Shown piece by piece: positions 1 to 64,000 of a stretch of 64,000 nt of DNA. The stretch covers positions 38,172-102,171 of IMG/VR virus record IMGVR_UViG_3300042275_000481; one strand, written 5' to 3'. The notes under the pieces are model-generated. The model saw only the letters and a program-made list of their open reading frames with translations. It did not search any database and was not told the origin of the DNA. The position numbers and the translations under genes were made by a program. How positions within the stretch are numbered: the first letter of the stretch is position 1; each line of letters starts with the position of its first letter. The stretch is from a virus (lineage: Duplodnaviria > Heunggongvirae > Uroviricota > Caudoviricetes).

Positions 1-1154
1 GAAATGCTATTTTTATCATTATAATATCGAAACATCTTATTGGAAGTAAGAGCAATTTTTATTTTGTCTGTGCCACTTAATTCCGCATAAACAGATTGGT
101 TAGGAAGCCAAATAATTGAGTTATTTTTAAATTCTCTATCCTTATTTGCAAAATTCACGAAATTTTTATAGACTTTTATAATAACTGGTTTGCCTATACC
201 ATATAATGGGTAACTCTCTAATTTTTTATAAACACCTGCTGTACTAGTTTCTTCTGTTCTTATTTCAGGAACAGTTGTAAAATCTAATACAGTTGTCATA
301 GGATATGTATATTCTTCTAGTACTATATCTGCAGCAGTATCATTTAATTCAAATACAGTTTCTCTATTTATGTACTCTTTTAAATCTGGCGTGCCTGGCG
401 CACCGATAGAATATGTTGTGGTTCTCTTATATTTTTCATAATAAACCAATTTCTTATTGTAACCTTGATTTACTAGTCCAATACATTCTGGGAGAAAGCG
501 TTGTGGTATGATTTCAGTAATATCTTGAACATTATTCAAAACACTTCTGATAGTTGAATTATATCTTCCAAAGTTATAGTCTATACCATTTTCAGTTGTT
601 TCCCTTTGGTATTCATCTATATAGATATATTTACCAAGAGTGCTGTCAAAATATGGTATTTTAAATTCCTTATTTTCATATATGTATGCTACTAAACTAG
701 GAGTATATACATCCCATCTCTTATAGATGTCATTGTATTCTATTGTTGCTGTAGGATATATAAGAGTGTTATCTTTTAAATCTGTAACGGTAGTCTCATC
801 AAATTCTATAAAATGTTCCCAAGTAGAGCCTACTAAGTCTTTCATTCTGTATTTGTATGGAATTATAGTTTGTAGAACAGGATTGTAATATAATTTATCA
901 ATAGCACTTGTTGAATTTATTTCTGGTGTTGTAATAGAAGTAACACCATAATAATTTTGAATGTCTCCTAAAATATTATTAAATGCAAATGGAGATTTAT
1001 AGAAATATGTACTAGCATCTGCCGTGAATTCGTATGTATATATTATTGGATCGTCAGCATACTTTGTTTTAAAATCTCTTCTTGCTAAGTTGGTCTTATT
1101 AAAATATTCCATGAATAAACTTATTGGAATGTCGTTAAGATATAGTCCTTTCAT
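1..1154 (-). CDS. hypothetical virion/tail-associated protein, 5'-proximal part; the gene runs off the window start
   Basis: Not in the supplied ORF track because it is truncated by the window edge. Minus-strand ATG at 1152-1154 preceded by a GGAGGTGG RBS (revcomp of 1157-1167). Continuous reading frame to position 1. Sits in a block of large structural-looking genes. Confidence 0.55.
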   Translation of the reverse strand, partial: MKGLYLNDIPISLFMEYFNKTNLARRDFKTKYADDPIIYTYEFTADASTYFYKSPFAFNNILGDIQNYYGVTSITTPEINSTSAIDKLYYNPVLQTIIPYKYRMKDLVGSTWEHFIEFDETTVTDLKDNTLIYPTATIEYNDIYKRWDVYTPSLVAYIYENKEFKIPYFDSTLGKYIYIDEYQRETTENGIDYNFGRYNSTIRSVLNNVQDITEIIPQRFLPECIGLVNQGYNKKLVYYEKYKRTTTYSIGAPGTPDLKEYINRETVFELNDTAADIVLEEYTYPMTTVLDFTTVPEIRTEETSTAGVYKKLESYPLYGIGKPVIIKVYKNFVNFANKDREFKNNSIIWLPNQSVYAELSGTDKIKIALTSNKMFRYYNDKNSI

Positions 1155-1213
1155 ATTTCCACCTCCAAATTTCTCATATAATTAATTGTTGTTGATAGTT
1201 AATATAATTAAAA

Positions 1214-1252
1214 AACAAAAAAAAGACAAGTTCCCCCTACCGCTTGGTAGGT
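1214..1252 (-). terminator. rho-independent terminator (hairpin ccctaccgcttggtagg plus T-run on the minus strand)
   Basis: A GC-rich inverted repeat at 1235-1252 is followed, on the minus strand, by a run of about 8 T (1214-1224). It lies at the 3' end of the ORF-less GC-rich region. Confidence 0.55.
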
Positions 1253-1860
1253 TTCACCGCATCCTTCCCGTCATCACCCCAGTGACGAATATCCTCCATA
1301 GCTGTTGCAAACTTCGCGACAAACTACTTCAAACATTTTCTTGTACCCTCATTCCGTCATCACGACGTTCAAAAGATACTGGGTGGTTAACCCGGGGTGA
1401 CACAGCTCATCGATTTTACCAGCTTCTTTCTAACGGGCCCAACCTGAGCTTCCACCTTCAATCCACTGATCGACTTACTGTACTACATGATTTGTTATTA
1501 CGGGACTCCATGCAGAGAGTATCCCAACCAATCGCCACCACAGCAATTGGATTCAAAGTTTTCAATGCAAACTTTGCAGCATCTTGGTTTAGTAAAACTG
1601 GCAACCAAGTACCATAAAACAGTTTGCTAATTTTTAAAAGGTAATCAACGAACCTCCTGATTTTAAAGGCAATCAAGCGCCACATGTTTGAACTATTGAT
1701 TCCAAATTATAATGGGGAAATCAACAAACCCTCTACTGTGGTAAATAAATTTACCACCAAAAATACTCAGTATCAAATTACTGAACTGACCAAGCTACAG
1801 TTCATACCAATTTAGCCAGCCTGTACTGATTACTAATATTGGGGAATAGTATAGTTGTCT
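1215..1860 (-). ncRNA. candidate large structured non-coding RNA (~640 nt), class unassigned (ROOL/GOLLD-like size)
   Basis: GC content is clearly elevated relative to flanks. No credible ORF: the only ORF, 1186-1617 on the plus strand, lacks an RBS and has odd composition. Many local helices are visible (e.g. ccggggtgacac / gggcccgttag). An intrinsic terminator ends it on the minus strand, the same orientation as the neighbouring genes. Confidence 0.4.
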
Positions 1861-1936
1861 ATTCTATTCAGATTTATAATATATATTTAAAATTTGATGG
1901 TTTCTAAAAAGAAATAAATAACCAAAAGGTTATTTA

Positions 1937-2164
1937 TTATTCTTTAGTTGCTCTTTTGAAAATCCCTAGGAATTTTTTACTTTCTTCTTTTGCTTCTACA
2001 ACTTTCTTTAATTCAGGTTTACCTTGTTTAGCTTGTTCTTGTAAAAGTCTAGCTTTTTGTGCTACTGTTAAAGCTTGTTGTTGAATTTGTTCAGCTTCTT
2101 GTGCGTCTACTTTTTTAAGTTTTCCAGCAACTTCTTTAGCTGATTTTTTGAATTTTTCGAACAT
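1937..2164 (-). CDS. small Lys/Glu-rich protein, unknown function
   Basis: 75-aa ORF with RBS. The hairpin aaataaccaaaaggttattt lies immediately downstream (1911-1936). Confidence 0.45.
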   Translation of the reverse strand: MFEKFKKSAKEVAGKLKKVDAQEAEQIQQQALTVAQKARLLQEQAKQGKPELKKVVEAKEESKKFLGIFKRATKE

Positions 2165-2218
2165 AATTTTTTCCTCCTTTATTTTCTAGGTTAAGTACCT
2201 ATAAATAATTGTTCGGAA

Positions 2219-2758
2219 TTATGAATTTAAAACTATGATTTGAATTTTTACTTCAGTTCTCGGGTTTATTGAGTAGTATTTGTTTGTATTTAAGGATACA
2301 ACTCGTTTATCATCATCAAAAACTATATTGTGAAGCACATCCACAAGAAATTTTATATAGTTGTCAAGGTCAGGTCTGATAGCCGGGAGTATAACTTTTT
2401 CCTCTTTCAGAACAGCCTTCTTGATTGAGTCACCGTCAGGTGTCTTCAGATAAAAATCAGCATTTATTTTTACATAATACTCAGCATCTTTATTAGCTAT
2501 TAATTTATTTAGCTTATCTCTTGTTAATACATCTAATTGACTAGCATAAAATTTATTAGCTTTGTCCATTTGTTTTGCTTTTTTATTGTAGAATCTTTTA
2601 CCTCTACTTGTATATCTTTCTCTCACATAATTTTCAGGATGTCCTGGATATATAAATTTTACATTTATTTCTTCTTTATTTATAGTATGTTCATCAGTAA
2701 TCTTTTTGCTATATTCTTTATCTAAAAGTTTTTCTTCTATTTTTTCTCTTTTGGCCAT
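2219..2758 (-). CDS. rusA: RusA-like Holliday junction resolvase
   Basis: Motif RPDLDNYIKFLVDVLHNIVFDDDKRVVSL matches the RusA catalytic signature (PD-DN ... DDD). 179 aa. Confidence 0.65.
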   Translation of the reverse strand: MAKREKIEEKLLDKEYSKKITDEHTINKEEINVKFIYPGHPENYVRERYTSRGKRFYNKKAKQMDKANKFYASQLDVLTRDKLNKLIANKDAEYYVKINADFYLKTPDGDSIKKAVLKEEKVILPAIRPDLDNYIKFLVDVLHNIVFDDDKRVVSLNTNKYYSINPRTEVKIQIIVLNS

Positions 2759-3591
2759 TTGATTCTCTTCTTTCCGTATAAAAATTTCAGAAGATCTTCT
2801 ATTATATCTTTTTTTAGATTGCTCCTTAATAATCTATGCTTAACTCCTGAATATAATACTAGTTTTTTATCATTGTTAGTTACCCTATCAAAAGCATACA
2901 TTGGTCCGTCAAGAGGTACTAAATCATCATTTTCAGATATATACATTCTAGCTGGAATATCCAACTTTGAATCTTTTGTAGTTCTTCTAATTGATGAAAC
3001 TAGTCTTATGAAGTTTAAAAACACTGAGAGTTTTAAATTACCAAATCTTTCATCAAACTCTTTTTTATAATCAGTTCCACCATCACCAGAGCTAGTACTA
3101 ACAAATTCTTCAATAATTTCTTTTGCTTCTTTATCATTCTTGAGTGATTTCTTTAATACATCTTTAGCAATTTCATCTTCTTTTGAAGATTTTAAGAATC
3201 CTCCGATTTTACTTAATAGTCTATTGTCCCCACCATATTTCAATGCTGGTGCTAATAATACTATTTTTTCAGCTCCAAATTTCTCAGCAAGATAGAATGC
3301 TAATGCTCCACCCATTGAGAATCCCATTATATAAACTTTATCATGTCTAGCTCTGAAAACGATATATTCTTTTTCTATATCATCCAAAGCTTGTTTATAA
3401 TTAAATGTATTTGGGTCTACATCTTCTCCATGTCCTTGTACTAATGGAAAATAATAATTTTTAATCTTATTTTTCTTTAGTATACCTTCAAGTCCAGGAT
3501 ATGATATATTTGGATTACTTAAATATCCATGAATTATAAATAATCCAATATTCTCTTTTTCTCTTCTTTTAAATATATTCATTTTCCTCAT
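2737..3591 (-). CDS. alpha/beta-hydrolase fold esterase/lipase
   Basis: GFSMGG nucleophile-elbow motif (GxSxG). The HG oxyanion region is near the N-terminus. 284 aa. The stop overlaps the downstream rusA start. Confidence 0.65.
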   Translation of the reverse strand: MRKMNIFKRREKENIGLFIIHGYLSNPNISYPGLEGILKKNKIKNYYFPLVQGHGEDVDPNTFNYKQALDDIEKEYIVFRARHDKVYIMGFSMGGALAFYLAEKFGAEKIVLLAPALKYGGDNRLLSKIGGFLKSSKEDEIAKDVLKKSLKNDKEAKEIIEEFVSTSSGDGGTDYKKEFDERFGNLKLSVFLNFIRLVSSIRRTTKDSKLDIPARMYISENDDLVPLDGPMYAFDRVTNNDKKLVLYSGVKHRLLRSNLKKDIIEDLLKFLYGKKRIKWPKEKK

Positions 3592-3658
3592 CTCCCTTAT
3601 ATATAAAAAGTTGTTAATTTCGATTTAAAAAAATAAAGAGGCTGTAATAACCTCTTTA

Positions 3659-5857
3659 TTATCCTGTTTTACTCATCCATGGTACTGATTTCATATTAAG
3701 AGTTCTACCAACTTTTTTCTTTCTTAAGGTGATATACTCATTATTTTTATCTCTACGATTTTGACTGAAATCATTCCATAATTGTCCCGTCAAGGTAGCA
3801 TTACCTTCACCAGAGACTCTATTTATCATTTGTTTCCAATATTTATTCATAGGTTCAGAGTCACCGTTATAAAGTGCTCCTAATCCTGCCATATTATCTA
3901 AGAATACTGTAAATGATGGATTAGCTGATAAAAAGCTAAAACGTTTAACCATAGCCAAATATGGATATAAGTCTGTAATTGTAAATGAGCCGGAAATTGC
4001 TCTTGGAAGTTTGTCTTTAGTCCATAAGTTTGCATCTCCACCTTTAATCCAAGTTAAGTCAGATATAAGTGCAAGGTCTGATGTAAATAGACCAGGGATA
4101 TCAGCTCTAACAAAGAATGGTGATACAAATCCGTTATCAGCAGCTTGTCTTGGTAAGGCAAACGCTAATAAACTAAAGAATGGTACATATACATATTGGA
4201 ATATACTCAATGGGTCTCCATATGGAGAAACAAAGTTAAAGTTGAAGTTAAGATTTTTACTGTAATTCGAGTTTGCCCATAAATTTGGATACATAACTTT
4301 CATACCATTAGTTACAGAGAATGCTTGAACTAATGAGCTTAAATCTTGTTCAGTTGCAAGATTTTTAACACTCTGTAATATACCTGATAAACCACTAGCA
4401 TCACCTTTTACACCCTGCAATGTACTTTTAAATGTATCTATTTGAATATCTAAAACACCAGCCATTCTTCTCATAGCGCCAATTTTGTCAGTTCCCATAC
4501 CCGTTATAAGATTCAATCTCTGGAATTGGTCTGACGCAGCATTGGCTCTGTCCTCTAAACCTGATGAGAATTCTTGGTTACTAATTGCCTCAGATACAGC
4601 ACTCATAGTTACATAGAATCCTAATGACGATTTGTACTTCGCTTGTAATGTTTCTCCATAATTAGATGAATTAGAAAGCGGATCGAAAAACGAGAATAGA
4701 TTGAAACTATTATTATTTTTGGTTCCCAATCCAAGTTTAATCCACATAGTATTTAACATCGTTTCTAAATATGAGTAGTATTGATTGTATTTTGCTTGGA
4801 AGGTGTAGTATCTTTTATCCTTTTCTGCAAAATCAGGATCTAACCCATTTTTTAGTAAGTAACTCATAACTTCTTCTACACCTTCGGTTTGGTTTGTATA
4901 GTTTGATGTAGAAATAGTTTTGTTATTAAAATCAGACGCACTTGATGAAGATGTAGCATTCTTATAAATACTACTAGCACCAGTTCTTAAACTTTGAGTA
5001 AAAGAACCACCGTTAAATTTTGGCAGACCAGGCGTCAAGCTTAAGAATACAGAATCTTTAACAAATGTATTTATTGTTGTTCTATTATTTGGGTCTGAAA
5101 TATGATTAAATAGTGGTGGACCACCTAATAAAAGGTTTCCATATAAATTCGCACTATTATTATCTGTTGAAGGGTCTAATGGAGTATTTTGTAAGAAGGT
5201 AATATTATATTGCCCAACTTGTCCATTTGTAGCATTTCTGAGTTGTGACAAGAAACTATTGCTTCCTGTGCTCCATGATTTTTCCATTGCAAGACCATAT
5301 CTTGTCTCAGTTACACCATCTTGGTATACAAGTGCTGATGTGATGATTTCGCCAACAGTTTTGATTGTTTGTCCAATTGCAGTCTTTTCGCCGCCAACTA
5401 AATTAGCAAGCGCATTTATACCTTTACCTAGCGTGGCAGAAGGGTCATTAAAGAAGTCGCCGACAATATTCGCGCCAGTTGTTGGCACCCAATCCCAAGC
5501 ACTATTTACTGCTCCTTTAATAGAAGACCATGCAGATGATAAACCAGGTTTAACTTTACCTTTTACTGTATCATAGTCAATTGTTGAGAGTGGGTTATAT
5601 GCACTACTTGCGAAATTAGAAGCTACATTCCCTACATTATTTAGGAAGTCGCCAGCAGCTCCTATTGCATTTGCTAAATCAGGATTTTCACTAACTTTTT
5701 TTATAGTTGTTAATATATCTTCTCCAGCGTCTTCGGCAAAATCTATTAAATTATCTGTAACGTCACCAATTTTATCAAAAGCATCGGAGGCGAAGTTTGA
5801 AACGTCTGATGCAGTATCTTTTATACCATTCCAGGCATCTTTCATAAATTTAAACAT
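3659..5857 (-). CDS. large virion-associated structural protein (hypothetical)
   Basis: 732-aa ORF rich in Gly/Ser/Asn/Thr, typical of tail/baseplate proteins. It immediately follows the 998-aa protein on the same strand. Confidence 0.5.
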   Translation of the reverse strand: MFKFMKDAWNGIKDTASDVSNFASDAFDKIGDVTDNLIDFAEDAGEDILTTIKKVSENPDLANAIGAAGDFLNNVGNVASNFASSAYNPLSTIDYDTVKGKVKPGLSSAWSSIKGAVNSAWDWVPTTGANIVGDFFNDPSATLGKGINALANLVGGEKTAIGQTIKTVGEIITSALVYQDGVTETRYGLAMEKSWSTGSNSFLSQLRNATNGQVGQYNITFLQNTPLDPSTDNNSANLYGNLLLGGPPLFNHISDPNNRTTINTFVKDSVFLSLTPGLPKFNGGSFTQSLRTGASSIYKNATSSSSASDFNNKTISTSNYTNQTEGVEEVMSYLLKNGLDPDFAEKDKRYYTFQAKYNQYYSYLETMLNTMWIKLGLGTKNNNSFNLFSFFDPLSNSSNYGETLQAKYKSSLGFYVTMSAVSEAISNQEFSSGLEDRANAASDQFQRLNLITGMGTDKIGAMRRMAGVLDIQIDTFKSTLQGVKGDASGLSGILQSVKNLATEQDLSSLVQAFSVTNGMKVMYPNLWANSNYSKNLNFNFNFVSPYGDPLSIFQYVYVPFFSLLAFALPRQAADNGFVSPFFVRADIPGLFTSDLALISDLTWIKGGDANLWTKDKLPRAISGSFTITDLYPYLAMVKRFSFLSANPSFTVFLDNMAGLGALYNGDSEPMNKYWKQMINRVSGEGNATLTGQLWNDFSQNRRDKNNEYITLRKKKVGRTLNMKSVPWMSKTG

Positions 5858-5871
5858 GTATTATTCGCCTC

Positions 5872-8868
5872 CTATTGTCCTTGTAATATACTATCTAAAC
5901 TCTTTGGAAAGCCACCCTCTAAAAAAGGATTGCTACTTCCACTAGAACTAGATGTCTTTTGGTCTATTGAACCAGTATTTGCAACTACAGCATTTCGTTG
6001 TTGATTACCAGTTTGTAGAAGATTTTGTATTACTGCTAGTTGAGAATTCATTTGAGCTACAAGACCAATTAATGATACTTGTTGGCCATCAAATTCTACT
6101 AAATCATCTATACCAGGAGTTACTGGCATTACTTTGATTGCTTCTTTTGTACCTTGATCTTTAGCATATTTAAGATCTCTTGTATATGTCGCTAATTGAG
6201 TTGTAATACCAACAGCCATTGGGGATTTCTTTTCAAGTTGTCCCATTTTAGCTGCTTGTGATATACCACTATTAGCTAAACTTTGTCTATCAATTGATGG
6301 AACAGGTTTAACTTGGAATTCTTTTTTACTCCAGTCAATACTTACTTGTTCTTCATTTGGTTTACCATTTAAAGAGTCTCCTGCAATAAATTGCGACATT
6401 GAAGCTGCAGTTGACATTGAAGAACTTCCTTTAGAAGTAGTTCCAGTTGCAAATCTAGGTGTTGCTGATGATCTAGATGCACGTCCTTTCCCACCAGTTG
6501 CCAATCCTAAAACAGAGGTAACAATAGGTCCAATACCAGGTAATGCTGCATTAATAGCAAGTTTAGCAGCTTTCATGGCAAGTTCTTCTAATTTGCCCAT
6601 TTTAAGGTCTGTTCTTGTCGTTACATCTTGCATTTTATTTACAACATAAACAGGTGATGCAGGTTCTTTCTTAACCATTCTAATTCCAAATGAAGTTGCT
6701 TCATCTGATAGATAGTCTTTTGAAGAACTATTTTTCAATCTAGAATTTTTTCGTTTTTCTACTTTTTCAGCCATTTGTTGTGCAATAATAGCACCTTGGT
6801 CAAATACTCTAATTGCCATAGCACCTTTAATAGCAGTAGCTTGTAGAGTATTATCCACTTTTGCGACAAATGGGTCTTTCTCACTTAATCCAGTGAAAGG
6901 ACCTGATGCTTCATCATATTCGTATCTATCTGTATCTGTATTTCTAGAAAGATCTAATCCGAATTTAGAAATATCTGCTCTTTCTTCTGAAGAAAGCATT
7001 GGAGCTGGGTCATTCAAACTCTTGATTAATTCGCCCATTCTTTGTAAGTCTGGGTTATTTCTGATTTGGTCTTCAGGAGTTTTGTCTAATCTGCTTAGAA
7101 TACCTTCTCCACCACTTCCAGCTCCAGATATTTGATTTACAACAAAAACAGGCATAACTAAATCGTCTGTTGATATATTAGGAGCTTCAGTTAATTTTAC
7201 CATTTCTAATAATTTATTAGCCACATATACTGGCATAACAGCTTCATCGCTGCCTGCCGAAATAGTTTCAGCATCCTTCATACTTATCATACCAATTGAT
7301 GTTATTTGATTGGCCACATATACTGGCACAGTTTTTCCTGTCTCATGATAATAATATGGTACATTTGGTCCTTCAGATGGGGAAGCTAAATCCTTAGTCT
7401 CTGCAAATGATAAAGATTCTTGAAGGGCTTTTTTCCTGCCTTGATCTGCAAGTGATAACTGCTTACCAAAGAAATTTTTTCGTTTTTCCTTGTTCTCAAC
7501 TCTTTTTAATGCTAGCTCGGTTTCTAATACTTTTGCCATTATTTCATCAACTAGAAGAGCTTTATTCATTCTTGGTTGAAGACCATATAAATTAGCTTTT
7601 TGGAATAATAACTGAGGGTCTTTTTGTGCTAATTCTGTTAATTGGTCTTTTGTTTCTTGTTGTTCTTTTGTTAAATCACCTGTTTTAGACAGATGATAAA
7701 ATTCTTTACCTCTATTTACAAGTCTCTTTTCCTCAGTAAGACCAAATTGTCTAGCCTTAGACGCACCTTTTTTTGCTCCTTCAACTATACCATCTTTAGA
7801 GAAAACACCTGTAACTCCGCCGAGTATTCCACCAACAACAGATTTAGCCGCTCTAGTTGGCGCAGACGCAACTTTATTAACAGCACGCCCAATAATACCT
7901 CTTTGTTTTAATCCTTTTTCTTTTCGTCTGAAACCTTCTTTTATCTGAGCTTTAGCTCTAGCAGCATCTTCTCTAAGCTTTTTAATTTGCTCAGGTGACA
8001 TACCTGCCTCACCAGTTACAAAGGCATAACTAGTATATTTTAATATTCTATGGAAAGGTTCTGAACGAACTATAGCTCCACCATACATTGTTTTTGATTT
8101 TCCTGTGATTAAGGATATGTATAGTAAAGTCTTATTTATAATCATATTGGTTAAATCTTTATATTTTACTTTATCTGGAACTTCTATTTCCATTTCATAA
8201 GCGAGTCCAGATAATTCAACAACATTAAATAAATCTTTCAGAACTTGTTGCAATTCTTTCTTTAATTTACCATATTGTTTGGTAATTTTTTTAGGAACTC
8301 TAAATGATTTATCATATGCTTTTAGGAATTTTCTAATTTCTCTAGGGCTTCTAGCATCTTCAGTTCTTTTAGCAACCATTTGGAAAGCATTAACACCAAA
8401 AGACCTTGCTTTTTTACCATTTCTCTTTCTTTCAGTTCTTATATTTTGAACTTCTTTAGCAACTTCTCGTTCATCAGTTTTAATATCTTTAAGAAGAATT
8501 TCTAAATCTTCTTGTTTCATATTTATAATTAATGTCTCAGTAACTTGCTTATTTATATCAGTTTCATTAGCATTAGGACCTAGAAGATTAATGTCCCCGT
8601 ATTGTACCAAAATGCTATTCTTATGATTCATAGACCAGGTGCTTACCATTTTGTATACATATCTTCTTAGTTCGCTAACCTTAGAATCTGACATACTTAG
8701 TGTTTGATAATTCTCCCTGGCAATAGCTGATGATACCGCCTCTGCAGTATATCCTGATAACTGTTTAGCAGTTATCATAGATGCAACATTTGAATTACTA
8801 GAGCGCCCGCTAGGTACACCATTACCTAAACCAACCGTATTATTTACAGAAGATGCCATAGGTATCAC
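5872..8868 (-). CDS. large virion protein with internal short repeats (VPVYVANQ-type); tape-measure-like or internal/ejected protein
   Basis: 998-aa ORF. Repeated motifs VPVYVANQITS / MPVYVANKLLE / MPVFVVNQISG / SPVYVVNKMQD. Coiled-coil-like K/E-rich central region and a Gly-rich C-terminus. Confidence 0.5.
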   Translation of the reverse strand: MIPMASSVNNTVGLGNGVPSGRSSNSNVASMITAKQLSGYTAEAVSSAIARENYQTLSMSDSKVSELRRYVYKMVSTWSMNHKNSILVQYGDINLLGPNANETDINKQVTETLIINMKQEDLEILLKDIKTDEREVAKEVQNIRTERKRNGKKARSFGVNAFQMVAKRTEDARSPREIRKFLKAYDKSFRVPKKITKQYGKLKKELQQVLKDLFNVVELSGLAYEMEIEVPDKVKYKDLTNMIINKTLLYISLITGKSKTMYGGAIVRSEPFHRILKYTSYAFVTGEAGMSPEQIKKLREDAARAKAQIKEGFRRKEKGLKQRGIIGRAVNKVASAPTRAAKSVVGGILGGVTGVFSKDGIVEGAKKGASKARQFGLTEEKRLVNRGKEFYHLSKTGDLTKEQQETKDQLTELAQKDPQLLFQKANLYGLQPRMNKALLVDEIMAKVLETELALKRVENKEKRKNFFGKQLSLADQGRKKALQESLSFAETKDLASPSEGPNVPYYYHETGKTVPVYVANQITSIGMISMKDAETISAGSDEAVMPVYVANKLLEMVKLTEAPNISTDDLVMPVFVVNQISGAGSGGEGILSRLDKTPEDQIRNNPDLQRMGELIKSLNDPAPMLSSEERADISKFGLDLSRNTDTDRYEYDEASGPFTGLSEKDPFVAKVDNTLQATAIKGAMAIRVFDQGAIIAQQMAEKVEKRKNSRLKNSSSKDYLSDEATSFGIRMVKKEPASPVYVVNKMQDVTTRTDLKMGKLEELAMKAAKLAINAALPGIGPIVTSVLGLATGGKGRASRSSATPRFATGTTSKGSSSMSTAASMSQFIAGDSLNGKPNEEQVSIDWSKKEFQVKPVPSIDRQSLANSGISQAAKMGQLEKKSPMAVGITTQLATYTRDLKYAKDQGTKEAIKVMPVTPGIDDLVEFDGQQVSLIGLVAQMNSQLAVIQNLLQTGNQQRNAVVANTGSIDQKTSSSSGSSNPFLEGGFPKSLDSILQGQ

Positions 8869-8954
8869 CTTACTTTCTAATTTGAATTTTTATCATATAA
8901 AATATTGTTGAGCTTGAAACAATTAATTATTATTTAAAAAAGAAAATAAAGGAG

Positions 8955-10502
8955 TTGAATGCTATGAAGATTACAAGAGAGAATCTAGATCCAGCAATTC
9001 TAGAAAAATTAGATCGTCTGGATCAGCTATATAATGACTTCAACGATAATAGAAAAAATGAATTTCTATCATTTGATGGGAAATCATTCCATGGACAGAA
9101 AATAAATGACTTGTCTTTAAGAAAGATGACTTCTATAAATGAATTAGAAGTACTTAAAGGGCATTTATACAAAGAAGAAACTACTATAAAAAATAGCTTT
9201 ATGAGCAACTTTAATGTTAACAATCGTGCAATAGAAAATCTAAAAACACAAATAGTCAAATTAAAAGGAATTACTTTCTTTGAGACTAAATCTCAGATAA
9301 GAACATTCAAGAAATATAAAGATTCACTTCTTATTTTAGATAGAGATGGAAATTTTACTAACTTTGATATCAAAGCAGATGAAGTTAACTATGAGCTTAA
9401 TCTTGCTGAAAAGGTAAAAAATCTGTTTGCAATTAAGAACTTCTTACCATACGATATTCTAGACTTCCAAATTTTTAGAACAGGTTTTCTATTTTCTACA
9501 TCACATTATGGTATTTTCTATGCAGATGTGGCAGAAAATACGATTGAAGTGATATTCCCAGAACAATGGGTTTTAAAAATCAAAGTAATAGATGACAACG
9601 ATATTTTATTTATTTCCAAAGATGGTAGCTTTTCTATATATGACTTTGACAGAGGACTAAAAATAGAGTCTTTCAACAAAATTAAGCAATTAAATCAAAC
9701 TATCAAAAGAATAGAAATAGGAAGAAATCCTAAATATAACAGAATTTATGTATTAGCTCAAAATGAAGCAACAAATCATACAAAACATATCCTGCATGTC
9801 TTTGAAAAAGATAATGCTGGTATAGGATACAACGATATTACAGCAAAAGTTTTCCCAGGATATAATGTATTAAATTCTATAATAAATACATTATGTTTAT
9901 GTGATACAAATGTACTAGTATGTGGACTAAGGGATAAACACCTTTTTACTTGGAAATATGATAAAGAAAAAATGAATATTAAATTTGAAGAGATGATATT
10001 TGATAAAGTATCGTTTGAAAAATTGAACTTCATTAAATTCGAAAATCAAATTCTATATACATCGTTAGATAACAAACTAATTGGAATGAATCTTTCAGGA
10101 GATGTTATCTATAATATAGAACTAGACAATAGTGAAATATTAGATATTATCTTTGATGAAAATAACAGCTTTTATGCTATTTCAGATAATAAAGTATCAT
10201 TCTATTCAATACCATCATACAACAAAACCGAGTTAGAATTTACAGCAAAAGTTTATGAAGGTCCATCAACTAATAACATTGAAATATTTGTTAAAAGCAA
10301 TACAGGTGACCAATTAATATCATTTGTTGACCCAGATACATTAGAAGAAATACAACCGAATTATCATATCATATATAACAATGATTCATTTATAAAAATA
10401 AGTGGCAGAAACGTTAAAGAACTTGTTATGAAGATAAGAATAACGCCAAGTACTGAAATTGAAGGTATAGTTGTTAATGCCAATAGAATATTCTTGAAGT
10501 AG
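8955..10502 (+). CDS. hypothetical protein
   Basis: 515-aa ORF. TTG/ATG start with an AAAGGAG RBS. Diverges from the minus-strand structural block across an 86-bp intergenic region. Confidence 0.5.
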   Translation: MNAMKITRENLDPAILEKLDRLDQLYNDFNDNRKNEFLSFDGKSFHGQKINDLSLRKMTSINELEVLKGHLYKEETTIKNSFMSNFNVNNRAIENLKTQIVKLKGITFFETKSQIRTFKKYKDSLLILDRDGNFTNFDIKADEVNYELNLAEKVKNLFAIKNFLPYDILDFQIFRTGFLFSTSHYGIFYADVAENTIEVIFPEQWVLKIKVIDDNDILFISKDGSFSIYDFDRGLKIESFNKIKQLNQTIKRIEIGRNPKYNRIYVLAQNEATNHTKHILHVFEKDNAGIGYNDITAKVFPGYNVLNSIINTLCLCDTNVLVCGLRDKHLFTWKYDKEKMNIKFEEMIFDKVSFEKLNFIKFENQILYTSLDNKLIGMNLSGDVIYNIELDNSEILDIIFDENNSFYAISDNKVSFYSIPSYNKTELEFTAKVYEGPSTNNIEIFVKSNTGDQLISFVDPDTLEEIQPNYHIIYNNDSFIKISGRNVKELVMKIRITPSTEIEGIVVNANRIFLK

Positions 10503-11489
10503 GTGAGAGAGATGACAGAAAAGATTAAAAAAATAAAAGATAGAATTTATGAGTTTGATTTTTCTAATACTGAGTTAGTCGATGGTAGTGAACTTGCCGA
10601 AGTTAATGGTGTTAGCGATTTTGTCATGGCTTTCAGAAGACGTGACTTAGATAAAGGTGTAATTGTTACGCCATCAGGCTATAGGAACGGTCTGGTATAT
10701 AAATCCTCAAATGATGGTGAAATATACAACAATCCTAACTGGATTCCCGATGTTATAAACTTCGCTTTCAATATATTCGGTCTTAAAAAAGGACGTTTCT
10801 ATAAACTAACCGTTATTGGTCGTGATACAGGTTCTAATAATATTATAACAGATGACAGAAGTCTAAGAGTTACAAATGAAGACAAAGAACTATTAATGGA
10901 CTTCGATCTTCATAATGTGGACGAAAATACTGAATACCATGCTATATTTAGAACACTTGATAATGAATCTAACCTTTTCTTCTCAATAGGAAAAATCGTT
11001 GTTAGCAATATTATTATTGAAGAAGTTGAAATCATTGGTGACGATGTACAAGAAACTGAGATTATACCAGAGAATGTATTTGAAAAAGGCAAACTGCAAC
11101 TTGCAGCTTATGGAATCTTTACAACTCAACCAAACACAGATACAGACTATAAAGGAAGATATATCCCAATGCTTCGTTATAGTGGAAAAGGAATAAATCT
11201 ATATTTTGATAAAAATACTAACCAGTATATTCTTGAAAGAGATAACATCGAAGATATACTTGGCGAGGCTTTTACGAATTTAAATTATATTATCGATTTT
11301 AACTTTAATAAAGTCGTTAACAAAGATTTATTCACAGATTATAATATTGTAGATGTCAATACAGACCTCTCGCCTAATACGCTTAAACAAGGTTATCTTG
11401 TATTTGAATTTACAGATGCCGATAACAATTCAGTCCTTTATACTAATAAAGATGGTAGAATGGTTATCCTGATTCATAAATTATACTAA
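10503..11489 (+). CDS. hypothetical protein
   Basis: 328-aa ORF, start overlaps the upstream stop (translationally coupled). Confidence 0.5.
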   Translation: MREMTEKIKKIKDRIYEFDFSNTELVDGSELAEVNGVSDFVMAFRRRDLDKGVIVTPSGYRNGLVYKSSNDGEIYNNPNWIPDVINFAFNIFGLKKGRFYKLTVIGRDTGSNNIITDDRSLRVTNEDKELLMDFDLHNVDENTEYHAIFRTLDNESNLFFSIGKIVVSNIIIEEVEIIGDDVQETEIIPENVFEKGKLQLAAYGIFTTQPNTDTDYKGRYIPMLRYSGKGINLYFDKNTNQYILERDNIEDILGEAFTNLNYIIDFNFNKVVNKDLFTDYNIVDVNTDLSPNTLKQGYLVFEFTDADNNSVLYTNKDGRMVILIHKLY

Positions 11490-11501
11490 GGAGTGAGATA
11501 A

Positions 11502-11720
11502 ATGGCTAAAAAAAGTTTAAACTTAACTGGTACAGCTGGACAAACATACGATTTAGACCAAATTGAACAAGAGACTCGTCTTAATGCCGAGAGACCACTT
11601 GTTATTCAGGTTCATAAATACAACCCTGCAAGTCAGCTTTCCGAAGAAAATAAAAAACCAAATCCTTCAAATCTAAAACTAGGTCAAATGTGGTTGTCTA
11701 AAAAAGATAGTACATTATAA
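11502..11720 (+). CDS. small hypothetical protein
   Basis: 72-aa ORF with a GGAG RBS. Confidence 0.4.
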   Translation: MAKKSLNLTGTAGQTYDLDQIEQETRLNAERPLVIQVHKYNPASQLSEENKKPNPSNLKLGQMWLSKKDSTL

Positions 11721-12415
11721 TGCCTAGAGAAATAATCACAGCTACCGTACTTTCTGAGGACACAACTGCAACACCTACAACTACTGAAGAAAGTACACTT
11801 AGCGAAGACCAGAATTTAGATGGCGACCTAAATGACCTAATTAGTAGTTTAGATGAAGGAGAAACAGAAGAAAGTCCTACTGGTGGCTTTGGTTTGAGCT
11901 TTACTCCAGATAAGGAATACGATTTAGATGCAATTATTGAAAGTATTTCTCGTGATAATGACGAATATGCTCTTATTATGCGAGTTAATACTGAATCTGA
12001 AATTGTTCAAGCAATTATAGACAGATGTATTGAAGAATTAAAGATAGAATACAGTGCAGAAAATCTAGAAGATATACTTGATTATCAAAATATATTTAAT
12101 GCTTATTTTGAGGAGCATTTTGTTGAATATAGTGAGGAAGCTCGTGAGGCTGGAATTCCTGGTGAAATCATAATTGATGAAAAACAATCTAAAGTTGAGG
12201 TTCTTCGTTCAGATATGAAAAAATATCTGTTTGAGGAAATTAAACCAGGAGACAAAGTTAAGCCTGTTCTTAATTACGCAAAAACTATGACAGAGTGGGC
12301 AGAACTTGGTGATGGTGATATGACTATCCCTGAAGATTTTGACACCATAGAATTGTATCAAGCTAGAATAGATGCATTAAATGAAAGAATTTTAGAATTA
12401 CAAGAGGAAGAATAA
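11720..12415 (+). CDS. acidic hypothetical protein
   Basis: 231-aa, strongly acidic (D/E-rich) ORF overlapping the upstream stop. Confidence 0.45.
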   Translation: MPREIITATVLSEDTTATPTTTEESTLSEDQNLDGDLNDLISSLDEGETEESPTGGFGLSFTPDKEYDLDAIIESISRDNDEYALIMRVNTESEIVQAIIDRCIEELKIEYSAENLEDILDYQNIFNAYFEEHFVEYSEEAREAGIPGEIIIDEKQSKVEVLRSDMKKYLFEEIKPGDKVKPVLNYAKTMTEWAELGDGDMTIPEDFDTIELYQARIDALNERILELQEEE

Positions 12416-12424
12416 AATATTATA

Positions 12425-12535
12425 GAAATATATAGTGATACGCTATAATATCTCTGCTATCCGAAATGTCACTCGAGAAAGAGAGGGAGGAATTCCTCTC
12501 GAGTGTGTCATTCCGAGGCGAGGAACCCAAAGCTA
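12425..12535 (+). ncRNA. candidate small structured RNA with its own promoter-like element (tgatacgctataat)
   Basis: AT-rich -10-like element tagtgatacgctataat, followed by GC-rich nested hairpins (cactcgag...ctcgagtg; ggaacc...ggttcc). No ORF. Confidence 0.3.
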
Positions 12536-12559
12536 GGTTCCAGGAATGTTTTAATGTAT

Positions 12560-12705
12560 AATATTTTGACATTATAGAAAAATTAGTGATACGCTAAGAT
12601 ATGTATTGTGGAAAGAATCCGAAGCTGCACTTAACCTACCGCAACCGGCCTCCGAGTGCGCTTCCGGCATTCTCGCCCGGATTTGCGCATTAATGCCATT
12701 GTAAT
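12560..12705 (+). ncRNA. second candidate small structured RNA; promoter TTGACA-17-gatacgctaagat
   Basis: TTGACA followed 17 nt later by a -10-like gctaagat. It repeats the tagtgatacgcta box of the first element. Followed by a GC-rich ORF-less segment (ccggcctccgagtgcgcttccgg...). Confidence 0.3.
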
Positions 12706-12715
12706 TGTATAATGT

Positions 12716-12752
12716 AAAAAAAAAAGAATAACCGAAAGGTTATTCTTTAACT
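12716..12752 (-). terminator. intrinsic terminator hairpin gaataaccgaaaggttattc (bidirectional)
   Basis: Perfect hairpin flanked by an A-run and a T-run. It sits at the convergence point of plus- and minus-strand units. Confidence 0.5.
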
Positions 12753-13171
12753 TCAAAGAAGAATAATCTTGATGAATAACCCTGACCAACAAATAGTCTG
12801 GGCCATTCTTTTTCATTAAAGACATATTCTTTAGTGGCAAGTCTAATACTACTACGACCTGGTTTGTGATACCATCTTCCACTTTTCTTGTGTCTCTTGA
12901 CAAAATGAAAGTCACCGTCACCATATCTAAAAGCGATAATGGTTTTGCCTTTCTTTTGTTTAAGAACTTTCTTCTTTGAAATTAAACGAAGATGAGGATA
13001 TCTATTTAGAATAAATCTTATGATTTTAATATCATTTATAAGACTTGGCTTTCTAAAATCAATAGCATCTCTACCTTCCGAACCTGGCTCTTCACCCTCA
13101 ATGCCCAGTTGGGTAAACTGGTTTCTGCCTAGTGCATAACCTAGGCAATTTGCTTTAGAATATTTTCCCAT
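12740..13171 (-). CDS. hypothetical basic protein
   Basis: 143-aa ORF with an RBS. Confidence 0.45.
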   Translation of the reverse strand: MGKYSKANCLGYALGRNQFTQLGIEGEEPGSEGRDAIDFRKPSLINDIKIIRFILNRYPHLRLISKKKVLKQKKGKTIIAFRYGDGDFHFVKRHKKSGRWYHKPGRSSIRLATKEYVFNEKEWPRLFVGQGYSSRLFFFEVKE

Positions 13172-13229
13172 TAAATACTCCTCCTTATGTATACTAAATT
13201 TATAATATATAAATAAAATTCAGAGGAAT

Positions 13230-13262
13230 ACAAAAAAGAATAACCAAAAGGTTATTCTTCTT
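13230..13262 (-). terminator. intrinsic terminator hairpin gaataaccaaaaggttattc
   Basis: Second copy of the same hairpin family, with a flanking T-run. Confidence 0.5.
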
Positions 13263-13566
13263 TTTTAATGGCGTCATCACGATGATTTAATTCTGTTTCG
13301 ATTTCAACTTTCTTGTCTAGCAAATAATTTTTATCTTCTCTGCTAGTGACCAGATAGTAATAGTTATCAATAACTTTTAAATATCTTCTAAGACTTGAAC
13401 TTTTAGCGTCCGAGATTTTTACTGTATTTTTTGAAATATTATCTACAAAATAACCTTTTTCAGGTCTATCTTTTAAATAATCCCCAGCTGCTTGCAAGTT
13501 TTTAATTTTTCTTTGTTGTGATTTAATACTTTTTTCCATATTTTTCCAATTAACTTTTCTTGACAT
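13252..13566 (-). CDS. hypothetical protein
   Basis: 104-aa ORF. Confidence 0.4.
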   Translation of the reverse strand: MSRKVNWKNMEKSIKSQQRKIKNLQAAGDYLKDRPEKGYFVDNISKNTVKISDAKSSSLRRYLKVIDNYYYLVTSREDKNYLLDKKVEIETELNHRDDAIKKEE

Positions 13567-13577
13567 ACTATCACTCC

Positions 13578-14048
13578 TTATAATTTTGCAAATAGTTGTA
13601 TTGCTTCATCATCCATATCCTCAACTATCTCTAATTTCTTTAATAAATTATCTAGATTGTCTTCGATATTCTTATCATATCTTTGGAAGTTAGTCATATT
13701 AAATGGATCTTTATCATTAAAAATATAAATATAAAAACACCTGTTAGTTCCAGTATATATAATATCCCTATCATAAAGACTATCTGATATTTGGTTTCCT
13801 ACATCATCTAATCGAATAAGTAAGTCTAGGTATTCTATTCCAATTTTATCAAATATATTCATAAAACCATATATTTGGTCTTTTTCTCCATTTATTGGCC
13901 TTATTTTAATTGTACTAATAATTCGGCTTTCTCCACTTATATTCATAACATTTTTTTCATAATCGTAAAGTATATATGAGTTATCATTAATATCAACTGC
14001 ATTGATTATCTTTGTCAGGAGATTAATTATTTTATTTAAAGAGTCCAA
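13578..14048 (-). CDS. hypothetical protein
   Basis: 156-aa ORF. Confidence 0.4.
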   Translation of the reverse strand: MDSLNKIINLLTKIINAVDINDNSYILYDYEKNVMNISGESRIISTIKIRPINGEKDQIYGFMNIFDKIGIEYLDLLIRLDDVGNQISDSLYDRDIIYTGTNRCFYIYIFNDKDPFNMTNFQRYDKNIEDNLDNLLKKLEIVEDMDDEAIQLFAKL

Positions 14049-14114
14049 TTATATCACTTCCTTAAATATCTGTTTTGTGTGTTATAAAAGTTTAAGAATC
14101 AAAAAAAGAGGAAA

Positions 14115-14471
14115 TTAATCCTCTTTAAATAATTTATCTTTATTCCCTTTAAAATCTTTTATAAATGCATTATATGCTTCTATAGCATCTTCTTCATTAT
14201 CATATTCCCCTAGTACATGCACCCCATAATGCCACACTCCATTACTATCTTCAAATGTATACATGTCACTAAAACTGAATATTTTTTTGTTGATTTCTTC
14301 CTTTGTATCAGGAAGCCAATACTCTGCCGCATCATCTGTACAATCCACTACATCTATATTTAGAGCTGAACAAGATGTATCACTATAAATAATTTCCTCA
14401 GCTGAAAATAATGCAAATTCATATTCTGTTGATTTATATCCTTTTGGGTCTGATATTACAATATAGTTCAT
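14115..14471 (-). CDS. hypothetical acidic protein
   Basis: 118-aa ORF. Confidence 0.4.
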   Translation of the reverse strand: MNYIVISDPKGYKSTEYEFALFSAEEIIYSDTSCSALNIDVVDCTDDAAEYWLPDTKEEINKKIFSFSDMYTFEDSNGVWHYGVHVLGEYDNEEDAIEAYNAFIKDFKGNKDKLFKED

Positions 14472-14500
14472 AATTTCCTCCTTATAAAATGAGACGAAGA

Positions 14501-14866
14501 TTAAACTTCGTCGTATTCATTTAGTTTTATCCACAATTTAACATCATCATAAATAGAACTTTCTGTTAAGAACTTTGAAACTCTTTTTAATTTATTTTGT
14601 GGTATTTTAGATAATACATCGATAGTCTCTTCTATAGAAAAGATTCTAGGCTCTTTCATTATAAGATATAATTTGATAGGTTCGCCAAAAGAAACACCAT
14701 GATGAGAGTCAACTAGTAAACAACAACGCCCTTCTTCATATAAAACTATCCCAACTTTTTGGATACTCTTCTCGGTAAAGTTAGAAATTAAAGAAGCTAT
14801 TTTATAATCAATTGTAATTTTTCCAGTCATATATCTATCTATAAAATCTTTTACTATTTTATGCAC
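14501..14866 (-). CDS. hypothetical protein
   Basis: 121-aa ORF. Confidence 0.4.
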   Translation of the reverse strand: MHKIVKDFIDRYMTGKITIDYKIASLISNFTEKSIQKVGIVLYEEGRCCLLVDSHHGVSFGEPIKLYLIMKEPRIFSIEETIDVLSKIPQNKLKRVSKFLTESSIYDDVKLWIKLNEYDEV

Positions 14867-14897
14867 ATTTTTTCTCCTTAAAATAAAGGCAAAGTCC

Positions 14898-15953
14898 TTA
14901 GACTTCGCCTTTTAATAGCATATCGATTGAAATCGGATATGTTGTGAATATTTTTGCGTTTAATTCTAAGAAATGATTCACACTGTATGTTTGTTTTGGT
15001 TTATTAAATCTCACCATAATATTCGTTTGATTAGAATACAAAACATCATCAGCGCGAATTATTTCAAAGTTCTGCTTTATTTCGTCATAATGTTCTAAAA
15101 TCAGTTTTTCATATGTGTTTCGTTTATTTAAAGCATCCTTTTTAATCGGGAAGTTGATATATTCAGTATCGAGTATTTTTCCACTCTCAACTAAATGCTC
15201 AACAGCTTTGATAGCACGATATGGACCAACATTTTCAATAGTATTTAAACTATATCGCTGAGTTCCAAGTATCGCCGAAATAAGTGAAACAAGTTCTGAT
15301 GAAAGGTGTGTTGACCTTTTAAACAGTTTTGAAACAGCGTTTGCTTCATCTAATAAATCTGAGTCCATGCTTTTTATATTAAGCATAAACACATGATTAT
15401 TGATTAGCTGGGCCATTATCTCGTCATTTGATAGTATAATTGCAATTTCATTTGATGGAACTTGTTGGACTAAATACTTAATCATTACAAATTCATCGAA
15501 CTCACTTGTGTCAACAAACTGACAGTTAGGAACTCGACTCAAAACTTTCTTAGAAATATCAATTGCTTTTTTAACCATCTCATGACGATTTGCACGTTCA
15601 GGGTCATAGAAATATTTTTCATAATGCTCTTTCTTATAACCTGGAAATTTTGACTTCATTAAATCGCATTCTGACTCACTATACATAAAATATAGTGACG
15701 TATATTTTCCTTGCTTATAGAAATAGTTTCTATAATGTGCAGCAATTCCAATTATGTCAGATGCAAGTTCTTCTATACTGTCCCTTGAAATACTCTCTTC
15801 ACTAAGAATATCTGGACGATAAACTTTTCGGATGATTTCTTTCAGGTCAATAATAACGTTTACATTGTTAGAAAATCTTATATTGTTGAGCTTTTCCTCT
15901 AATATAATATCGAGGTGCTCATATTTGATTTTTATTTCTTTGAATACAATCAT
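14898..15953 (-). CDS. hypothetical protein (possible nucleic-acid processing enzyme)
   Basis: 351-aa ORF. Its stop overlaps the upstream gene start by 1 nt. Confidence 0.4.
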   Translation of the reverse strand: MIVFKEIKIKYEHLDIILEEKLNNIRFSNNVNVIIDLKEIIRKVYRPDILSEESISRDSIEELASDIIGIAAHYRNYFYKQGKYTSLYFMYSESECDLMKSKFPGYKKEHYEKYFYDPERANRHEMVKKAIDISKKVLSRVPNCQFVDTSEFDEFVMIKYLVQQVPSNEIAIILSNDEIMAQLINNHVFMLNIKSMDSDLLDEANAVSKLFKRSTHLSSELVSLISAILGTQRYSLNTIENVGPYRAIKAVEHLVESGKILDTEYINFPIKKDALNKRNTYEKLILEHYDEIKQNFEIIRADDVLYSNQTNIMVRFNKPKQTYSVNHFLELNAKIFTTYPISIDMLLKGEV

Positions 15954-16741
15954 TATTTAGGATTACTATCTAAAACTTTCTGTTTTAATTCATCGACAGT
16001 GTCATGATAGTAGATCTTTACACCTCTTTCTTCGAGTATATCGTGAAGCACACTTTTTTTGATTCCGTCTAAATCACTTTCATTGTATCTGACTCTTTTT
16101 TGTTTGCTTAGAATCTTATCAATAAGTTCAGGGACGGTGTTTTTATAGAAATAACCAACTTTCATATCGTCAAGAATTTCTTGAAGTTCTGGTTTTTTCA
16201 TATTTTCTAAATCTTTTTTCTTGTATTTAGGTTTTTCAGGCTCTTTTTTTGAAGCTGCTGATGTCAATATTTTAGTCTTTTTAGCAACAAACATGCTTTT
16301 TTCTTTATGTTGAGCCCAAAGATTGGTATATCTTTCTTCTTTTGACATTTTCAAATACATGTCATTTACCTTAGAATACTCTGGCATATTTCTTACACTT
16401 TCATTCTTTATAACCTTGTCCATTGAAAGACTTTCTTTATAAGCCTCAATAAATTTAAAAGTTAATACTTGAAATGCAGAAACAGAGTATAAATCAAGAT
16501 ATTCGAAATGCTTTTCCATGAATTTAATCGGCAGTTTATAAAACGTGCAGAGATACGACCAATTAATGTTTTCGATATGTTGTTCTGCAACATCTAAATT
16601 GAATGCTTCTGATTTTGTCACAAGCAGCCATTCATAATTGGTCATTTCATCTTTAAATTCGCTTATATAGTGTTCTAAATCACGTGTTTTTTTAATGGAT
16701 TCCAGATCATATATTCGTTTATAATTTTGTTTTTCGCGCAT
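15953..16741 (-). CDS. protein with two C-terminal HeH/SAP (Rho_N-like) motifs
   Basis: KKPELQEILDDMKVGYFYKNTVPELIDKIL and KKSVLHDILEERGVKIYYHDTVDELKQKVL resemble Rho-N/HeH DNA/RNA-binding motifs. Confidence 0.4.
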   Translation of the reverse strand: MREKQNYKRIYDLESIKKTRDLEHYISEFKDEMTNYEWLLVTKSEAFNLDVAEQHIENINWSYLCTFYKLPIKFMEKHFEYLDLYSVSAFQVLTFKFIEAYKESLSMDKVIKNESVRNMPEYSKVNDMYLKMSKEERYTNLWAQHKEKSMFVAKKTKILTSAASKKEPEKPKYKKKDLENMKKPELQEILDDMKVGYFYKNTVPELIDKILSKQKRVRYNESDLDGIKKSVLHDILEERGVKIYYHDTVDELKQKVLDSNPK

Positions 16742-16743
16742 TT

Positions 16744-18177
16744 TTACATCTCCTGCACAATTTCTAGTTCTTCGATTTTGAATTGGTCGAATACTGCACT
16801 ATCTGTCATTGCAGTGAAAATAATATTGACTTGTTTACCTTGTTCAGGTAGATAATCACTGTAAATAAACGTTCTAAATGGTCTATTATCGATATATAAA
16901 ATACGATTATATTCATCATATTTTGTGACTGTTCCAGTATAACTGAATTTTAGTTTCTCAAAACCTTTACCATACGGTGCAAGGTTATAATGAGCATCAA
17001 ATATCTCAGTTGTATAATAATCCTCAAAAATGAATACATTCTCATCGACGTCATGTGCATTTTCTGCATAGTCTTTTTCGAAGTGTTCCTTCAATAATTG
17101 TAAATCTTTTTCTGGATTTCCAACACGAATTCCAATTGCTCCGTCATGTCCGCCACCATCAACTGTTGTATCTGGATTAGCTTTCAAGAAGCGGTTAAGG
17201 CCTTCATAAAGCGAATAACCAGGAACTGAACGACATGAAAATGATAGTGTTCCGTCTTTTTCTGTACCTACAAAAGCAGGTTTTTGTTCCTTATCTGAAA
17301 TCCTATTTGCTACTAAACCAATAAGACCACCGATTGGATAGTCATATTTATCAGCATCGATAACCATGAAACCGATATTTTCTTCTGGATTAGCCACATG
17401 TTCTTTAAAGATGTCACGAGTTTTCTCTTGACGTTCTCTGTTAACTTCACGATAGCCATTGATGTAGGTTCCATATTCGTTTGAACCAATGATATCTGAG
17501 ACGATATCTTCTGTTTCTCCATTTACACGTCCACTTGCATTGATTGTTGGTCCAACATAATATCCAAAAGTATCTTCTGTGATATAAGTATCTTTGTCAT
17601 CCATAATCCAACGTCCAACACCAAATCCAGCTAAGAATTTAAGTGTTCGTCCAGCCCAAAGTTTACGTTCTTTATAATAATTGATATTATCGAGAACATA
17701 TTTAACTAATAGTCGATTTTCACCAACTAATGGCATAACATCTGAAACAGTTGCAACAGCCGCAAATAATGCAGCATCTTTTAAAACATATTCATCTTCT
17801 TTTTTGCTTGGGTCTAATAATGCATTCCCAAGTTTAAGTGCAACAAATGCACCACAGATATGTTCATGTCTGTCATTTGTTACATGTGGATTGACAAGAA
17901 TATCAGCATTTGGAAGATTTTCCATATCTGGAATATGATGGTCTGTTACAATCATCACAAGCCCATTGCTCTTTCCATAATCAATAACGTTGTTTGCAGA
18001 TATTCCATTATCAACTGTGATAATAACTTCTGCGCCCATTTCTAGTGCTCTGTCAACGTGTTTTTCCTTAATTCCATAACCATCGTTAAGACGGTCTGGA
18101 ATGATGTAGTCACATTGTTTCACACCATAATGCTCTAAGATAATCTTCATAGCAGTTGTTGCCATTATACCGTCAGC
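16744..18177 (-). CDS. RecJ-like DHH-family ssDNA exonuclease, exon 2 of 2
   Basis: DHH motif IVTDHHIP and DHHA1 motif GGGH. The frame continues upstream of the annotated Met as ADGI, completing the RecJ motif I GDYD|ADG when joined to exon 1. Confidence 0.7.
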   Translation of the reverse strand, partial: ADGIMATTAMKIILEHYGVKQCDYIIPDRLNDGYGIKEKHVDRALEMGAEVIITVDNGISANNVIDYGKSNGLVMIVTDHHIPDMENLPNADILVNPHVTNDRHEHICGAFVALKLGNALLDPSKKEDEYVLKDAALFAAVATVSDVMPLVGENRLLVKYVLDNINYYKERKLWAGRTLKFLAGFGVGRWIMDDKDTYITEDTFGYYVGPTINASGRVNGETEDIVSDIIGSNEYGTYINGYREVNRERQEKTRDIFKEHVANPEENIGFMVIDADKYDYPIGGLIGLVANRISDKEQKPAFVGTEKDGTLSFSCRSVPGYSLYEGLNRFLKANPDTTVDGGGHDGAIGIRVGNPEKDLQLLKEHFEKDYAENAHDVDENVFIFEDYYTTEIFDAHYNLAPYGKGFEKLKFSYTGTVTKYDEYNRILYIDNRPFRTFIYSDYLPEQGKQVNIIFTAMTDSAVFDQFKIEELEIVQEM

Positions 18178-19363
18178 CTTAATTGGACTATATCTTCTAT
18201 AAATTGTTTAATTTATAGCAGTGCACTTCGAGTGGTATCGATCTCCACCCTACTCCGCTACATTCATCACGGATAGTCTCTTGACCTTCCTATTTCTAGG
18301 CTTGGCACAGGATAATTAGGTAACTTCCCCTGTTAGCATAACTTTTAACTATCATTTCCTATAGTTCCAAAAGTAAGTTATACACCTCGCTGATCCACGA
18401 GTTCACACTGTTTTACTACGACACTGTTATCGGTATAATATTTTCTAGGTTTTATTTCTAAATCTGGTGATATTAATAAAATATTAAATTCTTTTAATGA
18501 ATTATAATCTTTTTTATAAAATGTATCTAATATGATTTCTATATTATTTTCTTCACTGTAAGGTATTCTTAAAAGAGTTATCGAATTTTTTCTACAATAA
18601 TCATTTTTCATCTTATCATGAATTAATGCTGTTTTGTATCCTCTTTTTGAAGAATTAAAATGTTGTTCGCCATCAAATTCTATTAATTGATTTAGTATAT
18701 CTATATAATCAAATGGCATTTTCCTTTTATCTTTACAATCATCAAATCTATATTCACTATCTAAATAAAGATTTTTATCTTGTAGATATTTTGCAATATT
18801 TGATGAACCACTTCCTGGAATAGCACCAACTCTTTTAAGGTTTGCACATTCAGGACATCTTTTTCCTTGTTGAAAATTATTTGGAGTAGTATAAAAATAT
18901 GTTTCACAAATCTTATGCTTAACCCTTACTCTCATTTTGTTATTCCCAGAGTAAACAGGAGCATCTAATAATTCATAATCTGGATCATTAAATATACCTT
19001 CTAAATAATTTTCTTTCACGAGATATTGCCCTCTGCCTATTTTTTTCCGATTTTCATACTTTACTCTTCTTAAATTTTTTGTCTCGCAAGAACAGCGAAT
19101 CTTTCCTTCTTGAAATAATTTTCAGGAAGTGTTTATAACTTCACCACAGTCATGTTCTATCATAATAATAGATTTATTATTTTTATAATTCTTGAAATCA
19201 TATTTTTTACTTAAATTAAACCTAGAATCTAATTTTTTTATTTTCTTTTCTAATTCATTTCTTGTTAATCTCTTTGGCATAATTTTTCTCCTCCATATTA
19301 TAAATTACATAATATATTGTTTAGATTATGAATCAGAAAAGTTATAAAAATTTAATTTCTTTT
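18178..19363 (-). mobile_element. group I intron (minus strand) in the RecJ-like gene, carrying a decayed homing endonuclease gene
   Basis: Exon 1 ends with U of GAT (GDYD). The intron ends in G (..aag) before gct-gac-ggt (ADG). R element (revcomp of ggatagtctcttgacc, 18271-18286) and S element (revcomp of gactatatc, 18186-18194) are present in the correct order for a minus-strand transcript. Confidence 0.6.
18378..19280 (-). pseudogene. frameshifted intron-encoded homing endonuclease (zinc-ribbon + Vsr/DUF559-like nuclease family)
   Basis: ATG at 19278-19280 with a GGAGG RBS. The N-terminal module (IEHDCGEVI) reads in one frame, then shifts (~19120) into the 18378-19019 ORF. That ORF starts with GTG and contains CPECA and FDGEQHF...LLRIPY. 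Confidence 0.5.
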
Positions 19364-19621
19364 ATCGTAGTCGCCAATAATACAATAATGTTTATCCTTA
19401 TTATTAGCAATATAATCCACAAATTGTTCCTGATTTCCAATACCTGTGATTTCTGATTGTAAAAACTTTGTCAACCAGCTCTTCTTGTACAAATCTTGGA
19501 AATCCTCAAAAATCTTTTGAGGGTCAGAATAGCCGCTTTCTTGAAAGATTACAGACTCAACTTGTGAGTAGCCTTCAATCATCGGGTAATCTGATAATCT
19601 TTTTTGTATGTATTTCCTCAT
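19364..19621 (-). CDS. RecJ-like DHH-family exonuclease, exon 1 of 2
   Basis: 89-aa ORF ending ...HYCIIGDYD(KRN*). GDYD is the N-terminal half of RecJ motif I. The stop codon lies within the intron. Confidence 0.6.
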
Positions 19622-19637
19622 TTATATCTTTCCTCCT

Positions 19638-20078
19638 TTAATTTCTTAACATTAATAGCACCTTCAATTCATCTGATTGGTTTTCTTCTTTAACCCACTG
19701 ATTAAGCCGTGGGCTTACGTTTGATATTTTTATTTTATCGATATTCTCTAAAAAGAATAATTCTGAGAATTTCTGAGTTGATTCGAATGTTCTCCAAAAC
19801 ATATAGATTTCATATTTTAAATCTTTGTCACCTACGATACTATTAAAGAGGTCCATTACTATATTTAATGAAAATGTATTCAAAACTTTATGTCTCATTA
19901 CAATGCATAATGCGTTCACTTTCATATAAGTTCCTCTTTGAGAATCAATTATTTTAGGTAAATATACTTTGTAGAAGCTATTTGGTAATGTATCATATCT
20001 TTCAAGCACATAACGATAACCTTTTGCTCGTATATCTTCTTTCAAATGCTTTCTTTTTGCTCTTTGATTTTTACTCAT
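19638..20078 (-). CDS. hypothetical protein
   Basis: 146-aa ORF with an RBS. Confidence 0.4.
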   Translation of the reverse strand: MSKNQRAKRKHLKEDIRAKGYRYVLERYDTLPNSFYKVYLPKIIDSQRGTYMKVNALCIVMRHKVLNTFSLNIVMDLFNSIVGDKDLKYEIYMFWRTFESTQKFSELFFLENIDKIKISNVSPRLNQWVKEENQSDELKVLLMLRN

Positions 20079-20121
20079 AAAATACTCCTTTCTAATTGAT
20101 TGTTGATATGGGTTTTAATAT

Positions 20122-20160
20122 TAAAAAAATAGCGGGAATAATCCCGCTATTTATCATAAT
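20122..20160 (-). terminator. intrinsic terminator (agcgggattattcccgct plus T-run)
   Basis: Hairpin followed by a TTTTTTT run on the minus strand, directly downstream of the 20163 ORF. Confidence 0.55.
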
Positions 20161-20162
20161 AT

Positions 20163-20720
20163 TTATTTTAGATACTCGTCTAACACTGTATTTAAACGGT
20201 CTAGCTTAGCAACCTCTAAAACAGGGTGCTCAATGTATCTTTCTGGATGTTTCGCAAAGCGAATAACTTCTTTCACATCTTTTTTCGGATATTGAGTCCA
20301 ATCAAAGACTTTTCTCCCTAGAAGTTTTCCAGAAATGGTGAGTTCTTCTAACCAGTCATAATATTGATCGCGGCCAATTCTATGTTTTTTAAGAACTTCA
20401 AATACTTTCGCATCTGTATTCTTAACTTCAAGAATGACCTTTGCAGCAGTTTTGAAATAAACTGTGCGGTTGGTTAAAATGAGATTTTGTTGTTGCCATA
20501 CATTTTGAGATTGTTTGTATTTTCCAGCTTTTGTGCCATCTTTGTAGCGTCTGGAAAATTTCTCATTTTGTACGTCTAGCTGGGAATAATTTTTCCAAGC
20601 TCTTTTTGCTTTTTGGCGGTCAACTTGAAGTTGGTCAGCCAAAGTGTTGATCATTTGATTCGTGATTTTCTTTTTCTTACTAGTCGCAAGAGTGAAAATC
20701 AAAGTTTCTAAAGCGTTCAT
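20163..20720 (-). CDS. hypothetical protein
   Basis: 185-aa ORF downstream of gap. Confidence 0.4.
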   Translation of the reverse strand: MNALETLIFTLATSKKKKITNQMINTLADQLQVDRQKAKRAWKNYSQLDVQNEKFSRRYKDGTKAGKYKQSQNVWQQQNLILTNRTVYFKTAAKVILEVKNTDAKVFEVLKKHRIGRDQYYDWLEELTISGKLLGRKVFDWTQYPKKDVKEVIRFAKHPERYIEHPVLEVAKLDRLNTVLDEYLK

Positions 20721-20748
20721 GATTTCCTCCTTTTAATTTATTTTTTTG

Positions 20749-21765
20749 TTACTTAATACTCTTCTTAACTAAATATTCTGCAGTTCTAATAAGTTGTGCA
20801 GCATAACTCATTTCATTATCATACCAGGAAATGACCTTAACAAGCTGTTTCCCGTCTACTTCAATAAGTTGAGTTAATTGTCCGTCAACTAATGAACCGT
20901 AAGTCATACCGATTGTATCGCTTGAAACGATTGGGTCTTCTGTGTAACCAAGTGTTTCATTTGCAGCAGCTTTCATTGCGTCATTGATTTCTTGAACTGT
21001 AACATTTCTGCTAAGCTCAACTGTCAAGTCTACAACAGAACCTGTTGCTGTTGGTACACGTAAAGCAATACCATCCAATTTACCTTTTAGTTGAGGTAAT
21101 ACAAGTCCAACTGCTGATGCAGCGCCTGTAGATGTTGGAATAATATTTGATGCAGCTGTTCTGCCGCGTCTTGAATTTACACCTTTTGGATGTGGTCGAT
21201 CTAATGTCACTTGGTCATTTGTATAAGAGTGAACTGTTGTCACATAACCTTTAACAATACCAAATGAATCATCTAAAACTTTTGCAACTGGTGCTAAACA
21301 GTTTGTAGTACAAGATGCACCACTAATTACTGTTTCTGAACCATCAAGTGTTTCATGGTTTACACCAAATACGATCGTTTTTAAGTCACCTTTTGCTGGT
21401 GAATTGATAATAACTTTTTTGGCACCTGCTGTGATGTGCGCCATTGATTTTTCTTTTGACGCATAAAAGCCGGTACATTCTAAAACGACATCAACATTTA
21501 ATTCTCCCCAAGGAAGTTGTGATGCATCTTTTTCAGCATAGATTCTAATCTTTCTCCCGTCAACTACTAAGTAGTCTCCCTCAACGGAAATCTTATCCGA
21601 CATATAACGACCTTGTGTGGTGTCATATTTTAATAGGTGTGCTAATTCAGCAGGATTAGATAAATCGTTAATCGCTACCACTTCAAATGTTGGATTGTCA
21701 TGTACAAGTCTGTACGCTAATCTCCCGATACGACCGAAGCCGTTAATTGCAATTTTTGCAGCCAT
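20749..21765 (-). CDS. gap: type I glyceraldehyde-3-phosphate dehydrogenase
   Basis: N-terminal NGFGRIGR Rossmann motif. Active-site [10 protein letters not shown]. Full-length 338 aa with conserved WYDNE near the C-terminus. Confidence 0.9.
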
Positions 21766-21863
21766 AGTTTATTTCCTCCTTTTATATTTTATTTCACTTC
21801 TCGAACCAATATTATAATATATGTTTAAAGAGAAAGATAGACCATATTGGTCTATCTTTCATT

Positions 21864-22412
21864 TTATTCAGGAATTACTAATATACCATAATTTCCATCA
21901 TTACGTTTGTAAATAGTCGAAATTAAGGCATTATTATCTTTATCTTTGAAAATAAAGAATGAGTGTCCAAGAAGTTCCATTTCTTCAATTGCTTGTTCAC
22001 GAGTTATAGTTTCTAACGGAATAAACTTTTCCCTTGCAATCTTTCCTGTTTCTTCTTGTTCTTCATTATAAATTGCTTCTAATTCTTCTTGTAAATCAAG
22101 AATATTAAAAGCTAATTTATTTCCATTTCTATGCTTCATTCGCATAGTTTTATATTTTCTAATTTGTCCTTCTAATTGATTAACAACTTCAATAACAAGA
22201 GCATAAAAATCTGTACCAGAATGTGACGCTCGGATGTTGCCTGGAATTGCTATTTCTAATTTTAGTTGATGTCCTTCTTTCTTGAGCGTTGCTCTTCCAT
22301 CTACACTATCAACAAACCTCTTTAACTTTTCTACCTTCTCAATAACATAAGTTTTCATTGCATCGGTAAATTCAATTTTTTTCTTGTCTGAGTAGAATTC
22401 CATAATTTTCAT
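21864..22412 (-). CDS. hpf: ribosome hibernation promoting factor (long HPF/YfiA family)
   Basis: N-terminal RaiA/HPF fold region. C-terminal dimerisation domain ...EEMELLGHSFFIFKDKDNNALISTIYKRNDGNYGILVIPE is characteristic of long-form HPF of Firmicutes. Confidence 0.75.
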   Translation of the reverse strand: MKIMEFYSDKKKIEFTDAMKTYVIEKVEKLKRFVDSVDGRATLKKEGHQLKLEIAIPGNIRASHSGTDFYALVIEVVNQLEGQIRKYKTMRMKHRNGNKLAFNILDLQEELEAIYNEEQEETGKIAREKFIPLETITREQAIEEMELLGHSFFIFKDKDNNALISTIYKRNDGNYGILVIPE

Positions 22413-22518
22413 CCCTTCTTTTTTAATTATAATTTATTTCTTCTTCAGGTCATATTTATAATATATAAATAAAAGCATATTTACCCCCTTAAGTCTAGAG
22501 GTAAATATGCCTTATTTT

Positions 22519-22770
22519 TTATGCTAAGAACGCCTCTAGATCCTTTTTAGGTCTATAACCGACCATGGTTTGCATGTCATCTCCATCTAATTTAATTATA
22601 GTTGGGACTCCAGCAATTCCATACGACATAGCTTCTAATTGGCCTTCATCAGTGTCAATGTAATATTCTGTCATATCTAGGTTTTGTTCTTGTTTAATTT
22701 CTTCTAATATTGGTGTGATCATCTTGCAAGCGCCGCAATTTTGGGATTTGAATAATAATATTTTTGCCAT
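22519..22770 (-). CDS. thioredoxin/NrdH-like redoxin
   Basis: 83-aa thioredoxin-fold protein with a CGAC redox motif. cis-Pro region GVPTII. Next to the RNR gene. Confidence 0.65.
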   Translation of the reverse strand: MAKILLFKSQNCGACKMITPILEEIKQEQNLDMTEYYIDTDEGQLEAMSYGIAGVPTIIKLDGDDMQTMVGYRPKKDLEAFLA

Positions 22771-22985
22771 TGTTAGTTCTCCTTATTGTTTTTGTACTTT
22801 TTTAATCTTTGCCCAATCGTTTGTTCAGAGCAGTTAAAAATTCTTGCAATTTCTCTTTTTTTAAGGCCTTGCTCCAGTAATTCTTTCATTTTTTTGTCAT
22901 CTTTTTCTGAAAAATTTTTAGATACTGTATTCTTTTTAGCTTTACTGCTAGATTCTAAAAGTTTAATTGGAATTTTTATATGTTC

Positions 22986-23555
22986 TCATGCTTTTCTCTG
23001 TAATATTTTTGCAACATAACGATCGGATATTTTAAATTTCTTTCCGATTTCTATCATAGATATTCCATCTGAGAATAATTTGAATATTTCAATAATATTT
23101 TCTTTTTTTAACTTTGAATTCTGATGGTCTTCACCTTTTAAAGTGTTTATTAATCCATTTTTATAAGCATGAATAACATTTTTACTAATTGACATTATTT
23201 CTAAATTTCCAATTTTATTATTTAGTTTATTTCCATCTTTATGATTTACGATAAAATTTTTTGGAATTTCACCTATAAAATTTTCTGCAACTAATCTATT
23301 TATTCTAAAGGATTTATTCTTATTATTTTTATGAAGTTTTATAGTATAATATCCTCTTTCTAAAATTCTTTTTTTTATATAGCCATATTGATTTTTAACC
23401 CTGCCAAAATTTGAAATATAATAGTTATTATATCCTTTAATATTCTTTCAAATTTCGTCTAAGATAGGTTTTTGATCTTCAACGATAGGTTTATTAAAAT
23501 TTGCTTTAAGTAAACCGGCTTTAACAGCATGTTTTATATTTTCAGATTGGGTAAC
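22986..23555 (-). pseudogene. decayed HNH homing endonuclease (second NUMOD4-HNH module plus NUMOD1/HTH tail) interrupted by in-frame TGA codons
   Basis: Reading-through translation gives ...NNLE*VTQSENIKHAVKAGLL...DEI*KNIKGYNNYYISNFGRVKN...VNHKDGNKLNNKIGNLEIMSISKNVIHAYKNGLIN... The second TGA falls at the conserved Trp of the NUMOD4 WK-I-GY motif. The 3' part corresponds to ORF 22986-23195. Confidence 0.45.
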
Positions 23556-23870
23556 TCATTCTAAATTGTTCATATGGTTATTGAGTTTGTTTCCATCTTT
23601 ATGATTAACAAAAGATTTATTACTAGGATTATCAATAAACATTATAGCTACTAATCTATGGACCATGAATTGTCTTCTTTCCATATTTTTCTGTAAAGAT
23701 ACTCTATAGTATCCATTTTCAGATAATCCTAGTTTTTTCAATTGTCCCTTATATTTTTTGTTATTAATAACCCTATCTAATGATCTTATATTTCCTAGAT
23801 TTGATACTTGATAGTAACTCTCGTATCCAATTATATCTTTCCATATTTCTGTCATATTACCTACCTCCAA
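23556..23870 (-). CDS. HNH homing endonuclease (NUMOD4 + HNH_3 motifs), free-standing
   Basis: EIWKDIIGYESYYQVSNLGNIRSL (NUMOD4) and VHRLVAIMFIDNP...VNHKDGNKLNNHMNNLE (HNH). Confidence 0.65.
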   Translation of the reverse strand: MEVGNMTEIWKDIIGYESYYQVSNLGNIRSLDRVINNKKYKGQLKKLGLSENGYYRVSLQKNMERRQFMVHRLVAIMFIDNPSNKSFVNHKDGNKLNNHMNNLE

Positions 23871-23933
23871 TTTTTAACTATAATTAATTGTTATAAAAAA
23901 TTAAAAGTAAAATATATGATGTATGCTATAGGG

Positions 23934-24465
23934 CTACAATCTATCAGAAGCACAACTACCAGTAGCACAATCTGGATCTTCATCTGCTTCTTCTTTATAG
24001 TATTCATCAAGTTCTAAATATTTTGTTAGTAATTCGTGGGAAAGGTCATCTAATCCTTCAATAGCTTCTTCATATTCTTCTTTAGTAATAGTTTGATATG
24101 GAGCTTGTGCATATTGATGGTCAGTCAATGGTAAGAATGAAACCGCTGTGAAAGATTTCCAGTTTTCATATAACCATTCTGTTGCTGCTTCCCACTCATC
24201 ATTTTGAACAGATACTGTAATCGATGTATTTTGGTCAGTATAGTGTTCTTGGAATCTCTTATATCTGTCTAGTTGTTCAATAACTGAGACGTCAAATTTA
24301 GTTCTCTTTGCTTCTGATTTAACTGGGAAATATATTACAGCTGTTGTATCAGGTCTTGTAATATCATCTTCAATTCTCCAGTTAAGCTTACTAATCACTT
24401 TGAACATTGGGTTTGTTTTATCAATGCGAATAGTTCTATAATAATATGGACTGTGGCTCATATGT
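23934..24465 (-). CDS. nrdJ: class II (NrdJ-like) ribonucleotide reductase, exon 3 of 3 (C-terminal part)
   Basis: Continues the conserved ...SS-G-x-E-P...Y-x-RR region as (V)HMSHSPYYYRTIRI. C-terminal redox cysteine pair DCATGSCASDRL. Confidence 0.65.
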
Positions 24466-25938
24466 CGTTTTATTCTATCAAGGTCGTTAATCTTGATACG
24501 TTCTCTTATGAACTGCTTATATTTTCATATAAGACTAGACTATATCACGATCCTTCTAAGGATCCTTTCCATTTCGATTTAAGGGATTTTCACCCACCAC
24601 TTGGCCCTACTCCTGTTGACAAATTTATATTAGCGCTTGTCCTTGGGATAGTCGTTGCACATCTAATTTAATTTTAACTTTTCTTTTAAGGTTTCTTCTA
24701 TTTTTAATTTGATTTTTTTCTTAGAGAGACTAGATACATCAATCCTCAAGAGCTGCTCGCCTGCAAAGTTATTTCTAATATTATCCCTTTGTTTAATAAT
24801 TTCAAGTTCCTTTGCTAGACTATCTCTATTAAATGATTCTTTATGAAATCTTCCATCAATTTCTATAAATTTAATATCATCATGTTCTATTTTAAAATCA
24901 AATTCAAATTTATCATTACCTATTTGTTGATAGTAGTTTTGTTGAAATATTATGTTATTTTTTTCTAAAAATAAACGAGTTATTTTTTCTCCATAAGGTT
25001 CTCTTTCACAGGTACATTGTAAATTTTGGTTTATCATATTTACAGTAGTATACCATTCTCTTGGTTTATCATATTTACAATTAATATGTTTTACCTTTAT
25101 TTTAGAATGAGCATTTTTGTAGTTAGATGAATCTAATAATTCAAAACCTTTCTGTTCTAAGAGTTTTTTAACATCTTCAATAGATCTTGTCCTAGATTTA
25201 ACTCGTTTTTCCTGGCCACAAATAGGACACCCAAAGCCGCGAGTTAAATTATTTGGAGAAACTTTTCACTCATGACCACAAATATTATGTCTATGTAATA
25301 TCTTAGTATCTTTATTAATATATTCTTCTAAAGCAATATATTCATTATTATAAATATCATATAGATTCTTTTTATACTCTTGGTTCGTAAGCTTAAATGT
25401 ACCATTGCAAATAGGACATCCATGTTTACCAGATAAAATAGAATTAGGCGTTGTTTTTCACTCATGACCACAAATATTATGTCTAATAGTGATAGCTGTA
25501 CGAGTTCCTTTATATTCTTCTAATGCAGTATATTCATTCTCATAAATATGATGGAGTTTAAATCTAAAAGCTCTATCGTCAAGTATTCTTCCACTACAAA
25601 TAGGACATCGCTGATTTGATGATAAAAATTTTACCAGTGGCATTTTTCATGTGAAACCACAATCTAGATGCTTAAATTCCATCAGTGATTTATTATTAGT
25701 ATAATCTGATTCATTAGAAATTAAAATATATTTTCCATGCCCTTTTTCAAAAACCTCATTTTTTATATCAACAAATTGTTTTCGTTTCATACAATACACT
25801 CTCCCTCTTATTAAAGAATAATATATTGTTTAGTTAAAATTAAATTATTTTGCTCAGGATTACCATATCTTTTGACTTAGGCTTCCCTGAATTAAAAAAG
25901 TTTTCTTATACTATTGCTAGTATAAGGCGCAATATTTT
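24466..25938 (-). mobile_element. group I intron (RNR intron 2) carrying a heavily decayed homing endonuclease gene
   Basis: Proposed 5' splice site after U of ..gctggcgt. The 3' end ...aataaaacg (omega G) is homologous to the end of the ORF-less Clp intron. R (24645-24660) and S (24548-24556) elements present. The 5' portion (aattcagggaagcc...atcctgagc, 25850-25905) resembles the 5' portion of intron 3. Confidence 0.55.
24663..25790 (-). pseudogene. multiply frameshifted homing endonuclease (zinc-ribbon + Vsr/DUF559-like family)
   Basis: ATG at 25788-25790 with an AGGGAG RBS. Fragments are MKRKQFVDIKNEVFEKGHGKYILISNE..., then ...NQRCPICSGR... (25458-25643), then the nuclease-domain remnant IEIDGRFHKES...LLRIDV (24663-25037). 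All are in different frames. Confidence 0.5.
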
Positions 25939-26798
25939 ACGCCAGCGCTACTTGAATTAGCAACTAATCCAAGTGTTCCTGAAGGTTTAACAGCACTTAC
26001 ATTAAGTGAATGAGATAAACCAAGTTCATCAGCATACTCATCTGCAGACCTTCTAATTACTCCGTAAAGCCAATCCATAAATTTATTTTCTTCTTCAATA
26101 TTCATACCTGTTGCTTCAATCATATCCATCCATGAAGATGGTGAAACACCGAGTAATCTATCTTCTTCTTGTGTTTTGTCCCACTCTTCTAATTCAAGCG
26201 TGTTCATGGTGACACGATAAGCAGAACGAGTTAAAACACGAAGGTCTTTTTCAAGTAAATCATAGTTGATAGTTTTATCTTCATTTAGGTAAAATACAAC
26301 ATTGAATGTAACTAAGTTACATGTCTGTTTTGAGCGTAACAAAATCTCGGCACAAGGATTGAGTCCTCTAGCTTGAGGGTGTCTCTTCTTGATTTCACTT
26401 TCATTCATAAATCCTGGTTCACCGAATGACTTGATATTCTCCATCCAAGCAGTTACTTCTTCCTTAGTTGGTTCATATCCTTCTTCGACAACCATTGTAT
26501 TATTTGAAATCCAATAGTGAGAAATTTTTCTATCACTAAAATCCGTGAAGTTTGTTTTGGCTTTTGCCATTTCATCATCTGTTCTTGAGAATAGTGCAAT
26601 CATAGCACTTCTTCTTACACCACCAACAACAATCGCTTCAGCAATTGAGTTTGCAATGTGCATCATATGAATTGGTCTTAGTTTTCCATCAATTGGCGCT
26701 TTTGTAAGAATGTTTCCGTGACTATCTAAATAATCTCCAGTAACAACTTCATGCATCTTTTTGATAGATTGAATGAATGGTTCGGCACCACTTGCATA
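25939..26798 (-). CDS. nrdJ: class II (NrdJ-like) ribonucleotide reductase, exon 2 of 3
   Basis: Contains GGVRRSA, the active-site loop NPCAEI (N-x-C-x-E) and the KPSGTLGLVANSSSAG motif. The exon ends inside the Val codon ahead of intron 2. Confidence 0.7.
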
Positions 26799-27987
26799 CA
26801 TATGTTAGCTCATAGTTTCTTATGAGATCAGACTATATCTTCAACCCTAGAACTATCTAGGATTGCCTCGCACTTCGAACTATAAGTTCTACTCTACTCA
26901 CTTCTTTACTTAGATTATGTTCTAAGCTATGTTTTCGATAGTCGTTGCACGTTCAAATATATCATCTAGAATTTCATGTATCTGACTAATTTGATTATAT
27001 CTTATTCTTATTAAATTGATATTATTTTCTTTTGCTATTTCATTTTTTCTGAAGTCATTTTCTTTCAAAATTTTGAATGATTCTTCCCCACCCCAATTAT
27101 CTTGAGGTATAAAATGTTGTATTCCGTCAAACTCAACTATTAAATTTTTTTCTTTAATCCAAAAATCCAATCTTAAATTTCCAAATAATTTATGCGTTTT
27201 ATTATATTTATATTTAATATTTTTAGAATTCAAATAATCTATAATAATTCGTTCACCATTTGAAGCTTGACAAAATGGACATCTTTGACCTTGTTGAAAG
27301 TCATTAGGTCTCATAACAAAAGTATTTTTGCATTTTTTATGATAATGTTTTATTTTTGTATATGAATTAATATATTCCTCATTTACAGTATATTGATTAG
27401 AACCTAATTTCTTAACTAAATTTTTATACTGTTGATGTGTTTTTCTAATTCCGCCATTGCAAACCGGGCATCTTCTTCCAGCTGAGATGAATTTATTGGC
27501 TGTTGCATAGTAATCATTTCCACATTTTTTATGTGTAAATTTCAACTTACTGTGATTATTCTCATAATTACCTTCAACTATATACTCATCTTGTACTAGA
27601 TCATATATTTGTTTTTGTATATCTTCTAGTGTGAATGCATGAAATTTTTTTCTTTTTTCATTAGCACATAACGGACAACGTCTTCCTTGTTTGAATTTAT
27701 CAGGTGTTACTGAATAAATATTACCGCAAGCAAGATGTTCTACTTTTAATTTAGTTTTCGAAGTAGTATAAGTTTCTAACCATTTATACTCATTCGCATC
27801 ATCAAATTTTTTATTAATATCATTTAAGAATTTTTTATGTTTAGTCATTTTAATACAGTCCCTTCTATAATAATATATAAGCTTCGCTCAGGATTGTCTC
27901 CATCATTACATGGTAAGAGTTTCCCTGAATTCACGAGGTTGCTATAATATATTGTTATATTAAGGTGGCTATGCTTTTGGGGCGTTA
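26799..27987 (-). mobile_element. group I intron (RNR intron 1) carrying an intact homing endonuclease gene
   Basis: Exon 1 ends ...TFGG with U before the in-intron TAA. The intron ends in G just before tat-gca-agt (YASGAEP). R (26927-26940) and S (26830-26838) elements present. Confidence 0.6.
26922..27848 (-). CDS. intron-encoded homing endonuclease: four tandem zinc-ribbon (CxxC...CPxC) modules plus a C-terminal Vsr/DUF559-like PD-(D/E)xK nuclease domain
   Basis: Repeats of H..CGN.Y...P..F..G.RCP.C. C-terminal IVEFDGIQHF...D...K...INLIRIRY. The 3' end reads through the R element of the intron core. Confidence 0.6.
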   Translation of the reverse strand: MTKHKKFLNDINKKFDDANEYKWLETYTTSKTKLKVEHLACGNIYSVTPDKFKQGRRCPLCANEKRKKFHAFTLEDIQKQIYDLVQDEYIVEGNYENNHSKLKFTHKKCGNDYYATANKFISAGRRCPVCNGGIRKTHQQYKNLVKKLGSNQYTVNEEYINSYTKIKHYHKKCKNTFVMRPNDFQQGQRCPFCQASNGERIIIDYLNSKNIKYKYNKTHKLFGNLRLDFWIKEKNLIVEFDGIQHFIPQDNWGGEESFKILKENDFRKNEIAKENNINLIRIRYNQISQIHEILDDIFERATTIENIA

Positions 27988-28986
27988 ACCACCGAAGGTT
28001 TTGAGTGGCTCTCCAGCTGGTCGGATGTTATTAAACACCATTCTAATATTCTTATAATCATGGTCAATTTCATAACTCATGTATTTTAAGAATTCAGTTA
28101 CAGCTTTACCCCAACCATCTCTGCTGTCTCCAACAATAATTGAAATAGTTCCATCAAGTTTTAGAACCTGAGTTTTGTCTTTTCTCATTGTCTTTGGAAG
28201 TGGGTTGTAAGGCACAACTTGTAATTTTACATCGCTTCTAAATCTTGGAAGTTTTTCTGCAACATCCCAAGTAATTCTGTATCCAACTCCAGCACCAACA
28301 GATAATAGATATAAAATATCATAGAATGAGTCTAATGTGTCTGGTTCAATAAATGAGCAGTTGAATAAACTTAAAGGATAACGTTCTGCAGCACTTGATC
28401 CACCTGTGAACATTGCACGTCCACTAAGGAAAGCTCTAAGATTAAACTGCATGTCAAATAATTGCTCAGCTTCTCTTTTAAGAAACTGCATAACTTTTTC
28501 TTCACGTTCACGAGTATCCATATTGATATTATGGTCTGTGGCACGTAAAATTGTTTCTTTAAATGTTTCTCGTCTACCTAATTCAACTACATCTCGACTA
28601 TATGTTCTCAAATAAGTAAATTTACTTACAGGGCCCATATGTTTTGGGTAGCTGTCATAGTTCACAAGGAAACTCGGTGCTAAGTACTCAGAGCTATAAA
28701 CAACATCTTTCAACGATTCTCTTCGTTTCGCTCTTGCATTTCTTCTTAATATATAATGCTCAACAGCTTCAGGATATTCCCTGATTGCATGTTGCACTTT
28801 GTTTTGAATCTCTTCTATTCCAATACCATCATAAACAACTACAGATTTAGCCATCTCTTGAATCTTTGAGTATAGTTCCTCTGCTCTTTCTTCTCCATAA
28901 GTCTCTCTGAACGCTTTGTAGATTGCCTGTTCGATTTTGGAGACATCGAATTTTTGCAATTCACCAGTTCTTTTACGAATATACAT
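27988..28986 (-). CDS. nrdJ: class II (NrdJ-like) ribonucleotide reductase, exon 1 of 3 (ATP-cone N-terminus)
   Basis: N-terminal ATP-cone (RKRTGELQKFDVSKIEQAI). Exon ends ...KTFGG. Confidence 0.7.
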
Positions 28987-29273
28987 GACCCATCATCCTT
29001 TCCCTCAATTTCACAAAAAACGGGATATAAGGCTAATATGCTTAAGTGTATAACAACCTTATTTCTTCTAGACATGAAGTATAATTTTTTAGTAAGAAAT
29101 TTTTATTGTTATTCATAAACATATCATCTTTTGTTTTTCAGAAATTGGACAGTAACCACTGTCAGAAGTATTTCTTAATTTATTGTTGTTAGGATTTTTC
29201 GTTTTTAAATTATATACTTTTTGTAAAAAATTTAATCAAAAAAAGAAGGATTCGAAAATCCTTCTTATATTAG

Positions 29274-30719
29274 TTATTCTACCCAGAATCTGGCAAATCC
29301 CTCAAGACCGCCAAGATCTAAATCAATATATACAGACTCATAGTTCTTAGTTTTGAGTTCTGCTTTAGCAATTTTAGGATTATTATTGAAGTCAATATGC
29401 TCAAAATATTTTTGAATTGCATCCAATGTTCTTACTGGAAGCTCATCTGAAAGTCGAACATAGAAGTCAAAGAATTCTTTGTCTTCATCTAAATCGCAAT
29501 GCATTTTGAATAGATTTGCTTCTTTACTGTTATTGCATTTGATTCTTCCAACTCTTATAAAGTCACTGTTAAAAACAGATGGAGTTGGTGAAGCAAAGAT
29601 TTCGCCAAAATCATGTGCTGATAGAAGCGGTTCTTTATCTTCATACAATAACAAATCCAAACTTCCTCTAACTCTGTCCACATCTAGTGGATGAGTAAGT
29701 TCTAGTGAAATATTGCCTTTGTCATCTTTTACTTCTCGATACATATCAGTATCAAGGACTTTGTTAATAGCGTCTCCACTTTCGATATTGAATGTATTTC
29801 CATATTCTGGAACTATGAAATCAAATACTTCTTCAGAGCTCTTAATCGCTGCAACAACGAAGTCTTCAATAGATTCGTCATTTGATTGAGCCAAGAATAG
29901 AATATATTTTTCATTATTGCCTATATATGTTAATGTATCCATAGTAGAAAATGCTGGTATCAAGTTGTAACCTTTGGTTGCAACAAAAGTTTGAAGATTG
30001 TATGGGCCTTCACCATAGATATCTTTGAATTCATCGTAAAGATGTTCACTAGGGATATAAACAATTGCGCCAAATGATTCGTTATCAGCAATGATATCAA
30101 AATCATAAGATGTCATTTGTTCTTCTCCATCATCAAAGAGTTCATCTTCTTCACCGCTAGCTATACCTAATAGTTTTTCCACATCCTCGTCAGATGCAGC
30201 TCCACCAGAAAGTAAGTTAATCAGTTTATTTACAAAATCTGTGGTTTCTTCCATTTCGTCATCAGGAATTCCTAAATCTTCTTGCATCTTCTCTAATAGT
30301 TCATCCATGTTACCAAAAGGGTTTTTACCAGCGTTAGGTGACATCTTTGACATATCAGGAGTATGATTACCTCCTAGAAATTTATCAAGAACCATTTTCA
30401 AACCAATGTTATCCAAAGAGAAGTGTTTTTCATTACCATTCCCAGAAGTCATCATATGTCCTGAGAGCTCTTCTAGAAAGTCAGGATCAGAATTGCTATT
30501 TAGCATTTGAGCGAATTTTTCCATTGCACTTTCTAATTCACTTTCTGTTACTCCAAACATTTCTGTTATTTCAGATGCAGCATCTCCAAAGGGTTTACCT
30601 CTGCCTGGATGATTATTTCTTTTAGGTTGAACATCTTCTTCGATGTCAATATTTTCTTCCATTCCAGAAATAGAGAAGTTTGTTTCTTTATCTTTGTCGT
30701 TATCATCAAAGAAATTCAT
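29274..30719 (-). CDS. large acidic hypothetical protein
   Basis: 481-aa D/E-rich ORF downstream of clpP on the same strand. It ends at a hairpin terminator (aaaaagaaggattcgaaaatccttctt, 29240-29270). Confidence 0.45.
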   Translation of the reverse strand: MNFFDDNDKDKETNFSISGMEENIDIEEDVQPKRNNHPGRGKPFGDAASEITEMFGVTESELESAMEKFAQMLNSNSDPDFLEELSGHMMTSGNGNEKHFSLDNIGLKMVLDKFLGGNHTPDMSKMSPNAGKNPFGNMDELLEKMQEDLGIPDDEMEETTDFVNKLINLLSGGAASDEDVEKLLGIASGEEDELFDDGEEQMTSYDFDIIADNESFGAIVYIPSEHLYDEFKDIYGEGPYNLQTFVATKGYNLIPAFSTMDTLTYIGNNEKYILFLAQSNDESIEDFVVAAIKSSEEVFDFIVPEYGNTFNIESGDAINKVLDTDMYREVKDDKGNISLELTHPLDVDRVRGSLDLLLYEDKEPLLSAHDFGEIFASPTPSVFNSDFIRVGRIKCNNSKEANLFKMHCDLDEDKEFFDFYVRLSDELPVRTLDAIQKYFEHIDFNNNPKIAKAELKTKNYESVYIDLDLGGLEGFARFWVE

Positions 30720-30772
30720 ATATTTTCCTCCTTTTGGAAAAGAGGGGGAAAGATTATTCCCCCAATTTTATT

Positions 30773-31369
30773 TTATTTATCAGATGGTTTCTTGATTTCG
30801 TCAATAATTCCATATTTTAATGCATCTTCTGCAAACATCCAACTGTCACGTTGTGTATCTTTTTTAAGTTGAGTAACTGTCTTGTTACATGATTTTGCAA
30901 TCATCTTAAGCAATTTCTCATTTAATTGTTTTGTAAAGTCAAGAGAAACTTCCATATCTTGGATATTTCCTTGAGTTCCACTAGATACTTGATGAAGCAT
31001 TACAGTTGCATTTGGTAGCGCAAAACGCTTGTCACCTTGAGACAGAATAGCTGCGCCCATAGATGCAGCAAGACCTTTAACACAAGTATAAACTGGTGCT
31101 TCAATATCTTTCATAACATCAATAATAGCCAATCCGTCAAGAACGGATCCTCCCGGACTGTTGATGTATAATTGAATAGGTTGTTTGCTAATTTTATTCA
31201 AATGTAACAATGTTTGTGTAATATAGCTAGCTTGTCTTTCATCAACAACACCTTCTAAATGGACAACACGGTCGTCAATTTGTGCACGTTGAATATCATA
31301 TTTAGGTTCTGAGTAATAAGTCCCTGAACTAGTCATAGGCTTATTAATATTTTTCGGATCAAAATTCAT
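30773..31369 (-). CDS. clpP: ClpP-family serine protease (S14; ClpP/NfeD-like)
   Basis: YINSPGGSV, Ser nucleophile in GLAASMGA, His in MLHQVSSG. 198 aa. Confidence 0.8.
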   Translation of the reverse strand: MNFDPKNINKPMTSSGTYYSEPKYDIQRAQIDDRVVHLEGVVDERQASYITQTLLHLNKISKQPIQLYINSPGGSVLDGLAIIDVMKDIEAPVYTCVKGLAASMGAAILSQGDKRFALPNATVMLHQVSSGTQGNIQDMEVSLDFTKQLNEKLLKMIAKSCNKTVTQLKKDTQRDSWMFAEDALKYGIIDEIKKPSDK

Positions 31370-31433
31370 ATTTTCCTCCTTGATTTTTAGAATTGAGGGG
31401 AAGATTTCTCTTCCCCAATTTAATATTTTTTAT

Positions 31434-32543
31434 TTATGGATTTATAATAATTCCGGATCCATCAGTAATAACTTGTGGCAACTCACCATTCCATGTATTT
31501 AAATACTCGATATATTGAATATAATCAAAGATTACCTTTAATTCTTCTGGAGTACTTCCTGAAGTATCAACTGTATATGTTGTAACCTCTGTAACTGGAT
31601 CTGTGGTCGATGTAACTGGCATACCTAATGTTCTGGCAACATCAACGACCTTAGCTGACAATGCAGCTGCTTCAGCCTGAGCGATTGCAAGAATAGCGTT
31701 TGCTTCACCTTTAGCTTCTTCTAGAGCCGATTCTGCTTCAAGAATAGTTGTTGCTAATTGTTGTTCAGCCTGAATGATGGCAATTTGTTTTTCAGTTTCA
31801 GCTTTTAATCTTTGTTGATCTGCAATCATCTTAGCTTCAACAGCTGCTTCAAAAGCATCTGAAAATGCAAAATCTGTAAGATAAATCGCAACAATTTCAA
31901 CAGGCATTCCTCTACCATTAATTTCCTCAACAATTAAGGTTTCTATAGAAACAGATAATGCGGATCTTTGTGAAATTAAATCCTCAGCGGTATATTGTGA
32001 TAAAGACGATTTAGTTCTTTCCATAACAAGCGAACCTAATCTATCTCTAACATTTTGAACATCTCCACCATATTTTTCATAGATTGTTTGAGCTTGTTCT
32101 CTCTTAATTCTCCACTGAACTGTAAGCATTGCGTCTACAGGCTGGGAATCGTTAGAATAGAATGATATTCCCATATCTTCAAGATTGTCATATCTGATTT
32201 CTTGAACTTTTAATGTATATTTGTGATATTTTTCTAATGGGCTTTTAACCTTTAAACCAGGTTCATATACAACTCCTTGAATATCTCCTAATTGAGTAAC
32301 AACCACTACTTCGGTTGCATCAATAGTTTGAAACATTCCAAATAATACAATTAATGCGCCAAGTGGAGCAAGTAACACAAGTTTACGGAATTTCCATCCG
32401 AACTTATATTGTTCTTCTGTATATTTTTCAACAGTTCCATCATATTTTACTTTTTGTTTCTCAACAATATATGAATGTTCTCCTAGGCCAAGACCAATGA
32501 ATAAACCAATAACTAAAATAAATGCAAAAATAATTAAAAACAT
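31434..32543 (-). CDS. SPFH/band-7 (stomatin/prohibitin/HflKC-like) membrane protein
   Basis: N-terminal TM helix. SPFH core domain. Long Ala/Glu/Gln coiled-coil (AEQQLATTILEAESALEEAKGEANAILAIAQAEAAAL). Confidence 0.75.
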   Translation of the reverse strand: MFLIIFAFILVIGLFIGLGLGEHSYIVEKQKVKYDGTVEKYTEEQYKFGWKFRKLVLLAPLGALIVLFGMFQTIDATEVVVVTQLGDIQGVVYEPGLKVKSPLEKYHKYTLKVQEIRYDNLEDMGISFYSNDSQPVDAMLTVQWRIKREQAQTIYEKYGGDVQNVRDRLGSLVMERTKSSLSQYTAEDLISQRSALSVSIETLIVEEINGRGMPVEIVAIYLTDFAFSDAFEAAVEAKMIADQQRLKAETEKQIAIIQAEQQLATTILEAESALEEAKGEANAILAIAQAEAAALSAKVVDVARTLGMPVTSTTDPVTEVTTYTVDTSGSTPEELKVIFDYIQYIEYLNTWNGELPQVITDGSGIIINP

Positions 32544-32612
32544 AATTTGTACCTCCCAATTTTCTTAAAATTTTTTACTCAAAGTTTAAAAGAAGGGAAT
32601 CCGAAGATTCCC

Positions 32613-33216
32613 TTATACTGATACTACTTCTTTTTCTTTTTGCTTGGACTCGATACGATCAATAGCCACAAGCATTTGTTTTCTTACAGCGCGCTTCAAT
32701 CCACGTGCACCATAAGTTTCGATATCAGCTGTCTTAATGATATCATCGATATCAGATTTAATGAATTTAACATCTTTTTCCATTTCCATGTACTCTTGAT
32801 ATTCTTTCTTGTATCTGTCGATTAGTGTTTCAGCGATATCTTTTTCAAGACCGTTGAACACAATGATTTCATCTAAACGGTTGATGAATTCTGGACGGAA
32901 ATGCTTTTCAACATTTTCTCTAATTTCGCTTGACTCAGTTTTATGAGTTACGAATCCAGAACTTCTAGGTTTAGCAAAGTCTTTACCATAACCTAAGTTC
33001 GTTGTGAAAATAATAATCGCATTTCTAAATGAAACACGATTTTTATGGTTATCAGTCATTTCACCTGTATCTAAGATATTCAATAATGTATCGAATACTT
33101 TTGGATGAGCTTTTTCAATTTCATCAAATAGAACGACTGAGTTTGGATACTGTTTGATTTTTGCAACTAAACCTGATTCATCATCATGGCCTATATCTTT
33201 TGTGTTACGATAGTTC
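32613..33216 (-). CDS. ClpC/ClpA-like double-AAA+ ATPase, exon 3 of 3
   Basis: GHDDESGLVAKIKQYPNSVVLFDEIEKAHPKVFDTLLNILDTGEMTD (D2 Walker B/sensor), RPEFINRLDEIIVF (sensor 2), GARGLKRAV. The 5' boundary is uncertain (33191-33216). Confidence 0.65.
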
Positions 33217-33491
33217 GCTAAACTATCTCTTTATATTTCTATAAAGAACTGACTATATCTTCACCCGATAAACGGGGTACTGCATTTCGAGTTCGCTTGA
33301 ACCCTACTCCCATAAGGGATAGTCGATGAACCTTCATCTCATTGAGATGTTTGGCTGCGGATTGCCCAATCTCTTGCCTTTTTACCATCTCTCCGACGTT
33401 ACTCTTCGATTAACAGGTAGCTAAGAGCTCTAAGGGGTTTCCCGCAATTAACAGTATTTTCTTTTGTATATCACTATACAATGGGGCGTAT
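33217..33491 (-). mobile_element. ORF-less group I intron (Clp intron B)
   Basis: R (revcomp of gggatagtcgatgaacc, 33316-33332) and S (33251-33259) elements. Conserved gcggattgcccaatct and gctctaaggggtttcccgcaatta blocks. Proposed 5' splice site after U of tgg-att. The 3' splice site is ambiguous: ..tagcg or ..gatata. Confidence 0.5.
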
Positions 33492-33628
33492 AATCCACCC
33501 AGGGGCACTACCAGTAATTTTTGTTACATCCATTTCAGTACCATATTCACCCATATTTAATTTGATTAAGTTTCGTTCAGCACCACAGAATTGCTTTGCA
33601 ACAATTTTACAAGTTTCGGTTTTACCGA
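33492..33628 (-). CDS. ClpC/ClpA-like ATPase, exon 2 of 3 (46-aa micro-exon)
   Basis: Encodes VGKTETCKIVAKQFCGAERNLIKLNMGEYGTEMDVTKITGSAPGWI. This is the remainder of the D2 Walker A (GPTG|VGKTE) through the ...G-A-P-P-G-Y-like motif. Confidence 0.6.
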
Positions 33629-33938
33629 CCGTTTATATTCCATCGAAATCGTTAATTTCAATGCGTTCTCTTATGAACTGCTTATACTTTCATATAAGAC
33701 TAGACTATATCATCACCTTTTTCAGGTGGTTTACATTTCGACTCACTTGAGTCTACTCCTTACGGATAGTCGTTGAACTTTTCTCTTATTAAGAGACTTA
33801 GCTGCTGATTGCCCAATCTACACACTTTTCAAGCCTTGGCTTTTCCTCACGGATCGCAGTGGCAGTGTAGCTCTAAGGGGTTTCCAGCAATTAGTAAACT
33901 TTGCTTATGTAAATTTCTTTACATAGGGGCTAAATTTA
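33629..33938 (-). mobile_element. ORF-less group I intron (Clp intron A)
   Basis: Exon 1 ends GPTG (ggt, U) followed immediately by TAA. The intron ends ..ataaacg (G) before gtcggtaaaacc. R (33754-33768) and S (33693-33701) elements, plus the gctgctgattgcccaatct and gctctaaggggtttccagcaatt blocks. Confidence 0.65.
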
Positions 33939-35408
33939 ACCCGTAGGACCTGCAAATACCATTGATGTCAATGGTTTCTCTGGATCGACTAATCCTCTTT
34001 CAATGTATCTTAGGTTCTCAATAACACGGTTCAATGGTCTTTCTTGACCTAATAGAACACGTTTCAACTCTTTTGCAGTTGCTTCTGTTTTGTTGTCAGC
34101 AATATTGATATCATATTTGACTTTAATCGCTGTGCGAACATCATCTGTGAAAACAATTTCACCGTCTTCATTGAAAACAGTTGAACTGGCAAATGCAAGT
34201 TCCAACATATTAATTGCTTTTGCTGGATTTGCTTGGTCAAGGGTGTATTTTTCAGAATAGTCTAAGACTTTTCTTACTAAATCGTCCTCAGCCTTCTTAC
34301 CAAAATATTCTTCGATATCAGGTTGTACACCTTTAAGAATTTGATAAGTTTGTTGTTTTGTAGGCTCACTAATGTTTACCTTATGGAAACGTCTTTCTAA
34401 TGCTTTGTCTTTGCTGATGTGTTTTTGATATTCATCATCAGTTGTAGTCCAAATCATTTGAATTTCACCACGAGTGATATATGGTTTAAGAATATTACCA
34501 CCACTTGCAGCTCCTTCTGCGTCTCCTAATTTCACCATCATATGTGCTTCATCAATGAACAGAATTACTTCTGGATTTTCTTTGACAAGTTTAATGATGT
34601 TCATAAGTTTTTCTTCAAAATCACCACGATATCTAGTTCCAGCAACTAATGCACCTGGATCTAATTGGTATACAATTTTGTTTCTGAACTTTTTAATAAC
34701 ATTTTTATTATTAATACGATTTACGAATTCATATACTGCAACAGTCTTACCTGTACCAGCAGGTCCAACGAGAATCGCATTTCTAATTGATTTTCCTGAC
34801 AAAGCCATTTGAATTTGATTAACAGCATTGTCTGCACCGATTACAACTGGTTTCGCTTGTTTCACATATCTGTTAAGATTTGTTAACTCACGGATTTTTT
34901 CCAATGCATCGATTTCTTGTTTAGTTGCAACAATATTAAATGCTTCAACAATTTTCTCAGACATTTGGTCAACTTTTTGAGTTGAACCGCCGAGAACAAA
35001 TTCAAGAATACTTCTAAGTTTATAACTTGGGTCTGAAAATAACACTTTAATAAGGTCTTCAACTTGCATTTGTCTGCGTTGTGCAAGAGCATCTCTTTTA
35101 AGTTGATTTCTTACAGCATTACCTTCTTCATGCCAAGTAACTTCAAAACGTTCTCCGCCTACATCCAATCCAGGATATAGTTCCAAGAATACCTTTTCAA
35201 AATCTTCTCCCTTAACTTCGTATTCTTGTAAGATATTCGTTAGAGTTTCATACGTCTCAGCAAATCTTTCAGTATCTTTATTCTTCTTCAAGAAGATTGT
35301 TGTACCTAAGAATAGATGAGGTGTACCAACCCAATTTTGATAGTTCTTAATTGCAATTTGTCCCGCTTTTTGCGAAATCATTTCGACTTCTTGTGATAGT
35401 GCCTTCAT
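33939..35408 (-). CDS. ClpC/ClpA-like ATPase, exon 1 of 3 (Clp-N repeat, D1 AAA+, start of D2)
   Basis: D1 Walker A GPAGTGKT. Walker B ILFIDEAH. ALERRF. Ends at ...MVFAGPTG (first half of the D2 P-loop). Confidence 0.75.
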
Positions 35409-35420
35409 TCTTTTCCTCCT

Positions 35421-35849
35421 TTAGAATCCAAAATCATCATCATCATCGTCTTCATGAGGATTGACTTGAACGGTATTTTGTTTGTTTTCATATTCTTTAA
35501 GATCTGTAAATGACATTTCCTTAACAGTTGCCATAATTTCATCGATTTTGTCGAGAATTTGTTCATCTGTAAGTGCTTCTGGTCTTTCACCAGTCATTTG
35601 TTCCATTATATCTGCAAAATCTGGATCTGATAAAGCTTCTAGATCCGTCATCGCACCAACATATCGTGATATTACCATAAAGTTAGCTCTGAAGTCAGCG
35701 CTTTCTTTATACTCAATATTTCTTTTTGCTTCTTTTACAGTAGCTTCTATTTTTTCAATAACTTCTAATTTTGCTTTCTCAACGGGTCCAAGACTCGCTT
35801 CTTCTTCTAGACCATCATCATCTAAGAAGAAATCATCAAAATCAGCCAT
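35421..35849 (-). CDS. acidic protein (poly-Asp C-terminus)
   Basis: 142-aa ORF ending HEDDDDDDFGF. Lies between the VWA gene and the Clp ATPase gene. Confidence 0.45.
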   Translation of the reverse strand: MADFDDFFLDDDGLEEEASLGPVEKAKLEVIEKIEATVKEAKRNIEYKESADFRANFMVISRYVGAMTDLEALSDPDFADIMEQMTGERPEALTDEQILDKIDEIMATVKEMSFTDLKEYENKQNTVQVNPHEDDDDDDFGF

Positions 35850-35907
35850 ATTAGTTCCTCCCTGTTTCTATAATTTTGTTGGGAACATAGAAAAATAAAG
35901 ACGGATC

Positions 35908-37383
35908 CTAGAAGAATCCGTCTTGTTGTTTTTTCATTTTAACCCAATCAGCGTCTTTTTTCAACGCTTTAACTTCACCATATGGTTCTTTCAGTGATAA
36001 ATGTTTTTCATCTGCAAGAACGATCCAAAGATTTCTTAGTGTTCTTGGTTTTGGAATTTCAGAATCACCAAAGCCATCAGTAAAGTATACCATTAGCGCA
36101 TTTTTATATGCACCAGTTTCATTGATATGATTGATTACAGGAATGAAAGAAGTTCCTCCACGACCTGTAACTTTTGTATTTACATCACGAGGATATTTTG
36201 CATCATAAATTCTTCCAATTTCAGCATCACATTCGATGATAGTAACTTTTGTATCATAATCTTTAACGATATTGAAAATTTCGTTGATTACATACTCAAT
36301 ATCACTATTTGACATAGAACCTGATGTGTCAATTGCAACAACAAGTTGTATATGTCTCTTTGGAAGTTTACCAGATAAGTCAGCACGATATGGTTGACGT
36401 CTGTTTAGACGTGTTTTAGTTCTTCTGTATGGAACAGGAACTGTACCCATATACTTTTTAAGAATCTGTTTCCAACTAATTTCTGGTTTTCTAAGAAGAT
36501 GTTTAATCTGTTCGATTACACCTGCAGGCATAAGTCCACGAGATTTTTCATCCATCTTATTATAAACATCTGCAATTAAACCTTTAACTCTGTCTTTCGC
36601 ATCTTCACTATCAACTTTTTCCCATTGATGTGGTGCTTGACCATTTTGATTATTTTGAGTTGCAGGTGCATTAGGATCTGGTTCACCTTCTCCTTGACCT
36701 TGTCCTGGCATAGCAAACTTGCTAGGTTTACTTTTCTTATTACTATCACCATCTTGTGGCTTAGGACCAAAGTTCTTCAAGAACTTATAATAATAGTCAA
36801 TCGAACTGTTTTCTTTCGGTGTTCTATTACTTTCTTGATTCATTTTTGCGGTTGTGTAAGCGTCAGGTGGAAGACGTAATGTCTTCGATCTGTCGTTTTT
36901 ATCTAATCTTATATCTTGTTGAACCATTGATGAAACAGATGCACTTGAAGCTTTTTCAAGGTTCACATGTTGTTCTGGATCATTTGCACCATTTAACTCA
37001 CCAAATACTGATGGATGATTATAAACTAATCTCAAAATCTCAGAAATAACCAATGCTGTAAATTCAGCATATGGATATTTAGCTAAGAATAATGGATTGA
37101 AATGCAATTCAAGTGGTTCTTTACTTACATCAATATCAAGTGGGCCTCGAATATTGAAGTTAACTTTTGTTGTCATGTTAACTAGAACTGAGCCCCAGAA
37201 AACATCGTGTGCCATGATTAAGTGAATTTTTTCAAATTCAATTACTTGCTCAAAAGCCTCTCTAAGAGGAGGGAGGATCTTTTCATCGACCTTCCCTTCA
37301 TTTATCAAAGCAGAAGCCTCAGCTTGATCTACAAGTTCACGGCAGATATTATATACTTCTAAAATATTAGTCTTTCCTGCCAT
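35908..37383 (-). CDS. von Willebrand factor A (VWA) domain protein, partner of the MoxR ATPase (DUF2201/ViaA/CoxE-like)
   Basis: MIDAS motif in VVAIDTSGSMSNSD. Further VWA elements (TDG..D). Long N-terminal region with a Gln/Pro/Gly-rich linker. Immediately downstream of, and tightly spaced (10 bp) with, the MoxR gene. Confidence 0.7.
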   Translation of the reverse strand: MAGKTNILEVYNICRELVDQAEASALINEGKVDEKILPPLREAFEQVIEFEKIHLIMAHDVFWGSVLVNMTTKVNFNIRGPLDIDVSKEPLELHFNPLFLAKYPYAEFTALVISEILRLVYNHPSVFGELNGANDPEQHVNLEKASSASVSSMVQQDIRLDKNDRSKTLRLPPDAYTTAKMNQESNRTPKENSSIDYYYKFLKNFGPKPQDGDSNKKSKPSKFAMPGQGQGEGEPDPNAPATQNNQNGQAPHQWEKVDSEDAKDRVKGLIADVYNKMDEKSRGLMPAGVIEQIKHLLRKPEISWKQILKKYMGTVPVPYRRTKTRLNRRQPYRADLSGKLPKRHIQLVVAIDTSGSMSNSDIEYVINEIFNIVKDYDTKVTIIECDAEIGRIYDAKYPRDVNTKVTGRGGTSFIPVINHINETGAYKNALMVYFTDGFGDSEIPKPRTLRNLWIVLADEKHLSLKEPYGEVKALKKDADWVKMKKQQDGFF

Positions 37384-37393
37384 AATGGCCTCC

Positions 37394-38851
37394 TTATTCT
37401 TCTTTCATTAAGTTTTTAAGCGTACTGTCGAATTCAGAAAGTTGCAATAAGACCTCACGTGCAAAGCATTTAGAAATCTTAGAGAATACATTCTTTCCAT
37501 CTTTTGCAATAACTTTCTCTACATTTGAAAGACCTTTTGCGAAGGTGATTCTTGTAGAATCGTCAAGCATTTGAACGAATTCTGTGATTTGATCCTTATA
37601 GTTATTGTATTCTTTTGCAATCTTCAAATCAGATGATTTTTTCTTATTTTCAAAGTCAACAATTGTTTCAGCGATGTAGTAAATAACTGTGTCAGCAGTA
37701 ATCTTTCTACGAAGTGCACCTTGTTTGTTGAATTTAACTTTAAGTTCATTACTGATTGTTGCGGTTTTACCATTGATAAGTTCTTCTGGTTTAATAAGTG
37801 TGCTTGTATCTTTTAAGTTACGGATAAATGCACGACCTGCTGTTTGACCAACTTTACCAATGATCATTCTTTGCATATCGCCATCTTCGTCTGATCTATC
37901 TTGACGACTTAGAAGAGGGGTTTTAGCAAATACTTGGAAACTTTCATAAATATATGCAACAATTTCCCAAGAACGTGGTGATGGATGTTGCTCATCAGTA
38001 TCCTTATGAGAGTTGTCTTTTGTCATAAATTGACTTTCATCAACAGCAATTGCGTTGATAACGTCTGTATTAATTCCTTTATCAAGAGCATAATCTACCC
38101 AGTCGCTTAACTTAGCATCAACAACGATTTTAAGGAAGCGGTCTTTTTGAGCGTCATCCATTTCGTTAGTTGCATAAGTTGAGTTTTGAGATGATGGATT
38201 GACTGCGCCTACAATCGTAACCCACCAAGGTAAGTCATAACCATTGATATTTTTGTTAAGAACGATGTTCATTAATTCTTTCATTGTTTGTGGTTCTGTA
38301 CGGTTAAGCTCATCAATAAATAGTAAGAAAGGTTTAATTTCTCCACTTTCGATTAATGCAATTTTAAGTTCTGCTGGTAATTCTTCACCGAATTTAAATT
38401 CGTTGATTTCTCCATCAACAAGACGTTCCATTTGAGAACGTGTTGCTAATACTTTTGCTTTCTTAGTTTTAGGGTCTGTATAAACCATACCTTCATCAGT
38501 AAGTTTAAGAGCTCCACCTAAGAAACCTTCTTCTTTTGCAATTCTGTAATATTCTTTTTCAAGTTTCATAATATTACTTGTTACATAATAAGGAACGAAA
38601 CGAACTTCTGTTCCTCCATCTTTAGTTGGGCTTGCAAATGGTAAACCAGTTACTTCCCCTTCTTTTAGAGATCCACCTTCAACTACGTTACTGAACCCTC
38701 CAAGTTCTTTTGCAGCTTGGTGAATAATTTCTGTTTTACCGATACCATGAGGACCTGATAAAAGCATTGTAATACCTTTACCTCTTGGTGTAATAAGATT
38801 TGCTAAATATGCGCGCTTAACTAAGCGCTTTGACACTTCAATTGTTGCCAT
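37394..38851 (-). CDS. MoxR-family AAA+ ATPase (AAA_5)
   Basis: Walker A LSGPHGIGKTE. Walker B LLFIDELNR. Sensor-1/Arg-finger region TIVGAVNPSSQNSTYATNEMDDAQKDRF matches the MoxR ..ATQNP...LP.A.LDRF signature. Confidence 0.75.
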   Translation of the reverse strand: MATIEVSKRLVKRAYLANLITPRGKGITMLLSGPHGIGKTEIIHQAAKELGGFSNVVEGGSLKEGEVTGLPFASPTKDGGTEVRFVPYYVTSNIMKLEKEYYRIAKEEGFLGGALKLTDEGMVYTDPKTKKAKVLATRSQMERLVDGEINEFKFGEELPAELKIALIESGEIKPFLLFIDELNRTEPQTMKELMNIVLNKNINGYDLPWWVTIVGAVNPSSQNSTYATNEMDDAQKDRFLKIVVDAKLSDWVDYALDKGINTDVINAIAVDESQFMTKDNSHKDTDEQHPSPRSWEIVAYIYESFQVFAKTPLLSRQDRSDEDGDMQRMIIGKVGQTAGRAFIRNLKDTSTLIKPEELINGKTATISNELKVKFNKQGALRRKITADTVIYYIAETIVDFENKKKSSDLKIAKEYNNYKDQITEFVQMLDDSTRITFAKGLSNVEKVIAKDGKNVFSKISKCFAREVLLQLSEFDSTLKNLMKEE

Positions 38852-38948
38852 AATTTTGTTTCCTCCCTGTTATTTGTTTTGTCGAGTTATAATTTTCCAG
38901 TAACTCGCATTTATAATATATAGTTTAAAACTTATTTAAAAATACAAC

Positions 38949-39599
38949 TTAGTTTTCACTAAGTTGTATGTTTTCATAATCTAGCTCCTCATGGAAGATA
39001 ACTTTCTTCGATTGAGGTTGTTGATTTTTTATCATTTCAATTATTTCTAAGAATTTGTCAAAATTATTATCGTACATTTTAAGATAATTAAAGTTTGACT
39101 TCTTAACTGCTTCATCTTGTGCTCGTTCATCATCAATATCTCTTAGTCTGTAATGTGTATTGTCAGATGCTTTAATGTTCACGATAAGATTAAGGCTTGT
39201 AATATAAAAATCTGGAATGTGAAATCTTTGATTACCTTCTGCATCTATATACGGAAAAGTCATTGGAGCTGGCCCCATAACATCACCTGGGTTGTCCCAA
39301 TCAAGATAAACATCGAGATATTCTAAAAATTTTCTTTCATAACTTCCAGTATATGGAGTTGTAGTTCCATCTTCCCATTTGTATTCTCCAGATATGCTTC
39401 TATTTGAAAGCATTTTCTTTTGTTGTTCTGGTTCATCAAGTAAATGGACTTTTCCATATTTTTGTTTCATTCTTCTCTTAAACATTTCACGATATGCTTC
39501 TCTTGCTCGTTCATCAGCAAAGCGTTCATATCGGCCAGTTGTAACGTTAAACTTAGTTGGCTTGCCAGTCATAACACACTTTCCATGCTCTTTTGTCAA
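38949..39599 (-). CDS. hypothetical protein (TTG start), separated by a single in-frame TGA from the upstream zinc-finger ORF
   Basis: 216-aa ORF. The same frame as 39615-39746 continues through one TGA (...IVFN*RNKYALTKEHGKC...). Confidence 0.4.
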   Translation of the reverse strand: MTKEHGKCVMTGKPTKFNVTTGRYERFADERAREAYREMFKRRMKQKYGKVHLLDEPEQQKKMLSNRSISGEYKWEDGTTTPYTGSYERKFLEYLDVYLDWDNPGDVMGPAPMTFPYIDAEGNQRFHIPDFYITSLNLIVNIKASDNTHYRLRDIDDERAQDEAVKKSNFNYLKMYDNNFDKFLEIIEMIKNQQPQSKKVIFHEELDYENIQLSEN

Positions 39600-39614
39600 A
39601 GCATATTTATTTCT

Positions 39615-39746
39615 TCAATTGAAAACAATTTGCATTGCTGGTAATCCGTGCAGTTCATCCTTATGTTCTTTCTCCATATGGTTGTATAATGCATCTTCAA
39701 CTATATAGTTTTTCTTACAAAATGGACATTTATGCATTTGTGCCAT
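39615..39746 (-). CDS. small C2H2-like zinc-finger protein (43 aa)
   Basis: ATG with a GAGGTGAG RBS. KCPFCKKNY...HMEKEH (C-x2-C...H-x3-H). Confidence 0.4.
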   Translation of the reverse strand: MAQMHKCPFCKKNYIVEDALYNHMEKEHKDELHGLPAMQIVFN

Positions 39747-39950
39747 ATTCTCACCTCGATCTTCTCACATATAATTAATTGTTCTTATTCTAACACCTCT
39801 TAGAATTAAAAGGTGTCAAAATAGACCGAAGAGAGGATCTATTTTGACGTTCAAAGAGAAATGAAGAAAGAAACTATGAAGAGATATCTTTGTGGGGTCT
39901 CTAGTCCCACTAATAATTTGTTCTGAATTTTCTCATGAAATTTCTAAGGT

Positions 39951-40571
39951 TTATGTTTGTAGTTTCACGAAAAGTTTAACAGAATCTGAGTCTTCCATCT
40001 CTTCAATTTTTTTAGCAAATTTCTTCTCTTTTAATAGTCTTAATATTGATTCTTTTTCCTCTGTATTACTTATTTTACCAAATACTTTATAAAAGATTTC
40101 CTCGTCAGCTGCGTCCTGATGTTTCAATAATCTGTATTTATTTGCCTTAGCAATACTTTCGCCAGACATTGGAATAGATCTTTTAGTTTCAAAACTTGGG
40201 TAATCAATAATTTGATCGAGTTCTGATTTAGTAAACTGAACTTGTGCTGCGCCTACTAATAGATAACAAATCTCAATCTTTTCTCTTTCTAGATATGAAA
40301 GAATCATGCTTCTTGAAGAATTATTAAAATCAATATATTTTAGAATTGAAAATACCATCGACTTAGTAGGCTTAGAATCAAACATAAAATCAATTTCGTC
40401 TAACGTGAATTTCTTATTAAATAAAATGAAATATTTTTCAAGCTTGTCATCTTCAATAATGATTTCAGGTGAGATCCATGCTCCATCACTAGTGACATAA
40501 ATACTCGGTAATAACTTTGTTAAAAATGATTTATTTATTTTCTCTTTAATTTTATCTAAGAATTCTTTCAT
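39951..40571 (-). CDS. hypothetical protein (N-terminus possibly longer; the frame is open back to ~40750 without a canonical start)
   Basis: 206-aa ORF from the ATG. The frame is open a further ~60 codons upstream, starting right after a TAGGAGGAG RBS, with only ATT/ATA as candidate starts. Confidence 0.4.
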   Translation of the reverse strand: MKEFLDKIKEKINKSFLTKLLPSIYVTSDGAWISPEIIIEDDKLEKYFILFNKKFTLDEIDFMFDSKPTKSMVFSILKYIDFNNSSRSMILSYLEREKIEICYLLVGAAQVQFTKSELDQIIDYPSFETKRSIPMSGESIAKANKYRLLKHQDAADEEIFYKVFGKISNTEEKESILRLLKEKKFAKKIEEMEDSDSVKLFVKLQT

Positions 40572-40772
40572 TTTAGCTGGTGATATTTCATTTACTATTA
40601 TACATTTCTCTATATTATTGTATTGGCTCCAGAATCTAAATTCGCTTGAATTAATAATCTCATAGTTTTCACTATCAAAATATTCTCCAAATTTTATCTC
40701 TGGGTCGCCATAAATAGGAGTAGCTCCACTCCAATTTTTTGTAGTTTGTAGAATTTTTATTTTAATCTCCTC

Positions 40773-41543
40773 CTATAATAAAACTCTAAATAATGGAATC
40801 AAATAATTAACATAGTTATAAACAATATCGACATCATCAATCAAACGGTCAGGTAAGCTGTCCATTTTATAATCGCCACGGACAACAAAGTTCCCTGTAT
40901 CTAATTGTCTGTATATATTCTTGTCTAACTGTCTCGCTAAATATTTAGTTCTGTATCTTTGCAAATATGCAAAAATCTGGTCTGGCATAAGTTTCTCTGA
41001 CATTTCAAATATCTTTTTCATATCTGCAATTAGATAATCTTTTTGTTTTTCTTGAAATTCTTTACTTATACCTTTTATTTCTAACACATCTTCGCTAGCA
41101 CTGTAATAGAATTCTTTACCATTTATATAAGCATAACTTGTATACTTTTTCTTTGGTCTGAACTCAAACATTTCTTTTACTAGAAGATGTTGCGGTTCTT
41201 TCTTAATTATAAATAATGCGTCTTTCTTAATAGACAAAATATCGTCTTCCATGATTTGATTCAGTACAACAAAATCTTTTCGAACATCAATAAGTGTGTT
41301 GATTAATTCTTCACCTATTTTAGGATGTTTACGAATTTGTTTACCAATATAAACATTTCTGATATCGTTTGCCATATCTTCTAATTTTTTGATTTCATCA
41401 CTCGGAAGAAGCTTCTTATACTTCAGAGTAGTGAAACCTGCCGAGCGAATATCATACTCACTGATATTGACATTTTTAAGATATTCAATATCTTTGTTGA
41501 GATAATTCGTTCGTTCAACTAATTCTTTTGCTAATCTATCCAA
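40773..41543 (-). CDS. hypothetical protein
   Basis: 256-aa ORF. Confidence 0.4.
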   Translation of the reverse strand: MDRLAKELVERTNYLNKDIEYLKNVNISEYDIRSAGFTTLKYKKLLPSDEIKKLEDMANDIRNVYIGKQIRKHPKIGEELINTLIDVRKDFVVLNQIMEDDILSIKKDALFIIKKEPQHLLVKEMFEFRPKKKYTSYAYINGKEFYYSASEDVLEIKGISKEFQEKQKDYLIADMKKIFEMSEKLMPDQIFAYLQRYRTKYLARQLDKNIYRQLDTGNFVVRGDYKMDSLPDRLIDDVDIVYNYVNYLIPLFRVLL

Positions 41544-41555
41544 GTGACTCCCTCC

Positions 41556-42113
41556 TTAAATATTATTATTCTCCATAAATTCCAATAATAAATCTTTGTT
41601 ATTTCTAATTTCTTTAAGATTATCATGTGTGATTTCAATTATATTGTAGTTTCCATGAAATATTTGTTTAACCTTTTTTAATACAATCTTGTTGTATTTT
41701 TCCTCATCATGATAATTTCTTTCTGCTCTTTCTACTTCTGGTTCAACATCTTTAATAAATAAGACATTGACTTTATCTGATTTATCTACTTTTGTTACAG
41801 CATCAAGAAATCCTTCAATTGATGCGACTATGATATTTGTTTTGTCCTCATCCAGTTTTGCCACTGGTGTTCCATAACGATATGGAGCGAATTCGTCCTT
41901 AACTTGCGCTATTAAAGCTCCGATATTATCGTAGTTATCATATTGCTCATCTGTTAAGAAATAATATTCTCTTCCTTCTTTTTCGTTATCTCTTGGAGGT
42001 CGTGTTGTAGTTTGGGTTAGCCAGTTATACTTCTCCGGTTCAAATAGTTCTAATTTCTTTGCCAGAGATGTTTTTCCACTACCTGATGGACCCATTATAA
42101 ATAAGTAATTCAT
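41556..42113 (-). CDS. guanylate kinase-like (d)NMP kinase
   Basis: P-loop MGPSGSGKTS. QTTTRPPRDNEKEGREYYFL matches the guanylate-kinase TTR-pR-gE-dG-dY-F signature. Confidence 0.65.
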   Translation of the reverse strand: MNYLFIMGPSGSGKTSLAKKLELFEPEKYNWLTQTTTRPPRDNEKEGREYYFLTDEQYDNYDNIGALIAQVKDEFAPYRYGTPVAKLDEDKTNIIVASIEGFLDAVTKVDKSDKVNVLFIKDVEPEVERAERNYHDEEKYNKIVLKKVKQIFHGNYNIIEITHDNLKEIRNNKDLLLEFMENNNI

Positions 42114-42124
42114 ATTTCCTCCTG

Positions 42125-42469
42125 TTAGTATAGTTTTCTATTTACCCTTTTTATAATCATATCCAGAAGTAATTGTACCCAACTATCAGTAAACTCATAT
42201 GGATACCATTTTTTACCACTAGGGAATGTTATTATAATTGGATAAGCATCATTTGTATGAATATCTACATCTTTAAAAGGTGTTCCTTTTACCTTTGTAT
42301 AATAATCAAATACATCTGCTTCTAAATCTGTTCCAAAATTTGAGTCAAAGTCTTTTAGAATGTCTAAAACGATAAATATACCATATGCTTCCATGCTCAT
42401 ATTAACATACTTTTTTAAATCATTCAGTATCTTTGATTTGGCAGTGCTGCCTACATTGTATAAGTTCAT
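42125..42469 (-). CDS. hypothetical protein
   Basis: 114-aa ORF. Confidence 0.4.
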   Translation of the reverse strand: MNLYNVGSTAKSKILNDLKKYVNMSMEAYGIFIVLDILKDFDSNFGTDLEADVFDYYTKVKGTPFKDVDIHTNDAYPIIITFPSGKKWYPYEFTDSWVQLLLDMIIKRVNRKLY

Positions 42470-43348
42470 TTAATCCTCCTCTTTAAGAATATCCTTTGCT
42501 AAGATGTCACATATTTCATTAAAATTATTGTCATCGTGACCTCTTGTCCATTTAAACAGAATAACATGGTCTGTTTGTTTTGATAAATTGTAAATCTCTT
42601 GAATCAATTCTTTATTAGCTATATCTTTCTTTGCATAGTTTTTGAAGTTATTATTCTTCCAAGTATAATACCATTCCCTGAATACTTTAACGCCATATTC
42701 AGAATCTGATATAACAACTTGGTACTTCTTCTTTCCAAAGTTTTCTATAGCTACTTTAATACCAGTTAGTTCACCGATATTATTAGTTCCGTCTTGAACT
42801 TTTCCAGATAATCCTAAATAACTAAATTTCTTATCTGTGAATTCATCTAGAACGCCATTTGAATCTTCTTGCAGCAATTTCGCTACACCATAACTCGCTT
42901 CGTTAGTATCTTTTTTAAAGCTACCATCTGTATAAGTGACATCAATCTTTTCATCACTTATTTCGGCAAGTATAGATATTTCAAGGAATATCTTTTCTAA
43001 TACAATATGATTACCTTGATTAAAAATTGTAGCTAGTGAATATATGATATTATTTGTTACCTCAATCACACTATTAATTTTCTGAAATAATGTTTCTTGC
43101 AACAATATCATCTGCTCTGTAAGATTTACTGGTGCGTCTAATATTGGAACCAACACATAATTATAATTTAATTCTTTTGCCTTTCCTGGCAGCTGTGTTT
43201 TTATCTTTGATGTGTAAGCCAGTTCTTTCAAAACTTTCTGATCCAGAAAGTTCTCCATACTAGTGCTATCATTAACAAAGATGTTGCAAATTATATATTT
43301 CAATATATTTCTCCTCCTGTAAATAAATTTATATTGCTCACATCTCAT
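42470..43348 (-). CDS. protein with C-terminal RNase H1-like domain
   Basis: YTDGSFKKDTNEASYGV, SDSEYGVKV..W...WKNN, WTRGHDDNNFNEICDILAKD follow the RNase H1 DEDD pattern (TDGS ... DS.Y ... W.KGH.G...NE.AD.LA). Confidence 0.55.
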   Translation of the reverse strand: MRCEQYKFIYRRRNILKYIICNIFVNDSTSMENFLDQKVLKELAYTSKIKTQLPGKAKELNYNYVLVPILDAPVNLTEQMILLQETLFQKINSVIEVTNNIIYSLATIFNQGNHIVLEKIFLEISILAEISDEKIDVTYTDGSFKKDTNEASYGVAKLLQEDSNGVLDEFTDKKFSYLGLSGKVQDGTNNIGELTGIKVAIENFGKKKYQVVISDSEYGVKVFREWYYTWKNNNFKNYAKKDIANKELIQEIYNLSKQTDHVILFKWTRGHDDNNFNEICDILAKDILKEED

Positions 43349-43419
43349 AAATATAATATATAAATGAAAAAAATATTAAGAAAAGACAAACCAGATGGTT
43401 TGTCTTAAATATTAACTAA

Positions 43420-44715
43420 TTATGTTGTTTTAACTGTTTTCTTTGGAGTTACACTACTACCTTTAGAGCTGCTATTATTACTTTGATTTCCGTATACTAC
43501 TTTTTTCGCAGCTTCAACATTGGCAGGTTTAGTGCTTGGAGTTGAAACTTTATTTTTAACTTTATTAAAGGCTTTCTTGATACCAGTAGCAGCTCGTCCT
43601 ACACCACTAGTTTGTTGCCAGTTTTGTTTTTTAGCTGTACTATAATCAGCCTGTGCCTTAGCACGTTTAGCGCCTACATCAGTTTTTATTTTATTAACAT
43701 TTTGTTTTTTATTTAGTTTATATTGTTTTTTATTTTGTACTTTTTGAGAAGCTAGTTTAGCAACTTTGTTGTAATCACTTTCAGCTGTAGCTTGTTTCAT
43801 TTTACCCTTTAAGGCTTTTTTACTTTCTTTGTATTTTGCTTTTGCAGTTGCTTTTGCATCAGATACAAGTGCTTTTCCAGCTTGTGAAAGAGTACGATTG
43901 TTTGCTTTATGAGCTTTCTTAAGGTCACCAGCAGCATTTCCTCTGAAAAGACCCTCATTTAGTGATATAAAGTTTTCAGACTCATTGATGATTCCCTCAA
44001 TAACCACAATTTCTTCATATGACATTGCAGATAGAGCTTCAGAAAGTTGATCTAGTGATACAGAAGTAATATCATTATAAATATCTAAAGCTTCTATAAT
44101 AGAGACTTTATTTTCTGAAATAATGTCTTCTTCATTAATTTCACTAGCTTCTACTAGTTCGAAACCAAGCTGTTCAGCAAGATAATTGAATGTGTATTTT
44201 TCAGTATCTAACTCTAGTTCTTCAAATAATTGTAATAATTCGTCTTCATCATAAACTTCGCCTTCTACAACAACTTCTTCAACTTCTTCGTTTTCATCAT
44301 GTTCGTCAGTTGGATAAACATCTTCATTGTCAGTATCAGGTTCAGCAGTTTCAGCATCGCCTTCATCAGTTGCTTCGTTGTCTGTTTTAGCAATGTCACC
44401 CTTAGAAGTTAATTCTTCTTCATCTAATACTTCAAAACCAAGTTGCTCAGCAAGATAATTGAAAGTATATTTGTCAGTATCTAATCCTAAATTTTCAAAT
44501 AGCTCTGCTAATTCTTCTTCAGAATATGATTCAACAATAACTTCTTTTATTTCTTCTACTTCTTTGTGTGAATCTTTAGTATAAATTTCTTTGTTTCCTA
44601 ATTGAACCTTATAAAGTTCAGGTTGATTTTCTTTAGTAGCTTCATTATCTGTCTTAGCAATGTCACCCTTAGAAGTTAATTCTTCTAATAATGATTGTAA
44701 TTTTTTATTTAACAT
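43420..44715 (-). CDS. acidic tandem-repeat protein (paralogue of 51202-54045)
   Basis: 431 aa. Two copies of ...TSKGDIAKTDNEAT...EVEE..VVE...EEL.(E/Q)LFE.L.LDT(D/E)KYTFNYLAEQLGFE. Lys-rich C-terminal third. Confidence 0.5.
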   Translation of the reverse strand: MLNKKLQSLLEELTSKGDIAKTDNEATKENQPELYKVQLGNKEIYTKDSHKEVEEIKEVIVESYSEEELAELFENLGLDTDKYTFNYLAEQLGFEVLDEEELTSKGDIAKTDNEATDEGDAETAEPDTDNEDVYPTDEHDENEEVEEVVVEGEVYDEDELLQLFEELELDTEKYTFNYLAEQLGFELVEASEINEEDIISENKVSIIEALDIYNDITSVSLDQLSEALSAMSYEEIVVIEGIINESENFISLNEGLFRGNAAGDLKKAHKANNRTLSQAGKALVSDAKATAKAKYKESKKALKGKMKQATAESDYNKVAKLASQKVQNKKQYKLNKKQNVNKIKTDVGAKRAKAQADYSTAKKQNWQQTSGVGRAATGIKKAFNKVKNKVSTPSTKPANVEAAKKVVYGNQSNNSSSKGSSVTPKKTVKTT

Positions 44716-44717
44716 AA

Positions 44718-44948
44718 TTATTCCTCCTTATCCTTTTTATTGTTATTATACTCTACTTCTATATTATCTACGTCTAATTCTTCTAAAATAGTACCAAAAA
44801 TAATTTCTTGCTCTAATGCTCTTTTTTCTTTCTCAGAAAGGTTAAAAGCATCTTGTTTAACTTCGGATTTTTTAATCTCCTCATTTAACTTTTTAAATAA
44901 AGCCATAATATTCCTCCTTATACGTCTTTCATATAATATTTTGTTCAT
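44718..44948 (-). CDS. small hypothetical protein
   Basis: 76-aa ORF overlapping the upstream stop. Confidence 0.35.
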   Translation of the reverse strand: MNKILYERRIRRNIMALFKKLNEEIKKSEVKQDAFNLSEKEKRALEQEIIFGTILEELDVDNIEVEYNNNKKDKEE

Positions 44949-44965
44949 ACTAAATACTATTAAAA

Positions 44966-45000
44966 TGGCAAAAAAAAAAGATAACCGAAGTTATCTTTTA
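44966..45000 (-). terminator. intrinsic terminator hairpin gataaccgaagttatc with A/T runs
   Basis: Fourth member of the aaccgaa-loop hairpin family. Confidence 0.45.
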
Positions 45001-45489
45001 TAAGTTATCGATAATAAACTCAATTAATTCAGCTTTTTTCATTCTAGAATAACCATGAAGGTCATTTTCCTTAGCCATCTCTTTAAGCTCAACTAGAGTC
45101 ATTTTTCTTAAATTATCTCTAGTAAGAGTTTCAGAAGGTTCTTCGATTTCCTCTTCTTCAAATTCCTTTGTAAGTTCTTCTTCATGATCTGCTAAAGTTT
45201 TTATACCTTTGATCTCTTCATTATAATTCTCATGAAACATACTTAACTGAATCGCATTGTCTTTTTCTTCTTTAATTTCTTCCTCTTGAATAGTCTCTTC
45301 TTCAATTGGTTGTTGTACTCTTGTTATTGTTTCTGGCTCACGTTTTGGATCCATTTTAAACATTGATTCATATTTTTCATATGATTTGTTAATATCATTT
45401 TCTTTAGTTTTTCTTGGTCTAATTGTTATAATTAAAAATATAATAACTAAGAGGCCAATCACACCATAAATAATGTATTCCTGTGGCAT
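44998..45489 (-). CDS. membrane-anchored protein with C-terminal Rho_N/HeH motif
   Basis: N-terminal TM helix (IIYGVIGLLVIIFLIITI). C-terminal LRKMTLVELKEMAKENDLHGYSRMKKAELIEFI (Rho-N-like). Confidence 0.45.
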   Translation of the reverse strand: MPQEYIIYGVIGLLVIIFLIITIRPRKTKENDINKSYEKYESMFKMDPKREPETITRVQQPIEEETIQEEEIKEEKDNAIQLSMFHENYNEEIKGIKTLADHEEELTKEFEEEEIEEPSETLTRDNLRKMTLVELKEMAKENDLHGYSRMKKAELIEFIIDNL

Positions 45490-45505
45490 TGTCTGGTTCT
45501 CCTCT

Positions 45506-46216
45506 CTAAATAGTTGCGAATATCTGGTTAATTTTTACAAAACCACTCTGGCTTGTTATATTAACATATCTTTTGTTATTGTCATCTCTATCGCTATAAT
45601 AGAGCATATAACTAACACCATCTTCAGATTCATCTAAGTTTATAGCTTTTTTAGCTTTTTTAGATAAAAACTGATATGATAGTATTCTTTTGATTGGAAA
45701 TTCAATAATTTTTTCCGCAGTCTTTGTTTTAACTGCCTCATTATTTTCATCCTCATATAACACAAGATTGTCCTCAAAATTTGAGAAATCAAGCTCATAT
45801 GAATAGACCAATTTCTTTTCAATATCATCAATACTGTTTATTATATCATGATGCTTTGGATTGTCAATGTTGGAACATACAAAATTCTGTTCATTTCCAT
45901 CACGATCATCATATACAATCTTAAATTCATCATCTGTAACGATCATATCTTTAAGATTCTTTTTGATAGCCGCTTTCTTAAACTCATTGATATATTCTAA
46001 TTCAAGAGTTAGATTCTTGTCCTTAATCCATTTAAGAAATTCATTATCATCATTATTAATAAGCTCTCCATATAAAATAAAGAACTGATCTTTCTTATAG
46101 AAAAATTTATTCCCAACAAAATAAATCTTTTGTACAATATTGTTATTTATGAGTGTATAAATATTATCAAAATATTTAACTACTTCAAATATCTCTTTCT
46201 GTTCAAAATTATTCAT
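45506..46216 (-). CDS. hypothetical protein
   Basis: 236-aa ORF. Confidence 0.4.
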   Translation of the reverse strand: MNNFEQKEIFEVVKYFDNIYTLINNNIVQKIYFVGNKFFYKKDQFFILYGELINNDDNEFLKWIKDKNLTLELEYINEFKKAAIKKNLKDMIVTDDEFKIVYDDRDGNEQNFVCSNIDNPKHHDIINSIDDIEKKLVYSYELDFSNFEDNLVLYEDENNEAVKTKTAEKIIEFPIKRILSYQFLSKKAKKAINLDESEDGVSYMLYYSDRDDNNKRYVNITSQSGFVKINQIFATI

Positions 46217-46233
46217 AAAAACGAGGATGAGGA

Positions 46234-46626
46234 TTATTCATCCTCGTCCTCTTCATCTTCCTTTCTCTCTACGAGTAAAACATCGATTTCTAAAAAGTCA
46301 CACAACATCGAGAAAGTTGTATCTAACATAGAACGTCTATGTCTAAGCCCGCTAATTATATTATAACCTAATTTTTGTCCTTCAGCGGTGTCTCCGCCTT
46401 TGATATCACTACAATAATCATATAAATCAGAATATACTAAGTCTTTAGCATTGATCCTCTCTACAATTGCTGCTTTTAGTGGTGAGTCATCTGGATGTGG
46501 GTCAAATGTTAAAGGTTTAACAGATGTACTAGGTTTTTTACTCTTCTTAGCTTTTGCTCTTTTAACTTTATCGACATTAGCGACTATGGTTGTTAGATCC
46601 ATATCTATTTTTCTATTTTTTGCCAT
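46234..46626 (-). CDS. hypothetical protein with acidic tail
   Basis: 130-aa ORF. Confidence 0.4.
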   Translation of the reverse strand: MAKNRKIDMDLTTIVANVDKVKRAKAKKSKKPSTSVKPLTFDPHPDDSPLKAAIVERINAKDLVYSDLYDYCSDIKGGDTAEGQKLGYNIISGLRHRRSMLDTTFSMLCDFLEIDVLLVERKEDEEDEDE

Positions 46627-46647
46627 AATCGTTGTCCTTTCTTACTG

Positions 46648-47682
46648 CTACTCTTCGTCGTTGAAGATATCATCGACAGCAGACGAATCGTTAAAATTAA
46701 CAGAAGCTACCGGTGTTTCCTCTACATTTCTCATGTTTACGATGCTTTTTTCATTTTTGCGAGGTGGAAGATTACCCCTTGTTGGTTGTGCTTGTAATTC
46801 CTCATCCATGTAGTCTTGTGGACTAACTTCATCTGGTTGAGGTCTCAAAGCTGGTTGTTGTCTTGTTTTAAATGTATTTCTAGTTGCAGTATTTCCATAT
46901 CTTGGTTGTGTTGCAGCTTGTTGTTGTCTTGGTTGATATGTGTTATTTCCATAGGCAGGTTGTTGAGGTGTTTGTTGTTGATATTGACTTTGCCTTGGTG
47001 CTTGTTGTTGATAACCTTGTTGAGGTGCTTGATATGATGGAGCATTATAAGTTGGAGATCCATCATTATCATTTAGCATTGCTAACATAGTTAATTGAAC
47101 TTGAATTCCGCTTAAGTCAATGTCTTTAACAATTGTATAAACTGTTAAGAATTCTTCAGCAGTCATTGGCGATGCAAAGTTTGAACTTGAAATTTGAATT
47201 GTCGCACCAGGAACTTTATTTCTGATGTTAGATTCTGGGTCAATATTTTCAACTGTTGCCACACCGAATGAAATCCAATTGTTATCTCTACCAATTCCAT
47301 CAATAATGAAAGGTTCTTGAAACTGACTCTTAACTTCTAGAACTCCTTCAATTTCTTCAAAAGTGTTAGGGTCTAACAATAAGTCCTTAACGATTTCCAT
47401 TTGCTCTCTTATTGCAAATAATTGTGGAAATGAAGTATAGAGTGTTTCATTTGTTTCGTAAGTTTCCCCACGATATCCAAACACTAAATAGATATTTGGA
47501 TTGATGTTTAAAGTTGTAACAGGTTTGTTTGTACGGTTGTTAGTATAAGTGCTTTTATATACTAGATTTGCTGTAGAGCCGTCATTACGTTCTCTTGTAA
47601 ATGTTCCTTTTACGGAAAGTTTGAATTGTGCGATTGTGCTATCGAATAGCACCATTTCTACTTGATTAAAATTCATATTCAT
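46648..47682 (-). CDS. candidate single-stranded DNA-binding protein (globular N-domain + Q/P-rich disordered linker + acidic tip)
   Basis: Architecture only: a ~200-aa folded domain, then a Gln/Pro/Tyr-rich low-complexity linker (QQGYQQQAPRQSQYQQQ...), then C-terminal ...VDDIFNDEE reminiscent of the SSB DDDIPF tip. Sits directly upstream of a helicase. Confidence 0.35.
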   Translation of the reverse strand: MNMNFNQVEMVLFDSTIAQFKLSVKGTFTRERNDGSTANLVYKSTYTNNRTNKPVTTLNINPNIYLVFGYRGETYETNETLYTSFPQLFAIREQMEIVKDLLLDPNTFEEIEGVLEVKSQFQEPFIIDGIGRDNNWISFGVATVENIDPESNIRNKVPGATIQISSSNFASPMTAEEFLTVYTIVKDIDLSGIQVQLTMLAMLNDNDGSPTYNAPSYQAPQQGYQQQAPRQSQYQQQTPQQPAYGNNTYQPRQQQAATQPRYGNTATRNTFKTRQQPALRPQPDEVSPQDYMDEELQAQPTRGNLPPRKNEKSIVNMRNVEETPVASVNFNDSSAVDDIFNDEE

Positions 47683-47700
47683 TTTTATTTTCTCTCCTTG

Positions 47701-49125
47701 TTATTCGTAGTTGTCTATTTCAATGATTTTTTTAGCATTTTTCTTATAGAATCTTTTTCTGGTTTTCATCTGATTAACGGTCGATGGATACCCAATGTCT
47801 GTTACGTCAATTAATATTGAGGATTTATTTTCCCCTTGTCTCAATCTTCCCATTATTTGTTCAGTCTTTACTAAACTTCCGAATGGAACAAAATTTATCA
47901 AAATTTCTAAATCTTGGACATCAATTCCTTTATCAAACATCTTGTCATTCGTTAGAATAACGTCTTGCTTTAGTGCTTCTTCTCGTTCTGATTTTTTGAC
48001 TTCACCAATAAATAAACCTGTACTTAAATTTATGTTCTCATCTAAATCAGCTTTAAGTTTTTTTATTAAACTTATTGTTGGAAGCATTATAGCTACTTTC
48101 TTTTTCCGTTCTTCTAGTTTAAACTTCTCAAAGATATCCAATACAACTTTGAGAAATATCTCATAACTTTCATTCTCTAGGTTGGAAGCCCATTTACCTG
48201 CATTGAAACCATACTTCGTTTTAGAAGCAAGTTGTTCGTCAAGGGATGGTTTACTATCCATTTTGAAGAGAACTACAGTGTGATATTTTTCACCATATAT
48301 TCCTTTACCATTAAAATATGGAATTCGTCTTAAAACTTTTCCATATAAATGGTCATCCGTATAGCTACTACGACTTGGTGTCGCAGTTAAGAAGATTGTA
48401 TACTCAACATTGCTCAGAGAGTTAATCATACACACATTTTTAAAATTAACGTGTGCTTCATCAAAAACTCTGATTCCAATTTTGAGCTTATTCATCAATA
48501 AATTTATTGAATTATAATCTTCATCTAGCATATTAGTCAGTGTCCTGTGTATAGCAATATATACTTTTCCACTAGGACTCTTCTTTTCTTTTTCTACAAT
48601 CTCTGTCCCTGAAAGGATTACAACGTCACCTTGCTTTAGATTTGTGTGTTTAAGAAATTCTCTCTCCCACTGCAAGGCAAGTTCGACAGTATCAACAATA
48701 ACTAAAGGTCTTTTTTTATACTTAGATATCACGTTTATAGTAACATAAGTTTTACCTTTACCTGTTCTTAATGATAATAATCTCTCTCTCATATAGTTAT
48801 CATTTTTCATTTTCATTAGAAAATTGATACTATCTTTTTGCAAGTCGTCTCTGGGACCATAATTCATAGTATATACTACTTGAGATGATTTGGATGTTGT
48901 TTTGTAGTTATATGATACATCTTTGTTAGGAAAGTGCTTTTGTATCTGGTCTAATCCAATACTTGATGGGAAATACAGATCATTGTCTATTAATGTAAAT
49001 GCTGAAAGTGTATATTTATGTTGAACTTTATCCCACAGGGAATATTGATAGTTTACATTCTTATACGCTTGTGATTCTAAATCAACATTTCGTACAATAA
49101 TAGAGTTTCTTCCCACTTCTATCAT
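47701..49125 (-). CDS. SF2 (DEAH-type) helicase
   Basis: Motif I LRTGKGKT. Motif II VFDEAH. Motif III LTATP. Motif VI QIMGRLRQ. Confidence 0.7.
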   Translation of the reverse strand: MIEVGRNSIIVRNVDLESQAYKNVNYQYSLWDKVQHKYTLSAFTLIDNDLYFPSSIGLDQIQKHFPNKDVSYNYKTTSKSSQVVYTMNYGPRDDLQKDSINFLMKMKNDNYMRERLLSLRTGKGKTYVTINVISKYKKRPLVIVDTVELALQWEREFLKHTNLKQGDVVILSGTEIVEKEKKSPSGKVYIAIHRTLTNMLDEDYNSINLLMNKLKIGIRVFDEAHVNFKNVCMINSLSNVEYTIFLTATPSRSSYTDDHLYGKVLRRIPYFNGKGIYGEKYHTVVLFKMDSKPSLDEQLASKTKYGFNAGKWASNLENESYEIFLKVVLDIFEKFKLEERKKKVAIMLPTISLIKKLKADLDENINLSTGLFIGEVKKSEREEALKQDVILTNDKMFDKGIDVQDLEILINFVPFGSLVKTEQIMGRLRQGENKSSILIDVTDIGYPSTVNQMKTRKRFYKKNAKKIIEIDNYE

Positions 49126-49140
49126 CCGCTCTCACCTCTC

Positions 49141-51063
49141 TTAATAGTATAAATAATCCATTAGACTTTCTTCATCTTTTTCATACGTTTTTAAGTTTAT
49201 GAATTGCTCAGGTAGTCTTTCAAATGCTAATGCTTTTGCGATTGGACCATTCAATACTGTATTCGATACTCTTAGTATCTCATAATTATTTAATCTCTTC
49301 TTAGAGAAATCTAATTTGTTTCCTGTCTCTTTGTCCACGATTAATACAGAACTAATCATTTCAGCATGAACTGACATAATATCTAGTCCATTTTCTAAGA
49401 TAAGATCATCAAAGTTATTTACTAATTCATCATAGTTTTTGACATCAAGATGCCCACTAGATTCAATAAGGTCAAGAATTTGTTGCAATGATTTTGTTAG
49501 TTCATTGTTTTTAGCCATGAACGTAAATACAGCTTCATTATCGTCAAAATCGCTTCCTTTAAGTTTTATAACTTTAGTACTTTCTTCTTCCCCATCAAAA
49601 TCATATTCTTCGTCAAACTCATCTTTAATATTATTCATATTATAATATAATTTGACTTCTGGTGTCTTGTATGTAAAGACTTTCTTTCCTTGATGAATGA
49701 TTTCAATCTTTTCTGTATATTCACCAATTTCATCTTCATCTTGGTCTTCGATAGGAACTTTGTAAACAAGTACATCCGTATCTGGGTCTTTGATGAAAAT
49801 AGAATTCATATTGATTGAGAAATAGTCTAAGAATGGTTTCTTATCGTTGTAATTCCAATCAATTTTTTCTGAATTTGTGGTCAATAAATGTTTTGCGGAA
49901 AGCAATTTCTGTGTAAGTGGATTTGTTAGAAGTAATACAGATAATAATCCAGTATTTAAATCCTCATTGATTTCAGATAATTCTGAACCATAACAAGTTC
50001 TACAAACATGTCCTTCAGCCGCACATGTAACTGGCGAGCGCAGACCAATAATTTTTCCAATCAAATCTTTATTCTTGTTGGAATCTACTGTTAACAATTC
50101 GGACTCTTTCTTTCCATCTTTGTCAATAATGTAGTAATGTCTTCCATGGATTTGATCTAATTTCTTCTGAGTTTCTATATTATATTTAATATAATGCTCA
50201 GTTCCGCAGTCAACATGACTATGGTCATGATAACGGTCAATTAATGCTAATGATAATTTTCTTGTAAGATAGCCAGATTTTCTTACTTGTCTAGCGTTTG
50301 TTATGAGCGCCTTTCTTGTACCTTTTGCATTAATGAAATAGTTTTGAATAGTCTTTAAACCATTTAGATAATTCTCATCAATAGCATGGGGTATAATACT
50401 GCCATCAATATCAGGTTTCAGACCAATGAACCCAATTGCTTGTGTAAGCTGTTTCTTGTTAATTCCTGTATCCGCAGTCATAAATGGATAAAGTTCTGTC
50501 TCTGGACGGTCTAAGAAGAATTTCTCTATCTCATGTCCAAGTTTACTAAACTCATCTTCAATATCATTAAACTGCATTCTATCTTCTAACTTGTAGTTGA
50601 ATATTGCTTCTGCTTCTGGATCTTCCACATATAAGCGAACAAAGTCATGGAATGATATACTATTTCCAGCAAGTACATTTAACTCACCAGATAAGTCTGA
50701 CATTTCATTAATTGTTTCAGCTATAGTTTTTCGAAGATTATCAAAGTCAACTACAGTCTTTCCTTTGGCGATTATACTATTAAAATATTCATTAAGATTG
50801 TCCGCTGTGACAGATGCGAATCCGAAGATAAAATCTTCAGTCAAGACGACATCTTTTTCAACAAACGGTTTCATAATAAGTAAATTAATCAGCACTCTAC
50901 CAAGTGTTGCGTCAATAATCTGAGCTCCAATTTGTATCTTTGCAGGATTCTTTCTGGCGCTATAATCTTGCAAAATCAAATTCTTCAGATCGTTCTTCGT
51001 GTACTCATATTCTTCGTATTTACTGAAGATATTCGTGAAATTAAATAGTCTTTCTGAGCTCAT
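49141..51063 (-). CDS. multisubunit RNA polymerase beta'-like subunit, C-terminal-half fragment
   Basis: GTRKALITNARQVRKSGYLTRKL matches rpoC ...G.RKGL.DTALKTA.SGYLTRRL. RSPVTCAAEGHVCRTCYG matches the beta' ...C....GVC..CYG region. Followed by an ...LLTNPLTQKLL... segment aligned to the trigger-loop region. Confidence 0.6.
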   Translation of the reverse strand: MSSERLFNFTNIFSKYEEYEYTKNDLKNLILQDYSARKNPAKIQIGAQIIDATLGRVLINLLIMKPFVEKDVVLTEDFIFGFASVTADNLNEYFNSIIAKGKTVVDFDNLRKTIAETINEMSDLSGELNVLAGNSISFHDFVRLYVEDPEAEAIFNYKLEDRMQFNDIEDEFSKLGHEIEKFFLDRPETELYPFMTADTGINKKQLTQAIGFIGLKPDIDGSIIPHAIDENYLNGLKTIQNYFINAKGTRKALITNARQVRKSGYLTRKLSLALIDRYHDHSHVDCGTEHYIKYNIETQKKLDQIHGRHYYIIDKDGKKESELLTVDSNKNKDLIGKIIGLRSPVTCAAEGHVCRTCYGSELSEINEDLNTGLLSVLLLTNPLTQKLLSAKHLLTTNSEKIDWNYNDKKPFLDYFSINMNSIFIKDPDTDVLVYKVPIEDQDEDEIGEYTEKIEIIHQGKKVFTYKTPEVKLYYNMNNIKDEFDEEYDFDGEEESTKVIKLKGSDFDDNEAVFTFMAKNNELTKSLQQILDLIESSGHLDVKNYDELVNNFDDLILENGLDIMSVHAEMISSVLIVDKETGNKLDFSKKRLNNYEILRVSNTVLNGPIAKALAFERLPEQFINLKTYEKDEESLMDYLYY

Positions 51064-51201
51064 ACATACCTCCTATGAAGCTTAAATTCTCATGGTGCTT
51101 CAAGTATATAATATATTTTTATATTAATTTTAAACGTTTAAATTTTTTTGACTATGATAAATAAGGACTAACTTTTGTTAGTCCTTTTAATTAAAATAAT
51201 A

Positions 51202-54045
51202 TTATTTACTTTCTTTTAAGTTAACTAATTCTTGTGATTTTGCTTTTGCAGCCTCACCATATCTATCATGAAGCTGTTCTTGTAGTTTCTTAGCAAGAAT
51301 AGTTGTTCTTACAAGTTCTTCATAAAGAGGATCTTGCGATTCACGAGCGATAAGAAGAGACATTTGATTTTCCAATTTGTTTCTCTTTTCATCAGCAGTT
51401 AATACAACTTTACTATCTTTAGAGAAATAATCTGCTTCTAATAGGAAAGCTTCTTTAATAGATTTATAACCTTCAGTTACATCTTCAGGTTGAGCTTTTT
51501 CATCTTCTTTTTCATCAGCAGGATCTTCTAATTCACCATCATTATTGATAGTGTCAGATCCAGCATCATTAAGTTCTTCAGTTGATTTAGGTTCTTTTTC
51601 TTCGGCTTCTTCAATGATTTCAGCACGAACTTTTTTACCTTCTTCGTCAGCAGCATCATGAGGTTTAACAGAAACTTCATCATTTTTAACTTCTGGTTCA
51701 ACTTCGCAATCAGAGTCTTTCTTAGTTTTTTCTTTTTCCTCAGCTGGATTTAGAACTTCTTCTTCATTAACAACAGAATCTTCAGATTCTTCCTTTTCAT
51801 CATCATCTGATTCTTCATCATGATCTTCATCTTTAGAATCGTCTTCTAATTTTTCAGGAACTTTGTCTTCGTCATCTTTGTCGCCTTTAGTATTCTTTTC
51901 AAGTTCTTCTGGAAGTTCTTTCTTTTCTTCAGCTTCTACAACAACTTCTTTAACTTCTTCAACTTCTTTATGTTCATCACTTGGATAAACATCAGCATTG
52001 TCATCTTTAGGAGCGTCTGCAGAACCATCATTTTCTTTAGTAGCTTCATTGTCAGAATGAGCAGCATCACCTTTAGATGTTACTTCTTCAACAACAACTT
52101 CTTCTACATCATCTTCTTGCTTATGTTCATCAGCATAAAGATCTTCATTATCTACTTGGTCAGCATTTTCAGGATCATCTTTACCTTTAACTGCATCTTT
52201 TGTAGGATTATTAACTACATCAATAGCAGCAATTCCAGCTGTAGACATTTCTTTAAGAACAGCGTCAAGAACTTCTAAAGCTTCTTGTAATCTTGCAGCG
52301 TCAGATTCAGTAATTTGTTCTGATGGATTAGAAACAGGAAGTTCGATTTCGATTTTTTCTTTATATACTTTAAGATCCGCTTCGCTATCAGCAGGAACTT
52401 CAAAGTCTTCATTTAATTTTTTACCAGTAAATACACCATAAACTTCTTTTAGAGCTTCAGTAACGATTTCTTGTTCTTTATCACTAAGTTCTTTAGCAAA
52501 TTTTTCGTTTTCTCTAATTGGAAGTGTGATAAATACTGCATTTTCAGAAACTTGAATAGCGTCTTCAACGACTACTTCTTCAACTTCTTCAACTTCTTTA
52601 TGTTCATCAGCTGGGAAGACATCTTCATTATCATCTTTAGGTTCTTCTGATTCTGGTTTTCCTTCATCAGTAGCTTCATTATCTGTCTTAGCAACTTCAC
52701 CTTTAGATGTAACTTCTTCTTCAATAAGTTCTTTTTGAACTTTCTCAGGGTCAACTTCATCTGGTTGTGTTACTAATTCACCTTTAGAGTCTAATGTATC
52801 AGACTTAACATCATTAAGTTTATCTGCTTTTCCAGCATTTTCAACTTCTTTATTTGCTTTATCTAATTGCTCACCTTCTACAACAACTTCTTCGACTTCT
52901 TCTTTTTCCTCATGTTCATCTTTTGGATAAACATCTTCGTTATCGTCTTTAGGCTCTTCTGAAGTTCCTTCACCGTCTTTAGTAGCTTCAGGTTTAGCTG
53001 CTGCATCACCTTTATCAGTTACTTCTTCAACGACTACTTCTTCGACTTCTTCTGCTTCTTTATGTTCATCACTTGGATAAACATCTTCGTTATCGTCTTT
53101 AGGTTGTTCAGATTTTCCATCTTCTTCTTTAGTTGCTTCGTTATCTGTCTTAGCAACTTCACCTTTAGATGTAACTTCTTCTACAACAACTTCTTCGACT
53201 TCTTCGTCTTCATTATGTTCTTCTTTTGAATAAACATCTTCATTATCTGTATCTGGTTCTTTAGTTTCTGCGTCAGCGTCATCAGTAGCTACAGGTTCAG
53301 CTGCTGCATCACCTTTGTCAGTCACTTCTTCTTCACGTAGAGGTTTCATATCCCTAAGGATATCAAAGATACTTTCTAATGATTCGTTTACGCTTTCGAT
53401 GTTTTCATCTTTAGTTAGCGCTTTTTTATCTTGTTTGATAGTATCATCTCCTTCTTTATCTTTTGTATCATTAACATCTTTATCATTTGCTTGAACTTCT
53501 GGTTCTAATTCTTTTTCTTCAGCATCGATCTCATCATTTTCAGGAGATTCTACTTCTGCATTGACCTTTTGTCCACTAACTCTAGCACTTTCTGGTCCGT
53601 TATTTTGCATAGCTAGACGTTTTTGTTTCATCATTTCTGCATTTGCATTAGTTTCCCTAGCTTTTGCATTAGTTTCTTGAGGTGTATCAGCTTCTAATAA
53701 AACGTCAGCTTTAACAAATTTAGTATTAGGGTCATTAAGCTCTTTTAAGAATTTTGCACGTTCTTCAACAGCAAGTTCTCTCATAGAACTTACACCATAC
53801 TTCTCAAGAAGAAGATTCATTTTTTCTTTAGCAGAAAGGTCCTTGCTTTCAACAATTACTTCTTTTACTTCCTCAACTGCACTATGAGAATCCTTAGTGT
53901 ATACATCGGAATTTTTTAATTCTGGGTTACTTAATTCTGGGTTTGCCTTCTTAGTTGCTTTAGTTTCTAATTCTTCTAGAAGATTATCCAAAGCATTTTG
54001 TGTTTTTCCCTCATTAAGAAGACTACGTAGTTTATTTTTATCCAT
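51202..54045 (-). CDS. giant acidic tandem-repeat protein (947 aa)
   Basis: At least 5 tandem copies of a ~50-aa unit EEVTSKG(D/E)xAKTDNEATxE...PKDDNEDVYPSDEHKEVEEVEEVVVE. N-terminus is paralogous to 43420-44715 (VYTKDSHSAVEEVKEVIVES vs IYTKDSHKEVEEIKEVIVES). Confidence 0.55.
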   Translation of the reverse strand: MDKNKLRSLLNEGKTQNALDNLLEELETKATKKANPELSNPELKNSDVYTKDSHSAVEEVKEVIVESKDLSAKEKMNLLLEKYGVSSMRELAVEERAKFLKELNDPNTKFVKADVLLEADTPQETNAKARETNANAEMMKQKRLAMQNNGPESARVSGQKVNAEVESPENDEIDAEEKELEPEVQANDKDVNDTKDKEGDDTIKQDKKALTKDENIESVNESLESIFDILRDMKPLREEEVTDKGDAAAEPVATDDADAETKEPDTDNEDVYSKEEHNEDEEVEEVVVEEVTSKGEVAKTDNEATKEEDGKSEQPKDDNEDVYPSDEHKEAEEVEEVVVEEVTDKGDAAAKPEATKDGEGTSEEPKDDNEDVYPKDEHEEKEEVEEVVVEGEQLDKANKEVENAGKADKLNDVKSDTLDSKGELVTQPDEVDPEKVQKELIEEEVTSKGEVAKTDNEATDEGKPESEEPKDDNEDVFPADEHKEVEEVEEVVVEDAIQVSENAVFITLPIRENEKFAKELSDKEQEIVTEALKEVYGVFTGKKLNEDFEVPADSEADLKVYKEKIEIELPVSNPSEQITESDAARLQEALEVLDAVLKEMSTAGIAAIDVVNNPTKDAVKGKDDPENADQVDNEDLYADEHKQEDDVEEVVVEEVTSKGDAAHSDNEATKENDGSADAPKDDNADVYPSDEHKEVEEVKEVVVEAEEKKELPEELEKNTKGDKDDEDKVPEKLEDDSKDEDHDEESDDDEKEESEDSVVNEEEVLNPAEEKEKTKKDSDCEVEPEVKNDEVSVKPHDAADEEGKKVRAEIIEEAEEKEPKSTEELNDAGSDTINNDGELEDPADEKEDEKAQPEDVTEGYKSIKEAFLLEADYFSKDSKVVLTADEKRNKLENQMSLLIARESQDPLYEELVRTTILAKKLQEQLHDRYGEAAKAKSQELVNLKESK
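51930..53340. repeat. imperfect tandem DNA repeats (~150-bp units) inside 51202-54045
   Basis: Recurrent blocks such as ttcttcaacttctttatgttcatc...tggataaacatcttc(g/a)ttatc(g/a)tctttagg at ~51950, ~52580, ~52880, ~53040, ~53200. Confidence 0.6.
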
Positions 54046-54138
54046 AGTAGAATTCCTCCTTTTTTATTCATAATTCATCTATATAATTTATTGTTTAATT
54101 AAATAAGGTGCAAATTCTAAATTTTTAAAATTTTTATC

Positions 54139-54390
54139 TTATTCTAATATGATTTTCTTGATATTGCTTGTTAATTGAACTTCATGACAATATAGTTTAG
54201 AAGCATTTTGGATATGTCCTGTGCCCTGAGCTATAACAACATTTTCATTTTTGTATAGAATTGTTAACGAAGCCAATGGTGTTATAATATGACTAGAAAG
54301 AGTAGTGCTATCTGGAGCATGTAGGACTTTATAATAGTCTATTTGATTTTCGCATTCTAATTCGTAATATTTATCTGCAAATAAATCCAT
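54139..54390 (-). CDS. hypothetical protein
   Basis: 83-aa ORF. Confidence 0.35.
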   Translation of the reverse strand: MDLFADKYYELECENQIDYYKVLHAPDSTTLSSHIITPLASLTILYKNENVVIAQGTGHIQNASKLYCHEVQLTSNIKKIILE

Positions 54391-54402
54391 GATATCACTC
54401 CC

Positions 54403-55194
54403 TTAATTTATAATTATATATCCATTATTTTCTGTTGCAAAAGATATTTGAAAATTGACAAACTTATCTCCCTCTGCAATAGACAGAAATTTTAGTGTGC
54501 GTATATTTCCTAATTCTTCCTTTACAACAACTTCTTCATTATTTAATAATGCAACTGTTATTGTATCCGAACCCTCAATTTTAAAGTATGTTTTTTTATA
54601 AAATTGAAAATTAGAAGTTTCAGAGTATAAGTTAGTCCAATCAGTTAAATCTGTAATATAGTATCCGTAATCATCTAATGGCAAATCATAATCGAATTCA
54701 GAATTGAAATGATATTCACCATTAATTATAAATTGTAATTTGTTCTTAGTCCACATTACATTGTCGCTATTTTTGTCATAAACTGTAAGAACTCTCTTAT
54801 TGATTGGATTGACAGTTTCATCATATCCAGATAGTTGTTCGTAACCATTTGGGTCAATATCTTCATAAATGTCAGAATCTTGGTCAAATAAATCAACAAA
54901 TTCGATATAATTAATTCCTCTAATAACAGCAATTATTCCATCATTAGTAATTAATGTATTTTCATCAGTTGAGCCAGATATTCCTGATACTTCCCTATTA
55001 TAGATATAAAAAGCATGATTATTATAGTCAGCTGGCAGAGTTCTTAAACTCCAATCAGAAATCTCATAATGAATTCCATTTAGTAATAAGCCATTATTTG
55101 CACCATTATTATTTCGTTTCAGTTCAAGCACATCTGTTGGTTGGTCTATCATTGGGCTACTATTATTAATAGTATTTATAATATATCTTTTCAT
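54403..55194 (-). CDS. hypothetical protein
   Basis: 263-aa ORF. Confidence 0.4.
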   Translation of the reverse strand: MKRYIINTINNSSPMIDQPTDVLELKRNNNGANNGLLLNGIHYEISDWSLRTLPADYNNHAFYIYNREVSGISGSTDENTLITNDGIIAVIRGINYIEFVDLFDQDSDIYEDIDPNGYEQLSGYDETVNPINKRVLTVYDKNSDNVMWTKNKLQFIINGEYHFNSEFDYDLPLDDYGYYITDLTDWTNLYSETSNFQFYKKTYFKIEGSDTITVALLNNEEVVVKEELGNIRTLKFLSIAEGDKFVNFQISFATENNGYIIIN

Positions 55195-55586
55195 TAGAAC
55201 GCCACCCCAATCACTAAATCTATATCCTTACTACAAGTTATTTCAATTGGGTCATCTTGTATTGCAATCAAAATATATCCCTCTTTATATGGAAATACTG
55301 TATACTCATCTGAATTGCCATTGATTGTAATTGCTCCATCACCAGATGATTCGTCCATAAGAATTAAAAACATTCCACGATAAAACGGAGTGACTATATT
55401 AGTATTGGCGATGATATTATATCTATAAAAAAATAAATCTTTGAAAACGCCATTAACAGGCACTATATCATTGTCATGATAGTATTTCTCTACCATATCA
55501 AATACACTAAAATCTGGTGCAAGTTTAATAAAATAGTCCTGCAGATTTTTGTTTATACTCTTCATAATATCACTCCTTTGACTCAT
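55194..55586 (-). CDS. hypothetical protein
   Basis: 130-aa ORF overlapping the downstream start by 1 nt. Confidence 0.4.
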   Translation of the reverse strand: MSQRSDIMKSINKNLQDYFIKLAPDFSVFDMVEKYYHDNDIVPVNGVFKDLFFYRYNIIANTNIVTPFYRGMFLILMDESSGDGAITINGNSDEYTVFPYKEGYILIAIQDDPIEITCSKDIDLVIGVAF

Positions 55587-55637
55587 ATAATTAATTGTTC
55601 AACTTTACCACTTTTTAAGAATCAAAAAAAAGGATAC

Positions 55638-56063
55638 TTAATATCCTTTTAATTCATCTCGTACTTTCATTATTGTTTTTCCAAGCATGTTCAAGCCATT
55701 TCCATCACAGACTCCCCAAAATTTATCTCCCCAAGTGTTGCCTTCTATTAAAACAGCATCACCAGTATCGAGAAGCATATCTTGTAAATCTGGCTCTGAG
55801 AATTTTGCTCTTATCACATGTTCCATCACTTCAACCTTGATTTCTTCCCAGTCTTCCCTTAACTTTACTTGTCTTCCTAATCTTTTTGCTTCATTAGGTG
55901 GAAGATTCTGGAATTGACTTTTTATTGAAAGGTCAAATGTTTTCTGTGCATGGAATGCAGCTTCTGCATTTTGATAAGTTCTACCATATAAAGTTAGTTC
56001 ATGAGGGTAAAAATTACTTAGAAAGTAATAGCCGCCCTTGAACTCTGCAATTTTATTGTTCAT
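55638..56063 (-). CDS. NADAR-domain protein (YbiA/DUF1768 family)
   Basis: GGYYFLSNFYP...YQNAEAAFHAQK...WGDKFWGVCDGNGLNMLGKTIM matches the NADAR signature. 141 aa. Confidence 0.7.
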   Translation of the reverse strand: MNNKIAEFKGGYYFLSNFYPHELTLYGRTYQNAEAAFHAQKTFDLSIKSQFQNLPPNEAKRLGRQVKLREDWEEIKVEVMEHVIRAKFSEPDLQDMLLDTGDAVLIEGNTWGDKFWGVCDGNGLNMLGKTIMKVRDELKGY

Positions 56064-56736
56064 AATAATTATAAACAGCGCCTTTACCTTTAATCAGTAC
56101 ATCTAAAATATCAGGCATTTCATTGTATCCAAATTTTGGAATTAGAAACTCCTTACCTTCTATATCTAGATTTTCTGCAAAGTCTGCAATATTCTTAATT
56201 TCATCATCTACAAAGATATTCCAATCTATATTCAATTTCTTGATATAATCTGATTTCTTTTCATGCAAAGGAACTGCAATCAATTCAATCTTAGAGTGAT
56301 TGAAGTACTTTTTAATGAATTTCTTTTTAGATTTTAGCATTTCTTCATCCACATATCGTGTCAAGATATAAACCTTTTTAACACGAATATGCTCCATGAA
56401 AGCCTTATTCATAAGAGTCTTCTTGGCAAAATCTGTTGGCTCCATGTTGGCGTACAAATCTGTTGAGAAGTAATCTTTTCGAATCATTTGATGTATAAAT
56501 TCTTTAATTGACAGTAGATTCTCCAGATTTTTGTACTCATCTTTAAGCAACCAGTCAGTAAGTTTGAATGTTGGTCGATTAAGCACGTCTTTATCTTTCA
56601 ATGGCCCAAGGTCGTTAAAGAATCTATTATATCTTAGCCAATTTTCTCGAATTGCTCTGTATTGGCCTGGACTAATATTTACTAGAACTTCGTCCATATC
56701 TATGATAAAGTTTCCAGATAGATTGCTTACATTCAT
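56053..56736 (-). CDS. HAD-superfamily 5'(3')-deoxyribonucleotidase-like phosphatase
   Basis: Motif I FIIDMDEVLV (DxDxV). Length and C-terminal Asp cluster (IFVDDE) are consistent with HAD nucleotidases. Confidence 0.5.
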   Translation of the reverse strand: MNVSNLSGNFIIDMDEVLVNISPGQYRAIRENWLRYNRFFNDLGPLKDKDVLNRPTFKLTDWLLKDEYKNLENLLSIKEFIHQMIRKDYFSTDLYANMEPTDFAKKTLMNKAFMEHIRVKKVYILTRYVDEEMLKSKKKFIKKYFNHSKIELIAVPLHEKKSDYIKKLNIDWNIFVDDEIKNIADFAENLDIEGKEFLIPKFGYNEMPDILDVLIKGKGAVYNYYEQ

Positions 56737-56747
56737 GGTGTTCCTCC

Positions 56748-57671
56748 TTAGTTTTCGTTAAGTTTTAATAATACTAATAAATCCATATAATCTTTAAATC
56801 TTGCATATTTGACCAACTCGTCAAACAATGCGTTTTTCAAGAATAAATCTGAGTTCTCAATAAGGAAATCTTCTGTAAGATAATCCTTCATATTTAGAAT
56901 ATAACCCAATAAGTCATAAGTGAATGCTGCTGGATTGTTTGTTCTTAATATGTCAAATAGATAACCAATTTGATTTTCAGAAATTCTGTTTATGAAGTTT
57001 TTAAGCTCCACATTGAAAGTTTCGTTTGTTGGTTCATATTTAAATGAAGAATCTTTAAGCACTTTTTCAATGAAGAAAATATTCTTGACATTTGTAAGCG
57101 CTGAAAGAACGAATCTTACAGTTAATACTTTGTTTGCAAAGATTTTTTCAATTAAATCTTCTGACCATTCAATATTTAAGTTTCTATTCTTAAATACATC
57201 AGCTGTTAAATACTCCACATTGTCAAGCAAGAATTGTTCATCTTCAATAAGTTTTGAGTTATTGATGATTTGAACTCTTGTGTCGTATGGAATAGTGTCT
57301 TTGAAATTTTCGAATATTTCTTTGCTAACTCTCATTGGATTTGTATTCTTGATCGCCTCATCAACTTTGTCTCCAAGAGAATTAATAAATACTGGAACTA
57401 AGAGCGGGTCTAATGATTTTTCTTGACTTTCAATCCAAAAATTCAAGTCAAAATACTCATCTTCATACATAGATATAAGTTCAAAACTCAACTCTGGTGA
57501 TGTAGAAAACGCCTCCTTTGTTAAGTATCTTCCAAATTCTTGTACGAATTCCATTGTTAGTTTATATTTTTTACACTGCATATTGATAAGATTTTCTTTG
57601 TCTTCATATGCATTTAGTATAAGTTTAATCGCTTTAATATCTGATTCTTTAACTTCTCGTATTTTAATCAT
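56748..57671 (-). CDS. hypothetical protein
   Basis: 307-aa ORF. Confidence 0.4.
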   Translation of the reverse strand: MIKIREVKESDIKAIKLILNAYEDKENLINMQCKKYKLTMEFVQEFGRYLTKEAFSTSPELSFELISMYEDEYFDLNFWIESQEKSLDPLLVPVFINSLGDKVDEAIKNTNPMRVSKEIFENFKDTIPYDTRVQIINNSKLIEDEQFLLDNVEYLTADVFKNRNLNIEWSEDLIEKIFANKVLTVRFVLSALTNVKNIFFIEKVLKDSSFKYEPTNETFNVELKNFINRISENQIGYLFDILRTNNPAAFTYDLLGYILNMKDYLTEDFLIENSDLFLKNALFDELVKYARFKDYMDLLVLLKLNEN

Positions 57672-57684
57672 ATATTTCTCCCTT

Positions 57685-57981
57685 CTAATTTCTTAATCGT
57701 ATAAATAGTTTTAATTCATCTGATAGTCCGCCAGGAAGTATTCTATGAAGTAATGTAGGAACAACTTCACGGAGTTCTAACTCAGTTTCAAATAACACGT
57801 CTTTATGAAATCCTCTTCCCTCAGAGTCTATTCCAGTTAAATAAACTATACGGACATGTGTATATACTGATTTATTTACAAAATTCATCAATTTAAATGT
57901 CTCATCCATATCTTCCTCAGAGTTCATTATATCGACTATCATTGATAAAGGAATTGTTATATTTCCTACTTTTCGTTCCAT
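57685..57981 (-). CDS. hypothetical protein
   Basis: 98-aa ORF. Confidence 0.35.
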   Translation of the reverse strand: MERKVGNITIPLSMIVDIMNSEEDMDETFKLMNFVNKSVYTHVRIVYLTGIDSEGRGFHKDVLFETELELREVVPTLLHRILPGGLSDELKLFIRLRN

Positions 57982-57983
57982 GC

Positions 57984-58328
57984 TTATAGGGCACCTCCTT
58001 CTTTCTCATCATACTTCATTTTTTTCTTAATACGCTTTTCTTCTTTTACAATAGATTTAGGAAAGTTATAAACAGTTACAAGCACTATATCTTTTTCTGT
58101 CATAGAAAATATAAATACAAAGCTTCCGTAAACTTTGACAATTTGGTTTTTTCCCTTATAACGTTCAAAATACTTTTTACCTTTTTCACTATTGAAATCA
58201 TCTATTTCCATTCCAAAAATAAATGCTTTCTCTGCAAAACGTCTCAGCTTTCCTATTGTTATTCTTTTACCTGTTTCTAGGATTCTTTCCTTACCACGTT
58301 GTAATGCGTGGTCACTAACAACAATCAT
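57984..58328 (-). CDS. hypothetical protein
   Basis: 114-aa ORF overlapping the upstream radical-SAM gene stop. Confidence 0.35.
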   Translation of the reverse strand: MIVVSDHALQRGKERILETGKRITIGKLRRFAEKAFIFGMEIDDFNSEKGKKYFERYKGKNQIVKVYGSFVFIFSMTEKDIVLVTVYNFPKSIVKEEKRIKKKMKYDEKEGGAL

Positions 58329-59047
58329 TGTACATCTTTTCCTTCTTTATCTTCCCAATGACTGTATACTTTTCCGTCAGCTCTGAAAATTTCATATCTT
58401 CCGTGGCTGTCTTGACAACTTGCATCTAGTCTTACACTAACTTTCTTATTGCCATTGAATTTATCAACGATTGCATATATATTGGAAAGATCTTTCATTT
58501 CATTTGCATCAATCCATTTATTCGTATCTTCATCTTCTGTTGTTTGAAGAACTTTAAACGTGATTTGTTCAAACCCCATTGGACTGAAATTCTTTGCTGT
58601 AAGGAAATCAAATTCGTTAGTTAATAGAATGACTAATCGATTTTTTGCATTTGGAAGTCTTCTCAAACTCCATGCTTGAAGATATTCCTTACTATTTGTA
58701 ATACTGTATGCTAATACAGACAATTCGTGAAAATCATAATTCTTGACGCTGTAATTCTTTGTTTGTAATTCAGTATGATAACCCTTTAAGGTTTCCAATA
58801 CATCACTTAACCAATGACTATTTAAAGTCGGATCGGATGCTCCTGTAATCACAAAATCTTTATATTTACCAGATTCAGTTAATGCTTTTAATTTATTCAG
58901 ATACTCCTCCCGATTCTCTGAATACATATCTGGAAATCTTTTTCTTCCACTTGCGATGCACATTGGGCACTTAAATGGACATGGTTCATAAGGCATGCTT
59001 ACTTGTAAGTTCATGATAAACCTCCTCTTTCTATTGCAGTAATGCAA
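58325..59047 (-). CDS. radical SAM domain protein
   Basis: N-terminal CPFKCPMC (C-x3-C-x2-C) cluster. Downstream Gly-rich VITGASDPTLN segment (SAM-binding GGE-like). Confidence 0.5.
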   Translation of the reverse strand: MHYCNRKRRFIMNLQVSMPYEPCPFKCPMCIASGRKRFPDMYSENREEYLNKLKALTESGKYKDFVITGASDPTLNSHWLSDVLETLKGYHTELQTKNYSVKNYDFHELSVLAYSITNSKEYLQAWSLRRLPNAKNRLVILLTNEFDFLTAKNFSPMGFEQITFKVLQTTEDEDTNKWIDANEMKDLSNIYAIVDKFNGNKKVSVRLDASCQDSHGRYEIFRADGKVYSHWEDKEGKDVQ

Positions 59048-59654
59048 ATAATTTGCATGAATCTGACAATGTTTTGTTTTGACCTGTAATTACTCTGGCC
59101 GTGTCTCTAAAAACGTGGTGTTTTAAATCACGATTCAATATTTTGAATAAATCTTCTTCGGTCCAATTGAATTTATACAAAGCATAAAAATATAATGGAA
59201 TTGCATAAGTTCTAAAAACTTTCTTCCCGACTTTGTAATGTGATGTATTTATAAGATAATCTAATTCTGTTACTTTATATACGTAACAGTGGGCATTGCT
59301 CACAGATACTATAGTTGCTAGTTCATCCCAATAATAATTTATTAAGAGCGATTCTCTTCTCTTAATAAAATAGTCATAGTCTTCTCTTTCATCGTCAGTC
59401 ATATTCTCTTTTTTAAATTCAATATCTTTAACGCCTTCTAATTTGTAGTCAATAGTTGAGAAATGTACAAATCCTTCTGTAACAAATGCTCTTGATTTTC
59501 CATATTTTGGGAACTGCTCTTGACCTCTTATTTTGAAGACTGCCTTCATAAAGTCTTTCAACTCTGGTCGACCAATGACTCTGTGACCTTCGATATAAGG
59601 TTTGACTTTTGCGTTTATTGTAGTTGAATACAATGCGTAGGTTTCTCCTCTCAT
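59031..59654 (-). CDS. hypothetical protein
   Basis: 207-aa ORF. Confidence 0.4.
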   Translation of the reverse strand: MRGETYALYSTTINAKVKPYIEGHRVIGRPELKDFMKAVFKIRGQEQFPKYGKSRAFVTEGFVHFSTIDYKLEGVKDIEFKKENMTDDEREDYDYFIKRRESLLINYYWDELATIVSVSNAHCYVYKVTELDYLINTSHYKVGKKVFRTYAIPLYFYALYKFNWTEEDLFKILNRDLKHHVFRDTARVITGQNKTLSDSCKLFALLQ

Positions 59655-59662
59655 AATATCGC

Positions 59663-60169
59663 CTACATTAACTCAAATCTTAATTTCAAAGATTCTGGGA
59701 ATTTCTTTTCATATATTTTAAATTCCCAATATATGTCTCTAAAATTATTTCTAAACAATCTTCCGCCAGTAGAATAATAACCAGTAAGAACTCTGTAACA
59801 AGTTTCACTGACATTGTCACCCTTTTTATAGTCAATATCATAATAGCGAGAATCATCGCTAAATGTATAAAAAGTTGAAACGTGTTGTAATTTAGTTGGT
59901 CCAATTGAACCGAAAAATACTTGAAGATTAGCAGCTCGACCAGTATAATCATTGGTTAAAGCATGGTCATCCTCTCTCATTGCTTCGTCAATTATTGTAA
60001 TTTTTTCAACTATTTCATCATACAAGTCACTAATGTCTTTACCTTCAAAGAAGTCATCCTTCTCTTTTTGTAGTTGTAACTTTCGTTCTTCTTTTTCTAT
60101 ACGTTGTCTTTCAATTTCTTCCTGCTCTCTAATTTTAGTAGCTTTCTGTTCTTTCCATTTTTTAAACAT
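59663..60169 (-). CDS. hypothetical protein with N-terminal coiled-coil
   Basis: 168-aa ORF. Confidence 0.4.
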   Translation of the reverse strand: MFKKWKEQKATKIREQEEIERQRIEKEERKLQLQKEKDDFFEGKDISDLYDEIVEKITIIDEAMREDDHALTNDYTGRAANLQVFFGSIGPTKLQHVSTFYTFSDDSRYYDIDYKKGDNVSETCYRVLTGYYSTGGRLFRNNFRDIYWEFKIYEKKFPESLKLRFELM

Positions 60170-60223
60170 AGAATAACCTCCCTTTAATAAAATAAAGAGA
60201 ACCCGAAGGTTCTCTTTTTATTT

Positions 60224-60397
60224 TTAGTCTAAATATTCTTCATCATCAAAATCATCGTATTCTTCACCTTCGAATACTTCGTCAAGTTCTTCCTCAGTGA
60301 TTGCTAATTCTTCAATTAGTTCATCATCTGAATAACCGTGTTCTTGAAGTAAAACGATTGCGTTGTAAAGTAATACCATTGCTCTTTCTTTGTTCAT
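60224..60397 (-). CDS. small acidic protein (57 aa, below the ORF-track cutoff)
   Basis: ATG at 60395-60397. Ends ...EEYDDFDDEEYLD. A hairpin terminator (agagaaccttcgggttctct) lies immediately downstream at ~60194-60222. Confidence 0.35.
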   Translation of the reverse strand: MNKERAMVLLYNAIVLLQEHGYSDDELIEELAITEEELDEVFEGEEYDDFDDEEYLD

Positions 60398-60407
60398 GAT
60401 GTATCCT

Positions 60408-61496
60408 TTATAGTTCTATAATATTTTCTAAAATTTGTTCAATCTTATTAAAATTCCAATAGGGTATCCTAATAAGTTTTATACCTTTTTGCTTACAATA
60501 TTCATCTTTTAAATGGTCATTGTATTTTTGTTCAGACAACTTATCTAAACCGAAAATAGGTTCATAATGAAATTCACCATCATATTCTATTAAGGTATTA
60601 CTATCAGATAGAAAAAAGTCAAATCTTAGTGGATTGATAAATTTCAAATCTTCAAACGAAAACTCTCTTTCAAACTGTATCTTTCTATTTTCTAGCCATT
60701 CTGATATTTTATTTTCACCCTTTGATGACTTACAAATAGGGCACCTATCACCAGATAGGAATCTTGTTGGACTAACGTCATATATATTACCACACTTATT
60801 ATGTTTTATTCCTATTTTTGTATGTGTGTTTGTATAATCTTCTAAAACACTATATTCGTCGCCTATTAGATTAAAAACTTCTTCCTTAAATTCTTTGGTG
60901 GATTTCTTAAATTTTCCATTACAAATAGGACACCTATCACCAGATAGGAATCTTGTTGGACTTACTTTATATTCACTATCACACACAAGATGACGCATTT
61001 TTATCTTTGAGTCGCAATTAACATAATCACTTAAAACACTATATTCGTCACCTACTAGATTAAAAACTTCTGCTTTAAAGTCCTCGGTAGATTTTTTTAT
61101 CAGTCCTGCACATTTTGGACAACCATGTCCTTTTAAGATATTTACAGGTGTTGGTTCATATTCAAAACCACATTTTTTGTGCCTCATAAGTATAGGAGTT
61201 TTGTTATTTTTATAATCACCCAATACTTCATATTCAGGTCCTAATATATCCATAACATCGTCTTTAAAGGTATCAATAGTTTTTCTTAGACCGTTTCCAA
61301 CTTTTATAATAGCACATTTTGGACAACCATGTCCCCGATTTATCATTCGGCTAGGATGTGCTTCAAATATATTTCCACACTTCTTGTGCTTCATGGTTAT
61401 TTTTGTATTGGTGTTTGTATACTCTCCTAAAACTTCATACTCATCACCAAATTTTACTTCAACTTCTTTAATAAATGATTCAGTAGTTCTTTTCAT
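60408..61496 (-). CDS. free-standing homing endonuclease (zinc-ribbon repeats + Vsr/DUF559-like nuclease)
   Basis: Five tandem H.KCG..(Y/F)...P...L.G.GCP.C modules. C-terminal IEYDGEFHYEP...D..K..YC...GIKLIRIPYWN. Confidence 0.6.
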   Translation of the reverse strand: MKRTTESFIKEVEVKFGDEYEVLGEYTNTNTKITMKHKKCGNIFEAHPSRMINRGHGCPKCAIIKVGNGLRKTIDTFKDDVMDILGPEYEVLGDYKNNKTPILMRHKKCGFEYEPTPVNILKGHGCPKCAGLIKKSTEDFKAEVFNLVGDEYSVLSDYVNCDSKIKMRHLVCDSEYKVSPTRFLSGDRCPICNGKFKKSTKEFKEEVFNLIGDEYSVLEDYTNTHTKIGIKHNKCGNIYDVSPTRFLSGDRCPICKSSKGENKISEWLENRKIQFEREFSFEDLKFINPLRFDFFLSDSNTLIEYDGEFHYEPIFGLDKLSEQKYNDHLKDEYCKQKGIKLIRIPYWNFNKIEQILENIIEL

Positions 61497-61558
61497 AAAA
61501 ACCTCCCTATACCTAGAATGTATAAATAAATTATTTGTTCTAAGTAAAGGGATTATTT

Positions 61559-62218
61559 TTACAGTTCAATTATGTTACTCTTATATTTTGTTTGGTCGAT
61601 GTCCTCAATATAGACACCCAAGCTTTCTAAAAGAATATATCCATTTTGCATATTTTTACTTACCATTGTTCGGTAGTCAATAAGTGGTCGTAGATATTCA
61701 GGAATTCTTTCCACACCTTTTGGAACAGCAACAACGCTCATTCCAAATCGTGAAATATCAATTTCAGGTTCATCTACGTTTCGATTAAATACTGTGCGAC
61801 TAATTGCGCCATATTTTTTCGGATAAGTATCTTTTAGTTTCTCTAATTCTGGATGATTTTCATCTACTGTTTTTAACTTAAGTAGATTTACTTTTTCTGG
61901 TGGAACTATTTGATTTTCAGGTTCTAGCGCATTCCATATAATTGCTCCTCTAACCTGTTCAAGCGTAGATGGATCTTTATATTGCTCAAATTGCTCTATA
62001 CTCTTTGGAAGTGAATATAATAATTCTCCGCCTCTTAGTGATTCTTCAATTTCTAAACCTAATTCATCAAATTTATTAATAATAGTTCTAATATTAATAT
62101 CTTCCGCTGACAGAATATCTTCCTGTAAAATTGTCGTAAATTGTTCACGTAATTTCTTAGGAACGTTTGTTTTCCTTATGGCTAACATATATCTTCCATT
62201 GAGTTCGTTAACTCTCAA
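61559..62218 (-). CDS. 3'-terminal exon of an intron-interrupted gene of unknown product
   Basis: The ORF begins with TTG inside conserved intron-3' sequence (..cataagagaacg|cattgagag..). The true acceptor is probably ~62180-62200. Confidence 0.45.
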   Translation of the reverse strand: MRVNELNGRYMLAIRKTNVPKKLREQFTTILQEDILSAEDINIRTIINKFDELGLEIEESLRGGELLYSLPKSIEQFEQYKDPSTLEQVRGAIIWNALEPENQIVPPEKVNLLKLKTVDENHPELEKLKDTYPKKYGAISRTVFNRNVDEPEIDISRFGMSVVAVPKGVERIPEYLRPLIDYRTMVSKNMQNGYILLESLGVYIEDIDQTKYKSNIIEL

Positions 62219-62455
62219 TGCGTTCTCTTATGAACTGCTCATACTTTCATATGAGATGAGACTATATCTTCATCTTTCGATGTTTCCTGTTTCGGACCAC
62301 TTGGTCCTACTCCTTACGGATAGTCGTTGAACCTTCATCTCATTGAGATGTTTGGCTGCGGATTGCCCAATCTACACACTTTTCAAGCCTTGGCTTTTCC
62401 TCACGGATCGCAGTGGCAGTGTAGCTCTAAGGGGTTTCCCGCAATTAAGGAAATT
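62219..62455 (-). mobile_element. ORF-less group I intron (unknown-gene intron 2); boundaries approximate
   Basis: R (62318-62333) and S (62249-62257) elements, plus the gctgcggattgcccaatct and gctctaaggggtttcccgcaatt blocks. Nearly identical to Clp intron A. Confidence 0.55.
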
Positions 62456-62461
62456 TTATAA

Positions 62462-62550
62462 GAGCATAACTGTTTACCCTTAATATCAAGAACTGGTTTG
62501 TCTAATAGACGCCCAAGTTCACCTGTAATTAAACCGGCATACATAATTTT
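62462..62550 (-). CDS. internal micro-exon of the unknown intron-interrupted gene (approx. boundaries)
   Basis: Only one frame is open between the two introns: KIMYAGLITGELGRLLDKPVLDIKGKQ... It begins right after an intron-terminal G (..gagtttaattg|aaaatt). Confidence 0.4.
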
Positions 62551-63768
62551 CAATTAAACTCGCTAAGTTTAATTCGCTTTCGCTGCTCATATTTTCATAT
62601 GAGATAAGACTATATCTTCAGATATTTATTGAACGTAAATATCTGTCTTCCTTTTCCAATAGGCTTCTATTGTACTCGCATTGCGATAGTCGTTGAACTT
62701 TTTTCTTAAAATTAATTCTTCAAGTATATTTTCAAGTTGTTTATAATTTTTATATGATAATCTTAATAGTGTATACTTAGATAATTGTATAATATTATTT
62801 TTTCTATTGTCTCGTTCTCTAATAACATCAATAGATTCAAATAATGATTTTTCTTTAAAATGTTGTATTCCATCATATTCAATTATTAGATTTAAAGAGT
62901 CAATAATAATATCTACTCTTAAATCCGTATTGAATAATTTAGAATCAAATTCAAATAAAATATTATTTTTTTCTAAGAACTGAATTATTTTTCTTTCACC
63001 TTTAGAAACTTTCTTAGAACAAATAGGACATCTACTAGCAACAGATTTTGATATGAAATTGTTCGCTTTTACGTCCCATTCATGACCACATTTATTATGT
63101 CTTAGTTTAATTTTTGTTCTAGTGTTTGTATATGGTGATATTAATGAATACTCATCCCCAACAGTTTCCTCTAGTTTTCTTTTAAACATTTCTTCAGTCC
63201 AAGTTCCTTTCCCAGAACAATACGGACAAGAATTTTTTTGATTCAAAAGATTATTTGCTCTCATTTTGAATTCATGACCACATTTATTATGCTTAAAAAT
63301 TGATGATTTATTTGCATAACCTGAATAATCTAATACTGAATACTCATTATCTAATTCTATTTCTAGTCTTTTTATAAGATTTTTTTCAGTTAATCTTATA
63401 GAACCTGAACATTTAGGACACCTTCTTCCATTATTAAACGTATTAGGTGCTACTAAATACTCATGGCCACATTTATTATGTCTTATTAAGATTTTAGTTT
63501 TTGAATTTATATAATCATTCCCAAGAACTGTATATTCCATTCCAACTTGATTTTTTACTTTGTGTTTAAAACTTTCTAGTGTATCTTTTTTCATAATATC
63601 ACTCCTTAATAATTTGTTCAATGAGTGACAACATGAAATAAAAAGTTCTTAATTTTAAGAAACTTAGCTGCTGATTGCCCAATCTTTCAGATTTTCAAAC
63701 ATTCACGCTCACTTTTGCAAGTCACGTTGTAGTTCTGAAAGCTCTAAGGGGTTTCCAGCAATTAAAAA
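62551..63768 (-). mobile_element. group I intron (unknown-gene intron 1) carrying an intact homing endonuclease gene; 5' boundary approximate
   Basis: R (62674-62689, inside the 3' end of the HE ORF) and S (62618-62626). 5' blocks gctgctgattgcccaatct (63661-63679) and gctctaaggggtttccagcaatt (63742-63764). Confidence 0.55.
62626..63621 (-). CDS. intron-encoded homing endonuclease (zinc-ribbon repeats + Vsr/DUF559-like nuclease)
   Basis: Four H.KCGHE(Y/F/W)...N....RCP.CSG modules. IIEYDGIQHF...D..R..K......LLRLSY. Confidence 0.6.
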   Translation of the reverse strand: MNKLLRSDIMKKDTLESFKHKVKNQVGMEYTVLGNDYINSKTKILIRHNKCGHEYLVAPNTFNNGRRCPKCSGSIRLTEKNLIKRLEIELDNEYSVLDYSGYANKSSIFKHNKCGHEFKMRANNLLNQKNSCPYCSGKGTWTEEMFKRKLEETVGDEYSLISPYTNTRTKIKLRHNKCGHEWDVKANNFISKSVASRCPICSKKVSKGERKIIQFLEKNNILFEFDSKLFNTDLRVDIIIDSLNLIIEYDGIQHFKEKSLFESIDVIRERDNRKNNIIQLSKYTLLRLSYKNYKQLENILEELILRKKFNDYRNASTIEAYWKRKTDIYVQ

Positions 63769-64000
63769 GATTTTATAGAAGAACAATGCCACTTATTCTT
63801 CTTGTTTCTGGTCGCGAGAATTCTCTTATAAAGGAATTCAGACTTCATCGCAATAATAGGTTTATACTCATCTAACAGACCCATATTTCCAGTCATTTTC
63901 CAGAATATCTGTTTTAAAACTTCTGTTACAACATCGACATAGATGTTCATAACTGTCATTTGTTGAGTTTTATTTTCTTTGTCAAGTCCAAGTTCAGCTG
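63769..64000 (-). CDS. upstream exon of the unknown intron-interrupted gene (partial; continues beyond the window end)
   Basis: The frame is open from position 64000 to the in-intron TAA at 63762-63764 (...NIYVDVVTEVLKQIFWKMTGNMGLLDEYKPIIAMKSEFLYKRILATRNKK...). Confidence 0.4.

Follow-up and report, generated by a model that had tools for sequence, protein, structure and literature searches.

The window, that is, the whole stretch of 64,000 nucleotides that was analysed, carries on its minus strand (20749..21765) a GAPDH gene of 338 amino acids, which starts with ATG and was assigned to the type I, NAD-type enzymes by its ORF, its Pfam and TIGR01534 matches and its residues. The following profile matches were obtained for its product: Gp_dh_N (PF00044) at residues 4-103 with the profile covered end to end (E=3e-36), Gp_dh_C (PF02800) over profile positions 1-158 of 158 (E=4e-59), and the NCBIfam model TIGR01534 "type I GAPDH" with a score of 415.3 against a cut-off of 367.2. 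Scores for the sister families were all below their cut-offs (316 vs 539 for Epd, 324 vs 450 for the ArsJ-associated family, and 32 vs 185 for type II). The GAPDH motifs NGFGRIGR and SCTTNC occupy residues 8-15 and 151-156, respectively. The top solved structures, both bacterial GAPDHs, were aligned over the full length (6fzi, E=3e-141; S. aureus Gap1, 3k73, E=5e-136), and identity with solved GAPDHs is about 60%. Both Pfam domains, the TIGR01534 score above its cut-off, the end-to-end structure alignment and the intact residues bear out the original prediction of a full-length GAPDH of glycolytic type, and the phage protein is apparently a complete and catalytically competent type I GAPDH.

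In the alignment of phage and cellular GAPDHs, the following residues are invariant: G9-F-G11-R-I-G14, the GxGxxG of the Rossmann NAD(P)-binding domain; S151-C152-T153 and H179, whose aligned counterparts in 6fzi and 3k73 are catalytic; T182, R199/R200/R202 (RRxR) and R236 (RVP) of the anion (Ps/Pi) site; and D34 and W314-YDNE. Asp34 is kept in every phage-context sequence and presumably corresponds to the acidic residue that follows beta-strand 2 (Asp32 by the numbering of the G. stearothermophilus enzyme), a hallmark of NAD preference. In NADP-dependent or GapB-like GAPDHs, the Asp after beta-strand 2 is lost and changes in the S-loop compensate. S-loop residue 190, a possible binder of the 2'-phosphate, is R, G, R, S, K or G across the phage lineages. 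Because the phages keep Asp34 and have no consistently basic residue at position 190, GapB-like or NADP specificity was kept as a low-probability variant only.

Upstream of GAPDH on the minus strand lies the gene for a long-form ribosome hibernation-promoting factor (HPF, 21864..22412; Ribosomal_S30AE and Ribosom_S30AE_C in Pfam, and TIGR00741), which is preceded by an 83-aa thioredoxin (22519..22770, minus strand; Pfam Thioredoxin, E=1e-13). A 185-aa ORF (20163..20720, minus strand) that has its own Shine-Dalgarno (SD) sequence follows 28 nt downstream of GAPDH; this ORF has homologues in related phages and gave no match in Pfam, PHROG or NCBIfam. The thioredoxin gene belongs to a conserved block that follows the RNR gene and is syntenic in four related contigs (L011, L013, L114 and L115). 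The block around GAPDH further encodes a class II RNR and ClpP as well as a ClpB-like AAA+ protein, with the gene for an SPFH protein nearby. The gene had originally been described as standing outside a bacterial gap operon, between phage hypothetical genes and terminators. Neither cggR, pgk nor tpi flanks GAPDH, and strong hairpins are present between HPF and GAPDH and after the 185-aa ORF, as described; the term "hypothetical" suits the downstream ORF, which has no family, but not the upstream neighbour, which is the HPF gene.

Three hairpins on the minus strand delimit these genes. Terminator-like structures occur in the thioredoxin/HPF gap (22472..22513; 17-bp stem, -21.9 kcal/mol, z=-6.6) and in the HPF/GAPDH gap (21832..21860; 13-bp stem, -19.7 kcal/mol, z=-8.05), and the GAPDH/185-aa unit ends in an intrinsic-terminator-like hairpin (20127..20152; 11-bp stem followed by TTTTTTT, -16.7 kcal/mol, z=-5.67). 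Direct reading places an SD sequence, GGAGG, at 21775..21779 on the minus strand, 9 nt from the ATG of GAPDH, and AGGAGG is found upstream of GAPDH in L011, L013, L029, L028 and L032.

At 21807..21826 on the minus strand, the motif AAACATATATTAT-AATATT-G resembles an early (virion-RNAP) promoter of the AR9 type, and it matches the experimentally defined early promoter consensus of AR9, AAATATATATTAT-N6-G (PMC5312081), at 12 of 13 positions and at the G. Transcription would start at the G at 21807, giving a 5' UTR of 41 nt. The motif upstream of GAPDH is kept in L013 and L032, and a similar one upstream of HPF, ATTTATATATTAT-AAATAT-G (22451..22470, minus strand), is kept in L011, L013 and L029. 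The window has eight exact TATATTAT-N6-G sites, and all of them are intergenic, although intergenic DNA makes up only 13.7% of the sequence (p~1e-7); five of the eight lie on the coding strand, no more than 55 nt before the start of an ORF, including the starts of RNAP beta', HPF and GAPDH. We infer an early-promoter role for these sites by analogy with AR9, whose RNAP is only 33% identical. A scan for generic sigma-70 promoters gave 45 sites vs 41 expected from shuffles, and such promoters were dropped in favour of the AR9-type motif. Since L011 and L029 have one or two extra genes between HPF and GAPDH, and their GAPDH is without its own promoter motif, the transcription architecture varies among relatives.

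The 64-kb window has phage genes on either side of GAPDH, namely those for a virion protein, RNAP beta', a helicase, a divergent PolB, RNase H and homing endonucleases, together with group I introns, and PHROG and Pfam matches across the window are of phage type, in line with the original placement of GAPDH in a phage genome. The RNAP beta' subunit (49141-51063) matched phrog_3015 (E=2e-76) and Pfam RNA_pol_Rpb1_5, and its best tblastn matches were PBS1/AR9 at 33% identity, with Staphylococcus jumbo phages also close. Judged from this gene content, the contig belongs to a bacterial virus, probably a giant one, with a distant relationship to phage AR9 of Bacillus. The longest contig with the exact GAPDH is 127 kb, and a syntenic relative without GAPDH (L114, Ga0643544_0000030) is a contig of 301 kb. 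Megablast of the 16 kb around GAPDH against 50,697 phage records gave trivial short matches only, and the phage therefore has no cultured close relative among them. A tRNA scan of the window found none. A Mycoplasma-like code with TGA as Trp was considered and rejected: under code 11, the ORFs are unbroken and closely spaced, and that of GAPDH runs through without a stop. TGA stops are rare (2/64), and both Trp residues of GAPDH are encoded by TGG.

GAPDH occupies the same syntenic slot in at least four diverged relatives (L011, L013 and L017/L029-31), and the short contig L032 keeps the pair of GAPDH and the 185-aa gene. The homologue of the 185-aa gene stands 3' of GAPDH in L011, L013, L029 and L032 with 60-76% identity, and HPF stands upstream wherever that flank is covered in syntenic relatives, including those without GAPDH. 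L028, whose GAPDH falls into the same clade, has no other gene in common with the window and lacks both neighbours; it may be a different phage or a rearranged region. An empty site was found in L114, L115 and L116, in which HPF, the hairpin, AAATATATATTAT-N6-G and the 185-aa homologue occur without GAPDH; in L114 and L115, the homologue (28-34% identity) comes directly after the HPF-hairpin-promoter arrangement. Because these distant relatives have the same synteny without GAPDH, the point of entry is placed between HPF and the 185-aa gene, and the latter is, as this gene order indicates, the original first gene behind the GAPDH promoter.

A phylogeny against cellular GAPDHs, proposed together with the original prediction, was constructed from 124 sequences, including eight phage-context GAPDHs that represent six diverged lineages. 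The eight were monophyletic in 500/500 NJ bootstraps, and the sister group of the phage clade, near the outgroups, was weakly resolved. The closest cellular GAPDHs, about 75% identical, are of uncultured Bacilli type and lie in ordinary bacterial contexts; named relatives belong to Izemoplasmataceae, Acholeplasmataceae, Fusobacteriaceae and Xianfuyuplasma. The best named genome among the matches listed was an Izemoplasmatales MAG (67%), in a listing that lies below the relatives at 70% or more and served solely to label lineages. Within the phage clade, dN/dS is 0.06-0.21 with dS >1, and GAPDH has been under purifying selection over its whole length in related phages. The phylogeny shows a single origin, followed by vertical inheritance under this selection, and the one capture would have occurred in an ancestral phage from which a single sub-clade of the uncultivated AR9/PBS1-like jumbo phages descends. 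Going by GAPDH similarity only, the donor would belong to low-GC Bacilli of the Izemoplasmatales/Acholeplasmataceae type, and this lineage is probably also that of the host.

GAPDH is a universal and abundant host gene, and most GAPDH matches in "phage" databases resemble host DNA (unannotated fragments and contig-end genes), both of which would suit an explanation by host DNA mis-assembled onto a phage or by a very recent neutral pick-up. However, both GAPDH junctions are spanned, and repeat, in 10 further contigs from separate JGI/Logan sample or run accessions with 98.8-100% nucleotide identity, and diverged relatives keep the slot even where their GAPDHs are only 74-83% identical. The GC3 of the gene (0.224) equals the window mean (0.224 +/- 0.050), whereas that of the closest cellular gene is 0.388; its composition has thus been ameliorated to that of the phage. 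The unanimous bootstrap support, the dS >1 with dN/dS at most 0.21, and the promoter and SD sequence of phage type point in the same direction. A host chimera, named with the original prediction as what would overturn it, is contradicted by these data; the artefact or passenger explanation is effectively refuted, and GAPDH is a real virus-borne metabolic gene, not an assembly error.

The following substitutions are fixed in the phage clade at sites that are nearly invariant among 116 cellular relatives: F18Y, T36S, D37N, A38P, T40E, S121N, A122S, M175V and A180S. The loop in contact with the adenosine ribose of the cofactor reads D-L-T-D-A-x-T in cellular relatives, but has D-L-S-N-P-x-E as a fixed signature in all six phage lineages. 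Since several fixed substitutions fall in the NAD-binding region, kinetics or cofactor properties may differ from those of standard GapA. A specialised replacement enzyme, active but diverged and working when the host enzyme fails, might build on such changes through resistance of the catalytic Cys to oxidation, escape from phage Clp degradation or from host regulation, or a relaxed NAD/NADP preference that might feed the neighbouring thioredoxin/RNR system. The fixed signature in the cofactor-ribose loop, the likewise fixed S121N/A122S (ISAP motif), M175V and A180S, and the presence of thioredoxin, class II RNR, ClpP and a ClpB-like AAA+ protein in the same block as GAPDH would agree with it; nevertheless, the chief determinant against NADP, Asp34, is kept, residue 190 varies among the lineages, and T40E puts a negative charge into the same cofactor loop, and we regard such a replacement as unlikely. 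A little less probable again is that GAPDH is one arm of a conserved early "host-physiology" cassette, which may consist of RNR, thioredoxin, long-form HPF and GAPDH with ClpP, the ClpB-like AAA+ protein and SPFH nearby, and that LSNPxE/INSP confers altered cofactor or regulatory behaviour, e.g., partial use of NADP+. If this were true, a jumbo phage of wall-less/fermentative Izemoplasma/Acholeplasma-like bacteria would control energy supply and ribosome state directly, NADP+ use would feed thioredoxin/RNR in hosts without an oxidative pentose-phosphate pathway, and the phage would provide a heterotroph functional analogue of the NADPH-boosting AMG strategy of cyanophages.

GAPDH is also a well-known moonlighter in Firmicutes, and a non-glycolytic role might consist in RNA or DNA binding, in interaction with a host or phage partner (e.g., the 185-aa neighbour or ribosomes), or in a virion or surface component. 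The constant company of HPF 5' and the 185-aa ORF 3' in syntenic lineages, wherever the flank is covered, might be taken in its favour, but both genes exist in GAPDH-less relatives and are thus independent of GAPDH, and the L028 GAPDH stands without either. A role in binding only would not need invariant catalytic residues, whereas the catalytic and substrate-binding residues are all invariant and purifying selection covers the full length, and we consider moonlighting improbable.

The reading that we prefer, with a probability of roughly 0.7, is a phage-owned, catalytically competent, NAD+-type phosphorylating GAPDH (EC 1.2.1.12-like), captured once and expressed early, which would sustain glycolytic ATP and NADH during infection. 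Its enzymatic activity, early transcription, host and fitness benefit via glycolytic flux are predicted here from sequence. The capture would have placed GAPDH directly downstream of a pre-existing hairpin and early promoter, and by landing there the gene would have become the leading one of two cistrons that are transcribed together early. On infection, a virion-packaged multisubunit RNA polymerase would transcribe GAPDH from AAACATATATTAT-N6-G, and the strong GGAGG site would allow efficient translation. The extra GAPDH could then keep the oxidation of glyceraldehyde-3-P going during shutdown of host gene expression; this oxidation would feed both substrate-level ATP steps and yield NADH. 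In a fermentative host, glycolysis would be the main source of ATP, and a genome of about 300 kb would be costly to replicate. The boost of glycolysis and NADH supply that had originally been suggested as the purpose of the gene is plausible.

Most of the well-supported AMGs of phages are known from marine cyanophages and concern photosynthesis, the pentose-phosphate pathway or nutrient uptake. The present locus provides a cleanly documented core glycolytic enzyme fixed in a jumbo-phage clade, with filled and empty sites, one acquisition and strong selection, which appears to have been put under the control of the phage's early transcription. A GAPDH that is fixed, selected and apparently early-wired suggests that lower glycolysis can be a bottleneck of phage production where hosts are low in GC and probably fermentative. 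The locus offers a defined enzyme for experiments, for which relatives with and without GAPDH exist in nature, and it may serve as a quality benchmark, in which junction reproducibility, synteny, monophyly, amelioration and a phage promoter separate a real case from contamination.

Entries named "gapA" appear in AMG surveys of viromes (PMC12180181); these are pipeline annotations without context, phylogeny or empty-site evidence, whereas all three are available for the present locus. GAPDH genes are known in giant eukaryotic viruses, Nucleocytoviricota (PMC8407384), and at least 177 IMG/VR stretches encode GAPDH, including GVMAG contigs and marine phage-like contigs, in the latter of which the gene lies mid-contig beside a clamp loader, RNR or PRPP synthetase. 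The GAPDHs of giant viruses and of other IMG/VR stretches are independent acquisitions with only 41-57% identity to the phage GAPDH, and they come from contigs with no other gene in common with the window. A tblastn search of GAPDH against the 50,697 phage records gave 29 matches, none of them in AR9, PBS1 or Staphylococcus jumbo-phage records; most of them are unannotated fragments, bacterial contigs under phage names or host-species records, and these were attributed to host DNA and rejected as precedents. We found no mention of GAPDH or glycolysis in two jumbo-phage reviews, and a curated case of a jumbo-phage GAPDH appears to be undescribed.

Jumbo phages of the AR9/PBS1 group have two multisubunit RNAPs. 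The present phage resembles AR9/PBS1 in RNAP beta' (33%), the divergent PolB, genes rich in introns and homing endonucleases, and the early-promoter motif, but it is very distant, with no nucleotide-level match among the phage records searched. Its enzyme is like bacterial GapA (TIGR01534; 3k73, 6fzi) in length, two domains, Cys-His dyad, phosphate sites and GxGxxG/Asp; unlike bacterial GapA, it is virus-encoded, stands outside a cggR-gap-pgk-tpi operon behind a phage early-type promoter, and has clade-specific changes, including LSNPxE, at otherwise invariant sites. The AMGs of cyanophages (CP12, talC, zwf and gnd) are likewise host-derived, conserved and under purifying selection in lytic-type phage genomes, and both they and the phage GAPDH presumably re-tune host energy or reducing power during infection. 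The characterised cyanophage genes, however, push carbon to the pentose-phosphate pathway, with CP12 inhibiting the Calvin-cycle GAPDH, whereas here the phage supplies the glycolytic enzyme, and its carrier is a jumbo phage whose host is low in GC and probably lives by fermentation.

The gene at 20749-21765 (- strand, ATG start, 338 aa; ORF call, Pfam and NCBIfam) encodes a full-length GAPDH, exactly where the original prediction had placed one. The protein has the Pfam domains Gp_dh_N (E=3e-36) and Gp_dh_C (E=4e-59, matched over positions 1 to 158 of a 158-position profile) and the motifs NGFGRIGR (residues 8-15) and SCTTNC (residues 151-156). With the NCBIfam equivalog model of type I GAPDH (TIGR01534) it reaches 415 bits, the cut-off being 367, and it stays far under the cut-offs of the NCBIfam models for type II, ArsJ-associated and erythrose-4-P dehydrogenase proteins. 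The solved structures nearest to it, 6fzi (E=3e-141) and S. aureus Gap1 3k73 (E=5e-136), are both of bacterial enzymes and align end to end. No chemistry-defining residue is missing (G9xG11xxG14, Asp34, Ser151-Cys152-Thr153, His179, Thr182, Arg199/200/202, Arg236 and Trp314-Tyr-Asp-Asn-Glu), and the catalytic and cofactor residues show no variation across the aligned phage and cellular sequences. Every feature testable at the sequence level agrees with the protein being a type I GAPDH.

The window also encodes the beta' subunit of a multisubunit RNAP (49141-51063; phrog_3015, E=2e-76), whose best relatives are those of the Bacillus jumbo phages PBS1 and AR9 (33% identity), followed by Staphylococcus jumbo phages and Yersinia phage phiR1-37. 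Other clearly phage-type genes are those for a virion structural protein, a divergent DNA polymerase of family B, RNase H, a helicase and RusA, and there are many HNH-type homing endonucleases. No nucleotide-level relative was found among 50,697 phage records. The exact GAPDH protein occurs on at least 14 contigs. Ten of these, whose sample or run accessions (JGI and Logan) are separate, were retrieved and are 98.8-100% identical to the window in nucleotides; nearly all of them span both GAPDH junctions (two start about 80 nt 5' of the ATG). The GC3 of the gene is 0.224, against a window mean of 0.224 +/- 0.050 (58 ORFs) and 0.388 in the closest cellular homologue. A chimera with host DNA, the concern raised with the original prediction, is contradicted by the reproduction of the junctions in further contigs and by this GC3 match, and the explanation of GAPDH as an artefact or a neutral passenger is effectively excluded.

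Genes for ClpP (30773-31369), an SPFH/Band-7 protein (31434-32543) and a ClpB/ClpC-like double-AAA+ protein (32613-35408; all -) form a conserved block, which is shared with the GAPDH-bearing contigs L011 and L029, is present without the SPFH gene in the GAPDH-less relatives L114 and L115, and is possibly a phage-controlled proteolysis or membrane module. Other host-like accessory genes are those for a NADAR-domain protein (55638-56063, -; E=8e-27) and a guanylate kinase homologue (41556-42113, -). Three group I introns scored above the Rfam gathering threshold (33229-33506, 33681-33948 and 62238-62540, all -); two fall in the gap that splits the ClpB-like gene into 33936-35408 and 32613-33083, and the third adjoins a fragment of the divergent polymerase (61559-62218). 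The class II RNR, a single intact gene of 799 aa in L011, is in at least three pieces in the window (27985-28986, 25917-26801 and 23934-24461, -), with inserted ORFs of homing-endonuclease type (26922-27848 and 24663-25037) and no intron model above threshold in the region (23934-28986). Just 3' of the last piece lies a NUMOD4/HNH-type endonuclease ORF (23556-23870), one of two ending in TGA, which is open for 35 codons beyond that codon. Stop codons of ORFs of at least 100 aa are strongly skewed (TAA 47, TAG 15, TGA 2), and the conserved genes still fit the standard code.

No cggR, pgk or tpi gene was found near GAPDH, in agreement with the earlier view that the flanks of bacterial gap operons are missing. 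The conserved upstream genes are the interrupted class II RNR (23934-28986, -), Trx (22519-22770) and, immediately adjacent, a long-form HPF with S30AE and C-terminal dimerisation domains (21864-22412, -). Downstream, an ORF of 185 aa (20163-20720) starts 28 nt past the GAPDH stop codon and has no family match in Pfam, PHROG or NCBIfam. Strong hairpins lie in the Trx/HPF gap (22472-22513; -21.9 kcal/mol, z=-6.6), in the HPF/GAPDH gap (21832-21860; -19.7 kcal/mol, z=-8.1) and, followed by a T-run, 3' of the 185-aa ORF (20127-20152; -16.7 kcal/mol, z=-5.7). The description of the flanks as phage hypothetical genes and terminators therefore holds for the 185-aa ORF and the hairpins, but not for the upstream gene, since this is HPF.

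Early promoters of AR9, with the consensus AAATATATATTAT-N6-G(+1), are read by the RNAP that is packaged in the virion (PMC5312081). A corresponding motif, AAACATATATTAT-AATATT-G, was found 42 nt 5' of the GAPDH ATG, which is also preceded at 9 nt by a canonical Shine-Dalgarno sequence, GGAGG; HPF has ATTTATATATTAT-AAATAT-G upstream. All eight exact copies of TATATTAT-N6-G in the window are intergenic, the intergenic share being 13.7% (binomial p ~1e-7). Six of the eight are on the coding strand, and five of these six lie within 55 nt 5' of an ORF start (RNAP beta', ATPase, RNase H, HPF and GAPDH). Besides those of HPF and GAPDH, the copies are at 1869-1883, 38906-38920, 43346-43360 and 51101-51115 (-) and at 1039-1053 and 40611-40625 (+); those starting at 38906, 43346 and 51101 precede the genes for the ATPase, RNase H and RNAP beta', respectively, and a hairpin precedes several copies. 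The motif is kept 5' of GAPDH in the GAPDH-bearing contigs L013 and L032 and 5' of HPF in L011, L013 and L029; L011 and L029 have extra small genes between HPF and GAPDH, and their GAPDH is without a motif of its own. A generic sigma-70 promoter scan was uninformative. We infer that GAPDH is probably transcribed early, by the polymerase that the phage itself encodes. The motif copies could help to delimit the early regulon in this uncultivated phage.

GAPDHs of 74-83% identity occur in syntenic phage contexts in L011 (36 kb), L013, L017/L029-L031 (44-64 kb, one in IMG/VR) and L032 (2.2 kb, limited to GAPDH and downstream ORFs), the shared order being ClpB-like, SPFH, ClpP, RNR, Trx, HPF, GAPDH, 185-aa ORF and DHH phosphoesterase. 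A same-clade GAPDH (74%) is also found at 1729-2742 of the 4.6-kb contig L028 amid small phage-like ORFs, including a DUF5662 protein, which have nothing in common with the window; phage-to-phage transfer or a very divergent relative could account for it. In a neighbour-joining tree of 124 GAPDHs (120 best database hits and outgroups), the eight phage-context sequences formed one clade in 500/500 bootstraps. The next-closest sequences, about 75% identical, are in ordinary bacterial neighbourhoods (Opp transporter, TrpRS, NAD kinase, iPGM and enolase genes), and the relatives that bear a name are from Izemoplasmataceae, Acholeplasmataceae, Fusobacteriaceae and Xianfuyuplasma; in the matches listed for 80 named genomes, the best match of nearly every phage GAPDH comes from an Izemoplasmatales MAG. 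Between members of the phage clade, pairwise dN/dS ranges from 0.06 to 0.21, and synonymous sites are close to saturation. More distant phages of the same group, L114 (301 kb) and L115/L116, keep the synteny without GAPDH, in the order HPF, hairpin, AAATATATATTAT-N6-G motif and 185-aa ORF homologue. The two arrangements are an empty-site/filled-site pair, pointing to a single GAPDH insertion directly 3' of a pre-existing promoter in the ancestor of one sub-clade. As far as sequence analysis allows, phage context, cellular origin and selection support the proposal that this GAPDH is an AMG.

HPF sits behind its own early-type promoter. Since it is kept in all relatives (L011, L013, L029, L114 and L115), GAPDH-less ones included, and shares no more than 43% identity with the listed cellular HPFs, its acquisition looks older than that of GAPDH. 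Reported phage HPFs are short forms of 105-111 aa from proteobacterial phages (PMC6375957). GAPDH-less L115 and L116 encode a bL31 ribosomal protein homologue (PF01197; 9325-9552 in both) between RNR and Trx, adjoining HPF, and both bL31 and HPF bear on the 100S/70S state of the ribosome.

The most economical reading is that the gene would be transcribed early and translated efficiently, and that its product would be an active NAD-type GAPDH. This enzyme would add capacity at, or safeguard, the glycolytic step that makes NADH and supplies both ATP-forming reactions of the lower pathway, at a time when host expression is collapsing and up to ~300 kb of phage genome must be copied. Glycolysis would be the main ATP source of the host, as is usual in Izemoplasma/Acholeplasma-like fermenters, if the host is one of these. 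Three rivals were ranked by falling likelihood, with a specialised replacement enzyme, possibly re-tuned by clade-fixed changes, before non-catalytic moonlighting and the artefact or passenger explanation. Positions nearly invariant in 116 cellular relatives are indeed changed in the phage clade, where the cofactor loop is DLSNPxE instead of DLTDAxT, ISAP has become INSP or INAP, and M175V and A180S are fixed or nearly so; however, Asp34 is kept and the relevant S-loop position varies among phage GAPDHs, and a switch to NADP is therefore not supported. Against moonlighting stand the conservation of the whole active site and the presence of the 185-aa gene and HPF in GAPDH-less phages as well. 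We consider it improbable that a functionally re-tuned GAPDH is part of an early cassette for taking over both energy supply and ribosome state.

The gapA gene is included in pipeline-derived virome AMG lists (PMC12180181), and giant eukaryotic viruses encode GAPDH (PMC8407384). Two jumbo-phage reviews make no mention of GAPDH, glycolysis or hibernation factors, and no bona fide isolate phage was recognised among the GAPDH matches in the phage record collection. In IMG/VR, our profile scan gave at least 177 stretches that encode a GAPDH, some of them giant-virus MAGs and many with the gene at contig ends, which are likely host flanks; the giant-virus genes and the marine homologues described next are independent acquisitions. 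Four marine contigs of 43-172 kb carry a homologue of about 320 aa (41-43% identity) mid-contig among tightly packed phage-like ORFs (L173 5992-6957, L187 5995-6957, L160 6001-6966 and L158 5995-6957), with a T4-type clamp loader, RNR large subunit and PRPP synthetase as neighbours in L173, L187 and L160, respectively, and seem to represent a separate phage lineage that has its own GAPDH-family gene. Because of these virome, giant-virus and IMG/VR precedents, we class the window GAPDH within a known kind, as a well-behaved and unusually well-documentable AMG rather than a new kind of system.

Follow-up and report, generated by a model that had tools for sequence, protein, structure and literature searches.

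The locus analysed here raises the question of whether a phage can encode a complete, two-domain ribosome hibernation promoting factor (HPF) and, if so, what the phage would gain from it. A few ribosomal proteins are already known from phage genomes, as are short HPF homologues (Mizuno 2019, PMC6375957), and no description of a long, dimerisation-competent HPF in a bona fide phage was found in the literature. In the window (the whole stretch of 64,000 nucleotides of viral DNA that was analysed), a 182-aa open reading frame (ORF) occupies positions 21864..22412 of the minus strand. The first-pass annotation had described it as a phage-encoded long-form HPF with a C-terminal dimerisation domain. 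[quoted passage not shown] The gene comprises the following parts:

21864..22403, minus strand: HPF coding sequence from the preferred start, 179 codons and a stop (Pfam PF02482 and PF16321 and TIGR00741 above cut-off)
22412, minus strand: alternative ATG start, upstream of the preferred ATG, giving 182 aa
22413..22418, minus strand: Shine-Dalgarno sequence GAAGGG, read from the sequence, 9 nt upstream of the ATG at 22403
22128..22403, minus strand: N-terminal S30AE domain (aa 1-92), predicted module for binding the 30S decoding site
22044..22127, minus strand: flexible acidic linker (aa 93-120, about 28 residues; pLDDT about 50)
21867..22043, minus strand: C-terminal S30AE_C domain (aa 121-179), predicted homodimerisation module bridging two 30S subunits

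The profile search suggested in the annotation gave matches above the curated cut-offs for both Pfam domains, Ribosom_S30AE_C (PF16321; 64.5 bits, cut-off 25, E 7e-18, aa 121-177) and Ribosomal_S30AE (PF02482; 56.4 bits, cut-off 23.7, E 5e-15, aa 11-89). The NCBIfam model of the HPF/YfiA family, TIGR00741, scored 49.7 bits against a cut-off of 40.9, and the equivalogs of the gamma-proteobacterial short HPF and RaiA/YfiA, NF007780 and NF007654, stayed below theirs (24.6 bits against 125 and 20.6 against 158). The label "sigma-54 modulation protein" used by some sources is the historical name of the family, and it was not taken as a sign of a role in transcription. The true start of the gene is probably the second ATG, at 22403 (MEFYS..., 179 aa). 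This start was preferred because of the spacing of the Shine-Dalgarno sequence, which directly abuts the first ATG, and because the related proteins P0002-P0005 and P0007-P0012 start at the position equivalent to 22403, most of the closest ones with MEFYS.

The full-length protein matched SaHPF (5ND8) in phmmer with an E value of 7.7e-23, and it could also be aligned end to end with L. lactis HPF. The best PDB matches of its AlphaFold model (pLDDT 82) were 5NGM (E 4.9e-13) and 5MYJ, and each domain of the model superposed on a solved N-terminal domain (NTD) or C-terminal domain (CTD) in Foldseek. The NTD was modelled with the fold beta1-alpha1-beta2-beta3-beta4-alpha2 (E-H-E-E-E-H; pLDDT about 90-95), with TM scores (target) of 0.68-0.79 and rmsd values of 2.5-3.1 A against the NTDs of HPF/YfiA proteins. 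The CTD matched C. acetobutylicum PSrp-1 (3KA5) with a phmmer E value of 6.5e-13, and its TM scores (target) were 0.81 to the SaHPF CTD (6T7O) and 0.87-0.92 to 3LYV, with a range of 0.81-0.92 across 6T7O, 3KA5 and 3LYV. The linkers of long HPFs are poorly conserved and flexible, typically of 24-34 residues with a range of 16-62 (PMC5620043), and the length of the phage linker falls within the typical range. The net charges of NTD, linker and CTD followed a similar pattern in the phage protein (+6/-7/-2) and in SaHPF (+5/-9/-3). The long HPFs of Bacillota, represented by SaHPF (5ND8/5NGM/6FXC, CTD 6T7O), L. lactis HPFlong (5MYJ) and the CTD of PSrp-1 (3KA5), share the architecture, the predicted fold and the basic NTD with the phage protein, which is, however, only about 27-33% identical to SaHPF. 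The annotation had tied the 100S-type long HPF to Firmicutes; the type itself stands, and the restriction is unnecessary, long HPF being common outside the beta- and gamma-proteobacteria (PMC5620043).

Residues of functional interest were compared with 105 cellular long HPFs, in which 48 positions are conserved in at least 80% of the sequences. At these positions the window protein carries the identical residue in 31 cases and a residue of the same class in 38. The picture for the NTD residues in contact with 16S rRNA is mixed. The T. thermophilus contacts Tyr31, Tyr77 and Arg93 have conserved equivalents: Tyr31 (h24 contact) corresponds to F30 in the window protein and is Tyr in 6 of the 13 members of the phage clade, and Arg93 (h44 contact) is kept as K83. 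Arg86 of T. thermophilus, which contacts an h44 phosphate and is Lys in 95% of the cellular sequences, is replaced by Q76 in 12 of the 13 clade members (K76Q). The Asp of alpha2 (T. thermophilus D81), near-invariant in cellular long HPFs, is fixed as Ile or Val in the phage clade, the CTD opens with "ETI" in place of the "KPM" motif, the C-terminal Glu is Val, and two short loops of the NTD are deleted. In view of these clade-fixed substitutions and loop deletions, which set the phage copy apart from the Bacillota proteins, the strength of binding or the binding partners may differ.

The CTD motifs ELLGH-FF(I/V)F...Y(K/R)R.DG.YG, including the hydrophobic dimer interface, were retained. The strands of the interface read FFIF / ISTIY / GIL in the phage protein and FFVF / VNVVY / GLI in PSrp-1, and hydrophobicity is preserved at most positions. 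A 2017 EMBO J paper by Khusainov reportedly lists the interface residues of SaHPF. In the present comparison these residues were assigned by alignment to PSrp-1 and to the description of the L. lactis protein (PMC5620043), not from coordinates. One interface position is Thr in the subclade of the window and Val in the other clade members; L. lactis HPF likewise has a single Val-to-Thr change at the interface (PMC5620043).

The HPFs of phages rV5, FV3 and the Cronobacter jumbo phage GAP32 (PMC6375957; PHROG 8990) belong to the same HPF/S30AE family and are also encoded by large, myovirus-type genomes. They contain Ribosomal_S30AE only: at 105-111 aa they are without the C-terminal dimerisation domain, whereas the window protein has an additional 85 residues of linker and CTD. 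Their hosts are gamma-proteobacteria, in which 100S formation needs RMF. The NTD of the window protein matched phrog_8990 (E 1.1e-9, aa 8-97, profile length 115), and no PHROG matched its CTD. The short phage HPFs are too distant to appear in a tblastn search of GenBank phages with the window HPF.

Judged from its gene content, the window belongs to an uncultivated jumbo phage distantly related to AR9/PBS1 (Takahashivirus). It encodes a virion protein, a split beta-prime subunit of the non-virion RNA polymerase (RNAP), group I introns and homing endonucleases. By the RNAP beta-prime subunit, AR9/PBS1 are the closest cultivated relatives at about 33% identity, and are thus only distant kin. No HPF match was obtained by tblastn in AR9/PBS1 or in the Staphylococcus jumbo phages among GenBank phages. 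Megablast of positions 20000-24500 against GenBank phages gave no match, and therefore there is no close cultivated relative. The order ClpB/Band7/ClpP – RNR – thioredoxin – HPF – (GAPDH) – DHH was conserved on related contigs of 36 to 301 kb, and HPF kept its position in contigs assembled independently from several samples. The 301-kb relative is contig Ga0643544_0000030 (JGI 3300077578). One contig with this order (L002) was found in IMG/VR; a scan of that database with the single HPF protein gave no match, and a scan with the clade alignment retrieved this contig alone. L012 was the one further clade member from a scan of metagenome contigs, in which identity at the remaining loci was 38% at most. 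No genome exceeded 39% identity to the phage HPF in the scan of genome contigs, which thus pointed to neither a donor lineage nor a prophage copy. A divergent HPF-like protein (P0126) lies on a 1.8 kb contig with no recognisable neighbours.

The first-pass annotation had placed HPF in a "host-physiology mini-cluster" with a redoxin and GAPDH. The elements around the gene are:

22519..22770, minus strand: thioredoxin gene, upstream neighbour of HPF (PF00085, 51.6 bits; phrog_22)
22472..22513, minus strand: intrinsic-terminator hairpin and T-tract from a terminator scan (-22.8 kcal/mol, z -6.7), ending the thioredoxin transcript directly upstream of the HPF motif
22451..22465, minus strand: AR9-type early (virion-RNAP) promoter motif TATATTAT-aaatat-G, with a predicted transcription start at G 22451
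21832..21860, minus strand: perfect 13-bp hairpin directly after the HPF stop (-19.7 kcal/mol, z -7.6), likely terminator or 3' stabiliser
21807..21821, minus strand: second early-promoter motif TATATTAT-aatatt-G, predicted to serve the downstream GAPDH gene
20749..21765, minus strand: type I GAPDH gene (TIGR01534, 415 bits), an accessory gene downstream of HPF

The redoxin and GAPDH genes do adjoin HPF on the same strand, but the three genes are not an operon, since a strong terminator parts thioredoxin from HPF and GAPDH has its own motif and a variable presence. L002 and L008 carry GAPDH, whereas L001, L009 and L012 do not, and the GAPDH of the window is 60-62% identical to GAPDH in records labelled Staphylococcus, Listeria and Enterococcus. 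Thioredoxin follows RNR wherever both are present on related contigs (directly in L001, L008 and L009), and functionally it belongs with the RNR genes, not with HPF. HPF itself sits at a hot-spot of accessory genes. A gene for ribosomal protein bL31 lies beside the thioredoxin-HPF pair in L009 and L010, and tblastn of the window and the other clade loci found no bL31 apart from these two. bL31 has also been implicated in the stability of 70S and 100S ribosomes (PMC6375957).

The motif at 22465..22451 reads TTTATATATTAT-aaatat-G and fits the AR9 early-promoter consensus, AAATATATATTAT-(6N)-G+1 (PMC5312081). The form TATATTAT-N6-G, common to AR9/PBS1 and the window phage, occurs eight times in the window compared to 1.66 expected, six times on the coding strand; it was also found upstream of the orthologue of AR9 gp153 (the non-virion RNAP gene), which in AR9 has an annotated early promoter. 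L092, L008 and L002 share the element of hairpin and motif upstream of HPF, which is thereby conserved down to about 50% protein identity. The motif is bracketed by two strong hairpins, and HPF therefore looks like an early transcription unit of its own. The predicted 48-nt leader is unstructured (-0.8 kcal/mol). By inspection, AACA, the core of the AR9 late motif AACA-N6-TA/G, was not visible in the 130 nt upstream of HPF; this late consensus is that of AR9 and may not apply to the window phage. A search of Rfam returned no known RNA element at the HPF locus. From an AR9-type early unit, transcripts would be expected minutes after infection and independently of protein synthesis. Transcription of HPF is probably switched on at the start of infection; this timing is carried over from AR9, with which the phage shares only about 33% identity in RNAP beta-prime, and the use of the promoter in the window phage is a prediction.

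The phage HPFs formed a monophyletic group (100/100 bootstrap), and no cellular HPF was more than 40% identical to them, even in a motif-seeded scan of genomes of 185,579 species. The dN/dS ratio of HPF was 0.11–0.22 overall; by part it was 0.08-0.23 in the NTD, 0.04-0.23 in the CTD and 0.2-1.0 in the linker. These ratios show purifying selection on both folded domains. The two activities are separable in S. aureus, where the NTD by itself is able to silence ribosomes and the CTD by itself brings about dimerisation (PMC5620080); given these separate roles, selection on both domains points to ribosome-bound dimers. The gene is a stably inherited component of an AR9/PBS1-related lineage of uncultivated jumbo phages.

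These data also bear on the idea that the ORF is not a functional phage gene at all and represents mis-assembled host DNA, a recent passenger or a decaying pseudogene, which we consider extremely improbable. Such contamination does occur: among GenBank phages, tblastn with HPF retrieved 11 weak matches, and the three that were inspected (H6, H3, H1) proved to be bacterial chromosome fragments deposited as UNVERIFIED phage. Their contexts were S. aureus hpf-secA-prfB, Clostridia-like nifS...hpf-secA-prfB, and ABC transporter genes beside hpf, so that two show HPF-SecA-PrfB synteny, and they were not counted as phage HPFs. The gene in the window, in contrast, lies behind a conserved phage-type promoter motif and not in a cellular context of the hpf-secA-prfB type. 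It occupies the same locus on independently assembled contigs of up to 301 kb, has a GC3 of 0.18, typical of this phage, and is an intact ORF of a monophyletic clade far from cellular HPFs. Synteny and selection effectively refute a non-functional origin.

The best explanation of the whole, which we hold to be reasonably probable, is a long-form phage HPF expressed as an early unit that dimerises vacant host ribosomes and thereby banks or shields them. HPF would be transcribed as its own unit from the AR9-type early promoter by a virion-delivered phage RNAP, and the protein would be made within minutes of infection. Its basic NTD would then enter the decoding region of the 30S subunit in host 70S ribosomes that stand vacant, occupying the mRNA channel and the A, P and E tRNA sites. 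The protein would be a dimer in solution, as expected of a long HPF, and the CTD homodimer would link two 70S into one 100S particle, the arrangement known from S. aureus, L. lactis and B. subtilis. As host mRNA vanishes during takeover, the freed ribosomes may be banked, out of reach of nucleases, until they are required for phage messages, and we regard this as the most likely function. Banking would fit a large phage whose cycle is long and which has further genes for maintenance (ClpB-like, ClpP, Band7, thioredoxin and GAPDH). Early silencing of ribosomes looks costly for a phage. An excess of long HPF inhibits 100S formation in vitro (PMC6177447), and the single phage HPF examined to date, the short one of rV5, was not detected on E. 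coli ribosomes and left 100S levels unchanged (PMC6375957).

Two other functions were weighed against the banking of ribosomes. That HPF is a weapon for shutting off host translation seems unlikely to us. According to this explanation, abundant early HPF would pull free ribosomes away from initiation and blunt the synthesis of host and defence proteins, abundant phage mRNAs would out-compete it or re-recruit ribosomes, and dimerisation would only tighten the block. Long HPF does silence ribosomes through its NTD, which blocks the mRNA channel together with the three tRNA sites (PMC5620080, PMC6177447), and the predicted early promoter, unstructured leader and good Shine-Dalgarno sequence would fit. 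Jumbo phages also offer a precedent for immediate targeting of ribosomes in PhiKZ014 of phiKZ, an early protein that binds host ribosomes at once (PMC10914614). The likeness is one of concept only: PhiKZ014 is an unrelated protein that contacts the central protuberance and 5S rRNA of the 50S subunit and remains on ribosomes while they translate, unlike HPF, which occupies the 30S decoding site of non-translating ones. Against a shut-off function, HPF cannot tell host from phage mRNA, so that phage translation would be hit too; the NTD alone is enough to silence ribosomes, yet the CTD is at least as constrained; and the co-located bL31 of relatives points to stabilisation of ribosomes, not to their inhibition. 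Quite unlikely, in our view, is an anti-hibernation factor that competes with host HPF, so that the ribosomes of starved or defence-arrested cells stay recruitable, either as a weaker, easily released variant on ribosomes or through non-productive CTD heterodimers with host HPF. Mizuno et al. proposed this idea for viral HPF and bL31 (PMC6375957), ribosome hibernation (RMF) rises in DRT2-mediated defence (PMC13434031), and the fixed changes at K76Q, the alpha2 Asp, the CTD "KPM" and the C-terminal strand could weaken binding or change partners. However, the protein keeps its overall basic charge, its hydrophobic interface and most of the contact residues, there is no sequence sign that either activity is lost, and a decoy needs only one domain, yet both are under purifying selection.

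A further reading, to which we give a small chance, is that long HPF serves as a counter-defence or persistence device and does more than store ribosomes, with 100S formation from the first minutes of infection shielding them from RNases and from abortive-infection toxins that target ribosomes and rRNA. The decoding centre would be plugged, and the uS2/h26/h40 face of the 30S subunit would be buried in the 100S dimer. The phage might also wait in starving or sporulating cells, in a carrier state, with the translation apparatus intact, and the clade-specific substitutions would tune the release of ribosomes by the phage. A carrier state has been reported for phages of the PBS1/AR9 type. Were this reading true, viral selection on both domains would be independent evidence that dimerisation itself, and not just silencing, is adaptive.

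The HPF described here differs from earlier phage HPFs in being complete and, from its sequence, apparently able to dimerise, in having been kept for long in a lineage of giant phages, in the selection acting on both domains, and in its putative immediate-early promoter. Its completeness, long retention, two-domain selection and apparent early promoter argue that these phages have been selected to manipulate ribosome hibernation as part of infection, a function that would stand alongside the ClpB-like, ClpP, Band7, thioredoxin and GAPDH genes and, in relatives, bL31. The protein is small and easy to test, and it provides an evolutionary handle on the question of why dimerisation is useful when the NTD alone can silence ribosomes.

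The open reading frame that the first-pass annotation had assigned to a phage-encoded long-form ribosome hibernation promoting factor (HPF) was recovered as a gene of 182 codons on the minus strand, and the C-terminal peptide quoted there matches the C-terminus of the ORF exactly. The two HPF profiles proposed as a check both scored above their Pfam gathering scores: Ribosomal_S30AE (N-terminal domain, NTD; aa 11-89) with 56.4 bits against 23.7, and Ribosom_S30AE_C (C-terminal dimerisation domain, CTD; aa 121-177) with 64.5 bits against 25. The HPF/YfiA family model TIGR00741 gave 49.7 bits (NCBIfam cut-off 40.9), and the protein fell far under both NCBIfam cut-offs for the gamma-proteobacterial short HPF and RaiA equivalogs. 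The gene and its neighbours are:

21864..22412, minus strand (preferred start 22403): HPF ORF (Pfam, TIGR00741)
22519..22770: thioredoxin
20749..21765: type I GAPDH (TIGR01534, 415 bits)

The true start is likely the second ATG, at 22403 (MEFYS..., 179 aa), because the Shine-Dalgarno sequence GAAGGG (22413..22418) lies 9 nt from it and directly abuts the first ATG, and because the related proteins P0002-P0005 and P0007-P0012 start at the equivalent position, most of the closest with MEFYS.

In phmmer searches against PDB sequences the protein aligned end to end with S. aureus HPF (SaHPF; 5ND8, E 7.7e-23), L. lactis HPFlong (5MYJ) and 8UU4, and its C-terminal 66 residues matched crystal structures of isolated CTDs (PSrp-1 3KA5, E 6.5e-13; 5NKO/6T7O; 3K2T; 3LYV). 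An AlphaFold2 model based on a 118-sequence alignment (mean pLDDT 82) contained a confident beta-alpha-beta-beta-beta-alpha NTD, a confident CTD of alpha plus beta-sheet, and a low-confidence linker (aa 95-121). The top Foldseek ranks against the PDB were the S. aureus 100S HPF 5NGM (E 4.9e-13) and 5MYJ; the NTD model superposed on HPF/YfiA structures at 2.5-3.1 Å, and the CTD model on 6T7O, 3KA5 and 3LYV with TM scores (target) of 0.81-0.92. The linker, of ~28 residues, is inside the 24-34 range typical of ~4,600 long HPFs (PMC5620043), and the NTD/linker/CTD charges are +6/-7/-2, compared with +5/-9/-3 in SaHPF. The hydrophobic dimer-interface strands known from PSrp-1 and L. lactis read FFVF / VNVVY / GLI there and FFIF / ISTIY / GIL in the window protein. 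By every sequence and structural criterion testable here, the protein belongs to the long-HPF family, so that the first-pass identification holds.

Judging from the alignment, conservation of the rRNA contacts is only partial. At 48 positions conserved in at least 80% of 105 cellular long HPFs, the window protein has the identical residue at 31 and one of the same class at 38. In most members of the clade formed by the window HPF and its phage relatives, I or V replaces the alpha2 Asp (100% in the cellular proteins; D81 of T. thermophilus). Position K76, which is Lys in 95% of cellular HPFs and corresponds to T. thermophilus Arg86, a residue contacting h44 phosphates (PMC6177447), is Gln in this clade. 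In addition, ETI stands in place of the KPM motif that opens the cellular CTD, Val replaces the C-terminal Glu, two loops are shorter and, within the window's subclade, Thr is found instead of one interface Val. Further contact or core residues are retained (Tyr31 as F/Y30, Tyr77 as Y67, Arg93 as K83). Since these changes are clade-fixed at near-invariant positions, the protein is called a variant; they would leave room for altered affinity or partners.

The window is part of an uncultivated jumbo phage, a distant relative of the AR9/PBS1 group, as determined from its gene content and RNA polymerase (RNAP) matches. Its GC content is ~32%, and 44 of the 47 ORFs of at least 150 aa lie on one strand. 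It encodes a virion structural protein, a RecJ/DHH exonuclease, many HNH/NUMOD4 endonucleases and an RNAP beta-prime fragment, whose best tblastn matches were PBS1/AR9 (33% identity), followed by Staphylococcus jumbo phages; the AR9 counterpart, gp153, carries the annotation 'non-virion RNAP subunit, beta-prime C-terminus'. No close relative was found among GenBank phages by megablast. Further genes and elements of the window are:

23556..28986: class II ribonucleotide reductase (RNR), split into at least three ORFs
27985..28986: RNR ORF with ATP-cone and RNR_Alpha
25917..26801: RNR ORF, barrel
23934..24461: RNR ORF ending in ...CATGSCASDRL, resembling a C-terminal Cys tail
26922..27848 and 23556..23870: HNH/NUMOD4 homing-endonuclease genes interleaved with the RNR ORFs
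30773..35408: proteostasis-type module upstream of RNR, with the next three entries
30773..31369: ClpP
31434..32543: SPFH/Band7 protein
32613..33083 and 33936..35408: ClpB-like AAA+ ATPase ORF fragments
33229..33506 and 33681..33948, minus strand: group I introns (Rfam RF00028), both between the ClpB-like ORF fragments
62238..62540, minus strand: group I intron (RF00028) between ORFs 61559..62218 and 62626..63621, near HNH endonuclease genes

The three introns score 85-98 bits. Every related long contig also has the ClpB-like ATPase and ClpP, and some have Band7; such a module is unusual maintenance cargo, in keeping with a long infection cycle.

Among 5.8 billion proteins searched, the window HPF falls in a tight group (P0001-P0012) of 46-86% identity, below which identity falls abruptly to ~40% or less; the few source names among these more distant HPFs are all Clostridia. 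No HPF above 39% identity emerged from a motif-seeded scan covering 185,579 species, one genome each. An exhaustive HMM search of 1.84 billion representatives yielded only 28 cluster representatives at E ≤ 1e-30, among which five additional sequences bear the clade signature (P0121-P0125). Neighbour-joining analysis of 55 sequences recovered the 13 phage HPFs as monophyletic (100/100 bootstraps), on a long stem nested in none of the sampled cellular groups. The window shares with related long contigs the gene order DUF2201 – ClpB-like – (Band7) – ClpP – unknown – RNR – thioredoxin – HPF – (GAPDH) – unknown (~190 aa) – DHH. These contigs are L001 (300,986 bp), L002/L003/L004 (44-64 kb, the 44-kb contig also being IMG/VR UViG_3300031645_000921), L008 (36 kb) and L009/L010; the short contig L177 has a downstream ORF in common with the clade loci. 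HPF is constant across the loci while flanking accessory genes vary: the window, L002 and L008 have GAPDH, which L001, L009 and L012 lack. HPF GC3 (0.18) is within the range of other phage genes, and among the five closest genes dN/dS (Nei-Gojobori) is 0.11-0.22 overall, 0.08-0.23 in the NTD, 0.04-0.23 in the CTD and 0.2-1.0 in the linker. Taken together, synteny, monophyly, the identity gap, composition and dN/dS point to a gene that was acquired once, long ago, and has since been inherited vertically, with both folded domains under purifying selection.

A second, more divergent set of two-domain HPF-like proteins of 160-168 aa (P0126, P0127, P0129, P0130, P0133, P0135, P0137) resembles the phage clade in its hallmarks, with loss of the alpha2 Asp, no KPM and a C-terminus of ...I(V/E)C(R/K). 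The only genomic context retrieved for it is a 1.8-kb contig of 28% GC with unrecognisable neighbours (L176, carrying P0126).

HPF had also been placed in a 'host-physiology mini-cluster' with a redoxin and GAPDH. Both neighbours are there, but the gene is better seen as occupying an accessory-gene hot-spot adjoining the RNR-thioredoxin module. Accessory metabolic genes recur at this site. In L091 (1021..3233) and L093 (1035..2105), whose HPFs are 81-83% identical, an IMPDH/GMP-reductase-like gene (PF00478) lies ahead of HPF, which has no promoter motif of its own in either contig; the L091 insertion, between thioredoxin and HPF, also includes an F420-ligase-like gene (PF01996). A 75-aa bL31 gene (PF01197) is located between the RNR large subunit gene and thioredoxin-HPF in L009 and L010 (9325..9552 in both); tblastn found none in the window or the other clade loci. 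The bL31 protein has also been implicated in 70S and 100S stability (PMC6375957). The window GAPDH matches phrog_21942 (E 2e-121) and shares 60-62% identity with GAPDH from records labelled Staphylococcus, Listeria and Enterococcus, being far closer to cellular proteins than HPF is. With its own predicted early-promoter motif and an occurrence limited to some relatives, it seems to have been acquired later and to be more mobile, and its similarity hints at a Bacillota host.

The window holds 8 copies of the decamer TATATTATAA (1.2 expected), with 7 on the coding strand, and also 8 of the fuller motif TATATTAT-N6-G (1.66 expected), 6 of them on the coding strand:

1869..1883, 21807..21821, 22451..22465, 38906..38920, 43346..43360 and 51101..51115, minus strand: TATATTAT-N6-G

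Most copies are followed, 30-60 nt downstream, by a Shine-Dalgarno sequence and ATG, and more TATATTAT sites without G at +7 precede other small genes (e.g. 25825, 19316, 13209). In AR9 the virion RNA polymerase uses early promoters that Lavysh et al. mapped as AAATATATATTAT-(6N)-G+1, and it does so without requiring protein synthesis (PMC5312081). In the AR9 record an annotated 'early promoter', AAATATATATTAT-taactt-G, lies just upstream of gp153, and the window orthologue is preceded by AAAATATATTAT-atactt-G (51115..51101). Upstream of HPF the motif reads TTTATATATTAT-aaatat-G (22465..22451), and another copy lies ahead of GAPDH (21821..21807). Between thioredoxin and the HPF motif there is a strong terminator hairpin (-22.8 kcal/mol, z -6.7). 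Past the stop codon of HPF comes a perfect 13-bp hairpin (-19.7 kcal/mol, z -7.6), and the predicted 48-nt leader is unstructured. The terminator-plus-motif element is kept ahead of HPF in L092, L008 and L002, the last with only ~50% protein identity. By extrapolation from AR9, we infer that HPF is a monocistronic early gene.

HPF genes (PF02482) have been described in viral metagenomes and seven cultivated phages of gamma-proteobacteria, six rV5-like and Cronobacter GAP32 (Mizuno et al., PMC6375957; bioRxiv 10.1101/174177). The proteins of the cultivated phages are short-form, of 105-111 aa, and the rV5 one was not detected on ribosomes and left 100S levels unchanged (PMC6375957). The window HPF has two domains; PHROG 8990 (profile length 115) matches its NTD only, and no PHROG matched the CTD. 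Searches of full-text literature yielded no phage or jumbo-phage HPF beyond Mizuno et al., and phages go unmentioned in a 2025 preprint on how hibernation factors evolved. Of 11 long-HPF matches in GenBank 'phage' records, the three that were inspected were rejected: all lie in UNVERIFIED records that are bacterial chromosome fragments, namely L005 (OR844990.1, 'Staphylococcus phage SA 1306 Kay'; S. aureus hpf-secA-prfB), L006 (MT835701.1, 'Bacteriophage sp.'; nifS-iscU-mnmA...hpf-secA-prfB region) and L007 (MT837636.1, 'Bacteriophage sp.'; ABC transporter genes beside hpf). Such mislabelled records produce false phage matches for host genes, GAPDH included. The jumbo-phage protein PhiKZ014, which targets ribosomes within minutes of infection, is unrelated and acts on the 50S subunit (PMC10914614). 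The window HPF is not a new kind of system; what is apparently new among virus-encoded hibernation factors is a two-domain, seemingly dimerisation-capable protein, predicted to be early, in a jumbo-phage lineage.

Structural work on S. aureus, L. lactis and T. thermophilus provides the mechanistic background (PMC5620080, PMC5620043, PMC6177447). The NTD of long HPF fills the mRNA channel and A/P/E sites of non-translating ribosomes, and the CTD homodimer contacts uS2, as well as h40 and bS18 in S. aureus and L. lactis, joining two 70S into a 100S particle. The NTD alone silences ribosomes, the CTD is required for dimerisation, and 100S abundance is inversely correlated with ribosome degradation. 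Since the phage lineage conserves both domains, ribosome-bound dimers are the parsimonious reading of the selected activity, and the phage HPF probably binds ribosomes and dimerises. A rival reading takes it for a non-selective translation shut-off device; another, an idea of Mizuno et al., for an anti-hibernation competitor of host HPF. Contamination or a pseudogene is essentially excluded, and the window protein is almost certainly a long HPF of phage origin.

Ribosome preservation is a tentative proposal for its role, somewhat short of an even chance: expressed early, the phage HPF would bank and protect ribosomes freed during takeover. This is proposed because host mRNA is strongly reduced in AR9 infection (PMC5312081); the adjacent proteostasis and maintenance genes, and bL31 in relatives, would fit. 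Phage and host are both uncultured; the window HPF is a clear, testable lead into how giant phages manage host ribosomes.

Follow-up and report, generated by a model that had tools for sequence, protein, structure and literature searches.

A conserved gene block in the 64,000-nucleotide stretch of DNA analysed here (the window) encodes, with a probability of roughly 55%, an early-expressed, phage-autonomous ClpAP protease with adaptor-like partners, located beside a separate chaperone pair. The source genome is supported as that of a phage, an uncultivated and distant AR9/PBS1-like jumbo phage, because the window codes for a split multisubunit RNA polymerase subunit, a divergent family-B DNA polymerase and homing endonucleases, and because PBS1 and AR9 are its nearest cultured relatives (33% identity). 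The features of the block are listed in Table 1.

In the proposed mechanism, this is a conserved early-gene block of AR9/PBS1-like jumbo phages and would be built of separable modules. The first is a MoxR-like AAA+ ATPase with a DUF2201 VWA protein, probably an old, chaperone-like phage pair that also occurs without Clp genes; in the window lineage, the VWA protein would have lost its zinc-peptidase motif and kept its MIDAS metal site. In the second, mRNA splicing of two group I introns would yield a double-ring unfoldase of ClpA architecture that is expected to use a hydrophobic-Gly-hydrophobic loop to dock on a ClpP with intact catalytic residues. The third would consist of lineage-specific accessory proteins that bracket the Clp genes: an acidic helical 140-aa protein with an [F/L]GF-COOH end and a 400-660-aa protein. 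The fourth would be optional inserts, SPFH in the window phage and GAPDH in some relatives. The block would be expressed early, from a promoter of the virion-RNA-polymerase type, and would provide ATP-dependent proteolysis free of the host, with which the phage could remodel host proteins or its own early proteins.

Table 1. Features of the block, by position in the window
Feature	Position	Strand	Details
Hairpin between upstream DUF7487 gene and block	38942..38969	-	12 bp, T-run
AR9-type early-promoter-like motif	38913..38925	-	AACTATATATTAT, six bases, G
MoxR-like AAA+ ATPase	37394..38851	-	485 aa
DUF2201 VWA partner	35908..37383	-	491 aa
Hairpin, VWA gene end	35898..35924	-	12 bp, T-run
Acidic accessory protein	35421..35849	-	142 aa, pI 4.05
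ClpA-like exon 1	33939..35408	-	N-domain, D1, D2 Walker A to GPTG
Group I intron 1	33630..33938	-	309 nt, ORF-less, at GPTG/VGKT; Rfam 98.5 bits
ClpA-like exon 2	33497..33629	-	133 nt, VGKTE to G of GYIG pore loop
Group I intron 2	33197..33496	-	300 nt, ORF-less; Rfam 85.4 bits
ClpA-like exon 3	32613..33196	-	Remaining D2, including small D2 domain
Hairpin downstream of ClpA-like gene	32595..32612	-	GGGAATCTTCGGATTCCC, T-run; by sequence reading
SPFH/Band 7 membrane protein	31434..32543	-	369 aa, two N-terminal hydrophobic segments
Hairpin, SPFH/ClpP interval	31397..31416	-	8 bp, GC-rich
ClpP serine protease	30773..31369	-	198 aa, Ser103/His126/Asp175
Hairpin, ClpP/481-aa gene interval	30744..30763	-	7 bp, GC-rich
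Accessory protein p481	29274..30719	-	481 aa, pI 4.22
Hairpin, block end	29243..29266	-	10 bp, run of seven T

The split unfoldase gene and ClpP

Six of the seven ORFs listed in an earlier note on this DNA stand at the positions given there. The exception is the unfoldase, which had been described as a single ClpC-like ORF at 32613-35408. Its reading frame meets a stop at 33936, within the D2 Walker A motif (GPTG/VGKT), and coding continues in two more pieces. An Rfam search identified two group I introns in the gene, both overlooked previously, and the gene is composed of three exons. When spliced, these encode a 728-aa protein that is 69% identical to an uninterrupted 740-aa homologue and aligns with it gap-free at both splice junctions. 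Independent metagenome contigs show the identical split, which excludes an assembly artefact. Intron 2 splits the Tyr codon of the D2 pore loop GYIG. At a site identical to that of intron 1, the relative L095 has a homologous intron that carries a homing endonuclease.

Judged from its sequence, the spliced unfoldase has a ClpA architecture (N-domain, D1 and D2), and it is termed ClpA-like instead of ClpC-like because the M-domain is absent. The TIGR02639 ClpA model matches residues 5-710 in one stretch (E = 1.6e-128), whereas the ClpB and ClpC models cover the protein only as two stretches. Domain matches are to AAA, AAA_lid_9 and AAA_2. Both Walker A/B pairs and the pore loops (YRG, GYIG) are kept, and exon 3 carries the Walker B motif VVLFDEIE and an SGF loop where ClpA has its IGL loop.

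ClpP matches the CLP_protease family (E = 8e-51), and its catalytic triad is intact. It is a soluble ClpP and not a protease of the NfeD type; NfeD1b_N reaches 25 bits, short of its cut-off of 40, and the SPFH-NfeD analogy drawn in the earlier note fails for these reasons. The scores of the unfoldase and ClpP are under every NCBIfam curated cut-off. With the triad, Walker pairs and pore loops all kept, the block does encode the complete unfoldase-ClpP pair that had been proposed.

Partners and conservation of the block

The MoxR-like ATPase has a Walker A (GPHGIGKT) and a Walker B (LLFIDE) about 128 residues apart. Its family matches are AAA_3 at 28.1 bits (cut-off 27) and AAA_5 at 22.3 bits (cut-off 22); phrog_1297 matches it at 3e-45, and the best solved structure for a profile of eight homologues is McrB (E = 1.2e-4). 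Its VWA partner matches DUF2201 (E = 2.5e-15). The MIDAS motif DTSGS is intact at residue 352, and the N-terminal zincin HExxH is replaced by SEILR. The AR9 protein has HELLH...H, and thus the zinc site has been lost in the window lineage. Profile searches recovered the family assignments made earlier, with MoxR borderline only; a Clp_N search of the unfoldase N-domain gave no match.

The Clp genes are always accompanied by two previously undescribed accessory families, each with a conserved terminal peptide. The 142-aa acidic protein ends in DDDDDDFGF (FGF-COOH) and is predicted to form a four-helix bundle with an acidic tail. The terminal GF is invariant (13/13 family members), and the gene is always directly upstream of the ClpA-like gene. 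In the second protein, p481, an acidic disordered linker joins the N-terminal peptide FSISGMEEN to a C-terminal alpha/beta domain for which the model is confident; the N-terminal half of p481 is long and disordered. Homologues range from 400 to 660 aa, and the family peptide reads F-x-hydrophobic-x-G-hydrophobic-P-E-N, a motif present in 48/69 members compared with 16/536 control windows. The model of the p481 C-terminal domain matched no known fold, and those of both accessory proteins gave no informative fold match. Both proteins may dock on the unfoldase or ClpP as adaptors, regulators or dedicated substrates.

The core of the block (MoxR-like, DUF2201-VWA, the 140-aa acidic protein, ClpA-like, ClpP and the 400-660-aa protein) is kept in relatives down to barely detectable similarity. 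ClpP is directly upstream of a p481 homologue in 8/9 relative lineages examined, including members with profile E-values between 1e-8 and 1e-30; in the remaining lineage, L101, two small genes lie between them. The ClpA-like gene is upstream of ClpP wherever the contig extends far enough (that of L014 ends before). In 78 other viral loci with a ClpA/B-like gene, no gene for ClpP, p481 or the acidic protein lies within 10 kb, and PBECO4 and XaC1, both cultured jumbo phages, have a stand-alone ClpP. The SPFH gene (Band_7, E = 1.8e-26) is absent in four deep relatives and in related loci and is reduced to a 70-aa C-terminal remnant in L097, L098 and L014. A GAPDH gene is inserted within the block in several relatives. 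On this comparison, SPFH and GAPDH are optional inserts. What is new is that ClpA and ClpP are obligately adjacent, together with the two accessory families and the introns; earlier descriptions exist for ClpP and ClpA in phages and for the MoxR-vWA pair. The statement that the block corresponds to no named module is therefore half true, as Iyer et al. 2021 (PMC7824862) had reported MoxR-vWA pairs, ClpP, ClpA and ClpX from jumbo phages.

Transcription signals and competing explanations

The early-promoter-like motif AACTATATATTAT sits 62 nt upstream of the MoxR-like start codon. Its consensus was taken from AR9 (PMC5312081), in which gp028 has an annotated early promoter. The window contains nine matches, all on the minus strand, compared with 2.0 expected. 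In L002 and L012, TATATTATAAAnnnGAGT is conserved ahead of the MoxR gene; in L014 it immediately precedes the ClpP gene. The promoter assignment leans on the analogy to AR9, whose RNA polymerase is only 33% identical. The genes had been called tightly spaced and co-directional. Tight spacing holds for only two pairs, MoxR-VWA (10 nt) and acidic-ClpA (12 nt); the remaining gaps are 53-69 nt and each holds a hairpin and a T-run. Co-directionality is true but uninformative, since nearly every ORF of the window is on the minus strand.

One alternative is that the MoxR-like ATPase, VWA, acidic protein, ClpA-like unfoldase, ClpP and p481, with or without SPFH, form one remodelling and degradation system, in which MoxR-VWA, for example, assembles or loads the Clp complex or passes substrates to it. 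We consider this unlikely, although the six-gene order persists in L101, a relative in which p481 is only just recognisable (profile E = 2e-10) and a ribonucleotide reductase of a different class lies downstream. The sole early-type promoter found for the block also lies upstream of MoxR, and a second MoxR/VWA-type pair (AAA_5 and CobT_C) directly follows p481 in L014 and L098. Opposed to this, AR9 (gp028/gp029) and PBS1 have the MoxR/VWA pair without Clp genes, SPFH is dispensable, and GAPDH is inserted in relatives; the single seven-component machine of the earlier note is not upheld on these grounds. Hairpins and T-runs also divide the sub-units, and synteny is equally strong for the flanking genes (DUF7487, RNase H and ribonucleotide reductase), so the conserved order may be general genome collinearity of the clade. 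The retention of MoxR-VWA by the Clp genes in a relative as deep as L101 could be a functional link and is treated here as synteny. Iyer et al. prefer a virion-assembly role for the MoxR-vWA pair (PMC7824862).

It is doubtful that the components are uncoupled, with the ClpA-like protein a solo unfoldase or disaggregase and the phage ClpP mixing with host ClpP, being served by host ClpX, ClpC or ClpE, or poisoning host Clp. The docking loop is SGF in the window and QGV in the closest relative, L002; neither is the canonical [LIV]-G-[FL], and thus unfoldase-ClpP docking in the window phage is not assured. The phage ClpP is also about 40% identical to Firmicutes ClpP over its full length, and ClpA/B-like genes occur without ClpP in many phages. 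However, relatives have IGF, VGF, MGF, LGI or AGL at this position, with IGF, VGF, MGF or LGI in most family members, and the strict ClpA-ClpP adjacency in the clade is hard to explain without cooperation.

A role in virion maturation, with ClpP as prohead protease and p481 as scaffold or processed head protein, is improbable: the best PHROG matches of ClpP are labelled head maturation protease (phrog_94, E = 2.7e-47), as are homologues in some cultured jumbo phages, and p481 is acidic with a disordered N-terminal half, but ClpP scores 171.7 bits with cellular ClpP models and 105.6 with the ClpP-related head-maturation model (cut-off 120), a dedicated unfoldase adjoins it, an early-type promoter directly precedes ClpP in L014, the neighbours are nucleotide-metabolism and replication genes with no portal or capsid gene adjoining, and the cultured-phage labels are automatic and belong to stand-alone ClpP genes amid ligase and deaminase genes. 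The block is thus not a routine prohead-protease/scaffold module, which supports the earlier note in this respect.

Comparison with known systems

In E. coli, clpS sits directly upstream of clpA. Read as a phage ClpAP protease with adaptor-like partners, the block resembles bacterial ClpAP with ClpS in its N-domain/D1/D2 unfoldase without an M-domain, both Walker A/B pairs, YRG/GYIG pore loops, a loop at the IGL position, a Ser-His-Asp ClpP and a small protein gene directly upstream of the unfoldase gene. Unlike bacterial ClpAP, it is phage-encoded, its unfoldase and ClpP genes are adjacent, it scores under all curated ClpA/ClpP cut-offs, an obligate 400-660-aa partner follows ClpP, and two group I introns interrupt the unfoldase gene. 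The small upstream protein, an acidic helical bundle that terminates in GF, has no ClpS similarity.

Jumbo-phage genes for ClpP, ClpA/ClpX and ClpS have been described (PMC7824862; Atu_ph07, PMC6102473). Those of RaK2-like phages, Asteriusvirus and Atu_ph07 are likewise phage-encoded Clp components, with ClpP about 42% and ClpA-like 32-35% identical, but they are dispersed and lack p481 or acidic-protein homologues. AR9/PBS1 gp028-gp029 are similarly an adjacent AAA+ ATPase and DUF2201 VWA with a conserved MIDAS and an early-type promoter upstream, and the jumbo-phage pair has an N-terminal metallopeptidase (PMC7824862). AR9 keeps this HELLH...H and has no Clp genes downstream, whereas the window lineage has SEILR and Clp genes downstream. 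As in SPFH-NfeD and HflK/C-FtsH pairs, a membrane-anchored SPFH gene adjoins a gene for a ClpP-fold protease; here the protease is a soluble canonical ClpP without NfeD membrane or OB-fold domains, and relatives can do without SPFH. The other phage SPFH genes lack a protease gene beside them.

Phage group I introns are found in T4 td and nrdB and in the DNA polymerase and other genes of SPO1 and Twort. To our knowledge, no Clp/Hsp100 ATPase gene has been described as a group I intron host. The two introns are like known phage introns in matching Rfam RF00028, in interrupting a functional gene at its most conserved codons, in being paralogous copies in one genome, and in one site occurring with or without a homing endonuclease. 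AR9 g189 also contains an intron (PMC5312081). Unlike known phage group I introns, the two described here occupy a single Clp gene, one at the P-loop and one at the pore loop.

Gene content of the block and the split unfoldase gene

The seven genes are best explained as a co-inherited unit of a ClpA-like unfoldase, ClpP and two new accessory proteins, lying beside an older MoxR/VWA pair, with SPFH optional; the unit would serve early, phage-autonomous proteolysis. We give this reading a probability of about 0.55. The components do exist and most belong to known kinds, and the gene identities are near certain. The accessory proteins are an acidic protein of 142 aa (family of the 140-aa acidic protein), encoded 5' of the unfoldase, and p481, a 481-aa acidic protein encoded after ClpP (400-660 aa in relatives). 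Profile searches returned no family match for either, and a PADLOC scan of eight proteins returned nothing relevant.

An earlier note had proposed one seven-part AAA+/protease machine. Six of its seven genes are in the ORF listing where it had placed them, on the minus strand; the seventh, the unfoldase gene, is not a single ORF. All seven are co-directional as claimed, but this is uninformative because the minus strand carries almost every ORF of the window. Profile searches support the ClpP, SPFH, VWA and unfoldase assignments, but the MoxR-like ATPase is only borderline.

Features of the block and related features in the window
Feature	Position	Strand	Remark
MoxR-like ATPase	37394-38851	minus	
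VWA protein	35908-37383	minus	
Acidic protein, 142 aa	35421-35849	minus	pI 4.05
ClpA-like unfoldase, exons	35408..33939, 33629..33497, 33196..32613	minus	728 aa when spliced
Intron 1 (unfoldase)	33630-33938	minus	309 nt; RF00028 match 33681-33948, 98.5 bits (gathering score 50)
Intron 2 (unfoldase)	33197-33496	minus	300 nt; RF00028 match 33229-33506, 85.4 bits (gathering score 50)
SPFH protein	31434-32543	minus	Band_7, E = 1.8e-26, 93.7 bits
ClpP	30773-31369	minus	198 aa
p481	29274-30719	minus	pI 4.22
DUF7487 protein	38949-39599	minus	216 aa
GAPDH	20749-21765	minus	Gp_dh_N + Gp_dh_C, E = 4e-59; early-promoter-like motif 49 nt upstream
Third intron	62238-62540	minus	Rfam, 91.7 bits
Fourth intron	26799-27987	minus	1189 nt; undetected by Rfam
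Early-promoter-like motifs	1876, 19309, 20156, 21814, 25818, 27944, 38913, 51108, 55178	minus	AR9 consensus

The ORF that starts at 35408 ends at 33936, in the middle of the Walker A motif (GPTG) of the second AAA+ module (D2), and coding continues in two more pieces. Joining the exons, as read from the junctions, gives a protein that is 69% identical to an uninterrupted 740-aa ORF of a related viral contig, ungapped over both junctions. The identical split is found in independent metagenome contigs. In the spliced protein both AAA+ modules are complete (D1: GPAGTGKT, ILFIDEAH, YRG; D2: GPTGVGKT, VVLFDEIE, GYIG), with the Pfam domains AAA, AAA_lid_9 and AAA_2. This corrects the gene model; because two introns interrupt the gene, automatic annotation would fragment it.

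The unfoldase had been called ClpC-like. The best model is TIGR02639, ClpA (E = 1.6e-128), which aligns in one stretch (residues 5-710 to model 2-712 of 734), whereas the alignments with ClpB and ClpC, models as well as structures, each fall into two separate stretches. Lack of a middle (M) domain sets ClpA apart from both ClpB and ClpC. The D1-D2 linker is about 30 residues, and the short M-domain with which ClpC binds MecA or McsB is therefore absent, making the protein ClpA-like rather than ClpC-like. Its N-terminus is covered by the ClpA equivalog model only, and Pfam Clp_N has no match there at E <= 0.01. With [LIV]-G-[FL] taken as the docking-loop pattern, the window protein aligns SGF with the IGL loop of ClpA; relatives have IGF, VGF, MGF, LGI, AGL or QGV at this position in D2.

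ClpP, a protease of peptidase family S14, matches Pfam CLP_protease at E = 8e-51 (172.9 bits; cut-off 20.2), and two NCBIfam ClpP models score 171.7 bits (cut-off 249) and 147.8 bits (cut-off 308.6). It aligns end to end with Firmicutes ClpP structures, and the triad falls at the aligned positions of structures 6cfd and 29hb: Ser103 (AASMG), His126 (MLHQ) and Asp175 (QRDSW). A ClpP-type prohead protease module is an unlikely reading. The ClpP-related head-maturation model NF045542 reaches 105.6 bits, below its cut-off of 120 and below the 171.7 bits of the cellular ClpP model, and ClpP is flanked by genes for SPFH, p481 and ribonucleotide reductase, with no portal or capsid gene adjacent. The suggested analogy to SPFH-NfeD pairs does not hold: NfeD, a protease of the ClpP fold, is bound to the membrane and has a C-terminal OB domain, whereas the phage enzyme aligns with ClpP throughout and scores 25 bits with NfeD1b_N (cut-off 40).

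The MoxR-like ATPase scores 28.1 bits with AAA_3 (cut-off 27) and 22.3 bits with AAA_5 (cut-off 22), both over residues 167-240 only. Among eight homologues, AAA_5 matches six and AAA_3 five. The phage family phrog_1297 matches at E = 3e-45. The best PDB match of an eight-homologue profile is McrB (E = 1.2e-4); the others are generic P-loop proteins, with no MoxR-class chain of the RavA, NorQ or CbbQ type among the best 60 of 77 matches at E <= 0.01. Searched by itself against PDB sequences, the window protein had no match below E = 0.03. The VWA gene follows 10 nt downstream. Its product matches DUF2201 (E = 2.5e-15, 57.1 bits; cut-off 26.4) and, over its whole length, phrog_1314, and the MIDAS motif DTSGS is kept in all four aligned homologues.

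Group I introns

Both interruptions of the unfoldase gene are group I introns whose removal exactly restores the reading frame, and they are predicted to be self-splicing. Intron 1 lies in the P-loop (GPTG|VGKT), and intron 2 splits the codon for the Tyr of the pore loop GYIG. Their boundaries read GGT|TAA...ACG|GTC and GGGT|GGA...AAG|ATA; a U stands 5' of each 5' splice site, and each intron ends in G. In L095, a locus of a more distant relative, a homologous intron occupies precisely the position of intron 1 and carries a 317-aa homing-endonuclease ORF. Rfam returned no match in eight related loci; its model missed this endonuclease-bearing intron, which was found by reading the sequence alone.

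The block DNA was searched for near-identity against 50,697 phage records, and matches to known phages fell inside the introns only. One (33229-33335) is 84% identical over 107 nt to the crAss-like phage cr118_1, and the other (33681-33713) comprises 33 nt identical to several Staphylococcus epidermidis phages. These, the only DNA-level phage matches of the block, suggest that the introns may be exchanged between unrelated phages.

Two further introns occur in the window. The third, also group I, lies just 5' of the exon that encodes the C-terminus of a divergent family-B DNA polymerase, and a CapR/DUF559-type and an HNH endonuclease ORF flank it. The ORFs of this region are 61559-62218, 62626-63621 and 60408-61496. 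Large parts of it are nearly identical to intron 1, and the three Rfam-detected introns of the window are paralogues. The fourth, again group I, interrupts the gene for a class II ribonucleotide reductase after the codons for KTFGG and before those for YASGAEP. It holds a 308-aa CapR/DUF4379/DUF559 endonuclease ORF (26922-27848), an early-promoter-like motif at 27944-27956 and a P7-like GATATAGTC at 26839.

Conservation of the block and its accessory proteins

The source genome is that of an uncultivated, distant AR9-like jumbo phage. The window also encodes a split multisubunit RNA polymerase subunit, the divergent family-B DNA polymerase, a RecJ-like nuclease, a helicase, GAPDH, the class II ribonucleotide reductase and several homing endonucleases. 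The closest cultured phages, PBS1 and AR9, share 33% identity in the RNA polymerase subunit. One contig of the clade is at least 127 kb long.

The seven-gene order stands in close relatives (73% MoxR identity), where the introns are absent. Some relatives lack SPFH, and some have GAPDH inserted. A modular architecture of the block is likely. ClpP is directly 5' of the p481 homologue in eight of nine relative lineages; in the deep branch L101, two small genes lie between them. The ClpA-like gene is upstream of ClpP wherever the contig is long enough (that of L014 ends before this position). Farther along the longer contigs follow the 140-aa acidic protein, VWA, the MoxR-like ATPase and DUF7487. 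At 78 other viral loci, neither ClpP nor p481 nor the acidic protein is encoded within 10 kb of the ClpA/B-like gene, and ClpP stands alone in the cultured jumbo phages PBECO4 and XaC1.

Several other genes accompany the block. The DUF7487 protein is encoded directly upstream of MoxR in every relative with a long enough contig, including L101, and a hairpin and a promoter motif lie between its gene and the block. A conserved ORF of 65-71 aa (MTFxEAYKxMxxGKKIKRPxFKGYWF...DWEIV) lies between the ClpA-like gene and ClpP in deep relatives (L099 697-894, L100 2610-2825, L102 2390-2590); it may resemble DUF2829-type small phage proteins. In one sublineage a second MoxR/VWA-type pair, AAA_5 (487 aa) and CobT_C (612 aa), directly follows the p481 homologue (L014 3396-6749, L098 7227-10580). 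In one relative, L012, genes for a thioredoxin and for a ribosome hibernation factor (Ribosomal_S30AE) lie just 3' of ribonucleotide reductase (14253-15149).

SPFH is inserted optionally: the window, L002, L012 and L095 have it, L013 and L099-L102 lack it, and in L097, L098 and L014 it has shrunk to a 70-aa C-terminal remnant. Two hydrophobic segments (residues 1-27 and 52-82) give the protein an N-terminal membrane anchor, and its membrane topology is ambiguous from hydrophobicity and charge. The idea that phage SPFH proteins generally pair with ClpP-fold proteases was rejected, as the SPFH genes of three cultured phages have no protease neighbour. GAPDH lies about 8 kb from the block in the window. 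In L012, L095, L097 and L098 it is inside the block, between ClpA and SPFH or ClpP, and in L014 it is directly 5' of ClpP.

The 140-aa acidic protein is a predicted four-helix bundle with an acidic tail. A fold search with the 142-aa member returned only generic helical bundles (BAR domains, designed proteins) and was uninformative. In all 13 family members compared, GF closes the tail, in the form [F/L/Y/P]GF; a strict LGF motif was softened, with very distant members ending in FGW, CLW or DEDF. p481 has a C-terminal alpha/beta domain that is well modelled (pLDDT 80-93) and has no fold match, and the family also has an acidic disordered region. Its N-terminal peptide, F-x-hydrophobic-x-G-hydrophobic-P-E-N, occurs in 48 of 69 members, whereas 16 of 536 control windows contain the pattern. 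Only ten p481 clusters came from a word-based search of 5.8 billion proteins; a profile search of 1.84 billion representatives yielded 77.

An adaptor role for the accessory proteins and a takeover function for the block are plausible. A more specific proposal, which we consider unlikely, is that the terminal H-G-H peptides (H, hydrophobic) near the acidic tails of the two families dock into hydrophobic pockets of ClpP or onto the unfoldase N-domain. They would gate or retarget phage ClpAP, with MoxR-VWA, to destroy host proteins such as defence factors in a self-contained, early-expressed system of AR9-like jumbo phages. If true, Clp proteases would here be regulated in a way not known before.

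Early expression and comparison with known systems

The AR9 early-promoter consensus is AAATATATATTAT-N6-G (PMC5312081). The motif AA[AC]TATATATTAT, with at most one mismatch, matches nine sites in the window where 2.0 would be expected, all nine on the minus (coding) strand. Five of them are 45-96 nt 5' of a start codon: those of ORF 19638-20078, GAPDH, the endonuclease in the ribonucleotide reductase intron, MoxR (62 nt) and the RNA polymerase subunit. An extended motif, TATATTATAAAnnnGAGT, is conserved 5' of MoxR in L002 and L012 and is directly 5' of ClpP in L014. An early promoter of this type is annotated for gp028, the MoxR-like gene of AR9, and by this analogy with AR9 we infer that the block would be expressed early. 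Terminator-like hairpins are enriched (27 against 4.4 expected) and separate MoxR-VWA, acidic-ClpA, SPFH, ClpP and p481. A sigma-70 promoter scan was uninformative, because its 43 sites equal expectation (43.3). In the window, AACA-N6-TA, which is the late-promoter motif of AR9, occurs upstream of the acidic gene; it was set aside, as it is not conserved in L002.

The proposal of a single seven-part machine is unsupported: SPFH is absent or a remnant in relatives, and AR9 carries a MoxR-like/VWA pair (gp028/gp029) with no Clp genes. The pairs also differ. AR9 gp029 has an intact HExxH motif (HELLHVANSH), whereas this zincin motif of the N-terminal DUF2201_N domain is replaced in the window lineage (SEI[LF]RLVYxH in the window, L002 and L012; SEILR in the window). 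The old reusable modules, MoxR/VWA and SPFH, are thereby set apart from the true co-inherited core.

In jumbo phages, ClpP has been described and proposed to act against host proteins, ClpA, ClpX and ClpS have been described, and a MoxR-vWA pair with an N-terminal metallopeptidase has been proposed to have a virion-assembly role (Iyer et al. 2021, PMC7824862). The genome of Atu_ph07 has seven dispersed Clp genes (PMC6102473). Our literature searches found no description of the ClpA-ClpP adjacency, the accessory families or the introns. Phage Clp components have so far been catalogued, none with a defined role or partner. Here the unfoldase adjoins ClpP, and two unannotated families strictly accompany them; the only short peptides conserved in these families are terminal and lie beside acidic tails. 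The system could reveal by what means a virus operates an ATP-dependent protease of its own, and possibly a new form of ClpP regulation.
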